In this document: piece after piece, positions 1-64,000 of the stretch
How positions within the stretch are numbered: position 1 is the first letter of the stretch
How the letters are laid out: each line of letters opens with the position of its first letter
Virus record (IMG/VR): IMGVR_UViG_3300037843_000618
DNA: 64,000 bases
Direction: 5' to 3' (one strand)
From: an uncultured virus (IMG/VR IMGVR_UViG_3300037843_000618)
Lineage: Duplodnaviria > Heunggongvirae > Uroviricota > Caudoviricetes
Position numbers and translations under genes: made by a program
The notes under the pieces: generated by a model
The model's database searches: none
What the model was told of the DNA's origin: nothing
Seen by the model: the letters and a program-made list of their open reading frames with translations, nothing else

Positions 1-3000
1 TCTGCGAAGCCCGGCACGCAGATCATCATAAATGTCGGCTCCAAGGAAGCAGCCATGCAGAAAGTCGCCTACGTCTCCCACTGCCCCGGACACAAGAACT
101 CTAAGGGCGAGCTTGCCGAGTGGTGCGTGAAGTCCCACGAGACGGGAAAGATTCTGTCCAGCCACGGGACCGAGGCGGCAGCGAAGAAGCACCTTCAGGA
201 CATGCACGCGCACAGCGGCTCATCAGCGGGGGATTTCACCGACAAACCACTCGCAGACCCCGGACTAACCAGTTATCGCTATCGCGGAGATTATGGTTAC
301 GTCATGATTGGCGCAGCGGACATAGCGGACGCGCTAAGGGAAGCACAGCGGTCCATAGAAGGTGCGGCGGATATTGGACGACTAGAAGTATGGAACGGGA
401 CGGAGTACCAGCCGGTCGATGAGGGTCAGCAGGAGCCGGATTTCGACCAACTCCTGCACGAGGAGCAGATGGACGCCTCCGAGATCAAGGAGGGCGCTGA
501 CGACATAGGGCAGGGCGCGACGGCGGAGACGGTGGAGACGGAGCCTATTGGCGGCGAGCACCAGGACAAGGCGACGTCGGGAATGGGCACGGGGGCGTTC
601 GGCGGCACGGACCTCGAAGGCCCGTCCTTCAAGACGCCGTTCCATGTCGGCTTCACCTTCCGTGGCACGCAGCGCGAAGCGTCGTTCTCATCGTTCAAGG
701 AAGCGCATACATTCATTAAAAACGCATCCGCACGGTTCGGCAAGGTCGCTGGCAACTGGACAATGAGGTGCCCGTGGTGCAAAGGGCAAGCCACAAAGAG
801 CAAGCCCGATGATTCCTATTCTTGCAGGTGCGGCTGGAACTCCCACACTGCCGTGGACAAGAACGGAAGGAAGAAAGAAAAGAAGGCCAGCCTAGAAAAG
901 GCTGCTGCTGCCGACCCCGCGAAGCGCAACCTCGTGCTGGAGATTCTCAGCCACGGCGCGAAGACGACGGGCGAGATCGAGAAGGCCCTCGGCGGCGGCA
1001 AGTACACGAACATATCCTGGCCCATCCTTCAGGAGCTTGCGCACGAAAAGCTGATCAGCCACAAGCAGATGCGCTGGAGCCTGAAGGCTTCCGTCAAGAC
1101 TGCGGAGTGGAAGGGCTGGACCGAGGACATGCCGGTGGAGGTTGTCGGCGACAAGGGTTTTGAGACGTTCCCGAACCTCGCGGCGGCGAAGGCGAAGTAC
1201 CCGACGCTTGACCCAGAGCACAATACCCACAATTTCACATGGGCGATGGCTGGGCGGCAGATCGACGGCAAGCCTTCAATTCGCTTTGAGACTTGGCCCG
1301 CAAACAAGATGTACAGCGCATCCGTCAAGAAGGCGACGTTCGGCAAGACGGCGCTCTCCATCGAGACGCGGATCAGCGCGGCCGGCGGCGCGGACGTGCT
1401 CACGGAGATCGTGAACAAGCTGAACGCGATCCATGCTTACCTGGAAAAGAAAGACCCACGGGGCTTCATGGACTCCTTCGAGTCGCGGCTCCCGAATTTC
1501 ATGATGGACATCGCGCAGGACATGAACCTCCAGATGGACTACACGCCCGAGAACGACACGTACATGTTCTATGACATGGCGGGGGCAGGCACTAAGGGTA
1601 AGAAGTTCGAGGAGTTCGAGCAGGTGCAGTCCTCCCTCAAAAGCGCGGTCATTCGCATCACTTCCGTGAAGAGCATGCCCCAGAAAGGCACGCCGGAGTG
1701 GGCGCAGCTTCAGATCGCCGTCCAGACGATGAAGATGCCCGACCCGATGGCCAACGTCATGGGCGGACCAGACAGGGCCGAGTCGGAGCGGATACTGGCG
1801 CAGTACGGCCTGAAGTGGGACGAGGAAGCCTACATGGCGGGGGGCAAGGGCGTGAAGAAGGCGAATTCGGAAGAGCAGGTCAAGACGGCCGACGGCAACT
1901 TAAGACAGCAGGCTTTGGCACTTGCTGAGCGGACTGTTGACGCCTATTCCCATGACAATTACCAAAACTGGGCGGCGGTCTGCCTGATGCTGCTCCAGCG
2001 CGGGTTCACGGAGCGCGAGGCGGAAGCGATACTCCGCTCGAAGTGGACGCGGTGGGCCGGGGATGCGAGCGACAAGCCCTACGGCAGGCACACGTCAAAA
2101 GATTTAGCCCGGTTCCTTGACCAGCAGAAGAACCTCAAAGAAGAAGTCCGCCAGCTTACGCTGGAGACCTTCGGCGCGTCAGGGGAGCCGGGCAGTGAAG
2201 AAAAAGAAGCCGCAAAGACGGCGGGGGATGGTATGGCAAAAACGGAAGAGCAGGTCGAAAAGGAAGCGGGCTTTAATTTCTTTTTCCCCGGACAGGTGGT
2301 GAAGGAGTTCTACCCGGAGCTTCAGCACGAGATCGTGGACTACCCGAACGCTACCAACCAGCCGATGAGCGGCGCTGGCAACCCCGAGATCGTCGGCGAC
2401 AACAGCGGCGAGATCGAGGGCATGCTCGACGACGCGCTCGACACCAATGTGATCGAGATGATCCAGCTACCGGCCGACGTCGGCGAGGTCGAGCCTCTCG
2501 CGGTGGCGGCGGCGGACTACTCGTCCACCGACCCGGCGGGCGGCATGGGGATCGGGCGTGACGGCAAACCCGAAGTCCTCGAAGGCGTCCCTTTGAGGAA
2601 AGAGAACGATATTAGAGGGTATATGTTTACTGATGAGTTCTATGGTCAGTACGAGGGAATACCGGGGGCAGCTATGGCGGTGGCATCCAAGAAAGCGGCC
2701 AAGGGCGACGAGTCGAAGCAGTTCGCCCTGTTCCTCAAGAAGGTCTGCGGCGAGATAGCGGCGACTCTCGTCGGCGCTTTCAAGATAACGTCCCGCCCGC
2801 TCCTCGACAAAGTGCCGGGCATGGGCGAGCTTCAGCTTGACACCATCGAGCAGGGTTCGCAGGCAATGCCGCTGGGGCAGACCACACAAGGCGGCCGCGT
2901 CAGGTGGCTGATGAAGGAACTCAACGACTCAGAAGTGAAAAATGCCATTAACGAAGCCTGGGCGCAGGCTGCTGTGTGGAACGATAACCCGGACGGCGGG

Positions 3001-3090
3001 TTCGTCTACGAGGTTTTCGTCCGCCCGGAAACTATTGACACCGAGTCGCTGGTTCTGAAATATAAATTTGTCTGTGGGACCCGCGAATAA
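1..3090 (+). CDS. Multi-module polyvalent/head-associated protein, 5'-truncated by the window edge (>1029 aa)
   Basis: Frame 1 is open from base 1 (SAKPGTQIIINVGSKEAA-MQKVA...), so the ORF begins upstream of the window. Contains a CPWC..CRC Zn ribbon, a wHTH-like segment and many KTA/KKA/KEA/KSA linkers. Confidence 0.8.
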   Translation, partial: SAKPGTQIIINVGSKEAAMQKVAYVSHCPGHKNSKGELAEWCVKSHETGKILSSHGTEAAAKKHLQDMHAHSGSSAGDFTDKPLADPGLTSYRYRGDYGYVMIGAADIADALREAQRSIEGAADIGRLEVWNGTEYQPVDEGQQEPDFDQLLHEEQMDASEIKEGADDIGQGATAETVETEPIGGEHQDKATSGMGTGAFGGTDLEGPSFKTPFHVGFTFRGTQREASFSSFKEAHTFIKNASARFGKVAGNWTMRCPWCKGQATKSKPDDSYSCRCGWNSHTAVDKNGRKKEKKASLEKAAAADPAKRNLVLEILSHGAKTTGEIEKALGGGKYTNISWPILQELAHEKLISHKQMRWSLKASVKTAEWKGWTEDMPVEVVGDKGFETFPNLAAAKAKYPTLDPEHNTHNFTWAMAGRQIDGKPSIRFETWPANKMYSASVKKATFGKTALSIETRISAAGGADVLTEIVNKLNAIHAYLEKKDPRGFMDSFESRLPNFMMDIAQDMNLQMDYTPENDTYMFYDMAGAGTKGKKFEEFEQVQSSLKSAVIRITSVKSMPQKGTPEWAQLQIAVQTMKMPDPMANVMGGPDRAESERILAQYGLKWDEEAYMAGGKGVKKANSEEQVKTADGNLRQQALALAERTVDAYSHDNYQNWAAVCLMLLQRGFTEREAEAILRSKWTRWAGDASDKPYGRHTSKDLARFLDQQKNLKEEVRQLTLETFGASGEPGSEEKEAAKTAGDGMAKTEEQVEKEAGFNFFFPGQVVKEFYPELQHEIVDYPNATNQPMSGAGNPEIVGDNSGEIEGMLDDALDTNVIEMIQLPADVGEVEPLAVAAADYSSTDPAGGMGIGRDGKPEVLEGVPLRKENDIRGYMFTDEFYGQYEGIPGAAMAVASKKAAKGDESKQFALFLKKVCGEIAATLVGAFKITSRPLLDKVPGMGELQLDTIEQGSQAMPLGQTTQGGRVRWLMKELNDSEVKNAINEAWAQAAVWNDNPDGGFVYEVFVRPETIDTESLVLKYKFVCGTRE

Positions 3091-3100
3091 GGAGAGCAGC

Positions 3101-3373
3101 ATGGCAGACTTGGCAGTACGAGCGGAGATGATCCGCAAGATGGCGGCGAAAGAGATCGCACGCCACACGAAACAGGCTGAAACACCGATGAGCGGTGATC
3201 CGCCGCTTATGGGTCTGAAGCGCTACCCCGAGTTCTCGCTGCTCGTGGACAAGATCGTCCACGCCGTTGTCATCGAGATCAACGCCGAGGCGAGAAAGAT
3301 CAAGTCAGAGATGCCCTACAAGGCTCAGTTCGTCCTTGAAGAAGTCATCAGGGAGCTTCAGGAGCGCGTATGA
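3101..3373 (+). CDS. Hypothetical protein (90 aa)
   Basis: GGAG RBS before ATG 3101; ATGA overlap with next gene. Confidence 0.7.
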   Translation: MADLAVRAEMIRKMAAKEIARHTKQAETPMSGDPPLMGLKRYPEFSLLVDKIVHAVVIEINAEARKIKSEMPYKAQFVLEEVIRELQERV

Positions 3374-3741
3374 GGCTTGTTCGCATCACAGGCTCCGGCT
3401 TCGTGAAAACCGGGGCTGTCGCTGACGGTTGTCCCGTCGAGTTCCGCCACTGGAAAGACGTGATCGACGAATGCGACCGCGAGCTTGAGTCCGCCGTCGC
3501 CTCCGAGGAGGAGGAGGCGGTCGTGGAGCTTTGGCTCGAAGACCCGGCGTCCTTCCAAGCCGCATTCAACGAAGAAGAGCCGGGCGCTGTGCCGTTGCAT
3601 CACACGGGGAGCATGCTCCGCTGCGCCGACAGCTTCGGGCGCAAGCAGGCCGTCGTGCGCGAGGCGAACTGGGATGCAGAATTCGCTGATGTAAAAGCGC
3701 ACGTCGCGTCGGTGCTTGGCAGGCTGGGCAACGGGCGGTAG
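3370..3741 (+). CDS. Hypothetical protein (123 aa)
   Basis: ORF coupled to upstream gene by ATGA overlap. Confidence 0.7.
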   Translation: MRLVRITGSGFVKTGAVADGCPVEFRHWKDVIDECDRELESAVASEEEEAVVELWLEDPASFQAAFNEEEPGAVPLHHTGSMLRCADSFGRKQAVVREANWDAEFADVKAHVASVLGRLGNGR

Positions 3742-3905
3742 ACAGTATTAGAGACCATGCGTCGCGGCTGCTGGCGACTTTCTAGGGGTTTCCAGCGGCG
3801 CAAAAGCAACGCGGCGCTCCAAATTTGCGGTCAGAAAAACCCTGACGAAATGGTTGGACGACTTAGCCGTGCCGAAAGGCGAAAAGGCGATCTAGGACGC
3901 CGTCC

Positions 3906-4079
3906 GTGAAAGCGAAAGCTGGATCGGCGGCAGAGGGCAGAAGGAAAACCACGCGGGTAGCGCCCGTTGAAGACAGTCAACTTCCTGATGACCTCGACTG
4001 GTTTGCAAGGCTGATCCAGCGACCGCAACGACATATGGGCTTCGCCATGGGGCACCTCTACCGCGTGGCGGGCCGATAA
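3906..4079 (+). CDS. Small hypothetical protein (57 aa, MKAKAGSAAEGRRKTTRVAPVEDSQLPDDLDWFARLIQRPQRHMGFAMGHLYRVAGR)
   Basis: Below ORF-track cutoff; AGGA upstream of GTG; GTGA overlap with a 50-aa ORF at 3757-3909. Confidence 0.45.
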   Translation: MKAKAGSAAEGRRKTTRVAPVEDSQLPDDLDWFARLIQRPQRHMGFAMGHLYRVAGR

Positions 4080-4080
4080 T

Positions 4081-4108
4081 GGGGTTGAGCAACTACGCTC
4101 TCAACCCC
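4081..4108. terminator. Hairpin between convergent genes (possible bidirectional terminator)
   Basis: GGGGTTGAG-N10-CTCAACCCC inverted repeat followed by an AT-rich tract. Confidence 0.5.
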
Positions 4109-4130
4109 AAATTTATTTGGGGCCTTATTT

Positions 4131-7001
4131 TTAATCGCTGGGTTTGGGAAGCCGGGACTCCAGTTCCTTCACCTTGGCTCTCAACTCAAAGATGTGGATG
4201 TACAGTTCTTCGATCTTCTCCAGCAGGACGTCGGTGCGGGAGAACAGTTCCCGCTTCTCGCCCACACGGGGAAGTTGCAGGTTCTCCTTGGCATACGTCT
4301 CGATCTGGGAAAGGGACTGGAACTCGTAGTCCTTTGCTCCCGGATTGTCCGCGAACTTGACGATTTCCCCCGTGAAGTATTTCTCAAGCACGTAGTCCGG
4401 GTTGTTGTAAACCGCGTTGTTGAGGTAGATTCCCGAGGAGACGTTGATGGTTCCCGTGCCCAGAGCGCCCCCGGTGGCGGCACCGACCACGAGGTCGGCG
4501 TTTATCAGGACGGGGGGGTTTATCTGAAGGTTGGATGTCGATGAGTGCATGGCGATGCCCCAGATTGCCCGCGCCGCGCCCGCCGCGTTTGTCCCGTAAA
4601 ACACAAAATTGTCGTCGGTCTGGCTGGAGAAGTACGGATTTCCGGCTTCCTTGTCCGTGAATATGTAGGCCGAGCCGTTGGTGGCAAGCGTCACATTCCC
4701 GGCGGCGGTGACGTTTCCGGCTATGTTGCCAATGTACGTCGAGATCGTCGGCGTGGCGTATATCGTGTAGCCCGCCTCGCTCGTGACGAAAGCCGTAGTC
4801 CAGCCCGTGTTCCATCCGGTCGCCGCTTGGTTGCCGACCCAGACGTCCACAGAAAAGTCCGGGTATTCCCACGTGGTCGTGGTGGTGCCCAGCAGAATGC
4901 ACGCGTTCGTCCCGTCGTCGGCGAAGCGCACGGAGGTGAACGGGGGCGTGCCCAGGATCGTCGCGGTGCAGTTCTGCCAAGGGCCAGACCCGCCGTGCAC
5001 CTGCCCGCCGCATATTGCTTCCCATGCGCCGTATGTGGAGAAGTCGTATCCTGTGACGCGCACCCACAGGAAATTTTGAGCTGTCCTGTTGGCGTTGGGC
5101 AGGATCAGCTTGAGCGTTCCCGTCTTCGCGCTGGCTGTGACGTCCAAGTCCAGCACGTGCCTGTATTCCACGAAGTTGGAGCCGATTATCGGGGTCGCCA
5201 GCGTGGGGCTGTTCTGGAGAACGATGGGGCTGGTGCTGGTGCCTGTTGAGCCGTTTTCCAGGATGGTCGCATTTGGCACATCTATATCTTGGATTGACAT
5301 CCAGCCTGTCTGCACGGGAAGCTGGGCCGAGTGGTAGAAGCTCGCTATGCCGCACTCCCAAGGGTCGCCACCGAGCAGCGAGAACGTCGCGTCGTAGGTA
5401 CCGGCGGCGACCGGATACTGGTCCTCCAGGGCCGACCGCTGAGCCGCCGATGTCGTCCTCAGCGTGTAGCCCGCGCCCGCCGTCCAGGTGTTGCCGCCCT
5501 CGTCCCCGTAGCCTATGAGCAGGGAGGACGCGGCGGTGGTCGTTATGTTGTTGGACGTCGGCGAGCCGTTGTTGCCGGTCGCAGCCGCGTTGGCGGGGCC
5601 GAGCGTGTCAACCCCCGAGTATTCGGCGAGCGAAATCTGGACGTAGGTGGCGGTCGCGCCGCTCCACGTCGCGGTGACGGTGTTCGCCCCGGCGTTGCAG
5701 TTGAGCGCGTACCACGCCTGCCCGGTGTGCGTCCCCGACACTCCCATCTTCGGGAACGACTGCCAAAGGTTGCCCAGAGAGTCCGTGACGGACGTTATGG
5801 TGAGGCCCGCCACGTCCTCCCAGCCGAACACGGCGAAAAGCAGGTTGCCCAGCGCGTTGGTGTTGTTGTATAGCAGCGACTCGGTGGACACGCCGCCGGG
5901 GTTGGCGAAATAGGTGTCCTGCCCCTGCACGAACGCGATGGTCCCGGTCGGGCCTATCTGCGCGAGGAACTTCTTGGTGTTGTTGGCGTTGACGGCGTTG
6001 ATGTTGTTCCCGAAGGACACGTCGGTGAAATTGATCTGGGACCACGCCGGGGCAGCGGATGTCCCCGAGGAGGAGGCCAGGAAATTCACCGGCCCGTACG
6101 AAATGTCGGCTATTATCCCCTCATTGAATCCGGCGTATGTCGGGGGCACGGCGGTGTCGTACGCGCTTTTCAGGGAACCCGTGATATAGGCGGTGTTGGG
6201 CGTCACGAACGTGGTCAGATTGTTGTAGTATTGGTCCCCGGCGTTCGTCTCGGAACTCAGGACGGCGTAGACCGTGCCCGACACGAGCGTGACGGGCGTG
6301 ATCGCCCCGTACAGGTACGTCCCCGGCGTCGCCCCGACGGTGTTCACGGTGACGCTTCCGAGGACGGTCAAGGTCGATGCCACGATGCTGCAAAGGTAGA
6401 GCGTGTGCGTCCCCGAGTTTCCCGAAATCACCCACCTGCCTAGCGACCCCACGGTGGGGGGAGTGGCCGACGCCGTGAAGAAGCAGCCGACGCAGCCCGT
6501 GAAGCTGTTCACCGGCGACCCCAAAATCTGGCCCGTGATCAGGTACGCGGGCACCGCTGCGGTCCCCGCCTGGGAAAGGTACTGCTTCTGGGCCACGACG
6601 TTTCCCGCGAGCCGCGCTGCTGCGGGGGTGGCGTTCTCGTAGATGATGTCCCCGAGGGTGGTCATCGGGTTCGCGAAGCCGGAAACTGTGCTTGTGATCG
6701 TTATGGAACCTGGCGGAGACCCGGTCGATGACACGGTTATCCCCGTGCCGCTCTCTATGATGACGGTCCCGTTGAGGTTGTTGATGGAAGTCACGCCCGA
6801 TGCTGTGCCTGCCGGGATCAGCCAAGTACCGGCCTCGCTAAGGAATTTGGTCGTGGTCGTGCCGTCAGCCCCGAACAGGTTTCCGATAGTGATGGCGGCG
6901 AGGGACGCCACGCCGTTCGCCGTGATGACGGTGACGAACTCGTTGGCGACGGCTCCGCCCCCGGTGATCTTGAACGGAGTTTTGATTTCCGATTGGCTCA
7001 T
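4131..7001 (-). CDS. Tail fibre/spike-like protein with C-terminal peptidase-S74-like chaperone region (about 956 aa)
   Basis: T/G/S-rich mosaic protein; C-terminus PDYVLEKYF...LSQIETYAKENLQLP...LLEKIEELYIHIFELRAKVKELE with coiled coil. Start at 7001 gives a TGATG overlap with the upstream gene. Confidence 0.7.
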   Translation of the reverse strand: MSQSEIKTPFKITGGGAVANEFVTVITANGVASLAAITIGNLFGADGTTTTKFLSEAGTWLIPAGTASGVTSINNLNGTVIIESGTGITVSSTGSPPGSITITSTVSGFANPMTTLGDIIYENATPAAARLAGNVVAQKQYLSQAGTAAVPAYLITGQILGSPVNSFTGCVGCFFTASATPPTVGSLGRWVISGNSGTHTLYLCSIVASTLTVLGSVTVNTVGATPGTYLYGAITPVTLVSGTVYAVLSSETNAGDQYYNNLTTFVTPNTAYITGSLKSAYDTAVPPTYAGFNEGIIADISYGPVNFLASSSGTSAAPAWSQINFTDVSFGNNINAVNANNTKKFLAQIGPTGTIAFVQGQDTYFANPGGVSTESLLYNNTNALGNLLFAVFGWEDVAGLTITSVTDSLGNLWQSFPKMGVSGTHTGQAWYALNCNAGANTVTATWSGATATYVQISLAEYSGVDTLGPANAAATGNNGSPTSNNITTTAASSLLIGYGDEGGNTWTAGAGYTLRTTSAAQRSALEDQYPVAAGTYDATFSLLGGDPWECGIASFYHSAQLPVQTGWMSIQDIDVPNATILENGSTGTSTSPIVLQNSPTLATPIIGSNFVEYRHVLDLDVTASAKTGTLKLILPNANRTAQNFLWVRVTGYDFSTYGAWEAICGGQVHGGSGPWQNCTATILGTPPFTSVRFADDGTNACILLGTTTTTWEYPDFSVDVWVGNQAATGWNTGWTTAFVTSEAGYTIYATPTISTYIGNIAGNVTAAGNVTLATNGSAYIFTDKEAGNPYFSSQTDDNFVFYGTNAAGAARAIWGIAMHSSTSNLQINPPVLINADLVVGAATGGALGTGTINVSSGIYLNNAVYNNPDYVLEKYFTGEIVKFADNPGAKDYEFQSLSQIETYAKENLQLPRVGEKRELFSRTDVLLEKIEELYIHIFELRAKVKELESRLPKPSD

Positions 7002-10000
7002 CACGTCATCTCCGTCACTGCCACGTGCCCGCCCGTGCTCGCCACGATTGCGTTGATCGCGCCCTTCCACACGTCGGATATGTAGCTTCCGCCCGTCCCG
7101 TCATGTGCCGTCGCACAGGGGGAGAGAGCCACGTGGTATGTCGTTGCCGTAGGCACCTGTCCCAGCCCGAGATACACGACTACGACGTCGGTGTTGACTA
7201 CCGTGACTTCCCGCCGCGCCGTGTTGGCTGCCAGGACTGCGGAAGAGGAGGAAGTCACGGCGGTGTTGGCGCAAGCGCCGGCCGTGGTTGAGCCTGGTTC
7301 GGTGACAACCAAGGCGGCATCGGTCGCCAACGCGGCGGTAGAAGCGGGCTTGACAGTGGCAATGGAAACTGGAACCGCGACGCCGTTCGCGATGCCTTGA
7401 ATCGTTACCACGTCCGTGTCTGCCTGGCCCGCCAAGCCAGCGCCGCAGATTCTCATGCGGGGTTCGGCGGGGGACGCGGCGTTAGTGACGGCGGAGGCTA
7501 TAGTAGCTGTCGCCGTGTCGGAGACGACCCAAGGGCTTGTGGACTGGGTGACGGCGACGGAGGAATTGGTCAGATTGACGTTGAGGCTGGTCCCCGTTCC
7601 CGTCAATGTCGTCTGCGTCCCGCCGACAGCCGCCTGCAACCCGGCCATGACAGGCAATGCGTAGACGCTCGTCGCCACGGCGGTGCCCATTACGCCGAGC
7701 GTGGTCGCGTTTGTGTTGTCCGCGAGGGCCACGAACACCGAGTTGATCTTCGAGGTCGCGGTGCCGGTCAGCCCGCTGACCCCCTGCACTGTCGAAGCCG
7801 CAGGGGTCGTAGTGGCGGTTCCGGACACCGTGACGGCTCCGTTCACGACCCAAGGCGATGTGACCTGTGTGACGCCGATGGAACTCTCGGTGAAGGTAAC
7901 CGTCAACGGGTTCATCACCTCGACTTGCAGAACCGGCGAGGCGGGCGACCCGTAGGCGCTCACGGCAGACGCAAGCGAAGCGAGAGAGGCGTTGCCCGTA
8001 GTGTCGGAGACTGCCCACGGGGACGTGCCCTGGTTGACTGTGCCGATCACCTTCGTCGTCTCGGTGTTGAGGATCACGCGCAGGTTCCCCGCCGTGTCCG
8101 TCGAGAGCGGAACTTGGTAAGTTGTCGTGTAGGACGGCGCGGCCGTGGTCGCCACCGCTGGCAAGACTCCAAGATAATCCGCCACCGGCGTCGCGGAGTT
8201 GGTCGTGAGCGTGCCGCGTATACGCTGGCGGCCGGAGAGGTCAACCGATTCCAAAACTTGATAGCCCTCTGTCCATATCGGAGTTGCCGCGTTTGCCACG
8301 GCAGGGATAACCCCAAGGTTCTGGTTCGACGGCGCGGCGGTGTTGTTGCTCAGGGAACCGCCTATGTTGAAGGTGTTGTTCGGGGAGATAGCCACGACCA
8401 GCGCGGGGTCGGATGCCACCGCCGACGCGGAGGGTCCCTTGACCGCAACGGGGCCGTGCGTCCCGTCCGTTATCTCCATGGGCCAAGCATTGCCGATGGC
8501 AGCCGGGGTGCCTTGGTTGCTGTTCACGTTGACGGTGCCCGTGGTTATGGTGGTGGAGACGTTCGGGGACGCCAAGCTTTGCGTGACATAGGAGATCACG
8601 ACTTGCCCACTCGGGGGACTGCCCGAAATTTGCTGCGTCAAATAGGCGCGGAAATAGTTGAAGCCTGTGATATTGAAGAGCAAGGCGGTCGTGCCGGCCG
8701 TGAGGGTAACCACGGCGCTGTTTTCCGCTTGACCTGTGCCGATGTTCACGCCGATTAACCCGACCCAGTTCGTCCCGTCAACGCTGACTTGGAAGGTGAT
8801 TTGCCCCCCGCCGAAGGTGCCAGAACCTACTAGCACGACGCTCACGGTGTTGTAATTGAAGTTGTTGACAACGATATTCAGCGAAGTGTCTAGAAGGGTG
8901 CTAGCCGTCCAAGTAGCGGCGGCGAGAGACGACGCGCCGGAACCGGAGACGGATAGGGCGGCTTCGGCGCTCACGGCCGCGTTCATGTAGGTTCCGGTTA
9001 TCGGCTCCTTGCCAGCGATGACGGAACGGGTAAGGGCTGCGAGGCTGTAATCCGTCAATGACGCGGCAATCATATCGACTGAGTCGGTCGTGCCTAGCGC
9101 CAAGCAGGGGGTAGTAATCGCTAGATTGGAAGTGTTTCCAGCGTTTTCTACTTCTATCGTCACATTCCAGTCCGTGGTGTAAGCGTAGGGCGTGGTCAGG
9201 GTATTCGGGAAAAGGAACGTGTGCATCGTGACCCAGACGCCATCGGGGGCGAACACGTCCAGGACGACCGGGGCGGTCCCGAACCATGCCCCACGGATGC
9301 GGTAGATGTTGATGTTGGCGAGGTTGAGGGCTACCGGAACGCCCAAGGAGGTAAAGGCGGAATTGTCGGAGCCGTTGCAGGGGTCGCCGTTGAAGCTTGC
9401 TCTCGCGACGGACGGCGCGGAGTTGGCGGTCCCGCCGACCAGCACGCCGTTCTGGTATTGCGTGATCCCGAACGTTGTTCCCTCGAACCCGATCCAGAAG
9501 CCGTCCGTGGTATTGTAGGGACCAATGCGCTGGTGGGAAGACGCCGCGCCCGTCGCGAAGCTCGCAGTGAAGTAGCAATACCACTCGTGGCCGGGGCGGT
9601 AGTCGAATGCCTGGACCGAAACGCCCGTCGCTCTCCCAGCGACGTCCACGCCGGTGGCATAGGTGGCGCAGCCGTTGGCCTGCGTGTAGGTTCCCGTGGT
9701 GTTGCTTGTGTTCGTTATCAGGCTGGCGTTGAACGGCTCCGAGAAGTTGAGTTCGACCTGGTTGTTCCTGGTCCCCGTCACGATGCTGTCGGCAAGGGAG
9801 CTTGCTTCCCGGCTCTGGACGTACAGACCCCCGTCCAAGCCAACAGAGAGGGCGGTTAGGTTGCCTTGGGTTTTTCCGGGGCGGTTGTATACCGCCTTGG
9901 CGGGCAAGACCCCCAAATTGTTTGTGGATGGCGCTGCGTTGTTGTCGGACAGCGTGCCAGCGACGACCCAAGGAGAAGTAGACTGGGTCACAGCGACCGT

Positions 10001-11536
10001 TCCTGTCACGGTCACAGAATCAGTGATCGACGTCACCGTCCCGATGTTCCAAGCTCCGCCCTGATCTGCGGTCACGGTTCCGCTAACCGGGTTCATCACC
10101 TCGACCCGTAACACGGGGGATGCGGGCGATCCGTAGGAGCCTACGGCGGACGCGATGGACGCGAGCGAAGCTTCCGCTGCCGCGTCTTGAGTGACCCAAG
10201 GCGAAGTCCCTTGGTTCGCTGTCACGGTGCCAGACACAGGTTGCGTCGCGGGAAAGTTGGAGATGGAAACCGTGCCGCCGACCGTGAAAGTGCCTGTACC
10301 GGCATTGGCGGTGACCGTGCCTGACACGACCCACGGGCTTGTGCTCTGTGTGACCGGCAGGCTGCTGGGGAACGTGACTGTAGTCGGGTTCATCACCTCG
10401 ACTTGCAACACAGGGGATGCTGGCGACCCGTAGGAGCCTACGGCGGATGCAATCGAAGCGAGCGAAGCCTCGGCGGCGGTGTCTTGAGTGATCCAAGGCG
10501 AAGTCCCCTGGTTCGCGGTGACCGTGCCGCTGACGGGCTGGGTTGCGGGGAAGTTGGAGACGGCCACGGTGCCCGTGACGACGGACGAGGTCGGATTCGT
10601 GACAAAAACGTTGAGCGCTTCGACAGGCGGAGACCCGGCTAGCGTGGAGGAAAGCGATGGCAGGTTGGATACCGCGACGGTGCCGGAAACGGGTTGCGTC
10701 GCCTGGAAGAACGTCCCCGTCACGGCCACAGTGTTCTCGACATTCACTCCGACATTGCCGCTTCCGTCCTGGTTCAGATTTTGGGTGATATGTTGATCGG
10801 CGGTAACCCAAGGGCTTGTGGACTGGGTAACCGCCACGTTGCCCTGCTGGGCGACTTTGAGGTTGCCGCTGCCGTCCACGAGGATGGCTTGCAAGGCAGT
10901 GCCGTCCGATGCCCCGATGAAGACGGGGTTGATCGGGGTCGAGATCAGCGTGCCTATCGGGTACAGACCTTGGACGAGAGGGTCGGCCCACACCGCCGAC
11001 GTATTTCCCGGCTGGGAGATCAGGAGTTGCCCGGCGTGGACGGGCGTCGATGACGAGATGACCACGGGCAAGCCCGTGGTCGCAAGCTCCGTCGCCTCGA
11101 TGATGCCTGTGCCCGTCGCTATAAGCGTTGCGCCGGAGCCTACGGTCATCGTTGCCGTGGTGTTGATTCCGGTGGTCAGTACGGAAAAGCTGGGTGTTCC
11201 CCCTGCGGAGTAGTATGCGCTTACGTTTCCGCTGCCGTCGAACTGCCAGACGACGTTCGTGTATCCGCCCGGAGCCGCTGGCGTGGTGCCGTTGAAGTCC
11301 GGGTTGGACACGGGCGTCCCGTTGACGCTGACCGTGCTGCTGGATATGGGAATGACGCTCGGGTCGAGTTTTCCGTTCAGTCCGAGGATGGCAATATCGC
11401 CAGCCTGCGCCGCAGTTCCCCCGAAAAGCACAAGGCCCGTCCGCCACTCCGTCCAAGCGATTTGGCCGAGTTGGTCTTTTCGGTTGACGATGACCGATGT
11501 TTGAAGCGCGTCGAGGATGGGGTTCTCAGTGGACAT
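7001..11536 (-). CDS. Large virion fibre-like structural protein with VTQSTSPW repeats (1511 aa)
   Basis: Very T/S/G/V/A-rich; repeated VTQ(S/G)TSPWV motif; SVDGTNW motif; paralogous to 19958-24940. Confidence 0.75.
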   Translation of the reverse strand: MSTENPILDALQTSVIVNRKDQLGQIAWTEWRTGLVLFGGTAAQAGDIAILGLNGKLDPSVIPISSSTVSVNGTPVSNPDFNGTTPAAPGGYTNVVWQFDGSGNVSAYYSAGGTPSFSVLTTGINTTATMTVGSGATLIATGTGIIEATELATTGLPVVISSSTPVHAGQLLISQPGNTSAVWADPLVQGLYPIGTLISTPINPVFIGASDGTALQAILVDGSGNLKVAQQGNVAVTQSTSPWVTADQHITQNLNQDGSGNVGVNVENTVAVTGTFFQATQPVSGTVAVSNLPSLSSTLAGSPPVEALNVFVTNPTSSVVTGTVAVSNFPATQPVSGTVTANQGTSPWITQDTAAEASLASIASAVGSYGSPASPVLQVEVMNPTTVTFPSSLPVTQSTSPWVVSGTVTANAGTGTFTVGGTVSISNFPATQPVSGTVTANQGTSPWVTQDAAAEASLASIASAVGSYGSPASPVLRVEVMNPVSGTVTADQGGAWNIGTVTSITDSVTVTGTVAVTQSTSPWVVAGTLSDNNAAPSTNNLGVLPAKAVYNRPGKTQGNLTALSVGLDGGLYVQSREASSLADSIVTGTRNNQVELNFSEPFNASLITNTSNTTGTYTQANGCATYATGVDVAGRATGVSVQAFDYRPGHEWYCYFTASFATGAASSHQRIGPYNTTDGFWIGFEGTTFGITQYQNGVLVGGTANSAPSVARASFNGDPCNGSDNSAFTSLGVPVALNLANINIYRIRGAWFGTAPVVLDVFAPDGVWVTMHTFLFPNTLTTPYAYTTDWNVTIEVENAGNTSNLAITTPCLALGTTDSVDMIAASLTDYSLAALTRSVIAGKEPITGTYMNAAVSAEAALSVSGSGASSLAAATWTASTLLDTSLNIVVNNFNYNTVSVVLVGSGTFGGGQITFQVSVDGTNWVGLIGVNIGTGQAENSAVVTLTAGTTALLFNITGFNYFRAYLTQQISGSPPSGQVVISYVTQSLASPNVSTTITTGTVNVNSNQGTPAAIGNAWPMEITDGTHGPVAVKGPSASAVASDPALVVAISPNNTFNIGGSLSNNTAAPSNQNLGVIPAVANAATPIWTEGYQVLESVDLSGRQRIRGTLTTNSATPVADYLGVLPAVATTAAPSYTTTYQVPLSTDTAGNLRVILNTETTKVIGTVNQGTSPWAVSDTTGNASLASLASAVSAYGSPASPVLQVEVMNPLTVTFTESSIGVTQVTSPWVVNGAVTVSGTATTTPAASTVQGVSGLTGTATSKINSVFVALADNTNATTLGVMGTAVATSVYALPVMAGLQAAVGGTQTTLTGTGTSLNVNLTNSSVAVTQSTSPWVVSDTATATIASAVTNAASPAEPRMRICGAGLAGQADTDVVTIQGIANGVAVPVSIATVKPASTAALATDAALVVTEPGSTTAGACANTAVTSSSSAVLAANTARREVTVVNTDVVVVYLGLGQVPTATTYHVALSPCATAHDGTGGSYISDVWKGAINAIVASTGGHVAVTEMT
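10088..10575. repeat. Intragenic direct repeat, about 190 bp unit with 297-bp spacing; third partial copy near 7907-7990
   Basis: cgggttcatcacctcgac...ccgtaggagcctacggcgga...caaggcgaagtccc starts at both 10088 and 10385; encodes SNFPATQPVSGTVTANQGTSPW...GSYGSPASPVL.VEVMNP. Confidence 0.85.
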
Positions 11537-12049
11537 TTAATAAAAAAGTTGCTCCATGTCATAAAGGAACCGGGCGGCGACGGGACCTATAAGCTTGCGG
11601 GGGTGCTGCGTGGTCGCGATGCTGGTCTCGGCGTAGTAGAGGTCGCACATGCGGTGCGTCGTGTCGATGACCTGCGCCCCAACAGGCTCGCTGTCCGGAC
11701 CTGGGTAGTCGGCGTGCGTGAAACCCGCGTTGAACGATGTCGGCGTCACGCTCGTGATCGCGAGCAGTTGCCCGTTGAGGAATGTGGAGTTGGTTAGCCC
11801 GCTGAGGATGACGACCTGTCCGGGGCGCATCTGCCCGGTTGTGCTGACTGTCACTGTGAGTATGTCACTGGTAATCTGCGTGACGGTGACGCTGGCTAGG
11901 ACAACTGCCGCGTTTGCTTCGATGTACTGGATGCCGTTGACCTCTACGAAGGTCTCTTTCGACACGGGATCAACGGTGGGATCGGGCCTGTATATCCAGA
12001 AAGCCGCGTGGATGGTCGTGTTCGCTTGAAAGCCGATGGTGGCTGCCAT
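11537..12049 (-). CDS. Hypothetical virion-associated protein (170 aa)
   Basis: Abuts the fibre gene; beta-rich PGQVVILSGL..STFLNGQ segment; AGGA RBS. Confidence 0.65.
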   Translation of the reverse strand: MAATIGFQANTTIHAAFWIYRPDPTVDPVSKETFVEVNGIQYIEANAAVVLASVTVTQITSDILTVTVSTTGQMRPGQVVILSGLTNSTFLNGQLLAITSVTPTSFNAGFTHADYPGPDSEPVGAQVIDTTHRMCDLYYAETSIATTQHPRKLIGPVAARFLYDMEQLFY

Positions 12050-12130
12050 AACGGTTCCTGGACGTAGAAGCCCCGCGCACGCATCTGCGCTCGAAGCTGG
12101 GAATCCGGCTTGTGGTTGGGCTGGATTCGC

Positions 12131-12202
12131 CTACCTAAGAAGTCGATAGTCCGCACTTCCGTCTCCCCATCCCAAAAACCCCGCTTTTCAAGCCTTTTAT
12201 AG
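12131..12202. promoter_or_regulatory. Divergent pair of putative phage late-promoter motifs
   Basis: Minus-strand CTATCGACTTCTTAGGTAG (12149-12131) and plus-strand CTTTTCAAGCCTTTTATAG (12184-12202) face the fibre operon and the terminase respectively. Confidence 0.45.
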
Positions 12203-12208
12203 GTACAT

Positions 12209-14341
12209 ATGGCTATAAGCAGAAGCAAGCGTTTCAGCAAGGCCGCCAAGGATTCCGTATTCGGGGCAGCCATTGCCGCGAGCATCGAAGACCCGTCAAA
12301 GCTGCAAAACGCCATCGACTTCATTGAGGGGCCGGGCGGCATAGGGATCGTGCTGCGCCCGGTGCAGCGCATCGTCGTCAAGGCGATCTACGGCGTTCGG
12401 TTTGACTATAAGCCTGAATGGACATCCCGCATCCCCGGATGGGGCATGGTGCCGATGTACGACGTGTTCCGCGAGAAGAAGAAGCACGCGGATGTCACCG
12501 AAGCCGAGTACCTGCACATTGCGTTCAACGAAGGACGTTGTAACGTTGACAACTGGCAAGACATCCCGAATGTCGGCGACATACCCGGCGAGGCGGGCTT
12601 CAACGAGGCGTGCATTTTCGCCGGGCGACGCGGCGGGAAATCGGAGCTTGTCGCCGCTATCGCCGCGTACAAGCTGTACTTGCTGCTCAATATCCGCTCC
12701 CCGCAGGAGCACTTCGGCCTGTTTCCCGGCTCCATCATCGACTTCACGTTCCTGGCGCAGGACGAAAACGGCGCTCACCGCCTGTTCAAGAAGCTCCGCG
12801 AGCAGGTACTCAGGGCCGAGGCATTCTTCGCTCCGTATCTGAAGGACGCCAACGCGAGAGACCTGTCGTTCGTCACGCTTGCTGACCGCGAAAAGCAGGA
12901 GTCTACGCCTACGGTCACTGTTTCGTGCCTGCCCTGCACTACGAACGCCGTGCGTTCGCCCTCGTCCATTTTTCTGGCGCTCGACGAGTTCGCGCACTTC
13001 CGCTCTGCGAAGGAATCGACATCGGAAGACATGTACGCGGCGGCGACCCCGTCCACGGCGGACTTCCACCACGAGAAGGTCGTGAAGATCGAAGCCCTGC
13101 CGGAGGAGCCGATGGGCACGAGCTTTGGCGAAGATTCGGCAACGCAAATCGAGGAAGGCGATGAGCCAATCCTCGAATTCGAGGACCCGAATGAGACAGT
13201 CGGCATTCAGGACTCTATGATCCTGAGCATCAGTAGCCCGCTCAAGAAGATCGGCAAGATGTACGAGCTTCACAAGCTGGCGCTGGAGGAGGGCGTGGCA
13301 TCGGGCATCTTCACGCTGAACTGCCCGAGCGCGGAGATGAACCCGAAGCTGTTGCCGAAGTTCCTCAAGTCCGAGTACAAGAAGAACCCGCTTACGTTTA
13401 AGGCAGAGTACGGCGGCAAGTTCCTTGAATCGTCCGAGTCCTACGTGACCGAGGCTGCCGTTAAGCAATGCACCGACTGCAAGTGGGACGAGAAAGGCTT
13501 GCCCGTCGAGGGAAGCGCACGCATCAATATCCAGCGCTTCACCTCCGCGCAGATCGGCAGGAACTACTTCTGGGGCTTCGACCTCGGCATGACCAACGAC
13601 GCGTCAGCCCTCGCCATCGGTCACCTTGAGCCGGGCGGTCCCCACGGCACGATCAAGCTGGTCTTCGACTATATCGACCGCATGATGGTCGGCGAAAAGG
13701 GCGAATGGCCGGGGATAAAGGCGGGCATCGGGCAGAACAAGTACGAAGGCTACCAAGTCCTCCCGCTCGAAGATATTCTCGACTGGATGGAGAGCATGAA
13801 CAAGATTCTGCCGTGCTTCAAGGGCGCGACTGACCAGCATGGAGGTCAGCAGCTTGTCCAGCTTCTCGAACTGAAGAAGATCAGGAATTTCGAGCTTGTC
13901 AACATCACGCCCGCGATCAACTCACAGATGGCGTATGCCCTGCGCGGCTACATCGAGTCCGAACGCTGCCGCTTCCCCTACGTGCCAAAGTTCATCCAAG
14001 AACTGAAGCTCGTCGAGCTTGAGGTCATGGCGAAGTACCGCATCCGCGTCGCGGCACCCCAGGAAAGAGGCGCTCACGACGACATGGCGGACGCTGCCAT
14101 GCTGTGCGCATTCCTTGCCCAGCGGTGGCTGCTGGAGCAGGGGCAGATGATGGACCCATCCGGTCTCAGCTTGCTCATGCAGGCGCAGATGATGCGTCCC
14201 CCGGCCCCACTGATTGGCATGGATGGCATCCCCATGCAAGTCTTGAAGGTCATGGAGAGGCTCAAGAAATCCCAACAATATAACGCTTCTTACACCGGAG
14301 CCAACCCCATAAGCCCTTGGAGCAGGCGGGGAAGAAGGTAA
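12209..14341 (+). CDS. terL: Terminase large subunit
   Basis: Walker A GRRGGKS, Walker B LALDEFAH, coupling motif ISSP, RNase H-like nuclease GFDLG...TDQH...HDDMADA. Confidence 0.9.
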   Translation: MAISRSKRFSKAAKDSVFGAAIAASIEDPSKLQNAIDFIEGPGGIGIVLRPVQRIVVKAIYGVRFDYKPEWTSRIPGWGMVPMYDVFREKKKHADVTEAEYLHIAFNEGRCNVDNWQDIPNVGDIPGEAGFNEACIFAGRRGGKSELVAAIAAYKLYLLLNIRSPQEHFGLFPGSIIDFTFLAQDENGAHRLFKKLREQVLRAEAFFAPYLKDANARDLSFVTLADREKQESTPTVTVSCLPCTTNAVRSPSSIFLALDEFAHFRSAKESTSEDMYAAATPSTADFHHEKVVKIEALPEEPMGTSFGEDSATQIEEGDEPILEFEDPNETVGIQDSMILSISSPLKKIGKMYELHKLALEEGVASGIFTLNCPSAEMNPKLLPKFLKSEYKKNPLTFKAEYGGKFLESSESYVTEAAVKQCTDCKWDEKGLPVEGSARINIQRFTSAQIGRNYFWGFDLGMTNDASALAIGHLEPGGPHGTIKLVFDYIDRMMVGEKGEWPGIKAGIGQNKYEGYQVLPLEDILDWMESMNKILPCFKGATDQHGGQQLVQLLELKKIRNFELVNITPAINSQMAYALRGYIESERCRFPYVPKFIQELKLVELEVMAKYRIRVAAPQERGAHDDMADAAMLCAFLAQRWLLEQGQMMDPSGLSLLMQAQMMRPPAPLIGMDGIPMQVLKVMERLKKSQQYNASYTGANPISPWSRRGRR

Positions 14342-14370
14342 TTCCCGCGCTATACGTCTCTTTTGTAGCT

Positions 14371-14742
14371 ATGCTATTCCTTCTTCAATTCGAGCCGGGG
14401 GAACTCATCAGAGAGTTCGGCCCGTCGGCGGGGGCAGTGATCTTGTGCGCCGGGCTTTTCATCTGGAACTCCATCCAAAACAACAATATCGGTCGCCAGC
14501 TTGAAGCCAACACCAAGGCGTTCGACGACAACAATACCGAACTGGTGCAGGCGCAGCGCGACCTTGCCAAGCAGCTTACCGAAGCAGTTCATGAGCAGGC
14601 AGAGATGCACGCCGAGCAACTTTCCGCGATCCGGGAGATAATGGCGAAGCAGGACGTTGTCGTGGCCAACCAGACCACGATCATGGCCAACTTCCAGCAC
14701 GTCGTCGAGCGGCTGATCGACATCGTCAAGGAGAAAACGTAA
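14371..14742 (+). CDS. Membrane protein with coiled-coil C-terminus (holin-like)
   Basis: One hydrophobic segment (AGAVILCAGLFIW) followed by a heptad-rich tail; preceded by the late-type motif at 14350-14368. Confidence 0.55.
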   Translation: MLFLLQFEPGELIREFGPSAGAVILCAGLFIWNSIQNNNIGRQLEANTKAFDDNNTELVQAQRDLAKQLTEAVHEQAEMHAEQLSAIREIMAKQDVVVANQTTIMANFQHVVERLIDIVKEKT

Positions 14743-14999
14743 TGGCTGTAGGAAAAGAAGCACCGATTCCCGACATCTGCGCGGCGTCCGCCGCTTGCCG
14801 CGAGGCGCTTGTAGCTGCGGTGGCCGAATTCACCGAAACTTTCGCCGCCATCCCCGTCGCTACGATCAAGAAAAGACTCAAGAACACCGACATCGTCACC
14901 CCTTTTGTCCCCCTCGCCAATGGTATAGCGTCATCGAACGGTTGCCCCTCCGCCAAAATTGAAGGTCTGGAACCCAAAGAAGACCCGGACAAGCTGTAA
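14742..14999 (+). CDS. Hypothetical protein (85 aa)
   Basis: GGAG RBS; TAATG overlap with upstream gene. Confidence 0.6.
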   Translation: MAVGKEAPIPDICAASAACREALVAAVAEFTETFAAIPVATIKKRLKNTDIVTPFVPLANGIASSNGCPSAKIEGLEPKEDPDKL

Positions 15000-15012
15000 A
15001 CCCTGCAACCAG

Positions 15013-15041
15013 TTGACACTCTCCCGCATCTATTGTATAGT
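15013..15041 (+). promoter_or_regulatory. Sigma70-type promoter
   Basis: TTGACA-17 nt-TATAGT, 20 nt before ORF 15062. Confidence 0.75.
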
Positions 15042-15061
15042 GGTTCTCTCAAGGATATGGG

Positions 15062-15265
15062 ATGATGGACAAAAGCATCGTTCAATCCGAGCGTCAAAGA
15101 CCCCGCGCAGTCGAACTCATGAAGGGCATCTACGTCAGCCACGTTGCAGACCCCAAGTGCGGTCTCGGCGAACAGTGCCCCATGATGATCGACTTGAAGA
15201 AGCGCATCGAGGAAGAGGAAGCTCTTCTAGGGGACAACTTTCCACGCTCTTTCGGGTTGAAATAA
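15062..15265 (+). CDS. Hypothetical protein (67 aa)
   Basis: ORF after the promoter with AAGGA RBS; H..D..C....C motif. Confidence 0.6.
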   Translation: MMDKSIVQSERQRPRAVELMKGIYVSHVADPKCGLGEQCPMMIDLKKRIEEEEALLGDNFPRSFGLK

Positions 15266-15338
15266 GGTTCACCCTTTTTCGATTCGCAGAGACCGGGCAC
15301 CGACTCCTGGCGACTGCGAATATGCCCCGTGGAGGATT

Positions 15339-16721
15339 ATGCCAAAAGTCACCGAGAAGCCGGTAACTTTGAAAGTTTACAGCCTGTTAGACCCAAGCAC
15401 CAAGGTAACTTTGTGTTTCAACGGCGGGCATTGTGAAGAAGCTGCCCTTATTGCCCTCGCCTATACTTTGACTGGAAACTTAGAACGAAGTGGACGTTCA
15501 GGCCCACGCCGCCCGCTTCCTTCTATTGAGCCTGAACGAACGATGTACAAGAACCTCCGGCCGTGGAAAAAAGTGACCATCCCGAACTATGTCGTGGTCG
15601 CTGACAGTGACGACCTGACCGGCGCTCCTGTGATCGCGTGGGATGGCAAGAAGTCTCTGCAAGGCACGATGCCGTGGGGACGCCCAATCATCGGAACAAT
15701 CACCGCGCAAGTCTCGGCGAACGGCTGGGCTGTCGCGGTTGACCCCGCCATGATGGAGCTTGCGCAAAGACAACAAGCGATCCGCCAAGCCGAAGCCTTG
15801 GAAAAGACAAGAATCTTCGAGCCGGGGGTTATTGTCCAGCCTGAGCCGCAACCTGTGGCTGAAATACCACCCCCGGTCATTACACCGCAGCCCGAATCCG
15901 TTGCGGTACCCGGCGAAACTGCTGAGGAAGAAGACACAATCGACTTCGATTACACAGGTGACCCGTTCACGGTCAACGCTGATGGTCATTTCGTGGGGGA
16001 TGACGGCTTCGTAGTGCCAATGGACTTCGACGAGTTCTACAATCGCTACCCAAGGTATGTGCTTAATTGGGTCAAGAAGCGTCTCAACCGTTTCGTCGTG
16101 GATGAAGACGTGGAGGATTGGACGCAAGACCTGCTAATCCACATGAAGTGGCTCCCACAGGCGTCCAAGCACAGGCTGCCCGGTGCGAATGGGCGACCGA
16201 ACGGATGCGCGGACGTGATCGAGACTTTTAATCCGTACCAGCAATACGGAGCGAGCGAGCGCCGCTTCCGCAATTACATCAACTTCTGTCTTGCCAACAA
16301 GTTCAACACGGTGCAAAGCAAACGCCAGAAAAACCCGGTATGCCGACTGGGCAACGTCGCTTTCGGCGTCTCTCTGGATGAGACCGATCCGATGACTAAT
16401 AGCGATGAGTTCATTCACTCGAACTCCCAGCACCTAGCCACGCAGGCGGGGCGCATGCAAAAGCAGCACGATGACCGCTTGTACACGAACCAATTCAAGA
16501 GCTACGTCCGCAAGGAAGATTCCAGTGTCTTTCCCGCGATAGAAGCGCTGGAAGCGTGCGGGACGATGGGTGAGGCAGCGGGGTACATGGGCGTCACCGA
16601 GCAAGAATTCGCCCGGTACCGCGCCCGGCTGAAGCAGCTTGCCGAGTGCTTCCTCAAGAAAGTCGCTGCCCCAAAACAAAGAAAACCGTACAAGAAGCGG
16701 GCGACGGCTGCGGGAGAGTGA
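15339..16721 (+). CDS. Putative phage sigma-factor-like protein with N-terminal extension (460 aa)
   Basis: GGAGG RBS. C-terminal half has region-2-like VEDWTQDLLIHM...FRNYINFCLANKF and region-4-like HTH TMGEAAGYMGVTEQEFARYRARLK. Confidence 0.55.
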   Translation: MPKVTEKPVTLKVYSLLDPSTKVTLCFNGGHCEEAALIALAYTLTGNLERSGRSGPRRPLPSIEPERTMYKNLRPWKKVTIPNYVVVADSDDLTGAPVIAWDGKKSLQGTMPWGRPIIGTITAQVSANGWAVAVDPAMMELAQRQQAIRQAEALEKTRIFEPGVIVQPEPQPVAEIPPPVITPQPESVAVPGETAEEEDTIDFDYTGDPFTVNADGHFVGDDGFVVPMDFDEFYNRYPRYVLNWVKKRLNRFVVDEDVEDWTQDLLIHMKWLPQASKHRLPGANGRPNGCADVIETFNPYQQYGASERRFRNYINFCLANKFNTVQSKRQKNPVCRLGNVAFGVSLDETDPMTNSDEFIHSNSQHLATQAGRMQKQHDDRLYTNQFKSYVRKEDSSVFPAIEALEACGTMGEAAGYMGVTEQEFARYRARLKQLAECFLKKVAAPKQRKPYKKRATAAGE

Positions 16722-16933
16722 ATTTGAGCGTCAATCAGACTTCTTTAGGCAAAAAAGTGACGGCACGATACGCTTGTACTGATGGGACTTGTCCCGCAGA
16801 GCCTCATGGAGTTGGCGAAGTTGTAGCCTATTGTGAAGCCCCACAAGTTTGCATCAAACAAGCAAACGGAATTACATTTTGGTGGAGAGCCGATCTGACT
16901 GATGAGGTTACTCAAAACTCGCCACAAGGATGA
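16718..16933 (+). CDS. Hypothetical protein (71 aa)
   Basis: GTGA overlap with upstream stop; GGGAG RBS. Confidence 0.55.
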   Translation: MNLSVNQTSLGKKVTARYACTDGTCPAEPHGVGEVVAYCEAPQVCIKQANGITFWWRADLTDEVTQNSPQG

Positions 16934-16978
16934 GCCTTTTTTGCCCCTGCGAGCATCTAACAAGCAGAGGAGGGTTCC

Positions 16979-17197
16979 ATGTCAAGACCCGCTGTAAATC
17001 CCAACTGGGGAAAAGACACACCAGTAGAGCCGACAATCTGCGCCTTTGAGATAAAGGCAAGCGAGCTTGGCTTGACTCCCGACCAGTACCTCCGCTCCGA
17101 AGAGCTTCGGGCTTGGGTGGCCGCGAACAAAAACATGCGCTATGTGCCAGAAACGCTCTTGAAAGCATGGCATCTCATCCTAGATTCCTCGATTTGA
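16979..17197 (+). CDS. Hypothetical protein (72 aa)
   Basis: GAGGAGG RBS; SEELRAWV..N...RYVPE.LL..W pattern. Confidence 0.7.
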   Translation: MSRPAVNPNWGKDTPVEPTICAFEIKASELGLTPDQYLRSEELRAWVAANKNMRYVPETLLKAWHLILDSSI

Positions 17198-17244
17198 GTG
17201 GTATTATTTATTCAGCAGCAACCGCTGCAACAGGAGACCATACT

Positions 17245-17505
17245 ATGGCACGACCTTCAGATACGACATTCCGACCGTTTATCGTCCGCACGCTTAACCG
17301 TGGGAACTTTACGACGGGAGAGCTTTACAGCATCGCCCGCACCCGCAACCTGACGCTCACCCGCAACCAGCGCCGCGCGGCCGGCCGTCCGACACAGTTC
17401 GCATGGCAGCGTCGGCTTCGCCACGATCAAGAGGTTCTTGCTGCGCAGGGCGTGATCATACGATTTGGCGATGGCACATGGGGATTGACCGGCTTCGGTT
17501 ACTAA
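17245..17505 (+). CDS. Small winged-helix protein resembling the Mrr N-terminal domain (86 aa)
   Basis: AGGAG RBS; FRPFIVRTL...TTGELY...WQRRLR....L...GVI.R...GTWGLT pattern. Confidence 0.55.
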   Translation: MARPSDTTFRPFIVRTLNRGNFTTGELYSIARTRNLTLTRNQRRAAGRPTQFAWQRRLRHDQEVLAAQGVIIRFGDGTWGLTGFGY

Positions 17506-17537
17506 GAGTCGAGGAAAAAGCTGCTACCGCCTGAGGA

Positions 17538-18419
17538 TCAGGGTGAGACGATTAGGAATTCGTTCGTGTTTTTCCAGTTACTTTTTTTGCCGTTAATCGA
17601 GTATCTAAAGCCGATCTCGATGAACTTGGCGAAACTGTACTTCATGCGAATCTCTTCGCAGATGTCGTAAGACATGATCCAGTTTGAACGCGTAGCCAAC
17701 AGGTCCGCCAGTTTGCCGTGTTGCATTTCGTTCATTTTGACGGGGTACAGCATATCCCCTTTGACGAAGTATGGTGGATCAAGATAGAGCGGCACCCCGG
17801 CGGGGATTCGTTCTAGCCAAACGAGAGCGTCTTCGCATGTCACTGTTAGACGTCCTGCGAGCAGGAGCCGCAAATTCCGCACATTTTTCTGAAGGAGTGG
17901 GGCATTGTAACGGCAGTCGATTGTCCATTTGGATTTTTGGCCAAACCCTCCTATGGGCTGAGCCATCGCAATACCGGAAAAGGTTGTGCGATTGAAAAAT
18001 ATGGCATGGTAGGCACGCTCCACCAAGGACATAGAGCCGGGCTGTTTCCCACCCTCTCGGAGCGCTCGGAAAAGTTCTACCGTGGGCGGTTGTGCGATAA
18101 GCGTAAGCAACTCTTGAACTTGATCTTCAGTGCCGTTGCCAACTAACTCCCAGAATCCGGCGACTGTGCTGTCGCAGTCAGCCGCTACGAACTTCATGGC
18201 GGGGTAACGGAGAGCGACATCCAGGGTAACGGCAGCCGAACCAAGGAACCCCTCGTAGAAAGTGTCTGCGTTTTCAAGCATGGGGTCAAGCAAGGACCGA
18301 AACATCGGATTTTTAGCCAATTTGGTTTTCCCACCGGGGTAGCGAAATAGTTGATAGTTACGGGCTGAGACCTCCTTTGGCTTTGACAGAATTCCCTCCA
18401 AGCACCTTTTTGGATACAT
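17538..18419 (-). CDS. D12-class (Dam-like) N6-adenine DNA methyltransferase
   Basis: FRYPGGKTKL, YEGFLGSAAV (motif I), FFNRTTFSG, LYLDPPY (motif IV), WIMSYD. Confidence 0.9.
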   Translation of the reverse strand: MYPKRCLEGILSKPKEVSARNYQLFRYPGGKTKLAKNPMFRSLLDPMLENADTFYEGFLGSAAVTLDVALRYPAMKFVAADCDSTVAGFWELVGNGTEDQVQELLTLIAQPPTVELFRALREGGKQPGSMSLVERAYHAIFFNRTTFSGIAMAQPIGGFGQKSKWTIDCRYNAPLLQKNVRNLRLLLAGRLTVTCEDALVWLERIPAGVPLYLDPPYFVKGDMLYPVKMNEMQHGKLADLLATRSNWIMSYDICEEIRMKYSFAKFIEIGFRYSINGKKSNWKNTNEFLIVSP

Positions 18420-18436
18420 TGATAGATACCATCGAG

Positions 18437-18465
18437 TTGCTAAAATCTCCCTTTCTGTGTACTAT
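18437..18465 (+). promoter_or_regulatory. Sigma70-type promoter, probably giving a leaderless mRNA
   Basis: TTGCTA-17 nt-TACTAT with TG extension; ATG 7 nt downstream. Confidence 0.55.
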
Positions 18466-18471
18466 ACAGGA

Positions 18472-18846
18472 ATGACCTGCCAATGCTGCTCCCGCCCGGC
18501 CAGGAAAGACAGGGTGACATGCCAGTCCTGCGCGGACTCCATGTCCCGGTGGTGGCACAAGAACCGGAAAATACTCGCCGCTAAACGCAAGCGTCCCGCG
18601 TATAGGAAGCGCAGGAATGCCACCGCCCGCAAGTGGTACCGCCGCAACAGGAGACGTCTCCTGCCGAAAGCCCGCAAGCGCGTTCTTCAATGGCAGAAAA
18701 ACAACCCGGAAAAGCACAGGGCGAAGAGCCGCCGTTACTATTGGAGGCACCGGATGGCGCTCCTGAACCGTGCCTATCTCCGGTTCCATGCCAAAAACCC
18801 CGACGCCAAATACCATACCCGGTATCGCGCCCGCGCATCCCGATAG
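18472..18846 (+). CDS. Basic Zn-finger/Arg-rich protein (124 aa)
   Basis: CQCC...CQSC followed by a very R/K-rich helix as in homing-endonuclease N-termini; no nuclease domain seen. Confidence 0.55.
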   Translation: MTCQCCSRPARKDRVTCQSCADSMSRWWHKNRKILAAKRKRPAYRKRRNATARKWYRRNRRRLLPKARKRVLQWQKNNPEKHRAKSRRYYWRHRMALLNRAYLRFHAKNPDAKYHTRYRARASR

Positions 18847-18935
18847 TCTTATAAATTCCCCCTCTATCCCCTAATGGACGTCGTTTTCTGCCTTGTTTCC
18901 TACCTATCACCCCCTTTTGTAGGGAGGATTCCACC

Positions 18936-19229
18936 ATGTCCATTTCATCTTGGTTTAAGGCTGAGGAGGCCGCTGGCAAGCGCTGGGTCGTCTACTGCAA
19001 GGCGGTTGCTATGGCCGCGCTCCACGGCGCGTGGTCCGGCGTCTCGGCCCTGGTCGGCGCTTCGATCCTAGACTATAGCAAGTTCAACCTGACCAACGGT
19101 CTGCGCAGCGAGCTTGACCTGCTCATCCTCGTCTCGCTTTGCAGCGGTGGTCTCGCGGCGTACCTGTACGTGAAGGCGAACCCGGCCCCGACTGCGGCTC
19201 CGGCTGCCCCGGCAGCGCCAGCGAAGTAG
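18936..19229 (+). CDS. Holin-like membrane protein (97 aa)
   Basis: Two hydrophobic segments; GGAGG RBS; late-type motif at 18904-18922. Confidence 0.6.
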   Translation: MSISSWFKAEEAAGKRWVVYCKAVAMAALHGAWSGVSALVGASILDYSKFNLTNGLRSELDLLILVSLCSGGLAAYLYVKANPAPTAAPAAPAAPAK

Positions 19230-19235
19230 GCGGGG

Positions 19236-19409
19236 ATGTACCCGCACATGGACTTGGACGACCGCGTCCTCCACTACCTGCTCGTGGGGGTGGGTTTGGG
19301 GATGGGGTCGTTCATCAAAGCCCTGTGGGACAAGCTGGCCGAGCGGTTCTGGGACAAGGAGTGGAAGGAATTCAGGAAGTGGAAGGCATCGTCAAAGGAT
19401 AGGGAATAA
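19236..19409 (+). CDS. Small membrane protein (57 aa)
   Basis: Below ORF-track cutoff; MYPHMDLDDRVLHYLLVGVGLGMGSFIKALWDKLAERFWDKEWKEF...; fills the gap in the operon. Confidence 0.6.
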   Translation: MYPHMDLDDRVLHYLLVGVGLGMGSFIKALWDKLAERFWDKEWKEFRKWKASSKDRE

Positions 19410-19414
19410 CCACT

Positions 19415-19957
19415 ATGGCAATGACGTTCATCGCGAACAACCCGGCAAACAACCTCCTCGCGAACTACCCCAACGGGATCGGCACGCTGATCACCGCACA
19501 GTTCGTGGCGTGCGACCCGCTGAACGGCAACTATTTCACGGCGACGAACCGCGACTTGGTGACGTTCATCTGCCTGCCCGCATCGGCGGCCCCGGCATGG
19601 AACTCCTCGACGACCTACACGCAGGGCCAGGTCATCAACGTCCCAGTGGGTAGCCCCCCGGTACAGACGGCATACATCGCCTTGGCGAACGTTGGGACAA
19701 ACCAGAACCAAAATCCAATATCCAGCCCGACATTCTGGGCGCTGTACACGGGGTCAACCCTGAACGTCACTTCTGCGCCGGATTCCTGCACGGGGCGCAC
19801 CGCCAACATCGTCGGCTATGCCGTGCCAGTGTTCGACTCCACGCGGCAGGCGATAGAGTTCCTGGTCACTCCGTCTTCGACTTTTACATTAGCGAACGGA
19901 CAAGTTCAATTCCAGGCTAGTTCAAATTTGGTCTATGTTTACGTCAGGAACTTGTAA
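19415..19957 (+). CDS. Virion-associated protein with CBM5/12-like AWNSSTTYTQGQVI motif (180 aa)
   Basis: W...TTY..G..V...Y.A......P..SP.FW pattern of chitin-binding-type modules. Confidence 0.6.
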   Translation: MAMTFIANNPANNLLANYPNGIGTLITAQFVACDPLNGNYFTATNRDLVTFICLPASAAPAWNSSTTYTQGQVINVPVGSPPVQTAYIALANVGTNQNQNPISSPTFWALYTGSTLNVTSAPDSCTGRTANIVGYAVPVFDSTRQAIEFLVTPSSTFTLANGQVQFQASSNLVYVYVRNL

Positions 19958-22900
19958 ATGGCAAACCCCATCGTCAACTCGCTCATATTCGCAGGCTCCG
20001 TCGCCGGGACGGCCACGATCCAGGCGCAGGGCATCGGCGGGAGCGCCACGCTCCTGCTTCCCAACGTCCTGCCGACCCAGGGCCAAGTCCTCACGGCGAG
20101 CGCTATCAACGGCTTCAACGTCTTCCTCGGGTACGGCGGTCTCGGCAGCATCAGCGGCTCGATCTCCGTCTCGCAGATAAGCGCCGGGGGCGTCCCGTCC
20201 TCCGCTACGTTCCTGCGCGGCGACGGGCACTGGGCGACGGGCACGAGCGGTTCGGCGTCGTTCGACGGAATCTCCTCGGGCGACAACACGTCCGCCACGA
20301 TGACCGTGGACACCGGGGCCTCGCTCTCCTACGCGAACGCCGGGGTCGTGAACGCCAACGAGATCGGCACGGTGAACGTCGCGGGCAACCTCCCGGCGCA
20401 CGCGGGGCAGCTTTTGATTTCCCAGCCCGGCAACACGACGGGGCTTTGGGCTGACCCCCTGGTTCAAGGGCTGTACCCGACTGGCACGAATGTCGTCACG
20501 GCTCAGGCGGGCGGCTTGAACCCCGTCTTGGTCGGTGCCCAAGACCCAAGCAACCTCCTCCAGAATTTGCGCGTGGACGCCTCCGGCAACCTGCGTGTCG
20601 CCGAAGGATTCTCCTTCACGAACTACGGAAGCCCCGCCGCCGAAGCCGCGAACGTCTATGTCGTGAACCCGATTACGGCCACATTCACGGAAACCAGCAT
20701 AGGCGTCACGCAGGTCACATCGCCTTGGGTAGTGTCCGGCACCGTGGCGGTCACCCAATCCACGAACCCGTGGCTGGTTCAGACTGAGTCGAACGGCGTC
20801 ACGAACGAAATCGTCCCCGCTGAGACAAACCTGGTCGGAGGGTCGGACGGCCAGTACCTCCGCTCCCTGTATGTCGATCCCTACGGCAAACTAATTCTCC
20901 CGTCCCAGAATCCAATCGGCGACCAGCTTGTCTCCATCCGCCTGAACCAAGTCGCGGTCAACTTCTCGCACGGGTTCAACCCCCTGCTTGTCACCAACAC
21001 GGTCAACACGACCGGGACGGCGACAACGAGTCTCGGCGCAGCCATATACTCCACGGGCACCGACCCGGCAGGCTCGGCGACCGGCACGAGCGTCGGAACG
21101 CTGGACTACCATGCCGGCCACGTGTGGTATACCGAGCACTCGACAGCCTTCACGCCGGGAACCACCAATTCCTACCAGCGCATCGGCGCTTACAACGCCA
21201 CGGACGGCTTCTGGGTCGGGTGGGAGGTCATAGCCGCCGTTCCCACGTTCTGCTTCACGCACCTGAGCAACAGCGTGCCGACCTTTGTCCCCCAGTCCGC
21301 CTGGAACGGCGACCCATTCGACGGGAGCGCCGACTCCAAGTTCAGGAGCAACGGGGTGCCCGTCGCCGCCAACTGGTCAAAGATCAACATATTCCGCTTT
21401 CGCGGGTCTTGGTTCGGGGCAGCCCCGGTCTTCTTCGAGGTATTCTCGCCCGACAACGTCTGGGTCACCGCCCACACCCTGCGGTTCCCGAACACGCTCA
21501 CGTCGCCTTACACGACCACCACCAACTGGAACGTGCAGGTGGCCGTGGCGAACACCGGGAACGCGAGCAACCTAGCGATCACCACGCCCTGCTGGGCGAT
21601 GGGCGTGGACGACATCACGGACAGGATAGAGGACGCGCTCACCAACGAGTCGTATGCCCTGACGACCCGGGCCGTCCTCACCGGGGAGATAGCCGACACC
21701 GGGACTTTCTCCAACGTGAGCCTGACGCCCGAATCCGCCCTGTCGGTCGGCCCCTCGGGCGCTGTCTTCGTCAACGCGGCCACCTGGGACGACACCACGC
21801 CGGGCGGCGCTACGCTGCCGATGATCGTCAACTCGTTCTCGTACAACTCCCTCAGCGTGGTCCTCGTGGGGAGCGGCGGCGGGTTCGCGTCGGGCGCGAT
21901 AACTTTCGAAGCCAGCCTCGACAACTCGAACTGGATCGGCCTGTCGGGTCTGAACATCAACACAGCGACAGCGATGCCGAACGCCATCTTCACCTTGGCG
22001 GACAACGGCGCGACCGCGCTGCTCTTCAACATAACGGGCTTCAACTACTTCCGCGCCCGCCTGTCCACGGCCATCACGAATTCCGGCAGCCCTCCGGGCA
22101 ACGCCACGGTCTCGATCTCGTACAACAGGGAAGGCCTCGCGACGCCGAACATCTCCACGACCATCAACACGGGCACCATCAGCGTGGCGAGCAACCAGGG
22201 CGCTCCGAACACCGACGCCAACGCGTGGCCCGTCAAGATCACTGACGGCGCGAACGGCGACGTCGTGGTCAAGCCCGCTTCTACGGCGGCTCTAGCGACG
22301 GATAAAGCCTTGGTCGTCGCCGTCTCGCCGAACAACTCCATCGGCGTCACGCAGGTCACATCGCCTTGGGTCGTGGACGGCACGGTCACGGCAGACCAAG
22401 GCGGGGTTTGGACAGTAGGCATCGCCGCCTCCCAGACGGTAGCCGTCACGAATACTGGAACCTTCGCCGTCCAAGCCGCCCAGAGCGGGACTTGGAACAT
22501 CGGCACCGTGACGTCGGTCGGCTCCATCACGAGCGCCCTGCCTGCCGGGGGAAACACCATCGGCGCGGTCAACGTCTCGTCGAGCGGCACCCCCATCTCC
22601 GCGACAGGCTCGTCGCTGAACGTCGATGTCACGGGCGGCACGCTCGTCGCGACGCAGGGCGGGACGTGGACGGTGGACATCGCCGCCGCCCAGACGATAG
22701 CGGTCACGAACACGGGAACATTCGCCGTGCAGGAAGCCACGCTCGACGGCTGCATCTCGGCTGGCAAGGTCGCGGTCTCAGTACCCGGCACGGTTGCAGT
22801 CACGCAGTCAACCTCGCCGTGGGTCGTGACAGGAGCTACCGCAGACGGCACAACCACAGAAACTCCCATCCTTGTCGTCGGCGGCGAGACTAACGATGCC

Positions 22901-24940
22901 ACGCCGCAATACCAGCCGATCCCGCTGAGCGCTGGCGGCGCGGCGGTGATCATTTCGGGCACGGTCGCCGTGACCCAGAGCACCTCGCCGTGGGTCGTCT
23001 CCCAGGCGGCGGGGCCTTGGTCGGTGAACCTGACGCAGTTGAACAGCGTCGCCCTGGCGTCCCCGACGGCCTACGGCTCGGCACCGACCGGCAACGTCAT
23101 CGGCGTCAACGCCTACGTGACGAACACCCCGACCGTGAACCAGGGGACGTCTCCGTGGGTTACCTCGCTCGCCTCGACGACGATCACGGGAACCGTGGCC
23201 GTGACCGAGTCGGGGACATGGAGCGTCCGCGCCCAGGACGGCGCGGGCAACGCCCTGACCTCCAACTCGACCGTTCCGGCCGGGCATTTCGCCCTCGACC
23301 AGAACATCACGAGCATTCTCGGCACCGCCCCGACGACGGCAGGATTCATCGACGTCAAGGGCGCTGACGGGAACGTGTTCGTCCGCCAGGGGACGGCGGC
23401 CAACCTGAACGCCACGGTGGTCGGCACCGGGACGTTCGCCGTGCAAGCCACGGTGGAAAATACTCTCACCATAAACTACGCCAACACATCGCCCGCCACG
23501 CAGAACATAACGGCGCAGGACGTGGGTTCCACTTCCACGACTGTTTCAAACAACCAAGTGTTCGTCACGGGCGTCCCGACGCCGGGTTCCGTAGCGAGCT
23601 TCGCCCTGGCTGCGGGGTACACCACGGTCCAGATGCTCGTCACGGGAGCGTGGACAGGGACGCTTGTCACCGAAATATCGGTGGACGGCGGCACGACCTG
23701 GGCACGCCAGAATATCCACCAGACGGGCACCAACTATCTCGCCACGACCTTCACCGACAATTTCGAGGGCGGCGGGGGCGTCTCGGGCGCGACCAACTTC
23801 CGCGTCCGCGCCACGGCGGCCTGGACCGGGACCGCGACTGTTTTGATTGCTCTGTCGCCCAGCACGCACGTCGTGGACGTGAACAACCCGATCCGCATAT
23901 GCGACAGCAGCTTCAACACCATCAACTCGACCAGCGAGGGCAGCCCGGCCACGACGGGGCTGAACGTCCACGTGCAGAACGCCTCCCCGATTTCCGTAAG
24001 CAACACAGGGACATTCGCTGTCCAGCCTTCGGGCACCGTCGATACCGCGCCCGCCACGCAGAACATAACGGCGCGGGACACGAACTCCACGTCCACTGTC
24101 GGCGCTAACAGCCAGACCCTTATCACGGGAAGCCCAACAGCGGGTTCCGCCGCGAACTTCGCCCTCGCGTCCGGGTACGACACGTTCCAAGTGCTTACCA
24201 CGGGGGCATGGACAGGCACGCTTGCCGTCGAGGTGTCGATGGACGGCGGAACGACCTGGGTGAGCAGGAACGTCCACCTGCCGGGCACCTCCTATGTGAC
24301 CGGAACCTTCACCGCCAACTTCTTGGGTTCAGGCAACTGCGCGGGCTACACGAACGTCCGCGTTCGCTCGACCGCCGCTTGGACCGGAACCGCGACTGTC
24401 AGGATTCTGGAAACGCCCAACGTCCACATACTGGACGTAAGCAACCCGCTCCGCTTGTGCGACTCCACCACGCCGTCCATCGGCCTCACCATCAAGTCGA
24501 TTGTTGAGGGAAGCCCCGCCACCTCCGTGACCGCCGCCTGCGTGGACATAGCGTCCATCGGCGGGACGGGCGTCGGCGAGGACGGGATACTGCCCACGAT
24601 GCCGGGCAGCCCGAACCCGAACACGGGGGCGAACTGGCTCCACAACGTCATCAACATCAGCGCGGCGTCGGGAACCCAGTCGCTCCTCGGGGGCATCGTG
24701 GGGACCACGATCCGCGTGATGAAAGTCCAGTTCACGACGAACGCCGCCGCGAATTTCTATTTCGTGGATTCTGGTTCTAGCGTGCTGTCTGGCACCTATA
24801 TCCTGACGGGCAACGGTTCTTCGTTCAGTGACTTCGGGAACGGCCAGATTCTCTGGACAACAGGGGTAGGTAAGGGTTTCCAGATCAACCTCTCCGCCAC
24901 GGCGACCTTGGGCGGGGACATTTGGTATACGCAGTCGTAA
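19958..24940 (+). CDS. Large virion fibre-like structural protein (1660 aa), paralogue of 7001-11536
   Basis: Shares HAGQLLISQPGNT..WADPLVQGLYP, DGFW.G.E, NI.R.RG.WFG.APV and LLFNITGFNYFRA with the 1511-aa protein; two copies of an S.DGGTTW domain. Confidence 0.75.
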   Translation: MANPIVNSLIFAGSVAGTATIQAQGIGGSATLLLPNVLPTQGQVLTASAINGFNVFLGYGGLGSISGSISVSQISAGGVPSSATFLRGDGHWATGTSGSASFDGISSGDNTSATMTVDTGASLSYANAGVVNANEIGTVNVAGNLPAHAGQLLISQPGNTTGLWADPLVQGLYPTGTNVVTAQAGGLNPVLVGAQDPSNLLQNLRVDASGNLRVAEGFSFTNYGSPAAEAANVYVVNPITATFTETSIGVTQVTSPWVVSGTVAVTQSTNPWLVQTESNGVTNEIVPAETNLVGGSDGQYLRSLYVDPYGKLILPSQNPIGDQLVSIRLNQVAVNFSHGFNPLLVTNTVNTTGTATTSLGAAIYSTGTDPAGSATGTSVGTLDYHAGHVWYTEHSTAFTPGTTNSYQRIGAYNATDGFWVGWEVIAAVPTFCFTHLSNSVPTFVPQSAWNGDPFDGSADSKFRSNGVPVAANWSKINIFRFRGSWFGAAPVFFEVFSPDNVWVTAHTLRFPNTLTSPYTTTTNWNVQVAVANTGNASNLAITTPCWAMGVDDITDRIEDALTNESYALTTRAVLTGEIADTGTFSNVSLTPESALSVGPSGAVFVNAATWDDTTPGGATLPMIVNSFSYNSLSVVLVGSGGGFASGAITFEASLDNSNWIGLSGLNINTATAMPNAIFTLADNGATALLFNITGFNYFRARLSTAITNSGSPPGNATVSISYNREGLATPNISTTINTGTISVASNQGAPNTDANAWPVKITDGANGDVVVKPASTAALATDKALVVAVSPNNSIGVTQVTSPWVVDGTVTADQGGVWTVGIAASQTVAVTNTGTFAVQAAQSGTWNIGTVTSVGSITSALPAGGNTIGAVNVSSSGTPISATGSSLNVDVTGGTLVATQGGTWTVDIAAAQTIAVTNTGTFAVQEATLDGCISAGKVAVSVPGTVAVTQSTSPWVVTGATADGTTTETPILVVGGETNDATPQYQPIPLSAGGAAVIISGTVAVTQSTSPWVVSQAAGPWSVNLTQLNSVALASPTAYGSAPTGNVIGVNAYVTNTPTVNQGTSPWVTSLASTTITGTVAVTESGTWSVRAQDGAGNALTSNSTVPAGHFALDQNITSILGTAPTTAGFIDVKGADGNVFVRQGTAANLNATVVGTGTFAVQATVENTLTINYANTSPATQNITAQDVGSTSTTVSNNQVFVTGVPTPGSVASFALAAGYTTVQMLVTGAWTGTLVTEISVDGGTTWARQNIHQTGTNYLATTFTDNFEGGGGVSGATNFRVRATAAWTGTATVLIALSPSTHVVDVNNPIRICDSSFNTINSTSEGSPATTGLNVHVQNASPISVSNTGTFAVQPSGTVDTAPATQNITARDTNSTSTVGANSQTLITGSPTAGSAANFALASGYDTFQVLTTGAWTGTLAVEVSMDGGTTWVSRNVHLPGTSYVTGTFTANFLGSGNCAGYTNVRVRSTAAWTGTATVRILETPNVHILDVSNPLRLCDSTTPSIGLTIKSIVEGSPATSVTAACVDIASIGGTGVGEDGILPTMPGSPNPNTGANWLHNVINISAASGTQSLLGGIVGTTIRVMKVQFTTNAAANFYFVDSGSSVLSGTYILTGNGSSFSDFGNGQILWTTGVGKGFQINLSATATLGGDIWYTQS
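23480..24460 (+). repeat. Intragenic domain duplication (PATQNITA...WTGTL..E.S.DGGTTW...WTGTATV), about 23480-23900 and 24040-24460
   Basis: gcccgccacgcagaacataacggcgc is present in both copies. Confidence 0.8.
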
Positions 24941-24949
24941 GGCGGTAAG

Positions 24950-25252
24950 ATGCAAGGAGCAACAATATTTAATTCGACAGGGACCCCGGCGTATGCGGCT
25001 GCGGGAACCACCGCCGCCGCCCACATCGTCGTCGGGTCAGGGACGGCGTCCGGCAGCGCTTTAGCCGTCACCCTTAGCGGGGCCGCAGCCTTCACGAGCG
25101 GCACAACGTACAACGTCTTTGCACACGACCAAGCCCATACAGGCGCGACCATAACCATCACATACACCTCAGGCACGGCGTTCACGATTACCTACGCAGG
25201 TGGCGGGAGCACAGCTACAGACGGCGTCACCTGGGCGGCTGTCGGGACTTAA
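24950..25252 (+). CDS. Small T/G/S-rich virion protein (100 aa)
   Basis: Tandem paralogue of the next gene (VTLSG.AAFTS.T.Y; TYTSGT.F; W/Y.A.GT). Confidence 0.75.
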   Translation: MQGATIFNSTGTPAYAAAGTTAAAHIVVGSGTASGSALAVTLSGAAAFTSGTTYNVFAHDQAHTGATITITYTSGTAFTITYAGGGSTATDGVTWAAVGT

Positions 25253-25259
25253 CAATCTT

Positions 25260-25550
25260 ATGTCAAGCGAAGTGTTCAATCCGAGAGGAATCCCGGCGTA
25301 CACCAACGCAGGGGTCGCTTCTACCGCCTTTATGGTCGTTGGGTCGGGAACCATTGGCACCGCCGTCACCCTCAGCGGGTCTGCCGCCTTCACGAGCAGC
25401 ACGTCGTATACTGTACACGGAACCAACCTCACCCACACAGGCTCGACCACCAACGTCACGTACACCTCGGGCACGTCGTTCAACACTACCGCCGCTGGCG
25501 GCGGGGGCGGCAACGGGGATTCTTTCACCTACATAGCCATCGGGACATAG
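25260..25550 (+). CDS. Small T/G/S-rich virion protein (96 aa)
   Basis: Paralogue of 24950-25252; start at ATG 25260 aligns the two N-termini. Confidence 0.75.
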   Translation: MSSEVFNPRGIPAYTNAGVASTAFMVVGSGTIGTAVTLSGSAAFTSSTSYTVHGTNLTHTGSTTNVTYTSGTSFNTTAAGGGGGNGDSFTYIAIGT

Positions 25551-25724
25551 ATGTTTGGCAAGATCAAAGCCTACGTCAAGGCGCACGCTGACCACTTCCT
25601 GATCAGCATCGGCGTGTCCCTCGCCATCACCGTCATCACGAACGTCCTGATCCACTACCTAGCGGACATCCTGCGGCTCATGCACGTCCCGGCGAGGCTC
25701 GTACACCTGCTCACCGGGAAATAG
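25551..25724 (+). CDS. Small membrane protein (57 aa)
   Basis: Below ORF-track cutoff; MFGKIKAYVKAHADHFLISIGVSLAITVITNVLIHYLADILRLMHVPARLVHLLTGK. Confidence 0.65.
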   Translation: MFGKIKAYVKAHADHFLISIGVSLAITVITNVLIHYLADILRLMHVPARLVHLLTGK

Positions 25725-26042
25725 CTAGTACCCTATCCAGCCGCCGCTCGTTCCGGCCGAGGCTGACATCAGGTATATGTTCGTGCTGGTGGTCGAGACC
25801 GTCGAGGTCGCGCTGTATATTAGTTGCGTGATCTGGTAGGTTGCCAGCCCGTTCCGCTGGTCCCAGCGCTCGTCGCTGATCTTCCCCTTGTAGACAACCC
25901 TGCAATGTTCGTGTCCGCACTTGGGGCAGTTCAGGACGTAATTCCCGTTGATCGAGGTGTCGAGGCTGAACTGCACGTACCCGTTGCAGGCGTGGCAGTG
26001 GAGTTCCTGTCTTTCTACTGTGTCGTCATTGATTCCGGGCAT
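25725..26042 (-). CDS. Zn-ribbon protein (105 aa)
   Basis: CHAC...CPKCGHEH; GGGGGA RBS. Confidence 0.7.
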   Translation of the reverse strand: MPGINDDTVERQELHCHACNGYVQFSLDTSINGNYVLNCPKCGHEHCRVVYKGKISDERWDQRNGLATYQITQLIYSATSTVSTTSTNIYLMSASAGTSGGWIGY

Positions 26043-26152
26043 TTAGTCCCCCCATTCTGACGATTTTACAGTATTAGACCTCCGAAAGCGATGGTCAGTT
26101 TGACAGTTAAGCACAATTTTCAAGCTGCCGAGTGCAATTTCAGAGGTGCCAC

Positions 26153-26875
26153 ATGGCAAAATCAAAACAAAAGGCAGTGAAGACCCCCAAAAAGCGGTCT
26201 ACGAAATACGGAAAGTTAGCTGCCGTCTGCTCCAAGGAGCTTACGGCTAAGAAGACGGCGTTGGTGAGAGCCGAGAAAGCCCTCGCCAAAGCCCAAAGAA
26301 CCCACACAGAACTGCTTTCAGAGGTAGCGCGGCTGGATATGCTGGACCGCTCTCTAAAAGCCCTCATAAACGGCACAGAAGCCCCCCAGAACGTCCGTTA
26401 CGTCTACTCCTACCCCCAATGGGTCTGGTACGGCAACCCCTACTGGAATGGCAACACGTGGACTTTAAGCGTGGGAAGCCCGCAGACCTACGTCTACAAC
26501 AGCGGCGGTCTTGTCGGCGGAAACGGGAACTTCCAAGGCGGGCAGTTCACGACCACCAACGCTATCAACACGACCGGGGCCATCAATTGCAACACGGTCA
26601 CGTACCCCGCGACGTCCGGCAACATCTCGGTGCCAAATGCCAGCAGTTTGACGCTGGACTGCTCCAGCAGCCTTGGCGGACTGAGCCTCACCAACAGCGG
26701 GAGCAGCGTGCTAACCAGCACTGCCTCGTCCAGCCCAGCTTGGCAGACTGTCACCACAACGCCCGCGCCGGGCGAACTCACGATTGACCTGTCAACCGGG
26801 GCGACGGAAGAAGAGCCGAAGGCGGAAGAGTCAACAGACATCTCCGCTTGTATGAACGTCAAGGTGGTGGACTAA
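26153..26875 (+). CDS. Hypothetical protein with N-terminal coiled coil (240 aa)
   Basis: GAGGT RBS before ATG 26153. Confidence 0.7.
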   Translation: MAKSKQKAVKTPKKRSTKYGKLAAVCSKELTAKKTALVRAEKALAKAQRTHTELLSEVARLDMLDRSLKALINGTEAPQNVRYVYSYPQWVWYGNPYWNGNTWTLSVGSPQTYVYNSGGLVGGNGNFQGGQFTTTNAINTTGAINCNTVTYPATSGNISVPNASSLTLDCSSSLGGLSLTNSGSSVLTSTASSSPAWQTVTTTPAPGELTIDLSTGATEEEPKAEESTDISACMNVKVVD

Positions 26876-27081
26876 TGGAGTCTAACTGCTGCGCACCCAA
26901 GCCATGCGAGAACTGCGGCTATTGCCCTTGCTGCGGCCGCGGAAGGCAACAGTTCGCGCCCTACCAGCCGTGGCAACCGTACTATCCGCCGTATCCGCAG
27001 CCAGTCTGGATCGGCGACTACACTCAACCGTCCACGACGGGTATGCCGTTACCACTCCCGAGCATCACGGTCACGTGCTAA
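26875..27081 (+). CDS. Small Cys/Pro-rich protein (68 aa)
   Basis: TAATG overlap; CENCGYCPCCG. Confidence 0.6.
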   Translation: MESNCCAPKPCENCGYCPCCGRGRQQFAPYQPWQPYYPPYPQPVWIGDYTQPSTTGMPLPLPSITVTC

Positions 27082-27239
27082 GCCTTGCATAGCTCGCATT
27101 CCTGAACCCTAAGCAGGGGGCGAGCCATGCGAATTCCTCTCATCCATCCGTTCAGCCGTCATTGCCAGTGCAAGAGATGCGTCCGCCTGCACACGATCAC
27201 AATGCAGGATCGTGAGTTCCTCCGCAGTATTGGAATCGT

Positions 27240-27491
27240 ATGGAATCCGAATTCACAGAGCACCCGTACGCCCGCTACACCCGCTACCCCGAGGGCATCG
27301 GCGGACAATGCGCCGAAGACCTGAAGTGCCCCAAGTGCGGCTCCGAAGAGGTCGTGATTATCAAGGAGTTTGAGTTCGGGGAATACGGCATGCTGGGCGA
27401 CAAGGCGCAGTGCTGGATTTGCAAGCACAAGTTCACCGTCACCGAGAACTGTTGGAAGCTCAGAACGAAAGAACCGTGGAGAACTGCATGA
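27240..27491 (+). CDS. Zn-ribbon protein (83 aa)
   Basis: CPKCG...CWICKHKFTVTENCW; paralogue of the next gene. Confidence 0.7.
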   Translation: MESEFTEHPYARYTRYPEGIGGQCAEDLKCPKCGSEEVVIIKEFEFGEYGMLGDKAQCWICKHKFTVTENCWKLRTKEPWRTA

Positions 27492-27712
27492 CCACATATT
27501 GGGAATGCACCGAATACGACGGAGAAGAGGAAAAGGAACTTCGGTGCCCGAAGTGCGGATGCCCCAAGCTTGTCTTGAAAGAGGAAGAAAAAGAAGACGA
27601 AGGAACCCCTTTTATGTCCCCGAGAGACCGCCTCGGGGAGAAAGCAATCTGCTTTGAGTGCAGGCACGAGTTCATCATCACTGAGAACTGCTGGAAGAAA
27701 GTCATCCAATGA
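27488..27712 (+). CDS. Zn-ribbon protein (74 aa)
   Basis: CPKCG...CFECRHEFIITENCW; ATGA overlaps on both sides. Confidence 0.7.
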   Translation: MTTYWECTEYDGEEEKELRCPKCGCPKLVLKEEEKEDEGTPFMSPRDRLGEKAICFECRHEFIITENCWKKVIQ

Positions 27713-28080
27713 CCGCCGAGGAACTAGCCAGTGCGCTAGTGTTCTACCGCTTCCGTTACAAGGACGAGAAAGAGCTTCAAGCGGGCGTCGCCCAATGCCT
27801 TGAAGGCTTGAAGCAGCCATTCACGCCGGAGTACCCGCTGAACGAAAAAGACCGCGTGGACTTCTTCATTGCAGAGGGCGGCGTCGGTATTGAGTGTAAG
27901 ACGAACGACTCACGTGGCGGTGCGGGGTTGGCGGCTGTCACGCGACAGCTTTGGCGCTACGCGAAGAACGATGAGGTTAAGGCAATCATTCTGATCACCA
28001 CGCGGGCGAAGCACCGCGACCTCCCAAAGGAAATCCTTGGGAAACCGCTTTACGTGGTATACTTAAACAGTTTCTTGTGA
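27709..28080 (+). CDS. PD-(D/E)xK nuclease-fold protein
   Basis: E..LQ...E.....RVDFF...GIECK...QL.RY pattern. Confidence 0.7.
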   Translation: MTAEELASALVFYRFRYKDEKELQAGVAQCLEGLKQPFTPEYPLNEKDRVDFFIAEGGVGIECKTNDSRGGAGLAAVTRQLWRYAKNDEVKAIILITTRAKHRDLPKEILGKPLYVVYLNSFL

Positions 28081-28087
28081 GCTTCCT

Positions 28088-28198
28088 ATGATCGAAACAA
28101 TCGTTATGGCAATCAAGATGGCGACCATCAACTTCCTGAGGTTCGTGGGGCTGAACAGCCTCGCCGGGAAGCTGGATCAGCGCTGGGCACGCGGATGA
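28088..28198 (+). CDS. Small hypothetical protein (36 aa)
   Basis: Fills the operon gap; ATGA overlap with 28195. Confidence 0.4.
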   Translation: MIETIVMAIKMATINFLRFVGLNSLAGKLDQRWARG

Positions 28199-28389
28199 GC
28201 GACCACGTTTACAGGCACTACGAAAACCTTGACATCACCGTCTGCCAGAACTGCGCCCAGTTTAAGAGGGACATTGAGGCGGTTGAACATCATATCTTTG
28301 AGTCGGGCTACTGCGACCCGAACTATTGCCCCCGGTGCAAGGCAGAAACCTGCACCCCTTTGCCGACTCCCGGCATCAAATCAGTGTGA
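28195..28389 (+). CDS. Small Cys-rich protein (64 aa)
   Basis: CQNC...C...CPRC; overlaps its neighbours. Confidence 0.55.
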   Translation: MSDHVYRHYENLDITVCQNCAQFKRDIEAVEHHIFESGYCDPNYCPRCKAETCTPLPTPGIKSV

Positions 28390-28577
28390 GCTTGGACTTC
28401 CTATTCCGCCAGGTCACCCCCAAATCTTGGAATAAGTACATCATTGTCTACAGCGGAGCCGTTGTCGGGGGCGTTATCTTTGCTATGTCTGGCGGAAGCT
28501 GGACTGCCGCCATCACCTACGACTTGTTGACCGTCCTTGCTACTTGGGCAATCCTCAAACTCATGCACGCCATCTGA
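28386..28577 (+). CDS. Small membrane protein (63 aa)
   Basis: GTGA overlap; two hydrophobic segments. Confidence 0.55.
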   Translation: MSLDFLFRQVTPKSWNKYIIVYSGAVVGGVIFAMSGGSWTAAITYDLLTVLATWAILKLMHAI

Positions 28578-28594
28578 CTCAGTATTGACGTAGG

Positions 28595-30346
28595 GTGAAG
28601 CTCTACGGCACAGCTACCTACTACAAGGCGATCAAGGCTTGGGAAATTGAGACGGAGCCTCACGTCTCCATTCGTCTCAAGCGCTGGTTCCCCAAGATTG
28701 ACTCCACGCACTACGGCAAGAAGCACCGCCTCAAGGCGACCCCCGAGAACTGCCTAGACCTCCAAGTTTTCCTCCAGCGCTATCCTATGGATGTGCGCCC
28801 GTCCGAACACTTCCTTGAAGAACGGGCTAACGAGCACCGCGAGCGTATGAGCCTCGTGGACAGATTCCTGCGCGGCGAGGGCAACGACAAGGTCTTCCCG
28901 CTGAAGCTTCCACCCCGCGAGTACCAAGGGCTGGCCGCGAATATGTGGCTGACCACGGGCGGCCTGCTGCTGGCGGACGACGTAGGGCTGGGCAAGACGT
29001 GCGTGTCGTTCTGTGGGTTCGTGGACCCGAAGTTGCGCCCCGCTCTTGTTGTCACGCTTTCGCACCTTCCGCTACAGTGGGCGTCCGAGCTTGAGAAGTT
29101 CACCGACCTGAGGGCGCACATCCTGAAGAAGGGCACACCCTACGACATCCTTGACAAGAAAGGCAGGCTGCCGGATGTCATCATCACGAACTACCACAAG
29201 CTGGGCGGCTGGGCGGAGACGCTGGACGGCATCGTTAAGAGCGTCGCGTTCGACGAGTGCCAAGAGCTTCGCCACAAGGGCACACAGAAGTATGAGGCGG
29301 CCAAGCACATCGCGGACAGCGTGGACTACCGCCTTGGGCTGAGCGCGACGCCGATCTACAACTACGGCGGCGAGATTTGGAACGTGTGCAACGTCATCGT
29401 GCCGGACGCGCTGGGCACATGGGAGGAGTTCAGCCGTGAGTGGTGCGAGTTCAAGGGGCAGAAGTACGTGATCCCCGACCCCGCCGCGTTCGGGGTGTAC
29501 GCCCGCGAGACCGGGGTTATGCTCCGCAGGACGAGGAAGGAAGTTAGGCGCGAGCTTCCCGGCGTCATCCGCGTGCCCCAGTGGATTCAGTCCGACCCCG
29601 AGGCTTTCAAGCGGCTCAAGGGTCAGGCCATAGAACTTGCCAAGCTGATCTTGCGTCAGAGCCAAGAGTTCAAGGGGCAGAAGATGCAGGCTGCGGGCGA
29701 GTTTGACATGAAGATGCGGCAGGCTACAGGCATCGCCAAGGCTCCGTTCGTCGCTGACTTCGTACGGTTCCTTGTTGAGGAGAACGGGACGCCCGTCGTA
29801 CTGTACGGCTGGCACCGCGACGTGTACGAGATTTGGCTGGAAAAGCTGCGCGGCAGCACCACGTACCCGTTTAACGTCGCGAACCTCAATCCGGTGATGT
29901 ACACAGGCACCGAGTCCCCGACGCAGAAGGAAGCTGCTAAGCAGGAATTCCTGTCCGGTCGGTCTAAGGTTATGATCATATCGCTTCGCGCCGGGCAAGG
30001 TATGGACGGCTTGCAGGATATGTGCCACGTGTGCGTGTTCGGCGAACTTGACTGGTCACCTGGCGTCCACGAACAGTGCGAGGGGCGCTTGCACCGCGAC
30101 GGTCAGGACGAGCCTGTCACCAGCTACTACCTGCTGGCGGACGAAGGTTCAGACCCGGTCGTGTCCGACGTGCTGGGCGTCAAGAAGCAGCAGATTGAGG
30201 GCATCCGCGATCCTAACCAAGACCTCGTCCAAAAATTGCAGGTGGACCCGCAGCACATCCGCAAGCTTGCGGAGAAGTACCTGACCGACCACGGCGTGCC
30301 AATTCCGCAGCCCATCCCGAAGGAAATCGAGGAAGAGGCGATCTGA
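28595..30346 (+). CDS. SNF2-family (SF2) helicase/ATPase
   Basis: LLADDVGLGKT, FDECQ, LSATPIYN, MLRRT, GMDGLQ, LDWSP..HEQCEGRLHRDGQ. Confidence 0.92.
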   Translation: MKLYGTATYYKAIKAWEIETEPHVSIRLKRWFPKIDSTHYGKKHRLKATPENCLDLQVFLQRYPMDVRPSEHFLEERANEHRERMSLVDRFLRGEGNDKVFPLKLPPREYQGLAANMWLTTGGLLLADDVGLGKTCVSFCGFVDPKLRPALVVTLSHLPLQWASELEKFTDLRAHILKKGTPYDILDKKGRLPDVIITNYHKLGGWAETLDGIVKSVAFDECQELRHKGTQKYEAAKHIADSVDYRLGLSATPIYNYGGEIWNVCNVIVPDALGTWEEFSREWCEFKGQKYVIPDPAAFGVYARETGVMLRRTRKEVRRELPGVIRVPQWIQSDPEAFKRLKGQAIELAKLILRQSQEFKGQKMQAAGEFDMKMRQATGIAKAPFVADFVRFLVEENGTPVVLYGWHRDVYEIWLEKLRGSTTYPFNVANLNPVMYTGTESPTQKEAAKQEFLSGRSKVMIISLRAGQGMDGLQDMCHVCVFGELDWSPGVHEQCEGRLHRDGQDEPVTSYYLLADEGSDPVVSDVLGVKKQQIEGIRDPNQDLVQKLQVDPQHIRKLAEKYLTDHGVPIPQPIPKEIEEEAI

Positions 30347-30372
30347 GCAGTATCAGAGTGAAGGAGCAACCC

Positions 30373-30606
30373 ATGGAAATCAAACACTTCCCGACCCTTC
30401 CAATCGGCGCGACGTTTGCCGTGGACGGCGAGGCGTACACCAAGACCTCGGAGCTTGTGTTCCGCGACCTTTACGGATTCGAGCACTACATCGACCCCCT
30501 TTTCGACGCGAAACTGGGCAGGGAACTTGCCGGTCGAGCAACTGCAAACACCCCGCAGGTCGATACTTCTGCCAGGACCGTGAAGGGCGAGCCGGAACAA
30601 GAGTAA
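30373..30606 (+). CDS. Hypothetical protein (77 aa)
   Basis: AAGGAG RBS before ATG 30373. Confidence 0.65.
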   Translation: MEIKHFPTLPIGATFAVDGEAYTKTSELVFRDLYGFEHYIDPLFDAKLGRELAGRATANTPQVDTSARTVKGEPEQE

Positions 30607-30860
30607 TGCCCACTTGCCAGCGCACCTTCATACAGGAATTCCCGGAGGATGACGGTTTTGCCATCTCTAATGTCACGGACGAACAGGTCATCGCCGATGC
30701 CGGTCTGAGGCTGTGCGGCAAGCCAGCGTTCTACAAGAAGGTCAGCGAGACGGGCAAGACCGTCATCTGGATTTGCGTTGATTGCTTTAACGAGTTTGAG
30801 GCCAAGTTCGGCGAAGGCTCCTGGACCGACGTGAGCGACTTTCCAGAAGAGGAAGACTAA
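30606..30860 (+). CDS. Hypothetical Cys-containing protein (84 aa)
   Basis: TAATG-coupled ORF. Confidence 0.65.
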   Translation: MPTCQRTFIQEFPEDDGFAISNVTDEQVIADAGLRLCGKPAFYKKVSETGKTVIWICVDCFNEFEAKFGEGSWTDVSDFPEEED

Positions 30861-31099
30861 TGGGCGGCATGCTTCCCGAAGAGATCAATTGTCCCACCTG
30901 CGGCGCAAGCATAGATGTCTGCTTGGGCTGCTGGGGCTGCAAGACGAACGAAGAGGCGCAGGCAAAGGCGAATGCCGAAGGGTACGAGTGCGCCGAGTGC
31001 GGCATGAAGAAGCACATGGAAAGAATGTTCGCCGACCCGGTGACGCATTATCTTGTAAAAAATCTGGAATACGATCCGTTGGATCGGGAAGGCTACTGA
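30860..31099 (+). CDS. Cys-rich Zn-binding protein (79 aa)
   Basis: CPTC, CLGCWGC, CAEC; TAATG-coupled. Confidence 0.65.
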   Translation: MGGMLPEEINCPTCGASIDVCLGCWGCKTNEEAQAKANAEGYECAECGMKKHMERMFADPVTHYLVKNLEYDPLDREGY

Positions 31100-31100
31100 C

Positions 31101-31631
31101 ATGGGAAAGCGGTCAAAAGGACTAGACGCGGTGCGGCAGAACAACAGGCTGAAGAAACAAATACTCTCATCGTGTAAAAAATACGCCGAGCAGCTTGAGG
31201 CGGAGAATTATGCCCTCAAGAACGACCCGTCGTCCATGGTCGGCAAGTTCATCGGGCAGTTCCGTGAGCTTTACGGGCAGAACCAGCGCCTCTCGGTGCT
31301 GGCGGCGTGCCTTATCAGGAAGCTCGGCGAGAATGTGGTCCTGACCAAGGAAGAGATGGAAGCCTACAAGGAGAAGCGCATCAACATCAAGTGGGAGATC
31401 GCGGACGGGGAGACCGTCGAGACGGCGAAAGAATACACGTTTTCTTACGAGTTGCAGGATGCCCCTCCGCAGGGCCAGCCGGTGCAGGCGACGGAGCAGC
31501 CGACCCCCGCAGCCATCGCGTCCGCCGCAGTGGTTGAGTCGGAGGAGCATGTGATCTCAACCCCCGGCATCGTTGCATCTCCGATAGACGAAGAAATTCC
31601 ACCATCGGTTGAAGAACCGTTCCCTCAGTAA
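31101..31631 (+). CDS. Hypothetical protein (176 aa)
   Basis: Continuous with the operon; protein-like composition. Confidence 0.7.
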   Translation: MGKRSKGLDAVRQNNRLKKQILSSCKKYAEQLEAENYALKNDPSSMVGKFIGQFRELYGQNQRLSVLAACLIRKLGENVVLTKEEMEAYKEKRINIKWEIADGETVETAKEYTFSYELQDAPPQGQPVQATEQPTPAAIASAAVVESEEHVISTPGIVASPIDEEIPPSVEEPFPQ

Positions 31632-31703
31632 ATCCCTTCGTAAATCCCTTCTGCCAACCAAAAAATTTTGAGCGTGTGCGTTTCGTCAGTAGAGGCGGCT
31701 GCG

Positions 31704-32468
31704 ATGCGCTTCAGAAACCCTTTCAAACCGAAAGCCGTAAAGGCTTACTGGTGGCGCGAGGTGTCGAACTTCGGCGACGCCCTAGCCCCTTTTCTGCTTG
31801 AGCGCTTCTCGGGCATCGGGGTCGAATGGGACACCATCTCCCACGCACAGGTCGTTTCGATAGGCTCGATCCTTGAGCATATCCCGCCTCTGTGGGACGG
31901 ATATGTGCTGGGGTCGGGCAAGCTGTTCGAGTTCTCGCGCCTGCACCTCCACACAAAAACAGCGAAAATCCTGTGCATTCGCGGGCCGCTCTCGGCTCGC
32001 GGGATTCCCGGCTCCTTCGCGCTGGGCGACCCCGGCATCCTGGCGGCAGAACTGGTCGGGCCGCAGGACAAGCGGTGGGACCTGGGAATCCTGCCGCACT
32101 GGCAAGACAAGGAGCTTGTGGAAAGATTCACGGCGCTCATCCCGAAGCCGTTCACCGTGCTGCCGATCAATCCGGCCGGCGACCCGCTCGCGATCCTCCG
32201 CCAGATCGGGTCGTGCCGTCGCCTCGTGACCTCGTCCCTCCACGGCATGGTCGCGGCGGACTCGTTCGGTATGCCGCGCCGCGTGGAGATTTGCCCCGCG
32301 ATGGAGCGCGACGGCGGGGACTTCAAGTTCCGCGATTACTCAATGTCTATCCAAACCCCATTTGAAGCGGGAAAAATGGTGGAAGCCTCCCGGTTCCGCA
32401 TCGAAGATTTGGGATTTGCTGTGTACGACGCGTACCAAGCCCTCAAGTCAGGGTTGAAAAATGGTTGA
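31704..32468 (+). CDS. Polysaccharide pyruvyl transferase family protein
   Basis: NFGD.L, IGSIL, GSG, IRGPLS, GDPGIL, GILPH, TSSLHG...ADSFG.P, FKF.DY. Confidence 0.85.
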   Translation: MRFRNPFKPKAVKAYWWREVSNFGDALAPFLLERFSGIGVEWDTISHAQVVSIGSILEHIPPLWDGYVLGSGKLFEFSRLHLHTKTAKILCIRGPLSARGIPGSFALGDPGILAAELVGPQDKRWDLGILPHWQDKELVERFTALIPKPFTVLPINPAGDPLAILRQIGSCRRLVTSSLHGMVAADSFGMPRRVEICPAMERDGGDFKFRDYSMSIQTPFEAGKMVEASRFRIEDLGFAVYDAYQALKSGLKNG

Positions 32469-33357
32469 AACTATTCTAGTCTTGGTGAGTGCCGCTATGC
32501 TCGGACTGATCGCACTGGTCGAAAAGTTTCGCCGCTTGCGCAAGGGTCGCGGCATCAGCATACTCGTGCCGTTCCACTGTTCCGACGAGAACAGCCAGCG
32601 TGCCGAGAACTGGCGCTGGCTGAGGAAGTACTGGGAATGTCATCTTCCGGGCGCTCAGATTATGGAGGGCGAGGACTGGAAGGCGTTCCTGCGTGGCGTG
32701 CCCTTCTCCAAGTCCGCCGCTGTCAACAACGCGGCTAGAAAGGCGACCGGGGATGTCCTCGCCATCGTGGACGCGGACGGGTACATCGACGCCGACGCCG
32801 TCCTCGAAGCCGCTGAGAGGATCAGGGAAGCACGCAGGCGCGGGCACAGGCTGTGGTTCGTGCCCTACCGCTGGTTCTATCGCCTAACCGAGGAATGCTC
32901 CCGCGACCTGCTTGGCTCCGATCCCCGCCATCCGTTCCCGATCCCGATGCCCCCGCCCGAGGACTGCATCCAATCGACGGAGGGGTCGCAGCACGGGCAC
33001 TGGTACGGCGCTGGCATCCAGGTCATGCCGAAGGAGGCGTTCTGGGAGGTTGGCGGGTGGGACGAGAGGTTCCGTGGCTGGGGAGGCGAGGACCACGCCG
33101 CCATGCGTGCGACGGACACGCTGTACTGGCGTCACAAGACGCTGCCCGCCCAGTTCCTCCACGTCTGGCACCCGATGATCAGCCCGCAGGGCGTGAGTGA
33201 CGGCCTGGTGGATTGGCGCGAGCGCATGTGGGCCGGACAGACGTCCTCCGGCATGAACGACGCGCTTTCCGGCAGGTACTACGGCGCTCAGGGCGACCGG
33301 GAGCGTATGAGGAAGCTCGTGGACGAAGGGCACGACTTCAAGAAGAGGAAAAGATGA
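32461..33357 (+). CDS. Glycosyltransferase (GT-A fold, family 2/7C-like) with N-terminal membrane anchor
   Basis: ISILVPF, FSKSAAVN, DAD (DxD), GGWDERFRGWGGED, HVWH. Confidence 0.88.
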   Translation: MVETILVLVSAAMLGLIALVEKFRRLRKGRGISILVPFHCSDENSQRAENWRWLRKYWECHLPGAQIMEGEDWKAFLRGVPFSKSAAVNNAARKATGDVLAIVDADGYIDADAVLEAAERIREARRRGHRLWFVPYRWFYRLTEECSRDLLGSDPRHPFPIPMPPPEDCIQSTEGSQHGHWYGAGIQVMPKEAFWEVGGWDERFRGWGGEDHAAMRATDTLYWRHKTLPAQFLHVWHPMISPQGVSDGLVDWRERMWAGQTSSGMNDALSGRYYGAQGDRERMRKLVDEGHDFKKRKR

Positions 33358-33468
33358 GGCGGCTCTACATCCGGCTCCTCTATCTCCTTTACGAAGCCTG
33401 CGGCTGGCTCCGCCACAAGGTACTAGCAGCCATGCTGAAAGCTGCCCAACTCTAGTCTAATTTTCTTC

Positions 33469-33498
33469 TTGACTTTTCGGACTTTTGCTTGGTATTAT
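33469..33498 (+). promoter_or_regulatory. Sigma70-type promoter
   Basis: TTGACT-18 nt-TATTAT with TG extension. Confidence 0.65.
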
Positions 33499-33654
33499 AG
33501 GTTGTCTCGCGATTGGGTGTTTAATCATTTTGCGCCTCCAACGAAGGTGGTTTTTACCTGACCGCGAGACATCAATCATACTGGGACACTTCCCTCTTGA
33601 GGAGCACATGACAGAACGATTTCTATAGTGTACCCTAAGGAGGACACTACTGTC

Positions 33655-34320
33655 ATGCACACGCTCAAAGCACTACTGCGTCGGGTGGACTTCTACCTGC
33701 GCAACAAGCCCTACTATCCCCCATCGGATGATTCCAAGCTCGTCTCGTTCGAGGACGTCTTCGAAAAAGACCCTGAGGACGACCCCCTGCGCACCAAGAT
33801 GTACTGGGCCGTCTACCGCTTCTGGGCCAACCACTGGCTCTGCAACCCCCGCAGCGTTTACCGCGAAATCAAATGGTTCGTTCAACGGGGACGCCGGGGG
33901 TGGGCGGACTGCGACACCTGGTCCCTGGACAACTACCTGTCCCGCTGGCTCCCGGATGCTCTGCGCCATCTGAAGACCACCAGGCACGGAATCCCCTGCG
34001 AGATGTTCGACGGGCTGCCGACGAACGCCGAGGGCTACCACGATGATGCGGAGTTCGCAATCGCGGCGGCACGGTGGGACGCCATCATGAACAAGATGGT
34101 CGCCGGGTTCGAAGCGTGGAACCGCATCCAAGACGGGCTTTACGAGGGAGAACTCGGGGAGTATCCGATGCGCCGCCCTGATGGCGTGAGCAGGGAAGAC
34201 TGGAAGAAAACCAAGGACGACCGCTTCAAGGCGAGCCGCCTCCTCGAAGAGCGCGACAAGGAAATCTTCGATGAGGGCATGAAACTGTTCTCAGCCCATT
34301 TCGGATCGCTCTGGGACTGA
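33655..34320 (+). CDS. Hypothetical phage protein (221 aa)
   Basis: AAGGAGG RBS; QRG.RGWAD.DTWSLD...W..IM.KM..GF...LF..HF..LWD pattern. Confidence 0.8.
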   Translation: MHTLKALLRRVDFYLRNKPYYPPSDDSKLVSFEDVFEKDPEDDPLRTKMYWAVYRFWANHWLCNPRSVYREIKWFVQRGRRGWADCDTWSLDNYLSRWLPDALRHLKTTRHGIPCEMFDGLPTNAEGYHDDAEFAIAAARWDAIMNKMVAGFEAWNRIQDGLYEGELGEYPMRRPDGVSREDWKKTKDDRFKASRLLEERDKEIFDEGMKLFSAHFGSLWD

Positions 34321-34329
34321 AGAGGAAAA

Positions 34330-34941
34330 ATGAGCAAAAACAAAAAGCGTCATCACAAGATCACGAACGCCTACGAGGCGTGGTGGTTTATTTATTCACA
34401 CCCAGCTTTTATGTTGCAGGAACGTCATGAGGTCACACCGGAAGAAGCTGATAAGTTGAAGGCTGAAGGGTACCTAATTTCAAAGGACGTGGGCGGCAAG
34501 TGCTACAAAATGTGTCGGCACCTGCACCGCCACGCTCTGGATGTGAACCTCAGCATCTTCTACACCAAGACCAACAAGCCGGGCGGCCATGGGACGGTGG
34601 ACGACGACGGCAGCAAGAACAAATTCGTAGAAGTGTGGTTGGAATTCGGCCCGCTGGGCTACGGCTACGCCTATTCGGGCGGCGAGAAGCCGATGGCTGA
34701 CTGGGACACCGAGACCACGATGCACCACTACCACGACGTCGATCTCGACACCGGGGGGACGACCTTCGACGATGGGCTGGTTCGGCTGGCCAGGAACGTC
34801 CGCAAACATTACGGGGACTACAAGGAGAAAACCTCGGCTGACCAGCGCCGCAGCGAGTGCGGAAAGCCCGAATGCGCGGACTGCAAGGCCATCGGGCGGA
34901 TGATGAAGGGTCTCGGGCTGAAGGAGAAGAAGCAGAAGTGA
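34330..34941 (+). CDS. Hypothetical protein (203 aa)
   Basis: GAGG RBS; HD.DLD.GG.TFD motif. Confidence 0.75.
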   Translation: MSKNKKRHHKITNAYEAWWFIYSHPAFMLQERHEVTPEEADKLKAEGYLISKDVGGKCYKMCRHLHRHALDVNLSIFYTKTNKPGGHGTVDDDGSKNKFVEVWLEFGPLGYGYAYSGGEKPMADWDTETTMHHYHDVDLDTGGTTFDDGLVRLARNVRKHYGDYKEKTSADQRRSECGKPECADCKAIGRMMKGLGLKEKKQK

Positions 34942-35654
34942 GAAAGGACATGAAAGACCTGCTCGTGGACACGGGTCGCGGGCACGGCTACGGAAAAGCT
35001 GACTCCCGCCGCTTCCGCTTTAAGCACGCGGACCCGAATGACCTGCCACGCCTCATCTCCACCGCCCGGTGTCGGCAGGAGGGCCACAAGAATATCAATG
35101 ACCGCACTAACCCGCTTCGAAAGTTCCTGAGAGCGAACTGTGGCCGCCCTTGGGACGATGTCTACCGGGAAATCTGCGCGGTCGCGGATGGACGCACCAT
35201 CCGGGGACGCCGCCTCCGGCAATGTGCCTTGTCTTATGTCGTGCCTAACAACTACGACGTCGGTCACAACCGCCGCTACGGCCCGTTCTTCGTGGACGCT
35301 GATGGTACCTTACAGGAGGAGCGCGAAAAAACTGAGGCGGAGCGCCGTGCCGAAGCCGTCTACTGGCGGAAGCGCCACAAGTGGAAGGAGCCGCCGCGCA
35401 TGAGGGCGAATCCGAGGATCGCCGTGGACGCCGACCACTGGTACGAGAGGATCGAAGGGTACTGGTTCGCCTTCGAGACCAAGCACTACACGTGCAGGAA
35501 CTCCCGCGAGGACTTGGTGGAGGAAAATGGGGAGGTGAAGATCGTGCGCATCGCCCTCCCCGACATTACTATGCGTGTGACCAGCAAGAAGCAGGTCAAC
35601 GGGAAGACCCAGAAGGAACTGGAGAAACGGTATGGGCAAACCAAACGCAACTAA
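34938..35654 (+). CDS. Hypothetical protein (238 aa)
   Basis: GTGA overlap; NPLRKFL....GRPWDDVY.EIC motif. Confidence 0.7.
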   Translation: MRKDMKDLLVDTGRGHGYGKADSRRFRFKHADPNDLPRLISTARCRQEGHKNINDRTNPLRKFLRANCGRPWDDVYREICAVADGRTIRGRRLRQCALSYVVPNNYDVGHNRRYGPFFVDADGTLQEEREKTEAERRAEAVYWRKRHKWKEPPRMRANPRIAVDADHWYERIEGYWFAFETKHYTCRNSREDLVEENGEVKIVRIALPDITMRVTSKKQVNGKTQKELEKRYGQTKRN

Positions 35655-35660
35655 TCAGGT

Positions 35661-35900
35661 TCAGTTCGCTCCTTTTCTTTTGGCTCTGCGCTCGGCGCGT
35701 TTCTTTTCAGCGAACGCGTGAGCCGCGTGCTGGAACACCCCGGACCACGACATTTCGTAGCGAGTTCGTGTGCCCGCGAGTCTGCACGTGGCGATGAACG
35801 GCGAGACTTCGACCACGACTTCCCGCTCGCGTCCTTTGTACCGGACGGTATCGGAAGTCGTGAACACCAGCTTCGATTTCCGCTTGGTCAGATGAGTCAT
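35661..35900 (-). CDS. Small basic hypothetical protein (79 aa)
   Basis: AAGGAGG RBS; TGATATAAT extended -10 upstream. Confidence 0.75.
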   Translation of the reverse strand: MTHLTKRKSKLVFTTSDTVRYKGREREVVVEVSPFIATCRLAGTRTRYEMSWSGVFQHAAHAFAEKKRAERRAKRKGAN

Positions 35901-36060
35901 ATTTCCTCCTTATCGAGTTTTGATTGCAGCACCATTATATCATGCCCGATTTTCAAGACATGCATTTTAGCCAATGTTTATGCGGTTTTTGGTGAAACAA
36001 GTCCTTTAGATTCGGACTTGAAAATTTTAGAAAAATTTCTCTTGACAAGATTTTCAGAAA

Positions 36061-39000
36061 TTACAGAACTTCTTTTTTGGCAGCCGCCATGACTGAGGTT
36101 CCGGCGGTCTCCAACCACATGACGGCGTCATCGACGCTAAAGAATTCTTGTTCCCTGCGCCGTGGTTTGAGCCAGTCAAAGGTGATCGTCTTCGCGTTCT
36201 GGCATTTTTGGAGGATGAACTCCAGAAGCAGGGAAATGGTGCTTGACGAAGGTGTCTTGAATTCAAGGTTCGTATACTGGTTCCCGCTGACTCGCACGGC
36301 TCCCTTGTCGAAAGCTTCCGTCATGTCTTGGGGATCAGTAGAAAGTCCGGCACGCACCGCTCCTTCGCGATGGCTTTCGCCTTTTAGCAAAGGCTGAAAA
36401 CTGCCATCAGGCAGGAGCCAGCCTACGTTCTGGTGGTAGTCTCCGCTGCTCATGCGGGTCCTAAAAACTTCCGTCCACCATTTCTGCATGAACTCGTCTG
36501 CCCATTGCTGAGCACGCGGCTCGCACGACTTCATCGACTCCGCGTGCTCTGGGTTCATCCAGAACTCCTTGTCGTGGCGGAACGTGTTGGGGTCGTAAAG
36601 GTCGGTCAGGTCGATTATTCTGTTACCCGGAAGTTGCAGGGCTTGGTGCTCTGCCGTGCCGACCATCTTACCGCCGAAAAGCTTTTGGGCGAATATCGAC
36701 GCGAACTTGCACGCACCGCCGAGGTCTATCGGCACGCCTTCGCGCCCAAGCTCCCTGTGCCGCTCCTCCCACTTCTCTTTCAGGAACAGCTTGGCGCGGT
36801 TGATCCACTCGTCTGTCGGGGGCAGCTTCTTCCATTCCGTCGCTGCCGTCTGAATCTTTTTTGCTTTCCAAGACTTGAGCTTCGACGGGAAGATCACGCC
36901 GCGAGGCGCGGACAAGCTGGCAGGGTCAAGCGTGTCCTGCCACCATACGCCGTCGCAATCAAGCTCGTCCTCGGCGTATACGGTGACCAGCAGATCAAAT
37001 GCGACCGCCGTTTCGTCCGCGTGGGGGTTTTTCGTGCGCTGCTTCAGCTTGTCCGTTCCCGAGACGGTCTTGCCATCGACGGGAACAACCTTTTCGTCAT
37101 CGCCGTAGTTGCCTAGCTCCGCTTCAGCCTCCTCTTTGGACAAGAATTCCATGTAGCGCTCTTCGTCGGTTTCGCTGTCGTAATAAACTAAGCGCCATGC
37201 GCCCGAGACCTCGGTCGCGTAGCCGTTCTCGACACCCCATGCCATGATCTGTTGCCGCTGCTGCTTGCTGAGGCGGTGGAAGTTCAGGAACCTGTTGCCC
37301 GGCTTGGTGAGTTCCCAGGTGTCGCCGCCGATCTCGGCGATCTGCATCCACTCCTCGGGGTTGACGCTGACGGACAGACCCGAACCTTCGAGCGAGCCTT
37401 CCTGCTTGTGCTTCACGTCCATGCTACCGACGTGCCAGAGTTTCTTGAAGGTCTTGAACGCAAAGCCCGCAGCTTTCTTCGCCCACGTTCCCGTCCTGCC
37501 GGGCGACAATTCTGCCTGCGCCCGCTGGGTGCCGCGCCCCCGGATAAGTTCCCCCATCCTGATACTCTGCGAGACGCGCATGATGCTGGAGACGTTCTTC
37601 GCCCAGTTGGGGTCGCCGTTGCTGTAGATCAACCCGGCCTCGCGCAGCGTCATGTCCGGTCTGATGCTCGGGTGGTCGCCGTCAGCGATGCGGTTAAGCT
37701 GATCTTCAAGGGCATCCCTACCCTTGTCCCACGAGTCGAACGTCCTGATCTTGCCCGTGTTGAAGTCCGTGATGTTGCCGGGATTGTTGAACAGCGGGTT
37801 CGCACCCTCGGCGCGGGAGATTGCTTCGATGAGGGCGTCGATCTGCCTCTCCTGCTCGGCTTTCGTTTTCGCTTCTGTCTGCTGCTCCTGTCGTTGCTCG
37901 ATCTGTTGCGGTGTCGCCTCGCCGGGGTGCACGGCGGATGGAGCGCCGCCGAGGCCCAGGGCCAGCGCGGCGGGCAGCACGTACTTGCTCCTCCAGTCCG
38001 CCTCCTTTGGCGTATGCGCCGCGTCCTTAGAAGCATCTTTGACTCCGACGTAAGCTTGAATCGTCTTGTCGCCGCGCATCCTTGCGGCCTCGACGCGGTG
38101 GAATCCGTCTATTACGTAACCATTGGCGGCGATGATGATGGGGGGCAGAGGCGTTTTCCGCTGGGCGTATTCTTGGGCGACTGGTAGATGCGTTGCTTTC
38201 GGCCATTTGACGCCGGGGTCATCCAGGGGGATTGTTTGCAGAACATATTTTTCTGCTTCCCTGATCCACTCAGGGTCTTCGAACGGCTCTCCGCCTCCGT
38301 GACCAAACTCATGCAAGAAATCGACGTAGTTTATTGTCTCTTCTGGGGACATTTCGGCTGGGTAAGAGGAACTGTTTTTGGATGCGGTAAAACGCGGGTC
38401 TTTTGGATTGAACTGCGAATACACGCTCTTGATCTGGTCCGGCGCGAACGCGATCCACGCGTGCCCGCCCTCGACCACGTTCTTGTAGCGTACGCCGTCA
38501 TGCCCGGCTGTGGTCAGGCGGCTCTTGGCTTGCGATGCGAGGTCGTATGCTGCTTCCTCCAGAAGCTCCGCGTCGCCCTCGACGTTGCGGTGCTGTTCGA
38601 ATAGGTAGCGGTTCTGCTCGGCCCGGAACGCCGCGTCGTTCTCGTACTTCTCATACCACTGGCTCACCGCTTCCTCGTTGCCTTCCTCCCACGGCTCCAC
38701 GCCGAGGTCATATGCTAGCGCGAGATCAACCGCATCGCCGCGCACCTTACCTTGGTTGATGAACTCGCGCAGGTTGTGTTCGGAGCCGAAGTCCTTCGGG
38801 TTGGTGATGCGCAGGAAGACCTGTATCACGCGGGGCTTCTCCGCCTCGCCCTCGTAGCGCGTGCTCGTCCAGCCCTTGCCCTCGGCGAACAGGTTGGCGA
38901 CGTTCGGCTCCTCGGCGAAGTGAGCGCCCATGAGCGCCGTGGGGTCTGCGCCGGAGCCGGAAGACGAGGACTCTCCCCAGTCGTCCACCTCCGGCCCCGT

Positions 39001-42000
39001 CATGCTGAACTCCTCGAACTCCACGGACGAGCGCGTTCCGTGGTATACGGGCATCGGGTTTCCGTTCTTGTCCACGACCTTGGAGCCGTCGAACCACGCC
39101 TGGAACTTCGCGTCCTGCGAGGACGGGAACATGTGCGTCTGCCCGGCGACCGTCGTTTTCTGCGGCTGCCGGGTTAGGTGGAACCACCCGCAGCGCGGGC
39201 ACTTGTAGGTGTGAAGCGTCGGCGTGCCGGGGTCCCACTCCTTGTGCGGGCCGACCGCCGAGACCTCGTCGAAGAACTTGCGCTTGCCGCTCGGGCACGG
39301 CCTGCGGCTCTCCATGACGCCTGCCCCCGTCTTGGCCCCGAACTTCTTGCGCATCCTCTCCAAGCGCTCTTTGAGCCGCTCGGGACTCCACTGATTCTCG
39401 GGGACCCCCAGGCTTCCCTGCGTCACGGGGTCCTGGAACACGAGCACGCCCTCGCCGGGGGCAAGCCCGCCTATCGGCCCCAGGTACTCGATCCCGAGCG
39501 CCTCCGCCGCCGCGCGGAACTCGGCGTCCTGCGGGTGGGCGGACGCCCCGCGCCTTTTCCAGCTTCGCGGGACGCTGTACGGACTGTCTTTAATTCTTTG
39601 CATTTCCTGCTGGTATTGCCTGGCGGCGGCTTCCCTTTCGTTGTCTTCCTCCTCCTTGACGCACGAGGGGCACTCTTGCGTCTCCGCTGGCACCTCGCAG
39701 TTGTGGAAGGGGCAGGTCCGCTTTTGCTCCCACCACGGCTTGGCGCTCTCGTCGTCCAGCCCGTAGGCCGTGCGCAGTTCCTTGATCTTGTCGGCGAACG
39801 TCTTCGCCTCGGCCTCGTTGCCTATCCGGGCGGCCGAGTCGGCGTGGGCTTGCAGCTTTTGGATCATGTCGATGACGCGTGCCCGGTCCAGTTTCGAGAC
39901 GGCCAATAAGGCGGATTTCTTGCCCTGCGGCTTGAGCCACTTCACCATGAGCGGCAGACCGCCGCTTATCTCCATAGTCTTGAAGCCGTGGCGCTCGTAC
40001 CACTCGACTAAGCTGAATCCCGCTTGTTGAGGTTCGTACACCCCAGCCTGAAGCAGGACAGCGGAGCACCCGGCTGCCTTGCAGCGCTTGATGAAGTCCT
40101 CTAGCATCTTCGATCCATGCCCCTTGCCCCGCTGGTAGATGTGCATGTCGTCGATGACGCCGACTTTCATGCCCTTGAACTGTTTCATAAATTTGCGGCG
40201 CTTCGGCATTTCGGTCAGCGCTGGGGAGACTATCTCCTGCTCTGCCCAAGCCGCTAAGTCCTTATCGTTTTCGAGGACGCCGCCAAGCAGCGACCCGATG
40301 CTGGAGTTTTCGCCTTCCTCTACGGCGATCTCCTGCCACGCTATTTTAGAACAAGCTGTTTTCTTCTCGATCTTTAGCGCACGCTCGATGGCATCCTTGG
40401 AGTTGGCGAACAGCTTGAGCAGGCCGGGGTGGTAGTCGCCGGGGTTCTTCTCTATGTCGGCCAGCACCTCAGCGTATGGGACCCACACGATGCGGTCGGT
40501 CTCCCACTCGTGCCTCTCGCCGGGGCTGAACGAGAACTCGCTGGAAACGGTGCCCAGGAAATTGTGGTAGGTAAACCCCCGGTCCTTGAAGACGTATGCT
40601 GGAGTCAGGGAGATTCCGCCGTGGTATCCCGTCTCCTCGGCCATCTCGGACTTCGCGCTCCGCTGCGGGTTCATGCCATCCTTCACGGCCCCGCCGATGG
40701 TGCCCCACACGCCTCCCATGTGGACGTCGTCGGACCGCATTGCCAGGCACACGCGCCCGGTGGACGGGCACACGGGCAGCACGCCGGACGCGGCGTTGCC
40801 CTCGCCAGCCCAGTACTCGTCGCCCTCCCCCACGTCAATGATTTTGTCGGCTTTCTTTTCCGTTCCGGTTTTGCCTTGCTCCTCGTCCTCCTCGCCAAGA
40901 TAGTATTCCGGCACCCAGTCTTCTATCGGCGCAAGGTCGAGGTACAGGACTTTGATGTCCAAGCCCTTCAGCAGGGCAGCGGCGCAGCGGTGGTTCCCGT
41001 CGAAGACGAAGTCGCCCTCGGACGTGCCCAGCACCAGCGGGTGCGCCGAGTGCTCCTCGCTCGTGCTCGGGGTCGGCTCGTTTATCTTGTCGATGTGCCC
41101 CAAGATTTTGTCGATATGCGACTTGCTGACCGTGTCTTGGTCGGTCAGCAGCGTTTTCGGGTCGATCTCGACCAGTTCCGGCTCTTTCCCCGCCACGTCG
41201 GGCGAGTCGGAGTACCAGTCGATGACCGCTGGGCGCTTCGGGACGGCGTGCAGCGGCGTGGGGATGTCGTCCTTGTGGTGGTGCTGGTCTCCCAGCGCGG
41301 CAGCCTTGTCCGCGCCTTCCTTGCCGAACAGCGGCTTGTCGTCGTCGCTGCCCATGAACTTGGCCTCGAACTCATCGGGTGTCCACGGTCCCTTGACGCT
41401 ATACTCGCCCATGCTGAGTTCCCAGGCCATCTTATCGGGCGTGCGCTCGCCCCGGATGTCATAGGTCTTGCCCTCATTCTTCACGAAAGCGTGGGTGACC
41501 TCGTATGGGATTTCCTCGCTCCATCCTTCGCCGCGCTTAGCCGACAGAATATAGATTTCCCCGCCGTTCTTCCGGGCGAAGTTCACTGCCCAGATGCCGC
41601 AACCCTCCGTCATGTAGTAGTCCGGGTTTTCTGTCATCTCGTTGGCTGTCTTGGTGGACTCGGGCTGCGGACCCATGAGGGCGTCCCATGTCGCCTCGTC
41701 GCTTTTGCTCTGCTCGTGACGAGTGATCCTTTCCAGCAATCCCATCAATCCCCACTCTTCCGCCGGGAACTCCAGCCAAGCCACGGGTTTGCCCTTATAG
41801 CTAAGTTGGAAGGCACCCGTCACAGTCTCAATCTTGATGTCTTCCTTTACGACTTTTTTTAGCCACTTCTTGAAAGTAGCGAAGCTTATCGTCGGAAGAT
41901 TGGCAGCAGTGCGCACCCTGCCTTGCACTTTGACCTTCGCGCCGGGCCTCATCCTGATTTCTTCTTCTTCCGGCAGTGTCATCCATGCACGCACAGTGTT

Positions 42001-44310
42001 GAGCCAGTCCACGGCGTCCGAGCTTGTGATCTTACCCGTAATCACTGGGTACTGCTCGTACTCCTCGTCGTCAAACATTTCATGGACAGTCAGATATGCC
42101 GCTCTGCTGTTGAGCGACCAAGAGCCGCCGAGGTTCTTGTAGTCGATCTTTTCACGATCTCTCAGTGCAAAGCAACGGTAGACGGTGAGAGGGAACCTCA
42201 GCTTCGCCAGCTTCGGGGCGACTTCGTCGTAGTACTCCTTCATGTTGCCCAGATCGCGGTCGTTGAATACATCAATGTCGAGCAAGTTAGAGAACTCGTT
42301 GTTCGTATCGGTCTTCTTGTCAATCACCTGCTCGAAGGTTGGGAGCTTAATCACTGCTGATTTAAGCAGCGCAGCGTTTACGCCTTTGCGTGTCTCGCTG
42401 GACGGCGCGAGGTTGTACTTCTTCTCAATCTCCTCGGAGGTGTACTCTGCCTCGTCGTTCTCGGTATGCTTTTTCTCCCACGCCGTGAGCTTGTCCCAGC
42501 GTAGCAGGTCGGACTTCCACGGCACCGTTAGCTTGGAGGATGCGAGCTTGGTGGAAGACACGAGCCGAACTACCTTAGCCTTTGGGGCACGGTACTCCCA
42601 GAGACCGGATTTGCCGCCGAAGGGCTTGCCTGCCCAATAGTTCTTGGCTGCTTGGATCACGTTAGGGTCGTTGGGCTGGTATTCCCCGTAGACGCTGACC
42701 TCGCTGTACCAACTCATGTCGCACTTCTCGACCTTGCCGACAGGCTTAACCTCGTAGATGTAATCCTCGTAGCCGCCCGCATAGTCCACGTCGTCAGGGT
42801 GCGCCACCATGTACACGCTATCCTTGCGCGGCAGAGCGCCCTTGGGACGGTACTTCTCCATTATCTCTTCGTGCTCCGCAACCTTCGTGTCATGTACGTA
42901 TCCCCCCGGCTGCGGCGTGAGGATGTCGCCCGGCTTGAACTTCACGCGGCTTCCGTGGTATAGCTTGGTTGCTGCGACACGGAACTTCCTGAAGCTCGTC
43001 GGCTTCCAGTAGACCTTGTGCCAGTGCTTGTGCTCGCCCTCGCCGTGCCCCGGAGCCTCGATCCTCGCGACCACGGCCTCCGCCACGGGCTTCCCGCCGA
43101 ATGTGAAAATCAGCTTCTCGCTGAGGAAGACTCGCGGACGGTTCTTAAAAGCCCAATATTCGAGCGGTGCCTTCGGGCGGACAAAGAACTTCTGGCGGCG
43201 CTCCTTCGGCACCTCGATCACGAAGCCCGGCGTCTTCACGACATTGACTTTCTCGGCCCCCACCCTCATCGTCTTCTGGTCGTAGGCCCCCAGGGCGTTC
43301 AGGTCGCTGTACGCGGACGGATCGAGGGCGACGTACTCCTGCTCGGTCAAGCCGCCGACCTCGGTGTAGATGATGCCGTCGTGACCCGCCGCCTTCGCGG
43401 CTTCGGCGATGTCCCGGTCTATCGGGAGGTAGTTGACCTCCCCGTCCGCCTGGTCCAGCAGGAATTTCTCGGCACGCTCCGGCGACAGGAGCTTTTCCAG
43501 GGCGTCGTATTGGTCGGTCAGCACCAGGGGATTGTTGAAACGGAGTCTGGCGACCGCGATGTTCTCGCCGTACTCCGGCGCTGGCGTGTCGGAGAAGAAT
43601 GTGCCGCCGACGCCGGATTTCACGTTCCCGGTCCCCGTGGCGTGGTAGGCGTAGAACTCTATTGGCTGGCCGGTCTTCGCGGCGTGCACGGGACCCAGCT
43701 TTCTCAGGTGGCGAATGTCAACGCCCCACTGCGCGGCGGCTTGTTTCTTTGCGATGCCAACGACCTTGATCGGGCCGATGTGCGCCGCCTTGCCTAAGAG
43801 TTCGATGATCGCCTTCGCAAGCTGCGGGTCGTTCTTGACGATGTAGTCCGTCAGGTCTATCATCTCGCCCGAGAGACCGGAAGACCCCTCGAACTCGACT
43901 TCGCCCCACGCTTCCCACGCCGCCTCGAAATCCGGGTAATGCGGAAACTTCTTCTTGTCGTGCCCCTCGGCACGCCACGCGGCGTTCTCCTCGTTCCACT
44001 TCCTGAGCCAAAGCGCCTGTACGCGGTCGGCGAGAGCCTGCCCCTTGGGGTTGAGTTCGCCACGGTCATCCAAGAGGTCGTAGACGTCGTCCTCGTCGGG
44101 GATCAGGTTCTTGGGGTCCGGTTGCGCGATCTCTATCACCACGCCGTTGCGCTCAAGCGCGTACTGGTGGGCGACGTCCCAGTCGGCGATGTACACGGCG
44201 TCAGGGCGGGGAACATCGACGTCATAGACGGTGTCCTCCCCCGGCTTGAGAACACCCTCTTTGAGGATTTTCTCGGCGTTTTGTCGGGATGTACCGTGAT
44301 ACCAGCGCAT
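36061..44310 (-). CDS. Giant polyvalent protein B (2749 aa): several ADP-ribosyltransferase-like, papain-like, ParB-like, Nudix, GNAT, Zn-finger and lysozyme-like modules
   Basis: Start at 44310 overlaps the upstream TGA (TGATG). Motifs: WYHGT, YHAT, LYHGS, VYRCF..SWS..EEE, GCGIWA..H..D, DGNHR, Nudix GG.....NP...A..EM.EETG, QRGKGHG, FQAWF..SKVVD..G.P..VYHGT, DGFHR, NNPGNI, GACKFAS..H..D. Confidence 0.88.
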   Translation of the reverse strand: MRWYHGTSRQNAEKILKEGVLKPGEDTVYDVDVPRPDAVYIADWDVAHQYALERNGVVIEIAQPDPKNLIPDEDDVYDLLDDRGELNPKGQALADRVQALWLRKWNEENAAWRAEGHDKKKFPHYPDFEAAWEAWGEVEFEGSSGLSGEMIDLTDYIVKNDPQLAKAIIELLGKAAHIGPIKVVGIAKKQAAAQWGVDIRHLRKLGPVHAAKTGQPIEFYAYHATGTGNVKSGVGGTFFSDTPAPEYGENIAVARLRFNNPLVLTDQYDALEKLLSPERAEKFLLDQADGEVNYLPIDRDIAEAAKAAGHDGIIYTEVGGLTEQEYVALDPSAYSDLNALGAYDQKTMRVGAEKVNVVKTPGFVIEVPKERRQKFFVRPKAPLEYWAFKNRPRVFLSEKLIFTFGGKPVAEAVVARIEAPGHGEGEHKHWHKVYWKPTSFRKFRVAATKLYHGSRVKFKPGDILTPQPGGYVHDTKVAEHEEIMEKYRPKGALPRKDSVYMVAHPDDVDYAGGYEDYIYEVKPVGKVEKCDMSWYSEVSVYGEYQPNDPNVIQAAKNYWAGKPFGGKSGLWEYRAPKAKVVRLVSSTKLASSKLTVPWKSDLLRWDKLTAWEKKHTENDEAEYTSEEIEKKYNLAPSSETRKGVNAALLKSAVIKLPTFEQVIDKKTDTNNEFSNLLDIDVFNDRDLGNMKEYYDEVAPKLAKLRFPLTVYRCFALRDREKIDYKNLGGSWSLNSRAAYLTVHEMFDDEEYEQYPVITGKITSSDAVDWLNTVRAWMTLPEEEEIRMRPGAKVKVQGRVRTAANLPTISFATFKKWLKKVVKEDIKIETVTGAFQLSYKGKPVAWLEFPAEEWGLMGLLERITRHEQSKSDEATWDALMGPQPESTKTANEMTENPDYYMTEGCGIWAVNFARKNGGEIYILSAKRGEGWSEEIPYEVTHAFVKNEGKTYDIRGERTPDKMAWELSMGEYSVKGPWTPDEFEAKFMGSDDDKPLFGKEGADKAAALGDQHHHKDDIPTPLHAVPKRPAVIDWYSDSPDVAGKEPELVEIDPKTLLTDQDTVSKSHIDKILGHIDKINEPTPSTSEEHSAHPLVLGTSEGDFVFDGNHRCAAALLKGLDIKVLYLDLAPIEDWVPEYYLGEEDEEQGKTGTEKKADKIIDVGEGDEYWAGEGNAASGVLPVCPSTGRVCLAMRSDDVHMGGVWGTIGGAVKDGMNPQRSAKSEMAEETGYHGGISLTPAYVFKDRGFTYHNFLGTVSSEFSFSPGERHEWETDRIVWVPYAEVLADIEKNPGDYHPGLLKLFANSKDAIERALKIEKKTACSKIAWQEIAVEEGENSSIGSLLGGVLENDKDLAAWAEQEIVSPALTEMPKRRKFMKQFKGMKVGVIDDMHIYQRGKGHGSKMLEDFIKRCKAAGCSAVLLQAGVYEPQQAGFSLVEWYERHGFKTMEISGGLPLMVKWLKPQGKKSALLAVSKLDRARVIDMIQKLQAHADSAARIGNEAEAKTFADKIKELRTAYGLDDESAKPWWEQKRTCPFHNCEVPAETQECPSCVKEEEDNEREAAARQYQQEMQRIKDSPYSVPRSWKRRGASAHPQDAEFRAAAEALGIEYLGPIGGLAPGEGVLVFQDPVTQGSLGVPENQWSPERLKERLERMRKKFGAKTGAGVMESRRPCPSGKRKFFDEVSAVGPHKEWDPGTPTLHTYKCPRCGWFHLTRQPQKTTVAGQTHMFPSSQDAKFQAWFDGSKVVDKNGNPMPVYHGTRSSVEFEEFSMTGPEVDDWGESSSSGSGADPTALMGAHFAEEPNVANLFAEGKGWTSTRYEGEAEKPRVIQVFLRITNPKDFGSEHNLREFINQGKVRGDAVDLALAYDLGVEPWEEGNEEAVSQWYEKYENDAAFRAEQNRYLFEQHRNVEGDAELLEEAAYDLASQAKSRLTTAGHDGVRYKNVVEGGHAWIAFAPDQIKSVYSQFNPKDPRFTASKNSSSYPAEMSPEETINYVDFLHEFGHGGGEPFEDPEWIREAEKYVLQTIPLDDPGVKWPKATHLPVAQEYAQRKTPLPPIIIAANGYVIDGFHRVEAARMRGDKTIQAYVGVKDASKDAAHTPKEADWRSKYVLPAALALGLGGAPSAVHPGEATPQQIEQRQEQQTEAKTKAEQERQIDALIEAISRAEGANPLFNNPGNITDFNTGKIRTFDSWDKGRDALEDQLNRIADGDHPSIRPDMTLREAGLIYSNGDPNWAKNVSSIMRVSQSIRMGELIRGRGTQRAQAELSPGRTGTWAKKAAGFAFKTFKKLWHVGSMDVKHKQEGSLEGSGLSVSVNPEEWMQIAEIGGDTWELTKPGNRFLNFHRLSKQQRQQIMAWGVENGYATEVSGAWRLVYYDSETDEERYMEFLSKEEAEAELGNYGDDEKVVPVDGKTVSGTDKLKQRTKNPHADETAVAFDLLVTVYAEDELDCDGVWWQDTLDPASLSAPRGVIFPSKLKSWKAKKIQTAATEWKKLPPTDEWINRAKLFLKEKWEERHRELGREGVPIDLGGACKFASIFAQKLFGGKMVGTAEHQALQLPGNRIIDLTDLYDPNTFRHDKEFWMNPEHAESMKSCEPRAQQWADEFMQKWWTEVFRTRMSSGDYHQNVGWLLPDGSFQPLLKGESHREGAVRAGLSTDPQDMTEAFDKGAVRVSGNQYTNLEFKTPSSSTISLLLEFILQKCQNAKTITFDWLKPRRREQEFFSVDDAVMWLETAGTSVMAAAKKEVL

Positions 44311-47300
44311 CAGTTTACTCCGAACGGTCTGTTCTTCTGCTGCCACAGGGCGCGTCCCGCAGGGGACTGCGTCATATGTGGTTTGATCTGGAAGCCAGTC
44401 AGGCCCTCGGCGTACTGGTACAGCGCCGTGGCTATTCCCTGTCTCCAATAATTCTTGTCCACCTCGGTGTCCGAGGATTCAAGCCGCCCGCCGCGCAGCA
44501 CGAAATCGGCCGAGCCGACCGGCTTGCCCGGTAGTCCTTTCTGTTTCTTCTTCGTGTCGAATGCGTTCACGACCAGCAAGTTCCAGTTCGATTCCCCGAT
44601 CTCCTCGTCCTCATCGGTCGGGTCGCCTGCCTCGTGCCAAGAATACTCGGGAACGAGTTTATAGTTCTCGAACATGTCGTTCTTCCAATCTATGTCCACG
44701 GCCCCGGCAGCCGATTTCGGCTGGCGCACCATGTAGCCCAGCGCGGGGTCGTAGCCCGGCTCGTCCTCGAACCTGTGCTTCCTGTACCATGCCTGCAAGG
44801 CGTCCTTGTCGAGCCTCGTCGCCTCGTTGCCGAATGGGGACGCCGTGAGTTCCACTTCCACGCTGTGCTTGTCAGCGACGCTGAGAATCCTTTTCAGGAC
44901 CAGGGTTCCCATTCCCTGCCCCGGCACGGCGGAGCGGATTCCCTTCAGGCGGAGCCTGCCCCTGAGGTCGCCTTTCGCGATGGAGGCGGGACCCGAGATG
45001 TCAAGCTCGAAATACACCGCTGGCTTGCCCTGCGCCATCATCATACGCTCGTCGGGGTTCCTCGGATTGACCGGGAACTTCTCGTAGATTTCCCTGACAG
45101 CCTGCGCCACGTCGTCGAGGGAAGCCGCCGTGATCGTGCGCTGCCCGCCCCTCGGCACCTTGTAGCCTTCGCCGTCCCGGTCGATGCCGACCAGCTTGAG
45201 CGTTGTCCCCGGCACGAGGGTGATCTCGTTTTCGTCGGGGTTCTGGATGTTGTTGGACAGCGTCTTCTCGAAGTCGATGTCGCTTGGGTTTGAGACCACG
45301 GCTTTCAGGATCACAAGCTCCGGGTTCTTGGGCTTGGGCGTCCGCGCCCACATGGACGAGCCGCCGAAGTAGGCGTCCGCGCTGTTCTCTACCCACGTCC
45401 AGTGGACTCCCGCGCTGCCCAGGTCGATCTCCTGCCCCCTCTCGACTTCCAACGCCCGGTATATCTCAAGCGGGAGATCGAGGGCGGAAAGCCATTGGGT
45501 GTTCTCCCAGTAGCGCTCCTCCAACTCCTCGCGGGTCACGCCATACTTCTTCGTGAGGCTCTCGTCTATCTCGAACTTGGGGTGTAGCTTCATCCACTGC
45601 TCGAACGGCGGGAATTTCTGTCCTGCCTGCTTCTCGACGTAGTCTGGGCCGAACCGCATCTCCTTCGGCACCGCCTCGACCGCCTCCATCGCCGGGGCGC
45701 GGCGGCGCGACTTGGGGACCAGCCCCAGCCCGTGGCAGATCGGGCACCAACGGCTCAGCCCGCCTTGAGACTTCAGCTTGCGTTCGAAGTTCCTGTCCGC
45801 GCCGTCCCATATGCGGGCGACGGTGAAGGTCATGCCCTTCCGCCTCAGGGCTTGCGTTATCTTCGCTCCTGAGCCTTCGTAGTGCTGCTGGATGCGCTTC
45901 TGCGCGTTCAACGCCCATCCGAGGTAGTGGCGTGCGTGGAACGGCTCGCTGGCGTCCTCGCGCTCGGGCTTCACCTTCGTCCCCGGCTTGATGTCGAAGT
46001 GCAAAAGGTAGACCTGACCCATGACCGTGTCGCGAGGGTCGCCCTCGAACTTGGCGGCTTTGCCGGTCACGCTGGCTTTCTCCATCTTGTTCATCTGCAA
46101 CTGGTCTTCGCCCTTCGCCTGTGGCTGACCCTCGATCCTGCTGCCGAAGCCGCTATCGGGGACGGGATTCGGCTCCGGCTCCTCCTCGCCGAGGCTCTCG
46201 TGCAATGTCTTGATCTCCTCGGAGAACGGGTCGGACTTAAGCGTCTTGGTCAGCCCCACGGCTTCGTGGTCGGTGTGCCGCACCTCGTTCTGCGCCTCAG
46301 CGAACACGGCGCTCTTTTGGAGCAAAGCGCTCTTGCGGGCGATCACGCCGCGCTCGACCAGCTTCTCGCGGAACGGGGTGCCCTCGCGGGTGGTGCCGCT
46401 GGTGGTGAACTTCTCGCCGGGGAACTCCTGCTTGATCTTCTCGTACATGCCCGTGGCGATCCCCCTGCGGCGGTACTCCGGGTCAACGAACACGTGTTTG
46501 ACCCAGATTTCCTTTGGGATGTCAGCGATCCGCTCCCATTCTCTTCCGTCGTACTCGTCCTTCTTTTCCTTGTAATAGCGCGTGTCCTCGAAATCGACGT
46601 CCTTCTCGGACTCGTTGAAATCCACGACGCCAATGAGTTCGCCGTCCAGCGTGGCCGTGGCTTGGCAGAAAAGCTCGCCGCCATGGGAGTCCAGCACGCT
46701 GACGCTGTACTCCACGCCCTCGGGCGCGGTGCCCGCATCCTTCTCGAAAAGCTGCGGCGCGAGTTCCTTCAACGGCGGCACGCCGTAGATGCCGCGCACG
46801 CGCTCCGGTATGTCGGCGTAGGCGTTGGTCTCCTCACCGCTCTCCGGGCTGTTGTAGTATGTCTCGTCGAGCGGCGTGACCTTGTGTGAGTCGGCGGTCT
46901 TGTAGAAGGAATGAACGTCGGTCTTCGGATCGTACTTGATCAGCAAGCCCGAGGTCGGATCGAAAATCTCGGTGTCCGACCGCTTCTCGCCGTTCTCGAC
47001 GGCTTGGGCGAGTCTCGTGGCGTCGCCGAAATACTGCGCCACGATCTCGTCCTCGGTGCAGTTGCCGATGTACTCCGGCTCCGATTCCGTTCCGGCTGCG
47101 GTAGCCACTTGCTTACCCACGCTCACGAAGCTGCCGTTGTGCAGGATGTCGTACATGATGCGGCTGCCCTTCGCCTTCTCCTGCTCCCAGCCATCCTGCT
47201 GCTCCTGCTGGTTGTCCCAGAAGGACTTGAAGACGTGGATTTCGCGCCACGGCACCCTGCGCCCGGCGACAACGCCGACGATGACCTTCACCGACTTGAG

Positions 47301-50300
47301 CACCTGACGCCAGCGCATGCCCTGCTCCCAGCGGATCAGGATCGGCATGGGGAAGTCGGGGTCAGTGGTGCCGACAGCCATGCTGGTCACGGCTTCGCTG
47401 CGCTTGCCTGCGGTCTTGGCGCTCGCGGTGCGCACCCAGAAGTTGCCCTTGAGGTCGCCCACGTCAAGCTGCTGCTTCTTAAAGCCGAAGCTCTTGGCAA
47501 GCTGGTCATAGTATATGTTTGATTTTTCTTCAACCAGCGGATCACGTGCTGCTAGATTTTCACCTGTATTGATAGCAACATTTTTGATGCCATGACGACG
47601 GGCGATCTCGATCACGCTGGCAAGAGCGTACTCTGCCCAGTCCTCAAACAGCCCGATAAGTTGTTGTTTGATCTCTTCCAGCTTCTCGATGGTGTAACCC
47701 CGTTGAGTGACTTGCTGTTTGCTCATCTGGAAGCGCTGTTCATTGATGCCGTGATTCTTGAGTTCCTCTTTCGCCCGCTCCTTTAGGGCATCGGGGAAGC
47801 TGTTGATGTAGGACTGAAGGTTCGGCGCTGTAAGCATCTGCTTGGCTTTTGCAACGGCATTCACGAGGTCAGATTGCACCTCGTCTACGAGCAACCAGTT
47901 GTCGTCCACGAAATCTACGCGCAGCCAACCTACAGTATTCTTGGAGACCGGGTGCCTGTAATGCTGAGCGCCCTGTTGCACCATGCCGATGAACTCAGCG
48001 ATGAGTGGGTCTTCACCGATAATCTCGGCAGCGGACGCTGATTGGTTGACGCGCAGCACAAGCTGTTCAACGTCACGGAAAGAGGTCTTAGGGTCACGAT
48101 AGGTACCGTGCTCAAGTTCGTAGTTGGAATATCCTTTCTCAGCCTGTGCATTGTATTCTTCCATCCAGCGGTCCATGTCTTCGAGTGTGATGGCTGGACG
48201 GTTCTGGCGTACCTTAGTGAACAGTGGAGAGTTCCGCTCCCTCGGAAACTTCTTCTGGAAATCTTGCCACGACATAGACTGGATGCCGTTGTCGTAGAAC
48301 TGCTGATAGACCCAGCGCACGCGGTCATAGTCCTTGGTTACGCCATGCGGAAGCTCCTGAATCTGGGGCAGCGCAGTGGAACGGCTGTTGCTGACAGCTT
48401 GCTCTAAGTCCTCAAGCTGCGGCGCTGCTGCTGTTTTATAACGCGACCAAACATCAACCCACCCGGAGAAGTCCTTGTGCTCGGACGGCTTCACCATGAT
48501 TTCCTTGCCCTCTTTTTCGAGGTACTTCGTAAGTATGTCAGCGTTGGGTACGGGACCTTTCTTCGTTTCTTTGACCCAAGGGTTCGGCAATTCAATGGGA
48601 GGTTCTGATCCGGCTTTGTCCCAAAGCTCTTGTAGTCTCTCCTGCATGTCCTTGGCGTCGGCGTTCGGCACTGCCCAGCCATTGCCGATTCCAGCGCCTC
48701 GAACGAAAAGCTGGTCGTCCGTAGTGGTGAACCGCTCCGTCTCGTCGGGGTGACTCCGCTTGTACCACAGGTGCTTTAGAGCCTGAGGTCCGAGGCGAGA
48801 TGCAGAGGCGAAGACAATGCTACCGTCCGTCCTCTTGTGCAGCGCGATGTAATAAGGCTTGACAGGTAGCTTCTCTACCACGAGGCTTTCGTCTGACTTC
48901 TCGTTGACGAAGTCCGCGCCGTACTTGGCGTTGTACTTCAGCGTGAATTCTTTCCAGCCCTTGCCGTGCCCTGTTTGGCGAAGCTCGTTCATCACCATGC
49001 GCCAGCCGCGTTCGCCTGTGCCTTGGTATTTTTCTATCAACTTCTTGCCGTTGACGAGGTTGTCTGCATGGTGGCAAAGCTCATGTGCAATGATGCGGCG
49101 CAGCGTGGTCTCATCCTTCAGGATGCTCCTCTGAAGCTGGATGATTGTGGTTTCATTGCCGTAGAGTGTAGCGTTGGTCACACCGACGCGCCACACGTCT
49201 TGTCCGAGGAAGCCTGACCTTGGAGAGTTGACGATCTTCAATTCCGGCTCTGGCAACTGTACACCCAGCACAGGCATAAGCTCGTGCATAACCCTCTTAG
49301 CCAATCCGAGATCACCCACGCTCTTCTCGCCAACTGCGAGCTTGGCTTCGAGGCTACCAGTCTTCGGTCCTGCCGGGTGCGTCTCCATGTACTCAATCTT
49401 GCTGCCATCTCCCAGCATGATGTCGTCGCCGGGGCGGTAGTTGTCGGGGATGATCCACCCCTCGAAGCCTGCGTTGATCGTGCCTTCGCTGATCGTCTCA
49501 ATGCCGTAGTCTTCGATTCCGTGCATTTCAAAGAATTCCTGCATGTCCGCCTTGCCGTTCAGTTCGACAAGCTGGATTGGGCTTTTCACCCGATACGTAC
49601 GAATTGAGGGCAACCCGGTGTCCAGCGGGTCTTGCGCATCGTAATTGCGGTGCGCGAACCAGTCCGCGACCTTAGGGTTGGTGGAGAACCACGCCGGGAA
49701 CGAAAGCTCGCCGCCCTCTTCCCATTCCGCGCTCGTGCCGTGGTACAGGGTCGTGCCGGGTTGGAGGGTGAGGAACCGATCCCACTGCTGCGGCTCGTCG
49801 TCAAAGTTCTCTTCTTCGTCGTAAGCAGCGGTTTTGGGTATGGGAACTTCGGTCGCCCAGTTAGATTGAGCGCCGCCTAGCACGATTGCTTTCTCCTTGT
49901 CGATCTTCCACGCCTTAGCGGGATGCACAGCCCCTCGATGTGCGGCGTGAGCACCGTTGTCAAGCATGAACTCTGTGACCTCGGGGGTCATGCGCTTCTG
50001 GAGCTTCTTGCCGACTGTGGCGAGGATGCCGATGTCGGGATTGTAGAGCATTGCCCACTTTTGCTTGTCGGTGAGGAAGTAGCTGAACATCCAACGGAAG
50101 TGCGCCCGCGCCTCCTCGGCTTCTGCGCCGGGCTTGTTGATGGCTTGGTCGTGGTAGGGGATGCCTTCCATCCTGTAGCGCAAGGATTGTTCCTTCTCAT
50201 AGTCGTTGAGGGGCTTTCTCGCCTTGTATTGGGCTTCCCAGTCTTTGAACTTCTTTAAGGCGTCCTCGTAGCCCACCATGAACGACATCCATTCGCCGAT

Positions 50301-53144
50301 GCTGTCTTCGTCTGGCACAACGTCGCCCTGCAACGTACTGCCGTCGATCTCAAACACATATCCGAAGGGGTCTTTGCCCTTGAGGAAGTCTAAGTTCTTC
50401 TCACTGAGTAAGCGTGAGCCTGTGCCAAACATGTTGCCGCCCAGCGCGTAGATCGCGGCGTAGCCGAAGCTATCCGTCAGGTACACACGGTCGGGCACCG
50501 GGGCAAGCTGCGCCCGGCTCTTCGCCTTGTCCGGCATCGTGATCTCTCGGGGCTGGATGCCCTCCTGCATGATCTTCAGCGCAAGTTCTTCTCTGTCGGT
50601 GCCGTGGTAGAACTTCCGGCTTTTTGCCGAATCATGGAGCGGCGCTGCGGACTTCGTGGTGGGTATTTTCGCGAACTTCGGGTCTTTCAGGATCACTTTC
50701 ACGAGGCGCTCCACCTCGCCCCGCTTAGGCTTGTCCAGAATCCCGTTGCTGATCAATTGCAACAACTGATCCTCGGAAACTTCCTCGAAGAACGGGTCGT
50801 TGTTGGGAAACTCCTCTTCGATGCGCTCCCGCGTCGTCTGCCCGCTGGCGTCGAGCACTTTGCCGTTCAGGACACCGAACACGTGCGCGACGGCGGCGGG
50901 GCGTCCTTCCCGGCTCTCGTAGGAGACGTCCTCGTCTTCGTCCCAAAACGGGTCTTCGTCCCAGAAAATCTCGATGTCGCAGCCCAAGGCCCTGTGGAGG
51001 GCCAAGGCGAAGATGTGGCAGCGCCCGTGCAGGTGTACCTCGGACAGGGTTATCGCGGCAGTTTTGCCGCTCTCAACCGCCTTAAGCCCCTCGGCTTGGA
51101 TGGAGGCGCGGTTCGTCACGGAACTGACGTGCCACCACGTCTTCACGGCGGCGGTGATGCTCGGGTCCTTCGGGTCGAACTTGCCCACGTTCCCGATGGC
51201 GCTCTTGACCTTGTGCGGGTCCCAGACGATGTAGTGCTTGGTGTCGTAGTCCATCGTCATCGGTCTGCCGAAGCGGGGGGTGCCGAACTCGGAGTAGGCG
51301 TCCTGTATGATGCCGTCGAAGCCCATCTCCTGGTAGACGTCCGCGATAAAGCTGCCCGACGCCATGAAGACGGCGAGGGCAACAATGCCGTTTTCAGTCT
51401 CGCGTACTTCTTTCTCGAAGTCCCAAGCGTTGAACGACTCGCCGGAGTTCCCGATCAGTGTGCTCCACATTTCTTGTACATCGCCGCCGTAGTAGTTTCC
51501 CGCTACGCGCATCATCGCGTTGTACAAGTCCACTCCGCTGCCGGATTCGTTGCCGTCGTCGTCGATTTCAAGCTCAAACCCTGTGCCGCCGTTCTTCTGC
51601 ACCACCACGGGGTTTTGGATGCTGAGGTAGACAGGCATGGTCATGCCCTTGCTCTGCCCGGCGATCTGCTCCCGCGCCATCGCCTTCGCCTTCTCCCTCA
51701 ACTCCTCGTGCTCGTCGGAGCTATACGGCGGGAAGTCCTCGCCGGGGTGCTCGTCGTCCCATTCCTGCTCCATGTCCTGGAAAATGCGGTCGGCGGCGTT
51801 CTCGATGCGAGAGGTGATGTCCGGCCCGACGTCCGTGGCGTAGTTCTCGCCCACGTCGGTCTTGGAGGACGTGAAGTACAGCGCCTTGCCGTAGTAGTTC
51901 TCCACGTTCGTCTTGCTCGGGTCGAAGACCTGGAAGTCGTGCGTCGTGCCGTGGAAGACCACCAGCGGCTTGCCGTCGTCGTCGCGCACCTTGGACTTGC
52001 TGAACCACCTCTTGAAGTTCGTGGTTTGGGTCGGGGGTTTCCTCGGCGTTTCCTTCTTGGGCTGCTTCGGCTGCAACAGCTTGGGCTTTCGCTTCTTCGG
52101 GCGCTTCCCTTTCTCGGGTTGGGTCGCAGGCTCGTCGCGCTGGACTTCCTCTTCTTCCGGCTGCTCCTGCGGGACCTGCGGCGCGACATCGGGGATTTCC
52201 GGCGTCACCTGCGCGGGGGACGCGGCTTGTGCCCGAAATAGCCACGAACCCACTTTGAACTTCAATCTATGACCGATTAACTCAGCGGTTTCATAAAGCG
52301 CTTCATGCAAATACATCAGCGCACTTTCTAGAGAGGATTCAGTCTCGCCGAGCTTCCCTGATTCGTAGAGGATGGTGTCCGCTAGATGGAGGACGTTCAC
52401 GGCTTCTTGGAGCATCTCTTTGGCTCTTCCCCGCAATTTTGGTTTGAAACTGGCAAGACCGTCGCAGATTCGTTGTAATTTTTCACGCTCTTCCTTGAGC
52501 CAGTATTCGAAAGCTCGGGGATTTTCGGGGTTCTTTACGCGTCGCGGATCGAATTTGATTTCATCGTGGATAGCTGCCAATTCGTCTAGTATTTTAGCGG
52601 GTTTCGCCTTTGCGGCCGCCTTCGCCAGCGGGACTTCAACCTGGTTGTCGTCGTCGAACATGGACAAGGTCACGGCGTCGGCGACGAACTCAATACCGAC
52701 GAAGTTGTCCCTCCCGGCGAAGTGTTGCGCTTCCTTCTGCGCGACGTATGCGACGGTGATGTGCGGGGTGTAGGGGAAGTCGTCGGGCAGGGTGCCCATG
52801 GCGGCGGCGACCGCCTTGTGGAGCGCCTCGAACTCGTGCCCATGGACTTCGATCACGACCGGGGTGCCCTCGCCGGACGCCTCGGGGAAGACCGTGGTCT
52901 TGCCCAGCATCACATTGAAGGATTTATACCCGCCCATCACCCGTCGCAGGACGCGTTCGTCCGGCTGCACGCCGTACTTTATCGTGACGTGCAGGACCTC
53001 GACCCTGCCGTCACCCGCAAGAAGCTCGTCTGGTATCAGTTCCTTCCCGATGCGGGTGATCTCGGCGGCGACCTCCGGGGGCACGTTGATCTGTGTGCTG
53101 GCCTCGTCGTATTGCCTGGCTGTCTTTTTGTCCAACAGGCTCAT
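44310..53144 (-). CDS. Giant polyvalent protein A (about 2944 aa): 2H phosphoesterase, ADP-ribosyltransferase-like, papain-like, SprT zincin, GNAT and GIY-YIG-like modules
   Basis: HVT..HIT (2H); FKRWF..SKV.D..G.PLVVFHGT; GRCHIFA..H..D; FYHGT; LYHGT; AHELCH; VDEVQSD; V.PEYRRRGIAT; VYLLHF..HYLGWA..RI..H; PGQGMG; YWRQGIAT. Confidence 0.88.
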   Translation of the reverse strand: MSLLDKKTARQYDEASTQINVPPEVAAEITRIGKELIPDELLAGDGRVEVLHVTIKYGVQPDERVLRRVMGGYKSFNVMLGKTTVFPEASGEGTPVVIEVHGHEFEALHKAVAAAMGTLPDDFPYTPHITVAYVAQKEAQHFAGRDNFVGIEFVADAVTLSMFDDDNQVEVPLAKAAAKAKPAKILDELAAIHDEIKFDPRRVKNPENPRAFEYWLKEEREKLQRICDGLASFKPKLRGRAKEMLQEAVNVLHLADTILYESGKLGETESSLESALMYLHEALYETAELIGHRLKFKVGSWLFRAQAASPAQVTPEIPDVAPQVPQEQPEEEEVQRDEPATQPEKGKRPKKRKPKLLQPKQPKKETPRKPPTQTTNFKRWFSKSKVRDDDGKPLVVFHGTTHDFQVFDPSKTNVENYYGKALYFTSSKTDVGENYATDVGPDITSRIENAADRIFQDMEQEWDDEHPGEDFPPYSSDEHEELREKAKAMAREQIAGQSKGMTMPVYLSIQNPVVVQKNGGTGFELEIDDDGNESGSGVDLYNAMMRVAGNYYGGDVQEMWSTLIGNSGESFNAWDFEKEVRETENGIVALAVFMASGSFIADVYQEMGFDGIIQDAYSEFGTPRFGRPMTMDYDTKHYIVWDPHKVKSAIGNVGKFDPKDPSITAAVKTWWHVSSVTNRASIQAEGLKAVESGKTAAITLSEVHLHGRCHIFALALHRALGCDIEIFWDEDPFWDEDEDVSYESREGRPAAVAHVFGVLNGKVLDASGQTTRERIEEEFPNNDPFFEEVSEDQLLQLISNGILDKPKRGEVERLVKVILKDPKFAKIPTTKSAAPLHDSAKSRKFYHGTDREELALKIMQEGIQPREITMPDKAKSRAQLAPVPDRVYLTDSFGYAAIYALGGNMFGTGSRLLSEKNLDFLKGKDPFGYVFEIDGSTLQGDVVPDEDSIGEWMSFMVGYEDALKKFKDWEAQYKARKPLNDYEKEQSLRYRMEGIPYHDQAINKPGAEAEEARAHFRWMFSYFLTDKQKWAMLYNPDIGILATVGKKLQKRMTPEVTEFMLDNGAHAAHRGAVHPAKAWKIDKEKAIVLGGAQSNWATEVPIPKTAAYDEEENFDDEPQQWDRFLTLQPGTTLYHGTSAEWEEGGELSFPAWFSTNPKVADWFAHRNYDAQDPLDTGLPSIRTYRVKSPIQLVELNGKADMQEFFEMHGIEDYGIETISEGTINAGFEGWIIPDNYRPGDDIMLGDGSKIEYMETHPAGPKTGSLEAKLAVGEKSVGDLGLAKRVMHELMPVLGVQLPEPELKIVNSPRSGFLGQDVWRVGVTNATLYGNETTIIQLQRSILKDETTLRRIIAHELCHHADNLVNGKKLIEKYQGTGERGWRMVMNELRQTGHGKGWKEFTLKYNAKYGADFVNEKSDESLVVEKLPVKPYYIALHKRTDGSIVFASASRLGPQALKHLWYKRSHPDETERFTTTDDQLFVRGAGIGNGWAVPNADAKDMQERLQELWDKAGSEPPIELPNPWVKETKKGPVPNADILTKYLEKEGKEIMVKPSEHKDFSGWVDVWSRYKTAAAPQLEDLEQAVSNSRSTALPQIQELPHGVTKDYDRVRWVYQQFYDNGIQSMSWQDFQKKFPRERNSPLFTKVRQNRPAITLEDMDRWMEEYNAQAEKGYSNYELEHGTYRDPKTSFRDVEQLVLRVNQSASAAEIIGEDPLIAEFIGMVQQGAQHYRHPVSKNTVGWLRVDFVDDNWLLVDEVQSDLVNAVAKAKQMLTAPNLQSYINSFPDALKERAKEELKNHGINEQRFQMSKQQVTQRGYTIEKLEEIKQQLIGLFEDWAEYALASVIEIARRHGIKNVAINTGENLAARDPLVEEKSNIYYDQLAKSFGFKKQQLDVGDLKGNFWVRTASAKTAGKRSEAVTSMAVGTTDPDFPMPILIRWEQGMRWRQVLKSVKVIVGVVAGRRVPWREIHVFKSFWDNQQEQQDGWEQEKAKGSRIMYDILHNGSFVSVGKQVATAAGTESEPEYIGNCTEDEIVAQYFGDATRLAQAVENGEKRSDTEIFDPTSGLLIKYDPKTDVHSFYKTADSHKVTPLDETYYNSPESGEETNAYADIPERVRGIYGVPPLKELAPQLFEKDAGTAPEGVEYSVSVLDSHGGELFCQATATLDGELIGVVDFNESEKDVDFEDTRYYKEKKDEYDGREWERIADIPKEIWVKHVFVDPEYRRRGIATGMYEKIKQEFPGEKFTTSGTTREGTPFREKLVERGVIARKSALLQKSAVFAEAQNEVRHTDHEAVGLTKTLKSDPFSEEIKTLHESLGEEEPEPNPVPDSGFGSRIEGQPQAKGEDQLQMNKMEKASVTGKAAKFEGDPRDTVMGQVYLLHFDIKPGTKVKPEREDASEPFHARHYLGWALNAQKRIQQHYEGSGAKITQALRRKGMTFTVARIWDGADRNFERKLKSQGGLSRWCPICHGLGLVPKSRRRAPAMEAVEAVPKEMRFGPDYVEKQAGQKFPPFEQWMKLHPKFEIDESLTKKYGVTREELEERYWENTQWLSALDLPLEIYRALEVERGQEIDLGSAGVHWTWVENSADAYFGGSSMWARTPKPKNPELVILKAVVSNPSDIDFEKTLSNNIQNPDENEITLVPGTTLKLVGIDRDGEGYKVPRGGQRTITAASLDDVAQAVREIYEKFPVNPRNPDERMMMAQGKPAVYFELDISGPASIAKGDLRGRLRLKGIRSAVPGQGMGTLVLKRILSVADKHSVEVELTASPFGNEATRLDKDALQAWYRKHRFEDEPGYDPALGYMVRQPKSAAGAVDIDWKNDMFENYKLVPEYSWHEAGDPTDEDEEIGESNWNLLVVNAFDTKKKQKGLPGKPVGSADFVLRGGRLESSDTEVDKNYWRQGIATALYQYAEGLTGFQIKPHMTQSPAGRALWQQKNRPFGVN

Positions 53145-53213
53145 CAATCCCCTTTTTTGCTTAGGGAATTCGTCTCTGCTACTGTCTAGGGATTTTGTAG
53201 ACGTTTTTAAGGG

Positions 53214-53579
53214 TCAGAAGAGGGTGCATCCGCGCCTAAGCGCGTGCTTTTTGAACAGCCCACGGTCGGAAAGCAGTTGCCGCCAACGCTCGAAGGCGGG
53301 GCCGTGGTCGTCGCGAAGCTGCGTCGCGAGGTGGATCATCTCGTGCACCAGGGTGCTCATCCGGGTAACCCACTGCTCGTTGAGGGACTTGCTCATCACG
53401 ATCTGGTAGTCGTGGTGCTCGTCGTCCACCGACAGGGAGGCCTCGCCGAAGCACTTCTTCTCCCAATGGCTGTCCTCGGGGTCGGCCCACCTTATGCACA
53501 CCCGATCCGGGCACGCGCCGTCGAAGAATCTTTTGTTGATGATCTTGTACCAGCGTAGGAGAGTCCGGTCGGAACGCAT
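53214..53579 (-). CDS. SprT-like zinc metalloprotease (121 aa)
   Basis: Y..IN..FF.G, TLVHEMIH, HGPAF. Confidence 0.85.
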   Translation of the reverse strand: MRSDRTLLRWYKIINKRFFDGACPDRVCIRWADPEDSHWEKKCFGEASLSVDDEHHDYQIVMSKSLNEQWVTRMSTLVHEMIHLATQLRDDHGPAFERWRQLLSDRGLFKKHALRRGCTLF

Positions 53580-53580
53580 C

Positions 53581-54213
53581 TTACGCCTCTGTGGCGAAGC
53601 ATAATGAACATCCAGGCTTGACAATGCCTCGATTTACATGCCAGCGAACATGGGCTACTTGTCTCATATAATTGGGTTTTTGCGCATTGATGTGCCCCTG
53701 CTTAGTCCCGTTTGCTCTGTTGGCGGCAATTCCCTGCGGCAAATTATGCATCTTTTTCGCCCACCCATTTTCAACGGCAAGACGCCCATTTGCGCGACCA
53801 CCTGCTGGGGAGGTTATGGTTTTTATTTTGAGACGATGCTCTGGTGATTTTGGTTTGTTCTTCAGAGCCGCGCTGATTTTTCTTTTTGTTTCTGGTGAAT
53901 GGGTGTAAATCTGTTTTGCTTTGCTTATTTTCATCTTTTCTAGAGCCGCGCCGGTCAATGCCCCGCCAACTCCCCCATTACTCATGTTTCTGAGGCATCC
54001 TGTGCCCAAGTCTTTGCGCCCATATTTAGCAATTAGCCTGATTTCTTCGGCAAAAGCCGCTTCTTCGGACGGCTGGTATTGCACGACGATTCTTTCCTTT
54101 GCAGGCGGGCGGTGCCTTTTCTTGGAGACAAAAGCACGGTCACCTGTGCCTTTTCCGACATAGTATGGAGAGCCATCGGCGCGGAGCCAAAGATAGGTGT
54201 AAAACCGCATCAT
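53581..54213 (-). CDS. Free-standing GIY-YIG homing endonuclease with NUMOD3-like motif
   Basis: FYTYLW...PYYVGKG...R...E; HSPETKRKIS; visibly lower GC than its neighbours. Confidence 0.82.
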   Translation of the reverse strand: MMRFYTYLWLRADGSPYYVGKGTGDRAFVSKKRHRPPAKERIVVQYQPSEEAAFAEEIRLIAKYGRKDLGTGCLRNMSNGGVGGALTGAALEKMKISKAKQIYTHSPETKRKISAALKNKPKSPEHRLKIKTITSPAGGRANGRLAVENGWAKKMHNLPQGIAANRANGTKQGHINAQKPNYMRQVAHVRWHVNRGIVKPGCSLCFATEA

Positions 54214-55790
54214 TCTGTAATACCCGATTTCCTATAGGCCTTCCACAACGTGAGCTTGGCTTTCAGGTAGCTCACGTGTGGCGGCATGGGTGGCTGATTT
54301 GGGAGCTTATGCGGGTGTTTGGCGTCGTCCAAGGCGTGTTTACCGAGATACGCCTGAAGCTCTGGTAGGGTATTACCACTCCCCTTGATCTTGTCCCAAG
54401 CATGATGCAACCAGCCGTCGTGTAATACTTGGATTTGTTCCTGCGGTTTGACTGGGTCAGACCAGTTGTCATGCTCTGCGTAATTCCACCCAAGGTCTTT
54501 CATGTATTGATTTAATCCTGCTTGGATGTCCCCCGCCGCCTGTTTGGCGACAGCCTTTACGTCGCTGGCGGTTATACGGCGAGTGGCAAGTCCATTAGAC
54601 TGGAGACCCAGCCGCTTCGCCAGTTTCGTCAAGGCGGCGGCAAGTTCAAAGCGCAGGTCTTCATGGCGACGGTTTTCAACTGACTGTTGAAGCTTTTCTA
54701 AAATCGCCTCGCCTTCTTGCACAACCCGGTTCAGGTCGTTGGTCATCACTATTTCTTCGGGGGTGAGGGGTCCTTTTTCCGGTTTGTAGGTGAGATCGTG
54801 GCAGATTTCGGACCACGCGTGCATGAGCACGGACGCGACCTGAATCTCGACGTTTGTGTCCGCATACTGGTATTCGTCCTTGTGAAGAGATTGGGGTTTC
54901 AGTCTGACAAGGTAGTGCGTGGCGACGTAGCCGATGCCGTCCCTCGGCCCCCTGTCCTCGGGAAAGTTCTTGGGCTTCCGCATCAAGGTGAACCGCTGTT
55001 CGATAAGCTGACCCACGGCGGTGCGGTCGTTGGGCAGGTACAGCGCCACGCGGACCCCGGCAAGGTCCACGATGTCGTCGTAGATGTCCTGGAAGGACTG
55101 GTAATTCTTTGTTTTGTTGCGCTCAAGGAGCTTTCCCTTGAGCTTGCGGGGCTTCTTGGCACGGTAGGTCACGATGGCGCGGATTCCGGCTTCTTGGAGG
55201 GCGTCCGCAAGGTGCTCGTGGACTTTCTCGGCGACCTTATCGAAGTACTCGAACTCGTGCTTGTACAGCTTGACGAAGGCGTCGATCAGGGAGAGCTTCT
55301 CCTCCTCGGCGACGTGGCGCTTGTCTTCGTGCTTCTCGGCACGCTCCTCGTGTATCTCCCCCTCGTGCTCCTCGGCTTCTGGCAGTTCCCTCATGGCAGC
55401 GTCGAGGAACTCGTCGAATGGGACTTCCGTGATCTCGCCCAGCGCCTCCTCCGGCATGTGCTCCAGGTACAGCTTTTCGGCCTCTTCGAGGGAGTCGAAC
55501 CCGAGCATGACCTTGTACTCGTCGAATTTTCCGTCCTTCATCTGCTCCAGCACGTAGACGTACTCGGAATCCTCGTTGGGGCCGATGTACACGTCCACGT
55601 GGTCGTCGTCGTCTGCGTCCACCGTGCTCGGGATGTAGCCGTAGTCGCACTTCATGTCCATCTTCCAGCTTTCCCCGTTGTCATGCTTGCCAACGCGGAC
55701 GCTTCCCTTAGGCCACTCGATGATGATGGGGATACCGTGGAACTCGGTGCTGTGCATGTTCGGCAACTTGTCTGCGGTCACGGATTTCAT
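54210..55790 (-). CDS. Inorganic pyrophosphatase-like domain fused to a RelA/SpoT (small alarmone synthetase-like) domain
   Basis: IEWPKGS.R..DYGYI..T...D.D.VDVYIG..DEYK.MLGF; then RAK....L..K, DIVDLAGVRV, GYVATHY, EIQV.SVLMHAWSEI.HDL.YK. Confidence 0.85.
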   Translation of the reverse strand: MKSVTADKLPNMHSTEFHGIPIIIEWPKGSVRVGKHDNGESWKMDMKCDYGYIPSTVDADDDDHVDVYIGPNEDSEYVYVLEQMKDGKFDEYKVMLGFDSLEEAEKLYLEHMPEEALGEITEVPFDEFLDAAMRELPEAEEHEGEIHEERAEKHEDKRHVAEEEKLSLIDAFVKLYKHEFEYFDKVAEKVHEHLADALQEAGIRAIVTYRAKKPRKLKGKLLERNKTKNYQSFQDIYDDIVDLAGVRVALYLPNDRTAVGQLIEQRFTLMRKPKNFPEDRGPRDGIGYVATHYLVRLKPQSLHKDEYQYADTNVEIQVASVLMHAWSEICHDLTYKPEKGPLTPEEIVMTNDLNRVVQEGEAILEKLQQSVENRRHEDLRFELAAALTKLAKRLGLQSNGLATRRITASDVKAVAKQAAGDIQAGLNQYMKDLGWNYAEHDNWSDPVKPQEQIQVLHDGWLHHAWDKIKGSGNTLPELQAYLGKHALDDAKHPHKLPNQPPMPPHVSYLKAKLTLWKAYRKSGITE

Positions 55791-55944
55791 AGGTTTGTTG
55801 GAAAATCGGGCATGCGCCCAGACAGCCCCCTATATTGGAACGGGTAGTTCCGTCAAGGGCAAAGTACTGGCAATTCGCGGGTTGGAGAAATGCGCAGTAT
55901 CTATTCCATAGTAGAGCAACCATTTTCCTCGGGAGGTACACCAC

Positions 55945-57243
55945 TTGACGAGCAAATCCAACAGGACAGAGCCGGGACAGAAGCCAACTCACGGCACACG
56001 CGAGCAACTGGTCACAGACATCAAGAAAATCCGCAAGAACTTTACCAACGCCACGATCACGCGAGACTTCTACCGAAAGCACGGCAAATATGCGGACATC
56101 GCATGGGCGGAGTATTTCCCCACCTTCAAGGCTTTTGTCGAGGCCGGGGGCGGACAGCCCGAGGCCGCGGTGGCAACGCCGAAGATGCCCCCGGCCGAGC
56201 TTACCTCGGAAGACAGGCTCAAGGTAGACCTTGAAAAGGTCGCCGTCAAGAAAGAGGGCACGCAGAAGAAGTATACTGAGGCCCTCAACCGCATTAAGCA
56301 GCTTGAAACTGAAAAAGAAATCCTGATCGGTCTTGACGAGCACACCCCGCAAATAATCGACATCCTTCCAAGAAGTAGCAGTGGCAGCAGCTACTCCGTG
56401 GCCGTAATCGTCTTCTCAGACTGGCACATTGAGGAGCCTGTCAGCCTCGATGACGTCAGTGGCGTGAATGAGTTCAACCTTCAGATCGCCGAAAAGCGCG
56501 TGGTCAAGGCTTGGCAAAGCGCTCTCCGCCTGTACCAGAAGGAGTCGAAGGAAACCGAGATCAAGGAAGTCATCATCGCCCTTCTTGGCGACTTCATTAC
56601 CAATCGCATCCACGAGGACCTGGCTGAGTCGAACCTGCTCCAGCCTACCGATGCGATGTATAAGGCGCAGGGTCTTATTATCAGCGGACTACGGTTCCTG
56701 CTGGAACATTTGCCGAATGATGTGAAGATCACCGTCGTGTGCCATAGCGGAAACCATGGAAGAATGACCCCGGAACAGCGTATAAAGACCGAGGCGGGCA
56801 CCTCCATCGAGCGCTTCATGTACTTCAACATCCGCGACCAATTCAAGGACGAGCCTCGCATGACGTGGCAAATCGCGTCAGGCTACCACACCATCATCCG
56901 CCTGTTCGACAAGGACAAGCCCTACGTGATCCGCTTCCACCACGGGCACGCCATCAGGAGCACTGGTGGCGTCGGTGGCATCTACCCCACGGTCAACAAG
57001 GCGATTGGCAACTGGAACAAATCGGTGCGCGACGTCAACCTTGACGTGTTTGGGCACCATCATCAATTCATAGACGGTCAGGATTTTATCTGCAACGGGT
57101 CGCTGATTGGTTACAACTCCTTTGCGATAAACATCAAAGCTCCTTATGAGCCGCCCAAACAAGCGTTCTTCCTGATCAATAGGAAGCACCGCTGCAAGGC
57201 GATGGTGACCCCGATCTTCGTCGAGGGCGATGACGAGAAGTAA
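55945..57243 (+). CDS. Calcineurin-like metallophosphoesterase with N-terminal helical/HTH-like and coiled-coil region
   Basis: SDWH, LGD, GNHG, HHGH, GHHH, NGSL.G motifs; GGAGGT RBS before TTG. Confidence 0.88.
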   Translation: MTSKSNRTEPGQKPTHGTREQLVTDIKKIRKNFTNATITRDFYRKHGKYADIAWAEYFPTFKAFVEAGGGQPEAAVATPKMPPAELTSEDRLKVDLEKVAVKKEGTQKKYTEALNRIKQLETEKEILIGLDEHTPQIIDILPRSSSGSSYSVAVIVFSDWHIEEPVSLDDVSGVNEFNLQIAEKRVVKAWQSALRLYQKESKETEIKEVIIALLGDFITNRIHEDLAESNLLQPTDAMYKAQGLIISGLRFLLEHLPNDVKITVVCHSGNHGRMTPEQRIKTEAGTSIERFMYFNIRDQFKDEPRMTWQIASGYHTIIRLFDKDKPYVIRFHHGHAIRSTGGVGGIYPTVNKAIGNWNKSVRDVNLDVFGHHHQFIDGQDFICNGSLIGYNSFAINIKAPYEPPKQAFFLINRKHRCKAMVTPIFVEGDDEK

Positions 57244-57282
57244 TGCGTCTCCGCAATCCGCAACACTTTTAGAAAATCCAAA

Positions 57283-57630
57283 TTACTCGTTTTCTGGAAG
57301 ATCGTCGTAGTACTTTTTAAGGGACTCTTTGAGATTGTCTAGTTCGCGGTTGCTGGCCTCCTCGACTTCGGGCGTGAAGGCCACGTTGCCGTGCCAGCCG
57401 TCGATAGACGCCATGCCTCGGTTGTACTGGGCAGGACAGGGCAGGATCACGCCGCCGTTCCCGTCCGGGAGAGGGTTGCCCTGCTTGTCGAATGAATGCC
57501 CGGTGAAGGCGATACCCCATGCCTTGCGCAACTCTTGCCAGTCCCCGTGCTCATTACAAAACTGACAATTGTCTTCAGGTGCATGCAGAATACGGGGGTC
57601 GCAATGGGGAAACTGTTGGATGTGCTTCAT
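57283..57630 (-). CDS. Hypothetical phage protein (115 aa)
   Basis: FPHCD.RILHAP..C.FC...W..LR..W.I.FTG pattern. Confidence 0.75.
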   Translation of the reverse strand: MKHIQQFPHCDPRILHAPEDNCQFCNEHGDWQELRKAWGIAFTGHSFDKQGNPLPDGNGGVILPCPAQYNRGMASIDGWHGNVAFTPEVEEASNRELDNLKESLKKYYDDLPENE

Positions 57631-57648
57631 GCCTTATGATACCACGAA

Positions 57649-57969
57649 TCAGCCACCGGCACCGGAGTCAACATTGGGGGCTGCGGGAGCCGGAGGCGTA
57701 GCATTGGCGTTTGCCGTATTGGTGTTGTCCACGTTCACAACCGTGGTCGAGCTTTTGTCAGGCCAGATTTGGCTACCCACGAAATGACCGCCCAGCAGCG
57801 CGTAGAAACTGAAGACCGTGCCTTGGACATTCGGTCCCAAGTCCCTCCCTGTATGCCAGTGCCAAGCCAAGATCGCCGCCTGGAAAACGCAGGCGATAGG
57901 GATGTGGAAATAGTTCTGTAGCCTGTCCAGCCACGGTTGGAGCTTGGGAAGACATTTCTTGAAGTCCAT
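57649..57969 (-). CDS. Holin-like membrane protein (106 aa)
   Basis: Two hydrophobic segments; GAGGGG RBS; late-type motif at 58000-57981. Confidence 0.55.
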   Translation of the reverse strand: MDFKKCLPKLQPWLDRLQNYFHIPIACVFQAAILAWHWHTGRDLGPNVQGTVFSFYALLGGHFVGSQIWPDKSSTTVVNVDNTNTANANATPPAPAAPNVDSGAGG

Positions 57970-58010
57970 AGGAGAATCCCCTCATTTGAGGGGTGGAAAG
58001 TGGGAAACCT

Positions 58011-58040
58011 TTGCCAAAAATCCCGCCGATATGGTATCCT
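58011..58040 (+). promoter_or_regulatory. Sigma70-type promoter for the ncRNA
   Basis: TTGCCA-18 nt-TATCCT with TG extension; predicted +1 about 58047 coincides with the first base of the terminal helix. Confidence 0.6.
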
Positions 58041-58046
58041 ATGTAT

Positions 58047-58350
58047 GTGGACGGCTTGACCGAACCAATTCCCTGCCGGGGAATAAGGTGTGTCCCGCGT
58101 GAAGAACGCTGGGATGGCGGTACAGGCGTTTGCGCGATAAGGCTGAAATAGCCGGGGTCGTACAACCCCGAGCGACGTAAGAACCCGTCAAACCGTAACC
58201 ATACACTGACGGCTGTATCGGGTTGCAGGCAACCAGTCCTGCCCAGTGCCGCAAGGCAACGCTTAGGCAGATCACCAAAGCGGCTGGTGGCTGAAACAAT
58301 CGTGCGATGTCCAAGGCTTATCCGTAATCAGTAATCGGATAGCCGTCCAC
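58047..58350 (+). ncRNA. Unidentified structured non-coding RNA (about 304 nt)
   Basis: Perfect 10-bp closing helix GTGGACGGCT/AGCCGTCCAC; many internal hairpins; no credible ORF; flanked by a promoter and a terminator. Confidence 0.72.
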
Positions 58351-58369
58351 GCTTATCTTATAATACTTT

Positions 58370-58411
58370 GCCCACCCGACTGCTTTTGGCGCTCGGGTGG
58401 GCTGTTTTTTT
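58370..58411 (+). terminator. Rho-independent terminator
   Basis: GCCCACCCGA-N13-TCGGGTGGGC followed by TGTTTTTTT. Confidence 0.85.
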
Positions 58412-58439
58412 GGTATAATCTGGGTATGAGGTGTTCTCT

Positions 58440-58664
58440 ATGTTGGCCGAGATCGTCTACACGGCGGTGATCTGGGAAAGCGAGCGCGGCTGGGGCAAGC
58501 GCCTCGACGAGACCAAGGAGTTCGAGACCGAGAAGGCCCGGGACAAGTTCATCGCGAAATTCAACTCAAAGAACAATGAGCCTGTCACGCCCGACTGGTA
58601 CATGTACGCGGAAAGTGGTGCGGACATCGTCCGGCCCCGCTCAAAGCGCAAGAAGCGCAAGTGA
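58440..58664 (+). CDS. Hypothetical phage protein (74 aa)
   Basis: TGGTATAAT extended -10 and GAGGTG RBS; ESERGWG..D....F......FI..FN..N.....PDWY motif. Confidence 0.75.
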   Translation: MLAEIVYTAVIWESERGWGKRLDETKEFETEKARDKFIAKFNSKNNEPVTPDWYMYAESGADIVRPRSKRKKRK

Positions 58665-59095
58665 CACTCTCCGAGTTCATCCTCGCCTGGCGTTCGCTCG
58701 CGCCGACTGTAAGGGGGAAGTGCTTCTACTGCGGCAGGCAGACCAGCAAGGACGGCAAGCCGAAGCACGCCCATTTCCAAACGAAAGACCACGTGGTCCC
58801 GAAGAGCGCGATGAGCCATGCCCTACGAAACGCGGGGATACCGCACGGTAACTGTGTGATTTGCTGCCGGAAGTGCAACAGCGCGAAGGAGGACCTCACG
58901 ATGCAGGAGTTCAAGCTCCGCAGCGGGATCGGGACCTTCTACGCGGAGGAGGTCCTCGGGACGCGGATCGACGACCTCAGCGACATCGCCGAGGTCACCC
59001 TCCACATCGTGAATACCCGCAGGGTCGATGGGCGCAGTATCAAGTTCCATGGGAAACCCGAACCTCGCGTCCGACCTGCTAGTCAGCAAGCCTGA
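58661..59095 (+). CDS. HNH endonuclease
   Basis: CFYCG...TKDHVVPKS...N.VICCRKCNSAK. Confidence 0.85.
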   Translation: MTLSEFILAWRSLAPTVRGKCFYCGRQTSKDGKPKHAHFQTKDHVVPKSAMSHALRNAGIPHGNCVICCRKCNSAKEDLTMQEFKLRSGIGTFYAEEVLGTRIDDLSDIAEVTLHIVNTRRVDGRSIKFHGKPEPRVRPASQQA

Positions 59096-59178
59096 AACCC
59101 CATATTTACAGCCTATTTCGCAGCTAGGCGCGATACCCGCGACTATCAACGGGACTACCTGTCTCTTGAGAGAGGCTT

Positions 59179-60384
59179 GTGGGCGGTAACGCCGCAGCGA
59201 AGCCAGCACCCACAAAGACAGGAGTCTCTGTGAAAAGTGCAGCAAAGACCGCCGCTTCCAACTTGCTCGACCCCCGCCGACGCAGCGCCCAGGCGAAGGA
59301 GTTCCAGGACGCCCTGCGCCAGCGCGTTGTGGGCCAAGACCCCGCGCTCGAAAAGGTCGCGGAAATCTACCAGATGTTCCTTGCCGGGCTGAATCCCCCC
59401 GGCCGCCCCGTAGGCAATCTCCTGTTTCTCGGTCCGACTGGATCGGGAAAGACCCGTGTGGTCGAGGCGACGGCGGAAGCGCTGTTCGGCGACTCACGTG
59501 CCTGCATCAAAGTGGACTGCGCCGAGTTCCAGCACTCGCACGAAATCGCCAAGCTGATCGGCTCCCCTCCGGGCTACCTTGGCCATCGGGAGACGCACCC
59601 GCTGATCACGCAGGAAGCGTTGGCGCAATACTACACCGAGAACCTCAAGCTGTCGATCCTTCTGTTCGACGAGATCGAGAAGGCGTCCGACTCGCTGTGG
59701 CAGCTTTTGCTAGGCATGCTCGACAAGGCGACGTTGACGCTGGGCGACAACCGCCGCGTGGACCTGTCGGCGACGATAATCTTCCTGACTTCCAACCTCG
59801 GGACCGGGGAGATGCGAAACCTCCAAGAGGGCGGGGGCATGGGCTTCGGCAGAGGCGACGTCGTGATGGACGAGGGATTTGACCAGAAAATCCAGCGTAC
59901 AGCCACGGAGGCGGCGCGGCGCAAGTTCACGCCTGAGTTCATGAACCGCATCGACAAGACCGTGGTCTTCGGCATGCTTCGAGATGAGCACCTTCGCGAG
60001 ATACTCGACATCGAACTGGGCCTCGTGCAGGGGCGCATCCTGTGCGCCACCAAGGGATTTGTGATCTATGCCGACCAGCAGGCCAAGGAAGCCCTGCTGC
60101 TGGAGGGCACCGACTTAAAGTACGGCGCTCGCCACCTCAAGCGTGCGATAGAGCGCAACGTCGTCCACCCGCTGGCCAACCTGGTCGCGACGGACCAGGT
60201 GGCGCTCGGCGACGTCATCCAGATCGGGTACGATGGCGACCTCCCGGTTCGCGGCGAGACCCCGGTGACTGGGGAGTACACATTCACGAGACGCCAAGAG
60301 GGCGTCATAATCCCCAGGGAAGCCGGGGCAATCGGGTCGGCCGCGCCCTCGGGCGTGAGGATCACAATCCCGAAGAAAGACTAA
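59179..60384 (+). CDS. Stand-alone ClpA/ClpB-type AAA+ ATPase (D2 module only)
   Basis: VVGQD.A, FLGPTGSGKT, KLIGSPPGYLG, LFDEIEKA, TSNLG, PEFMNRID, YGARHLKR; no D1 or N-domain. Confidence 0.9.
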   Translation: MGGNAAAKPAPTKTGVSVKSAAKTAASNLLDPRRRSAQAKEFQDALRQRVVGQDPALEKVAEIYQMFLAGLNPPGRPVGNLLFLGPTGSGKTRVVEATAEALFGDSRACIKVDCAEFQHSHEIAKLIGSPPGYLGHRETHPLITQEALAQYYTENLKLSILLFDEIEKASDSLWQLLLGMLDKATLTLGDNRRVDLSATIIFLTSNLGTGEMRNLQEGGGMGFGRGDVVMDEGFDQKIQRTATEAARRKFTPEFMNRIDKTVVFGMLRDEHLREILDIELGLVQGRILCATKGFVIYADQQAKEALLLEGTDLKYGARHLKRAIERNVVHPLANLVATDQVALGDVIQIGYDGDLPVRGETPVTGEYTFTRRQEGVIIPREAGAIGSAAPSGVRITIPKKD

Positions 60385-60391
60385 GGATTTT

Positions 60392-60592
60392 ATGCGAGAA
60401 GAGTGGCAACGGGCGTTCACCAGCGAGGAGCCGCGCCTGAGCGAGATGGTGGAACTGTACGAGTCGCTGGGCTACGAGGTCCGCGTGGAACCCGCTTGCA
60501 ACGACCTTCCTTCCACCGAGTGCTCCGCCTGCTGCCAGCAGGCGTCCTGCAAGACGATCTTCGTCCGAAGGTCCGATTCTCAGCTTCCCTAA
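60392..60592 (+). CDS. Small Cys-containing hypothetical protein (66 aa)
   Basis: AAGGA RBS; W.R.F...EPRLSE.VELYESLG.EV..C..C. Confidence 0.7.
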   Translation: MREEWQRAFTSEEPRLSEMVELYESLGYEVRVEPACNDLPSTECSACCQQASCKTIFVRRSDSQLP

Positions 60593-60609
60593 AGTCGAGT
60601 GCGCAAGCT

Positions 60610-60975
60610 CTATATGTTTATCTGCTGCGTCGTTCCCGGCAGGGTTCCGGGGACGACGATGATCATGTTAAACGGAAGCGCGATCACGAAGATGTCGGAC
60701 GTCCACAGGTAGCCAAACAAACCGCTGTTCGGTTCGAGTGGGATGTACGTCGGCGTGCTGTTGGCGCTCCCGCCGTCCTTCATGTAGACGAGCGAGGAAG
60801 GTATCCAGGCGAGGAAAGGGTCCCCCTGCCCGAGCCAAGAGATAGACTTCTGGGTTCCCGCGTACAGCAGGGGCCATTTTGTGACGGTGGGAAACCAGGT
60901 CGCCGCCGATGGCGGGGACCCCGGAGTCTCGTCCCTCTGTCCGAGCCATGCTGCGACTGGGTTGTTGGCCGGCAT
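60610..60975 (-). CDS. Hypothetical virion-associated protein (121 aa)
   Basis: Last gene of a minus-strand structural run; GAGG RBS. Confidence 0.65.
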   Translation of the reverse strand: MPANNPVAAWLGQRDETPGSPPSAATWFPTVTKWPLLYAGTQKSISWLGQGDPFLAWIPSSLVYMKDGGSANSTPTYIPLEPNSGLFGYLWTSDIFVIALPFNMIIVVPGTLPGTTQQINI

Positions 60976-60978
60976 TCC

Positions 60979-62637
60979 TCACTCCCACCTGATCCCGATG
61001 GCGCAGTTCGGGACGGGAGTATAGTCGAAAATCTTCGTCATAAGGAACGTGTGCAGCGAGCCGTACATGTAGACGGAAATTAAGCCACCTTCGACGCAGT
61101 CCCCGGTCTTCATGCATATTGCACCAAGCAGCGGATTCCCCATGTAACCTACCGAAGGAAAGACGGGCAGAGGCGTTTGCAGTCCGGCGTCGGAAAGGGT
61201 CGTCAGCGAGGGGTATGGGGCCCACACGGGCCAGGTGTTGATGTTGGTTCCGATTGTCGCGTAGAATGTGGCGGGCATTGTGGGCTGAGCGCTGCCCGGC
61301 TTGAAGAGGGTGATGGCCCCCACCATGTTTCCCGGATTGCTGTTGCCGCAGCCTGTGCCGACGTATGTCGCATAGCTGTCAAGGTCGGTCCCGCTGCTGC
61401 TCTTCGCCCTGTCTATGGTTATTATAAACGGCGGAAAAACGCCGAACGAAGACGCGGTGCGCCACAGCATCATCGACAAGCTCCCCCCGGAATCGCTGGC
61501 GCAGAAGTCGCACTCCCACAGGGTGGCACCCGTCCCCGAGAGCGATGCGGCTGCCGACATCCCTATCTCGCTCGCGCCCAGCTTGTTCCCGGTGATCCAG
61601 CCGCCGCCCGTGGTTCCTGTCCCTATCATAAACAATATGGCCGGAGCGTTGGGGCTGCTCACACACCTGCCGTAGACCAAGCGCATGTAGAGGGGCGACA
61701 GACCATCGTTGGTCTGCCAGACCTCGTAGGGATAAGGCGACCAGTGCGTCGTGTCCGTCGCCGGGTTTGTGTTTTCCGTGAAGGTGCCGTTTACGCCAGT
61801 CTCCGACGTCCCTGTCGCCGTGACAGCGATAAGCCCTGCTCCACTGCTTATCTGGCCAGCGGAGGTGACCGTGAACGTCCCGCTGTTCCCCGCTCCGGTG
61901 ACGGCGACTACTATCGAGTGCCCCGCCATCGCGTAGGCGACCGAGTTGAGGCCCCCAGCCCCGGAAACCCAGGTGCCGAAAGCGGTGTTCGTCGAGCTAA
62001 AAGTCAGGACGGAGGGGGAAGAGACGGCGGTCCCGGACTGCAAGGTCGAGGCGGTCGCGTTGGGGTTGTTGAGCGTGATGCTCGTACCGGCGGATGCGGC
62101 GACGCACATGAACGTCCCGTTGTTGTTCGACGCCGTCATCCCGGTGACGACGAATTGCACCCCGACCATGGCGGCGGTCGCGCCCGTGGTGGAGTACACG
62201 CTGCCCCCAACCCCCGCCGTCGTGCAGGCGGTGATGGGGTCGTTGATGGGAGGGCTGCCGGGCGAACCGAGGGTGATGTTCGGGTTTTGGGCAACCGTCA
62301 CGCCAGCGGATACGGAGACTTGGGTGGCGTTGTAGCACCAGTACGTCAGGCCCGAGGGCGCATACGTGACGACGCTGAACGCCGCCTCCGTGGCCGGGAT
62401 TGCCGTGGTGTAGGCGGTGCCTCCCACCCAAGCCGCTGGTGTCACCCAAAAGCCGTCCCCCGTGAACGGATAGGCGCTGGCGGTGGGAGTCGTGGTCAAG
62501 TTGCCCCAGACGATCTGCCCCGTGTCTGCGGTCTTTATCCATCCGAGCGTGGACATGGCCGTGCTTATGCCCTGCGCCCAAGCGAGGAAGTTGGCGAGGG
62601 TCGAGTTGTCATACGGCAAAGAGACTTGGTACTTCAT
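60979..62637 (-). CDS. T/G/S-rich virion structural protein (552 aa)
   Basis: Paralogue of 62638-63831 (YEVW..PLYMRLVYG, ECDF.SD, PVFP.VGY.GNP, VY.YG..H, GIRWE). Confidence 0.72.
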   Translation of the reverse strand: MKYQVSLPYDNSTLANFLAWAQGISTAMSTLGWIKTADTGQIVWGNLTTTPTASAYPFTGDGFWVTPAAWVGGTAYTTAIPATEAAFSVVTYAPSGLTYWCYNATQVSVSAGVTVAQNPNITLGSPGSPPINDPITACTTAGVGGSVYSTTGATAAMVGVQFVVTGMTASNNNGTFMCVAASAGTSITLNNPNATASTLQSGTAVSSPSVLTFSSTNTAFGTWVSGAGGLNSVAYAMAGHSIVVAVTGAGNSGTFTVTSAGQISSGAGLIAVTATGTSETGVNGTFTENTNPATDTTHWSPYPYEVWQTNDGLSPLYMRLVYGRCVSSPNAPAILFMIGTGTTGGGWITGNKLGASEIGMSAAASLSGTGATLWECDFCASDSGGSLSMMLWRTASSFGVFPPFIITIDRAKSSSGTDLDSYATYVGTGCGNSNPGNMVGAITLFKPGSAQPTMPATFYATIGTNINTWPVWAPYPSLTTLSDAGLQTPLPVFPSVGYMGNPLLGAICMKTGDCVEGGLISVYMYGSLHTFLMTKIFDYTPVPNCAIGIRWE

Positions 62638-63831
62638 TTAGTCGAACCTCACCCCGACCCCCGCCATCGTCGCCTGTCCCAGCCCGAGGATTCCATTGGC
62701 GAAAGCCGTGACTGTCATGATGTAGCTGTGCGTCGCCCCGTAAACCGTGCAGGACTGCGTCGCTCCCTCCGTCGTGTCGGCCTCCTGCTGGACGATCAGC
62801 GCGGTCATCGGGTTGCCGCAATACCCCACCAGCGGAAAAACGGGAAGAGCCGGGGTCGTGTTGTTCACGATGAGCGATGCCGTCGCTCCACCCAGCGTGG
62901 GGGCGTTGCCATAGAGGACGCGGACGGCGACGGCGGGGGTGCCGCTCAGGAACAAGCTCTGCTGCGCCCAGTTGGTGACTGCGGCGTAGCCCCTTACGTA
63001 GGTGATGTAGTTCGAGTTGTAGACCGGGGCCGACGCGGTCGTGCCGGAGATGCTGCGTTCCACGCAGAGGATCGCGGGGCCGCTGGTGACCGAAGCGATG
63101 CCGCGAGACAGGTTCATGGCGAGATAGTTGGAGCCGTCAGAGGCGAAGTCGCATTCCCCCACGGTGGCCCCCACTCCTGTGCCGAAGAGGTATTCTGTCG
63201 ATGTCACGTTTCCGGTCAGGTAGCCGCTCGCCCCTACGCTGTAGCCCGTGCCGAACTGCACCGTCGCCATCGGGTCGGCGACGGCGGTGGCGCTGCACCC
63301 GTACTCGATCTTCATGTAGAACGGGGTTAGGCTTCCCGCGCCGGGCGTGAACTCCCAGATTTCCATGTAGTAGGGAGACCAGTAGGTCGTGTTGGACGGG
63401 ATTTCCCCCACGGTGTTCGTCGTCGGGGAAATACAGATGTAGGTCAGCCCCGTCTCGCCGATGGACGGGGAAGACGCCGGAGTCCATATCACGACATTGC
63501 CCACCGCGTAGATGCCCTGCTGCCAGACCCCCATGAAGTTGGTCGAAGCCAATGCGGCGCGGGGCAGCGGGGCGACCCCAGCGGGAAACGCCGTGCCGTT
63601 CAAGCCGGAGACAGTTTGCCCGTTCGGCAGCGCGGCTGCGCCCACGGAAAGGGCGGTCGCCCACTGCGCCGTGTAGGTGTCCGCCATCTTGGTGAGCACA
63701 CCGGCTCCCAAGGCTGTGCCGAGAACATAGGAGATGCCGCTGGTGGCGGGAGTGCCGGAGTTCCCCGCCCACGCGACCATGTGGGCTATGGTGTCGTTGA
63801 TGAATGCGATTTGTGACTGAAAGGATGCCAT
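62638..63831 (-). CDS. T/G/S-rich virion structural protein (397 aa)
   Basis: GGAG RBS; paralogue of the adjacent 552-aa gene. Confidence 0.72.
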   Translation of the reverse strand: MASFQSQIAFINDTIAHMVAWAGNSGTPATSGISYVLGTALGAGVLTKMADTYTAQWATALSVGAAALPNGQTVSGLNGTAFPAGVAPLPRAALASTNFMGVWQQGIYAVGNVVIWTPASSPSIGETGLTYICISPTTNTVGEIPSNTTYWSPYYMEIWEFTPGAGSLTPFYMKIEYGCSATAVADPMATVQFGTGYSVGASGYLTGNVTSTEYLFGTGVGATVGECDFASDGSNYLAMNLSRGIASVTSGPAILCVERSISGTTASAPVYNSNYITYVRGYAAVTNWAQQSLFLSGTPAVAVRVLYGNAPTLGGATASLIVNNTTPALPVFPLVGYCGNPMTALIVQQEADTTEGATQSCTVYGATHSYIMTVTAFANGILGLGQATMAGVGVRFD

Positions 63832-63870
63832 GATTGCTCCTAAATTAGGGTCGTGTATGCCCTTCCTTTG

Positions 63871-64000
63871 CTACGACTGGGTTGTCCAGACCGCTCCCGA
63901 TATTTGCACCGCCGCAGACGAGTTGACCGAAATCTGCTTCCCCGATGTGCTCACGTAGTAAGGCTCCCCGTCCCCAGCGTGGTTGAGGACTCCGCTGCTG
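63871..64000 (-). CDS. 3' end of a structural gene continuing beyond the window
   Basis: Open frame SSGVLNHAGDGEPYYVSTSGKQISVNSSAAVQISGAVWTTQS*, similar to the C-terminus of the 1660-aa protein (GNGQILWTTGVGKGFQINLSATATLGGDIWYTQS*). Confidence 0.6.
   Translation of the reverse strand, partial: SSGVLNHAGDGEPYYVSTSGKQISVNSSAAVQISGAVWTTQS

Follow-up and report, generated by a model that had tools for sequence, protein, structure and literature searches.

The manA RNA (Rfam RF01745) was first described as common in potential 5' untranslated regions and as a riboswitch candidate (PMC2864571, available passages). Once filed as a marine cis-regulatory candidate, it has lately been reported to build RNA-only cages: According to the accessible part of a preprint (10.64898/2026.07.01.735769), manA forms cages of 8, 10 and 60 chains in vitro via the interchain contacts L5-L7', L8-L9' and L3-L8'; as stated in the same portion of the text, OLE and ARRPOF do not go beyond dimers, and both contacts and stoichiometry vary among manA variants. 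In OLE and GOLLD (RF02032), switching among palindromes marks symmetric interchain pairing (Kretsch et al., 10.1101/2024.12.08.627333, in the sections accessible).

The RNA gene described here (304 nt, non-coding; positions 58047-58350, plus strand) resides in a peat-bog phage; the analyzed stretch of 64,000 nucleotides from an uncultured member of the Caudoviricetes (IMG/VR record IMGVR_UViG_3300037843_000618) is referred to as the window. As the alignments indicate, the RNA is an expanded relative of manA built of two manA cores: It is not a member of Rfam manA, because it scores below the cut-off and is without the three-hairpin domain, and it is not the new class considered in a first-pass annotation of the window, since its two ends as well as an internal copy correspond to manA cores. 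Its family shows the manA core as a modular unit that has been doubled and rewired by phages of peat, freshwater and gut, whereas the carriers of manA are marine cyanophages; both RNAs are phage-borne and often adjoin tRNAs. Unlike manA, the family RNA comprises approximately 300 (versus 190) nt, two cores, loop contacts between these cores and two extra palindromic loops.

The RNA gene and its surroundings

The 304-nt body is predicted to fold tightly (z-score −2.93; none of 100 shuffled sequences was equally stable) and is flanked by a sigma-70-like promoter and an intrinsic terminator (Table 1). Promoter-like sites are weak evidence alone (five in 7 kb versus 1.9 expected); a TAnnnT box located 9-11 nt 5' of the closing helix is conserved in six of the seven closest relatives. 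The terminator hairpin escaped a simple scan and was found by folding, and in all seven closest relatives a GC-rich hairpin followed by a T-run stands 3' of the RNA. The intergenic gap that holds the RNA sits between divergent open reading frames, the next of which begins approximately 20 nt 3' of the terminator. The window is phage DNA, with a terminase large subunit and a virion protein encoded; its sequence is present in peat and wetland DNA runs (20 rows from 19 studies, two possibly being the source), and identical pieces of the RNA sequence occur in four other peat DNA runs.

No match was obtained for the whole window against Rfam at gathering score, and ARAGORN revealed the window RNA to be neither tRNA nor tmRNA; the Rfam models of RNase P, introns and ribozymes did not match it. 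These ARAGORN and Rfam results agree with the initially stated lack of tmRNA, RNase P and SRP signatures. Among 49 aligned members, 12 have at least one frame that stays free of stops for 90 codons, and the RNA lengths are evenly spread modulo three (15/18/16). Judged by sequence criteria, the locus is a real, well-conserved and tightly folded non-coding RNA gene; its first-pass description as a stand-alone structured phage RNA with promoter and terminator is borne out by covariation and context, the transcription side being predicted.

Other contents of the window include a gene for a 526-aa phage protein with an inorganic pyrophosphatase domain fused to a RelA/SpoT domain (54210-55790, minus strand), two giant multi-domain proteins of 2795 and 2945 aa with NUDIX, ParB-like and RNA-ligase-like matches that have a phrog_21376 segment in common (36061-53147, minus strand), and a stand-alone AAA+ ATPase gene of the ClpB second-domain type (59179-60384, plus strand).

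Table 1. Features of the RNA locus (window positions; covarying pairs are given as position:position).
Feature	Position	Strand	Basis or remark
Sigma-70-like promoter: TTGCCA, 18 nt, extended -10 TATCCT with TG	58011..58040	+	-10-like box in 6/7 closest relatives
Structured RNA body, two manA-type cores	58047..58350	+	Fold, covariation, descriptor, model R2
Outer closing helix, 5' strand; partner 58341-58350	58047..58056	+	Exact 10 bp; 82% of cells paired over 4 pairs
Outer manA module UG-NNN-GAAYAA-stem-loop-UAA-NNN	58057..58089	+	58059:58089, 58069:58083 covary; loop 58075-78 in pseudoknot 1
Side arm with presumed T-loop-like loop (family CTGAAAAG)	58090..58118	+	58091:58116 covaries; loop in 32/49
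Connector helix 5' strand and inner module 3' strand UAA-GGC; partner 58290-58302	58135..58143	+	58137:58300, 58143:58290 covary
Hairpin A; palindromic loop GTAC at 58160-63	58153..58170	+	Alignment, palindrome counts
Invariant GACGTAAG strand	58174..58181	+	Alignment; invariance partly forced, the strand being a search anchor
manA P8-like arm: CTGA 58206-09 (pseudoknot 2), CGGC 58210-13 (pseudoknot 1)	58182..58224	+	Covariation
Inner manA terminal hairpin copy	58225..58242	+	Covariation, descriptor
Inner closing helix capped by arm: optional GCAA hairpin, hairpin B with palindromic loop GATC 58270-73	58243..58287	+	Covariation
Inner manA module 5' strand UG-GCT-GAAACAA	58288..58299	+	Covariation, descriptor
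Outer manA terminal hairpin; loop TCAG 58328-31 in pseudoknot 2	58320..58340	+	Rfam alignment, covariation
Intrinsic terminator: hairpin 58370-58402, T-run to 58411	58370..58411	+	z −6.28; similar hairpins in 7/7 closest relatives
144-aa stand-alone HNH gene, neighbor outside the RNA system	58661..59095	+	Homologue in 7/51 loci, one clade

Family size and distribution

By blastn, the window RNA matched two 735-kb phage records at 77%; motifs common to both RNAs led to 12 loci, 11 of them true, and then to 15 Lak megaphage records. An exact 20-nt pattern from the RNA had no match in viral contigs, and looser patterns yielded mostly chance loci among the matches listed. The final three-motif pattern retrieved 35 viral, 76 metagenome and 5 genome loci, of which 35, 67 and 5, respectively, were true members; gathering by these motifs biases the family toward members that retain them. 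A profile accepted 115 of the 124 sources, all nine misses being metagenome loci. The collection comprised 71 distinct cores (66 full-length), 52 of them below 95% identity (mean 57%); 49 of these 52 were aligned, with the window in place of its identical copy L348 and with L001, L273 and L321 left out for their long inserts. The family model R2 assigns 225.6 bits to the window RNA, which was part of the training set.

The carriers are large phages from peat, from freshwater and from the gut of animals, including Lak megaphages and the 735-kb phage. Since only five loci were present among 185,579 species genomes, the family is regarded as essentially viral; among 151 genomes of the seed genome's phylum, the family model matched the seed genome only. 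Of 24 carrier records or genomes, the model matched 21 strongly or weakly (18 at E<1e-60), with one full copy in each. In one locus, two copies stand in tandem, the first cut off and a tRNA-like segment between them (L298:1-101 and 210-513). Of the members from genome bins, one belongs to a Bryobacterales bin (L357, contig CAVOJX010000029.1), three to Bacteroidales bins and one to a further bacterium; these are weak host hints, perhaps misbinned phage contigs.

No description of the family was found in the openly accessible literature searched, including the available passages of PMC2864571, PMC9964418, PMC7657543, 10.64898/2026.10.21.760802 and PMC10690425; a motif search of the supplements of PMC8040213 and PMC10690425 (all but two and three files, respectively) gave no match. 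The IMG/VR RNA candidates of PMC10690425 measure at most 151 nt in the portion of that paper accessible.

Secondary structure and covariation

Covariation was assessed by a G-test on the 49 sequences with a tree-based null (neighbor-joining tree) instead of R-scape: At E<0.05, 24 pairs were significant, 23 of them canonical, and the covariation check proposed with the first-pass annotation thus came out positive. For the 67 named pairs, 95.0% of the cells are canonical versus 68.1% in shuffled alignments and 33-46% in slid registers, and 57 pairs exhibit compensatory change; these counts are biased toward the structure, both having come from one alignment. In the terminal helix, pairing amounts to 78-92% in the family, no individual pair being significant.

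All stems that had been listed from the sequence, including the exact 10-bp terminal helix (58047-58056/58341-58350), are present in the window, and the family upholds ATTCCC/GGGAAT, GGGGT/ACCCC, TATCCG/CGGATA and the long-range GCGA/TCGT helix. Others had to be redrawn: The supposed hairpin GGCT-GAAAT-AGCC gives way to a pairing of GGC 58141-43 with 58290-92, and the hairpin CCGTCA/TGACGG to one of CCCG 58184-87 with 58219-22, both according to family covariation. Because of the latter pairing, 58206-13 (CTGA-CGGC) is free for two pseudoknots. Of the 58090-58118 arm only the base is retained, and the GCAA hairpin is an optional insert, seen in the peat clade. Likewise, the three loops that had been likened to T-loops are of different nature: TGAAGAA is the family hairpin loop CTGAAAAG, TGAAACA belongs to the GAAYAA module of manA, and TGAAATA is a conserved junction strand.

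Two manA cores, the inner one permuted

The best sub-threshold Rfam match of the window RNA is manA (23.8 bits versus a cut-off of 55.2; E 4.8e-4), in which both ends are aligned; the Rfam check called for by the first-pass annotation therefore ended without a gathering-score match. Relatives score similarly low (L004 23.5, L002 19.9 bits), and a manA model of our own gave weak, often double matches of at most 24.3 bits on the family loci searched. In the reciprocal direction, the family model matches five of six true manA loci (E 8e-9 to 7e-5).

For a comparison independent of the family, a descriptor was built from 31 distinct manA-type sequences among the matches listed, without family members (Rfam check for S-CREM1 only, 96.6 bits); it consists of the closing helix, UG-NNN-GAAYAA, UAA-NNN and the terminal hairpin. 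With this descriptor, every one of the 49 members shows two cores, the outer arranged in normal order (median 43.8) and the inner in permuted order (median 48.2), and in all of them the scores exceed the top of 588 inner-region shuffles (29.4), the null for the outer core being the shorter inner region. As controls, manA reached at most 21 in permuted order and the inner region a median of 26 in normal order. The window's own cores score 33.5 and 34.7, low within the family range, with the inner elements at 58138, 58223-42 and 58288. The closing helix, the UG-NNN-GAAYAA/UAA-NNN module and the terminal hairpin, whose pairs covary, accordingly occur twice per RNA in 49/49 members; the terminal hairpin shows the GUA..CA..UC loop of manA. 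The family alignment lacks the GGUGGU/ACCA three-hairpin domain of manA, which the Rfam alignment skips as well, and the L5-L7 contact is missing with it; the 5' GACG-loop hairpin of manA is not in the window and stands upstream in 2/50 relatives.

Comparison shows that, at the level of aligned sequence, the inner core, a circularly permuted one, sits within the outer manA core at the tip of the latter's last arm. The parts follow one another as core A to the P8 tip, core B from module tip round to module tip, and the remainder of core A; the helix that in manA ends in loop L8 continues unbroken into the inner module helix, which in manA ends in L3 (loop numbers were mapped from the Rfam order). 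A simple tandem duplication was rejected, as it fails to explain why the 3' strand of the inner module lies upstream of its 5' strand. Rather, core B may have been cut open at its loop L3 and then placed into loop L8 of core A; one loop-loop contact of manA would thereby have become a covalent link, because of which each chain would represent a fused pair of subunits.

It is highly unlikely that the resemblance to manA reflects convergence on a small module by an unrelated class, possibly a ribozyme or an aid in tRNA processing. The low manA scores, the invariant GACGTAAG and CAAAYCG strands without manA counterpart and the frequent position next to tRNAs would fit such an origin; this invariance is, however, partly made by the search, four elements agree with manA in order and pairing register together with both loop contacts, the manA 5' GACG hairpin is kept in the two relatives mentioned, the reciprocal model matches manA, and the RNase P, intron and ribozyme models remained without match.

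Loop contacts between the cores and probably between chains

In the first of the two pseudoknots, CGGC 58210-13 pairs with the outer module loop GCCG 58075-78 (11 state pairs; 58076:58212, E 0.017); the second joins CTGA 58206-09 to TCAG 58328-31 of the terminal loop (10 state pairs, 82% canonical at one position; 58206:58331 and 58207:58330, E<=0.017). The P8-like arm of the inner core thus contacts the module loop and the terminal loop of the outer core. The module and terminal loops of manA show covariation with its P8 arm as well, in an identical register; here, the contacts run across the two cores. A partner for the inner terminal-type loop was sought in the family and none was found.

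Two further loops are self-complementary. Loop A is an exact palindrome in 42/49 members with four types (GGCC 25, GTAC 14, GATC 2, GCGC 1), and self-pairs through G-U in the remaining seven; loop B is palindromic in 49/49 with nine types, compared with 29% of other 11-nt windows. Neighboring bases in the palindromic loops covary (G 38.8, 42.7 and 34.9 versus a null maximum of 30.6), and the palindromes changed 15 (loop A) and 16 times (loop B) on the tree. A pairing of loop A with loop B was discarded, being possible in 2/49 members only. L321, which is outside the alignment, has no palindrome in loop A. Two loops that switch among palindromes give sequence evidence for selection on interchain pairing, and it is very probable from this pattern that each pairs with its counterpart on another chain about a two-fold axis.

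Alternatively, the two cores might clamp together within one chain and yield a compact monomer, a dimer or an open chain (a protein sponge or decoy) in place of a closed cage. Covariation is blind to whether a pseudoknot forms within or between chains, so that both could be intramolecular, and OLE, ARRPOF and the manA variants mentioned above provide precedents for dimers and for varying contacts and stoichiometry. We consider this arrangement unlikely: Two independent self-complementary loops per chain imply more than one partner, and the equivalent manA contacts are interchain in the accessible part of the preprint cited above.

In its phage origin, its position near tRNA clusters and its two self-pairing kissing loops per chain (in GOLLD one with covarying palindromes, according to the available sections of the source), the family RNA is comparable to GOLLD, and L9.3 of OLE shows the same palindrome switching (same sections). 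ROOL and OLE, large bacterial or phage RNAs as well, form RNA-only multimers, as is proposed for the present RNA. It is much shorter than GOLLD and about half as long as ROOL (approximately 600 nt) and OLE. The kinship with GOLLD or ROOL that had initially been considered is without sequence support: The GOLLD model gave no match at E<=1 at the family RNA in 19 records (15 of which carry the RNA), a search without an over-cut-off GOLLD control, and matched 0/5 and 0/151 genomes, where no control matched either. Lak phages contain a separate GOLLD-like RNA (L479:1501-1863 in G010 and L478, MK250023.1 487145-487583; 67.8 and 62.8 bits versus 150), which lies far from the family RNA, was missed by cmscan and is not matched by the family profile. 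An identity with GOLLD was rejected, with no model match at the RNA and nothing in common with the GOLLD-like RNA of Lak phages. ROOL and OLE gave no Rfam match at E<=10, under the same cmscan filters that missed this GOLLD-like RNA.

Genomic context

In 28/51 loci (21/40 with full flanks), the RNA has a tRNA or tmRNA gene no more than 500 nt away, in some only 2-25 nt off and on either side. Upstream of the RNA, a motif that we take to be boxA-like stands in 17/49 loci versus 13/2456 background windows. The peat clade, with a tRNA-free neighborhood, has its own -10 box (6/7) and terminator (7/7). In one locus the RNA precedes a phage tmRNA gene by 27 nt (L294). A canonical manA is located between two tRNAs in S-CREM1 (L120:1716-1930), and tRNA-like sequence was recognized by eye 3' of manA in several other loci (L360, L365, L394, L397, L419 and L467); manA beside tRNAs counts against a purely cis-regulatory role for manA.

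For the family RNA, a function as cis-acting leader or riboswitch of downstream genes, as first proposed for manA from its occurrence in potential 5' UTRs (PMC2864571, passages available), would find some basis in the open reading frame just past the terminator. It is nonetheless very improbable, given that the terminator, not conserved in sequence, is located entirely downstream of the closing helix, that the near neighbors are so often tRNA or tmRNA genes, and that the S-CREM1 manA likewise sits between tRNAs.

Guide RNAs of the HEARO/omega type would be expected to show constant linkage to an IscB-type nuclease gene. The HNH gene downstream of the window RNA, for which a co-occurrence check had been suggested, has homologues 300-1000 nt downstream in 7/51 loci, all of the peat clade and one identical to the window; in the other 44 no homologue was found within the flanks examined, some of them short. 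Its proximity in these seven loci is the one feature in favor of a guide or scaffold RNA for this nuclease, an explanation that is extremely improbable: The linkage amounts to local synteny of one clade, the HNH protein is a lone 144-aa one, both the terminator (as had been pointed out in the first-pass annotation) and another open reading frame intervene, and no HEARO-type Rfam match was obtained at E<=10. The tRNA neighbors, the boxA-like motif, the own promoter and terminator and the clade-restricted HNH gene fit a stable RNA made in large amounts rather than a leader or guide.

Within the 735-kb phage clade, further conserved and apparently structured non-coding segments occur on both flanks of the RNA (L001:3250-3510, L005, L009, L011), each following a boxA-like motif and without an Rfam family at cut-off. 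YrlA (Y RNA-like) sub-threshold matches of 35-39 bits versus 69 were observed in the same tRNA arrays (L003:2516-2630, L006:2581-2693, L007, L010).

A candidate self-assembling phage RNA

Taken together, a free-standing phage RNA with two manA-type cores that self-assembles with its copies appears on balance the likely reading of the alignments; by analogy, it probably works by self-assembly in the manner of manA and GOLLD/ROOL. The palindromic loops and the two pseudoknot contacts, interchain in manA, would close a ring or cage free of protein, for which the predicted contacts offer slightly better than even prospects. Such an RNA would be made in bulk like tRNA, from its own promoter in the window and, at other loci, as part of tRNA arrays or of units headed by boxA. 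The complete picture is more tentative and falls somewhat short of an even chance: a cage subunit in which an inserted permuted copy turns one interchain manA contact into a covalent helix, with two new two-fold palindromic contacts in addition, forming a protein-free shell of a geometry unseen in manA, GOLLD and ROOL and produced in bulk by many large phages, including the Lak megaphages of the gut. As its most likely use, though this is still rather doubtful, the assembly might protect phage RNAs, tRNAs for example, as a scaffold or container resistant to nucleases, or act as a sponge for host defenses that attack RNA during infection.

Palindrome switching bears on whether RNA cages exist in cells, and an RNA of 304 nt with named contacts is a convenient test object; its presence in Lak phages opens gut metatranscriptomes to the question of the role of phage cage RNAs.

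Single-core relatives

Other manA-like RNAs with a single core and different inserts were observed at L473:295-452, L439:295-480, L454:186-342, L383:495-638, L415:388-540 and L447:295-375; these six score 17-57 bits with our manA model, and tRNAs directly follow the one at L415. Single-core RNAs with such varied inserts point to a wider manA superfamily. A 163-nt match to the family model (G018:C1:36348-36510; E 1.3e-10) is probably another single-core relative.
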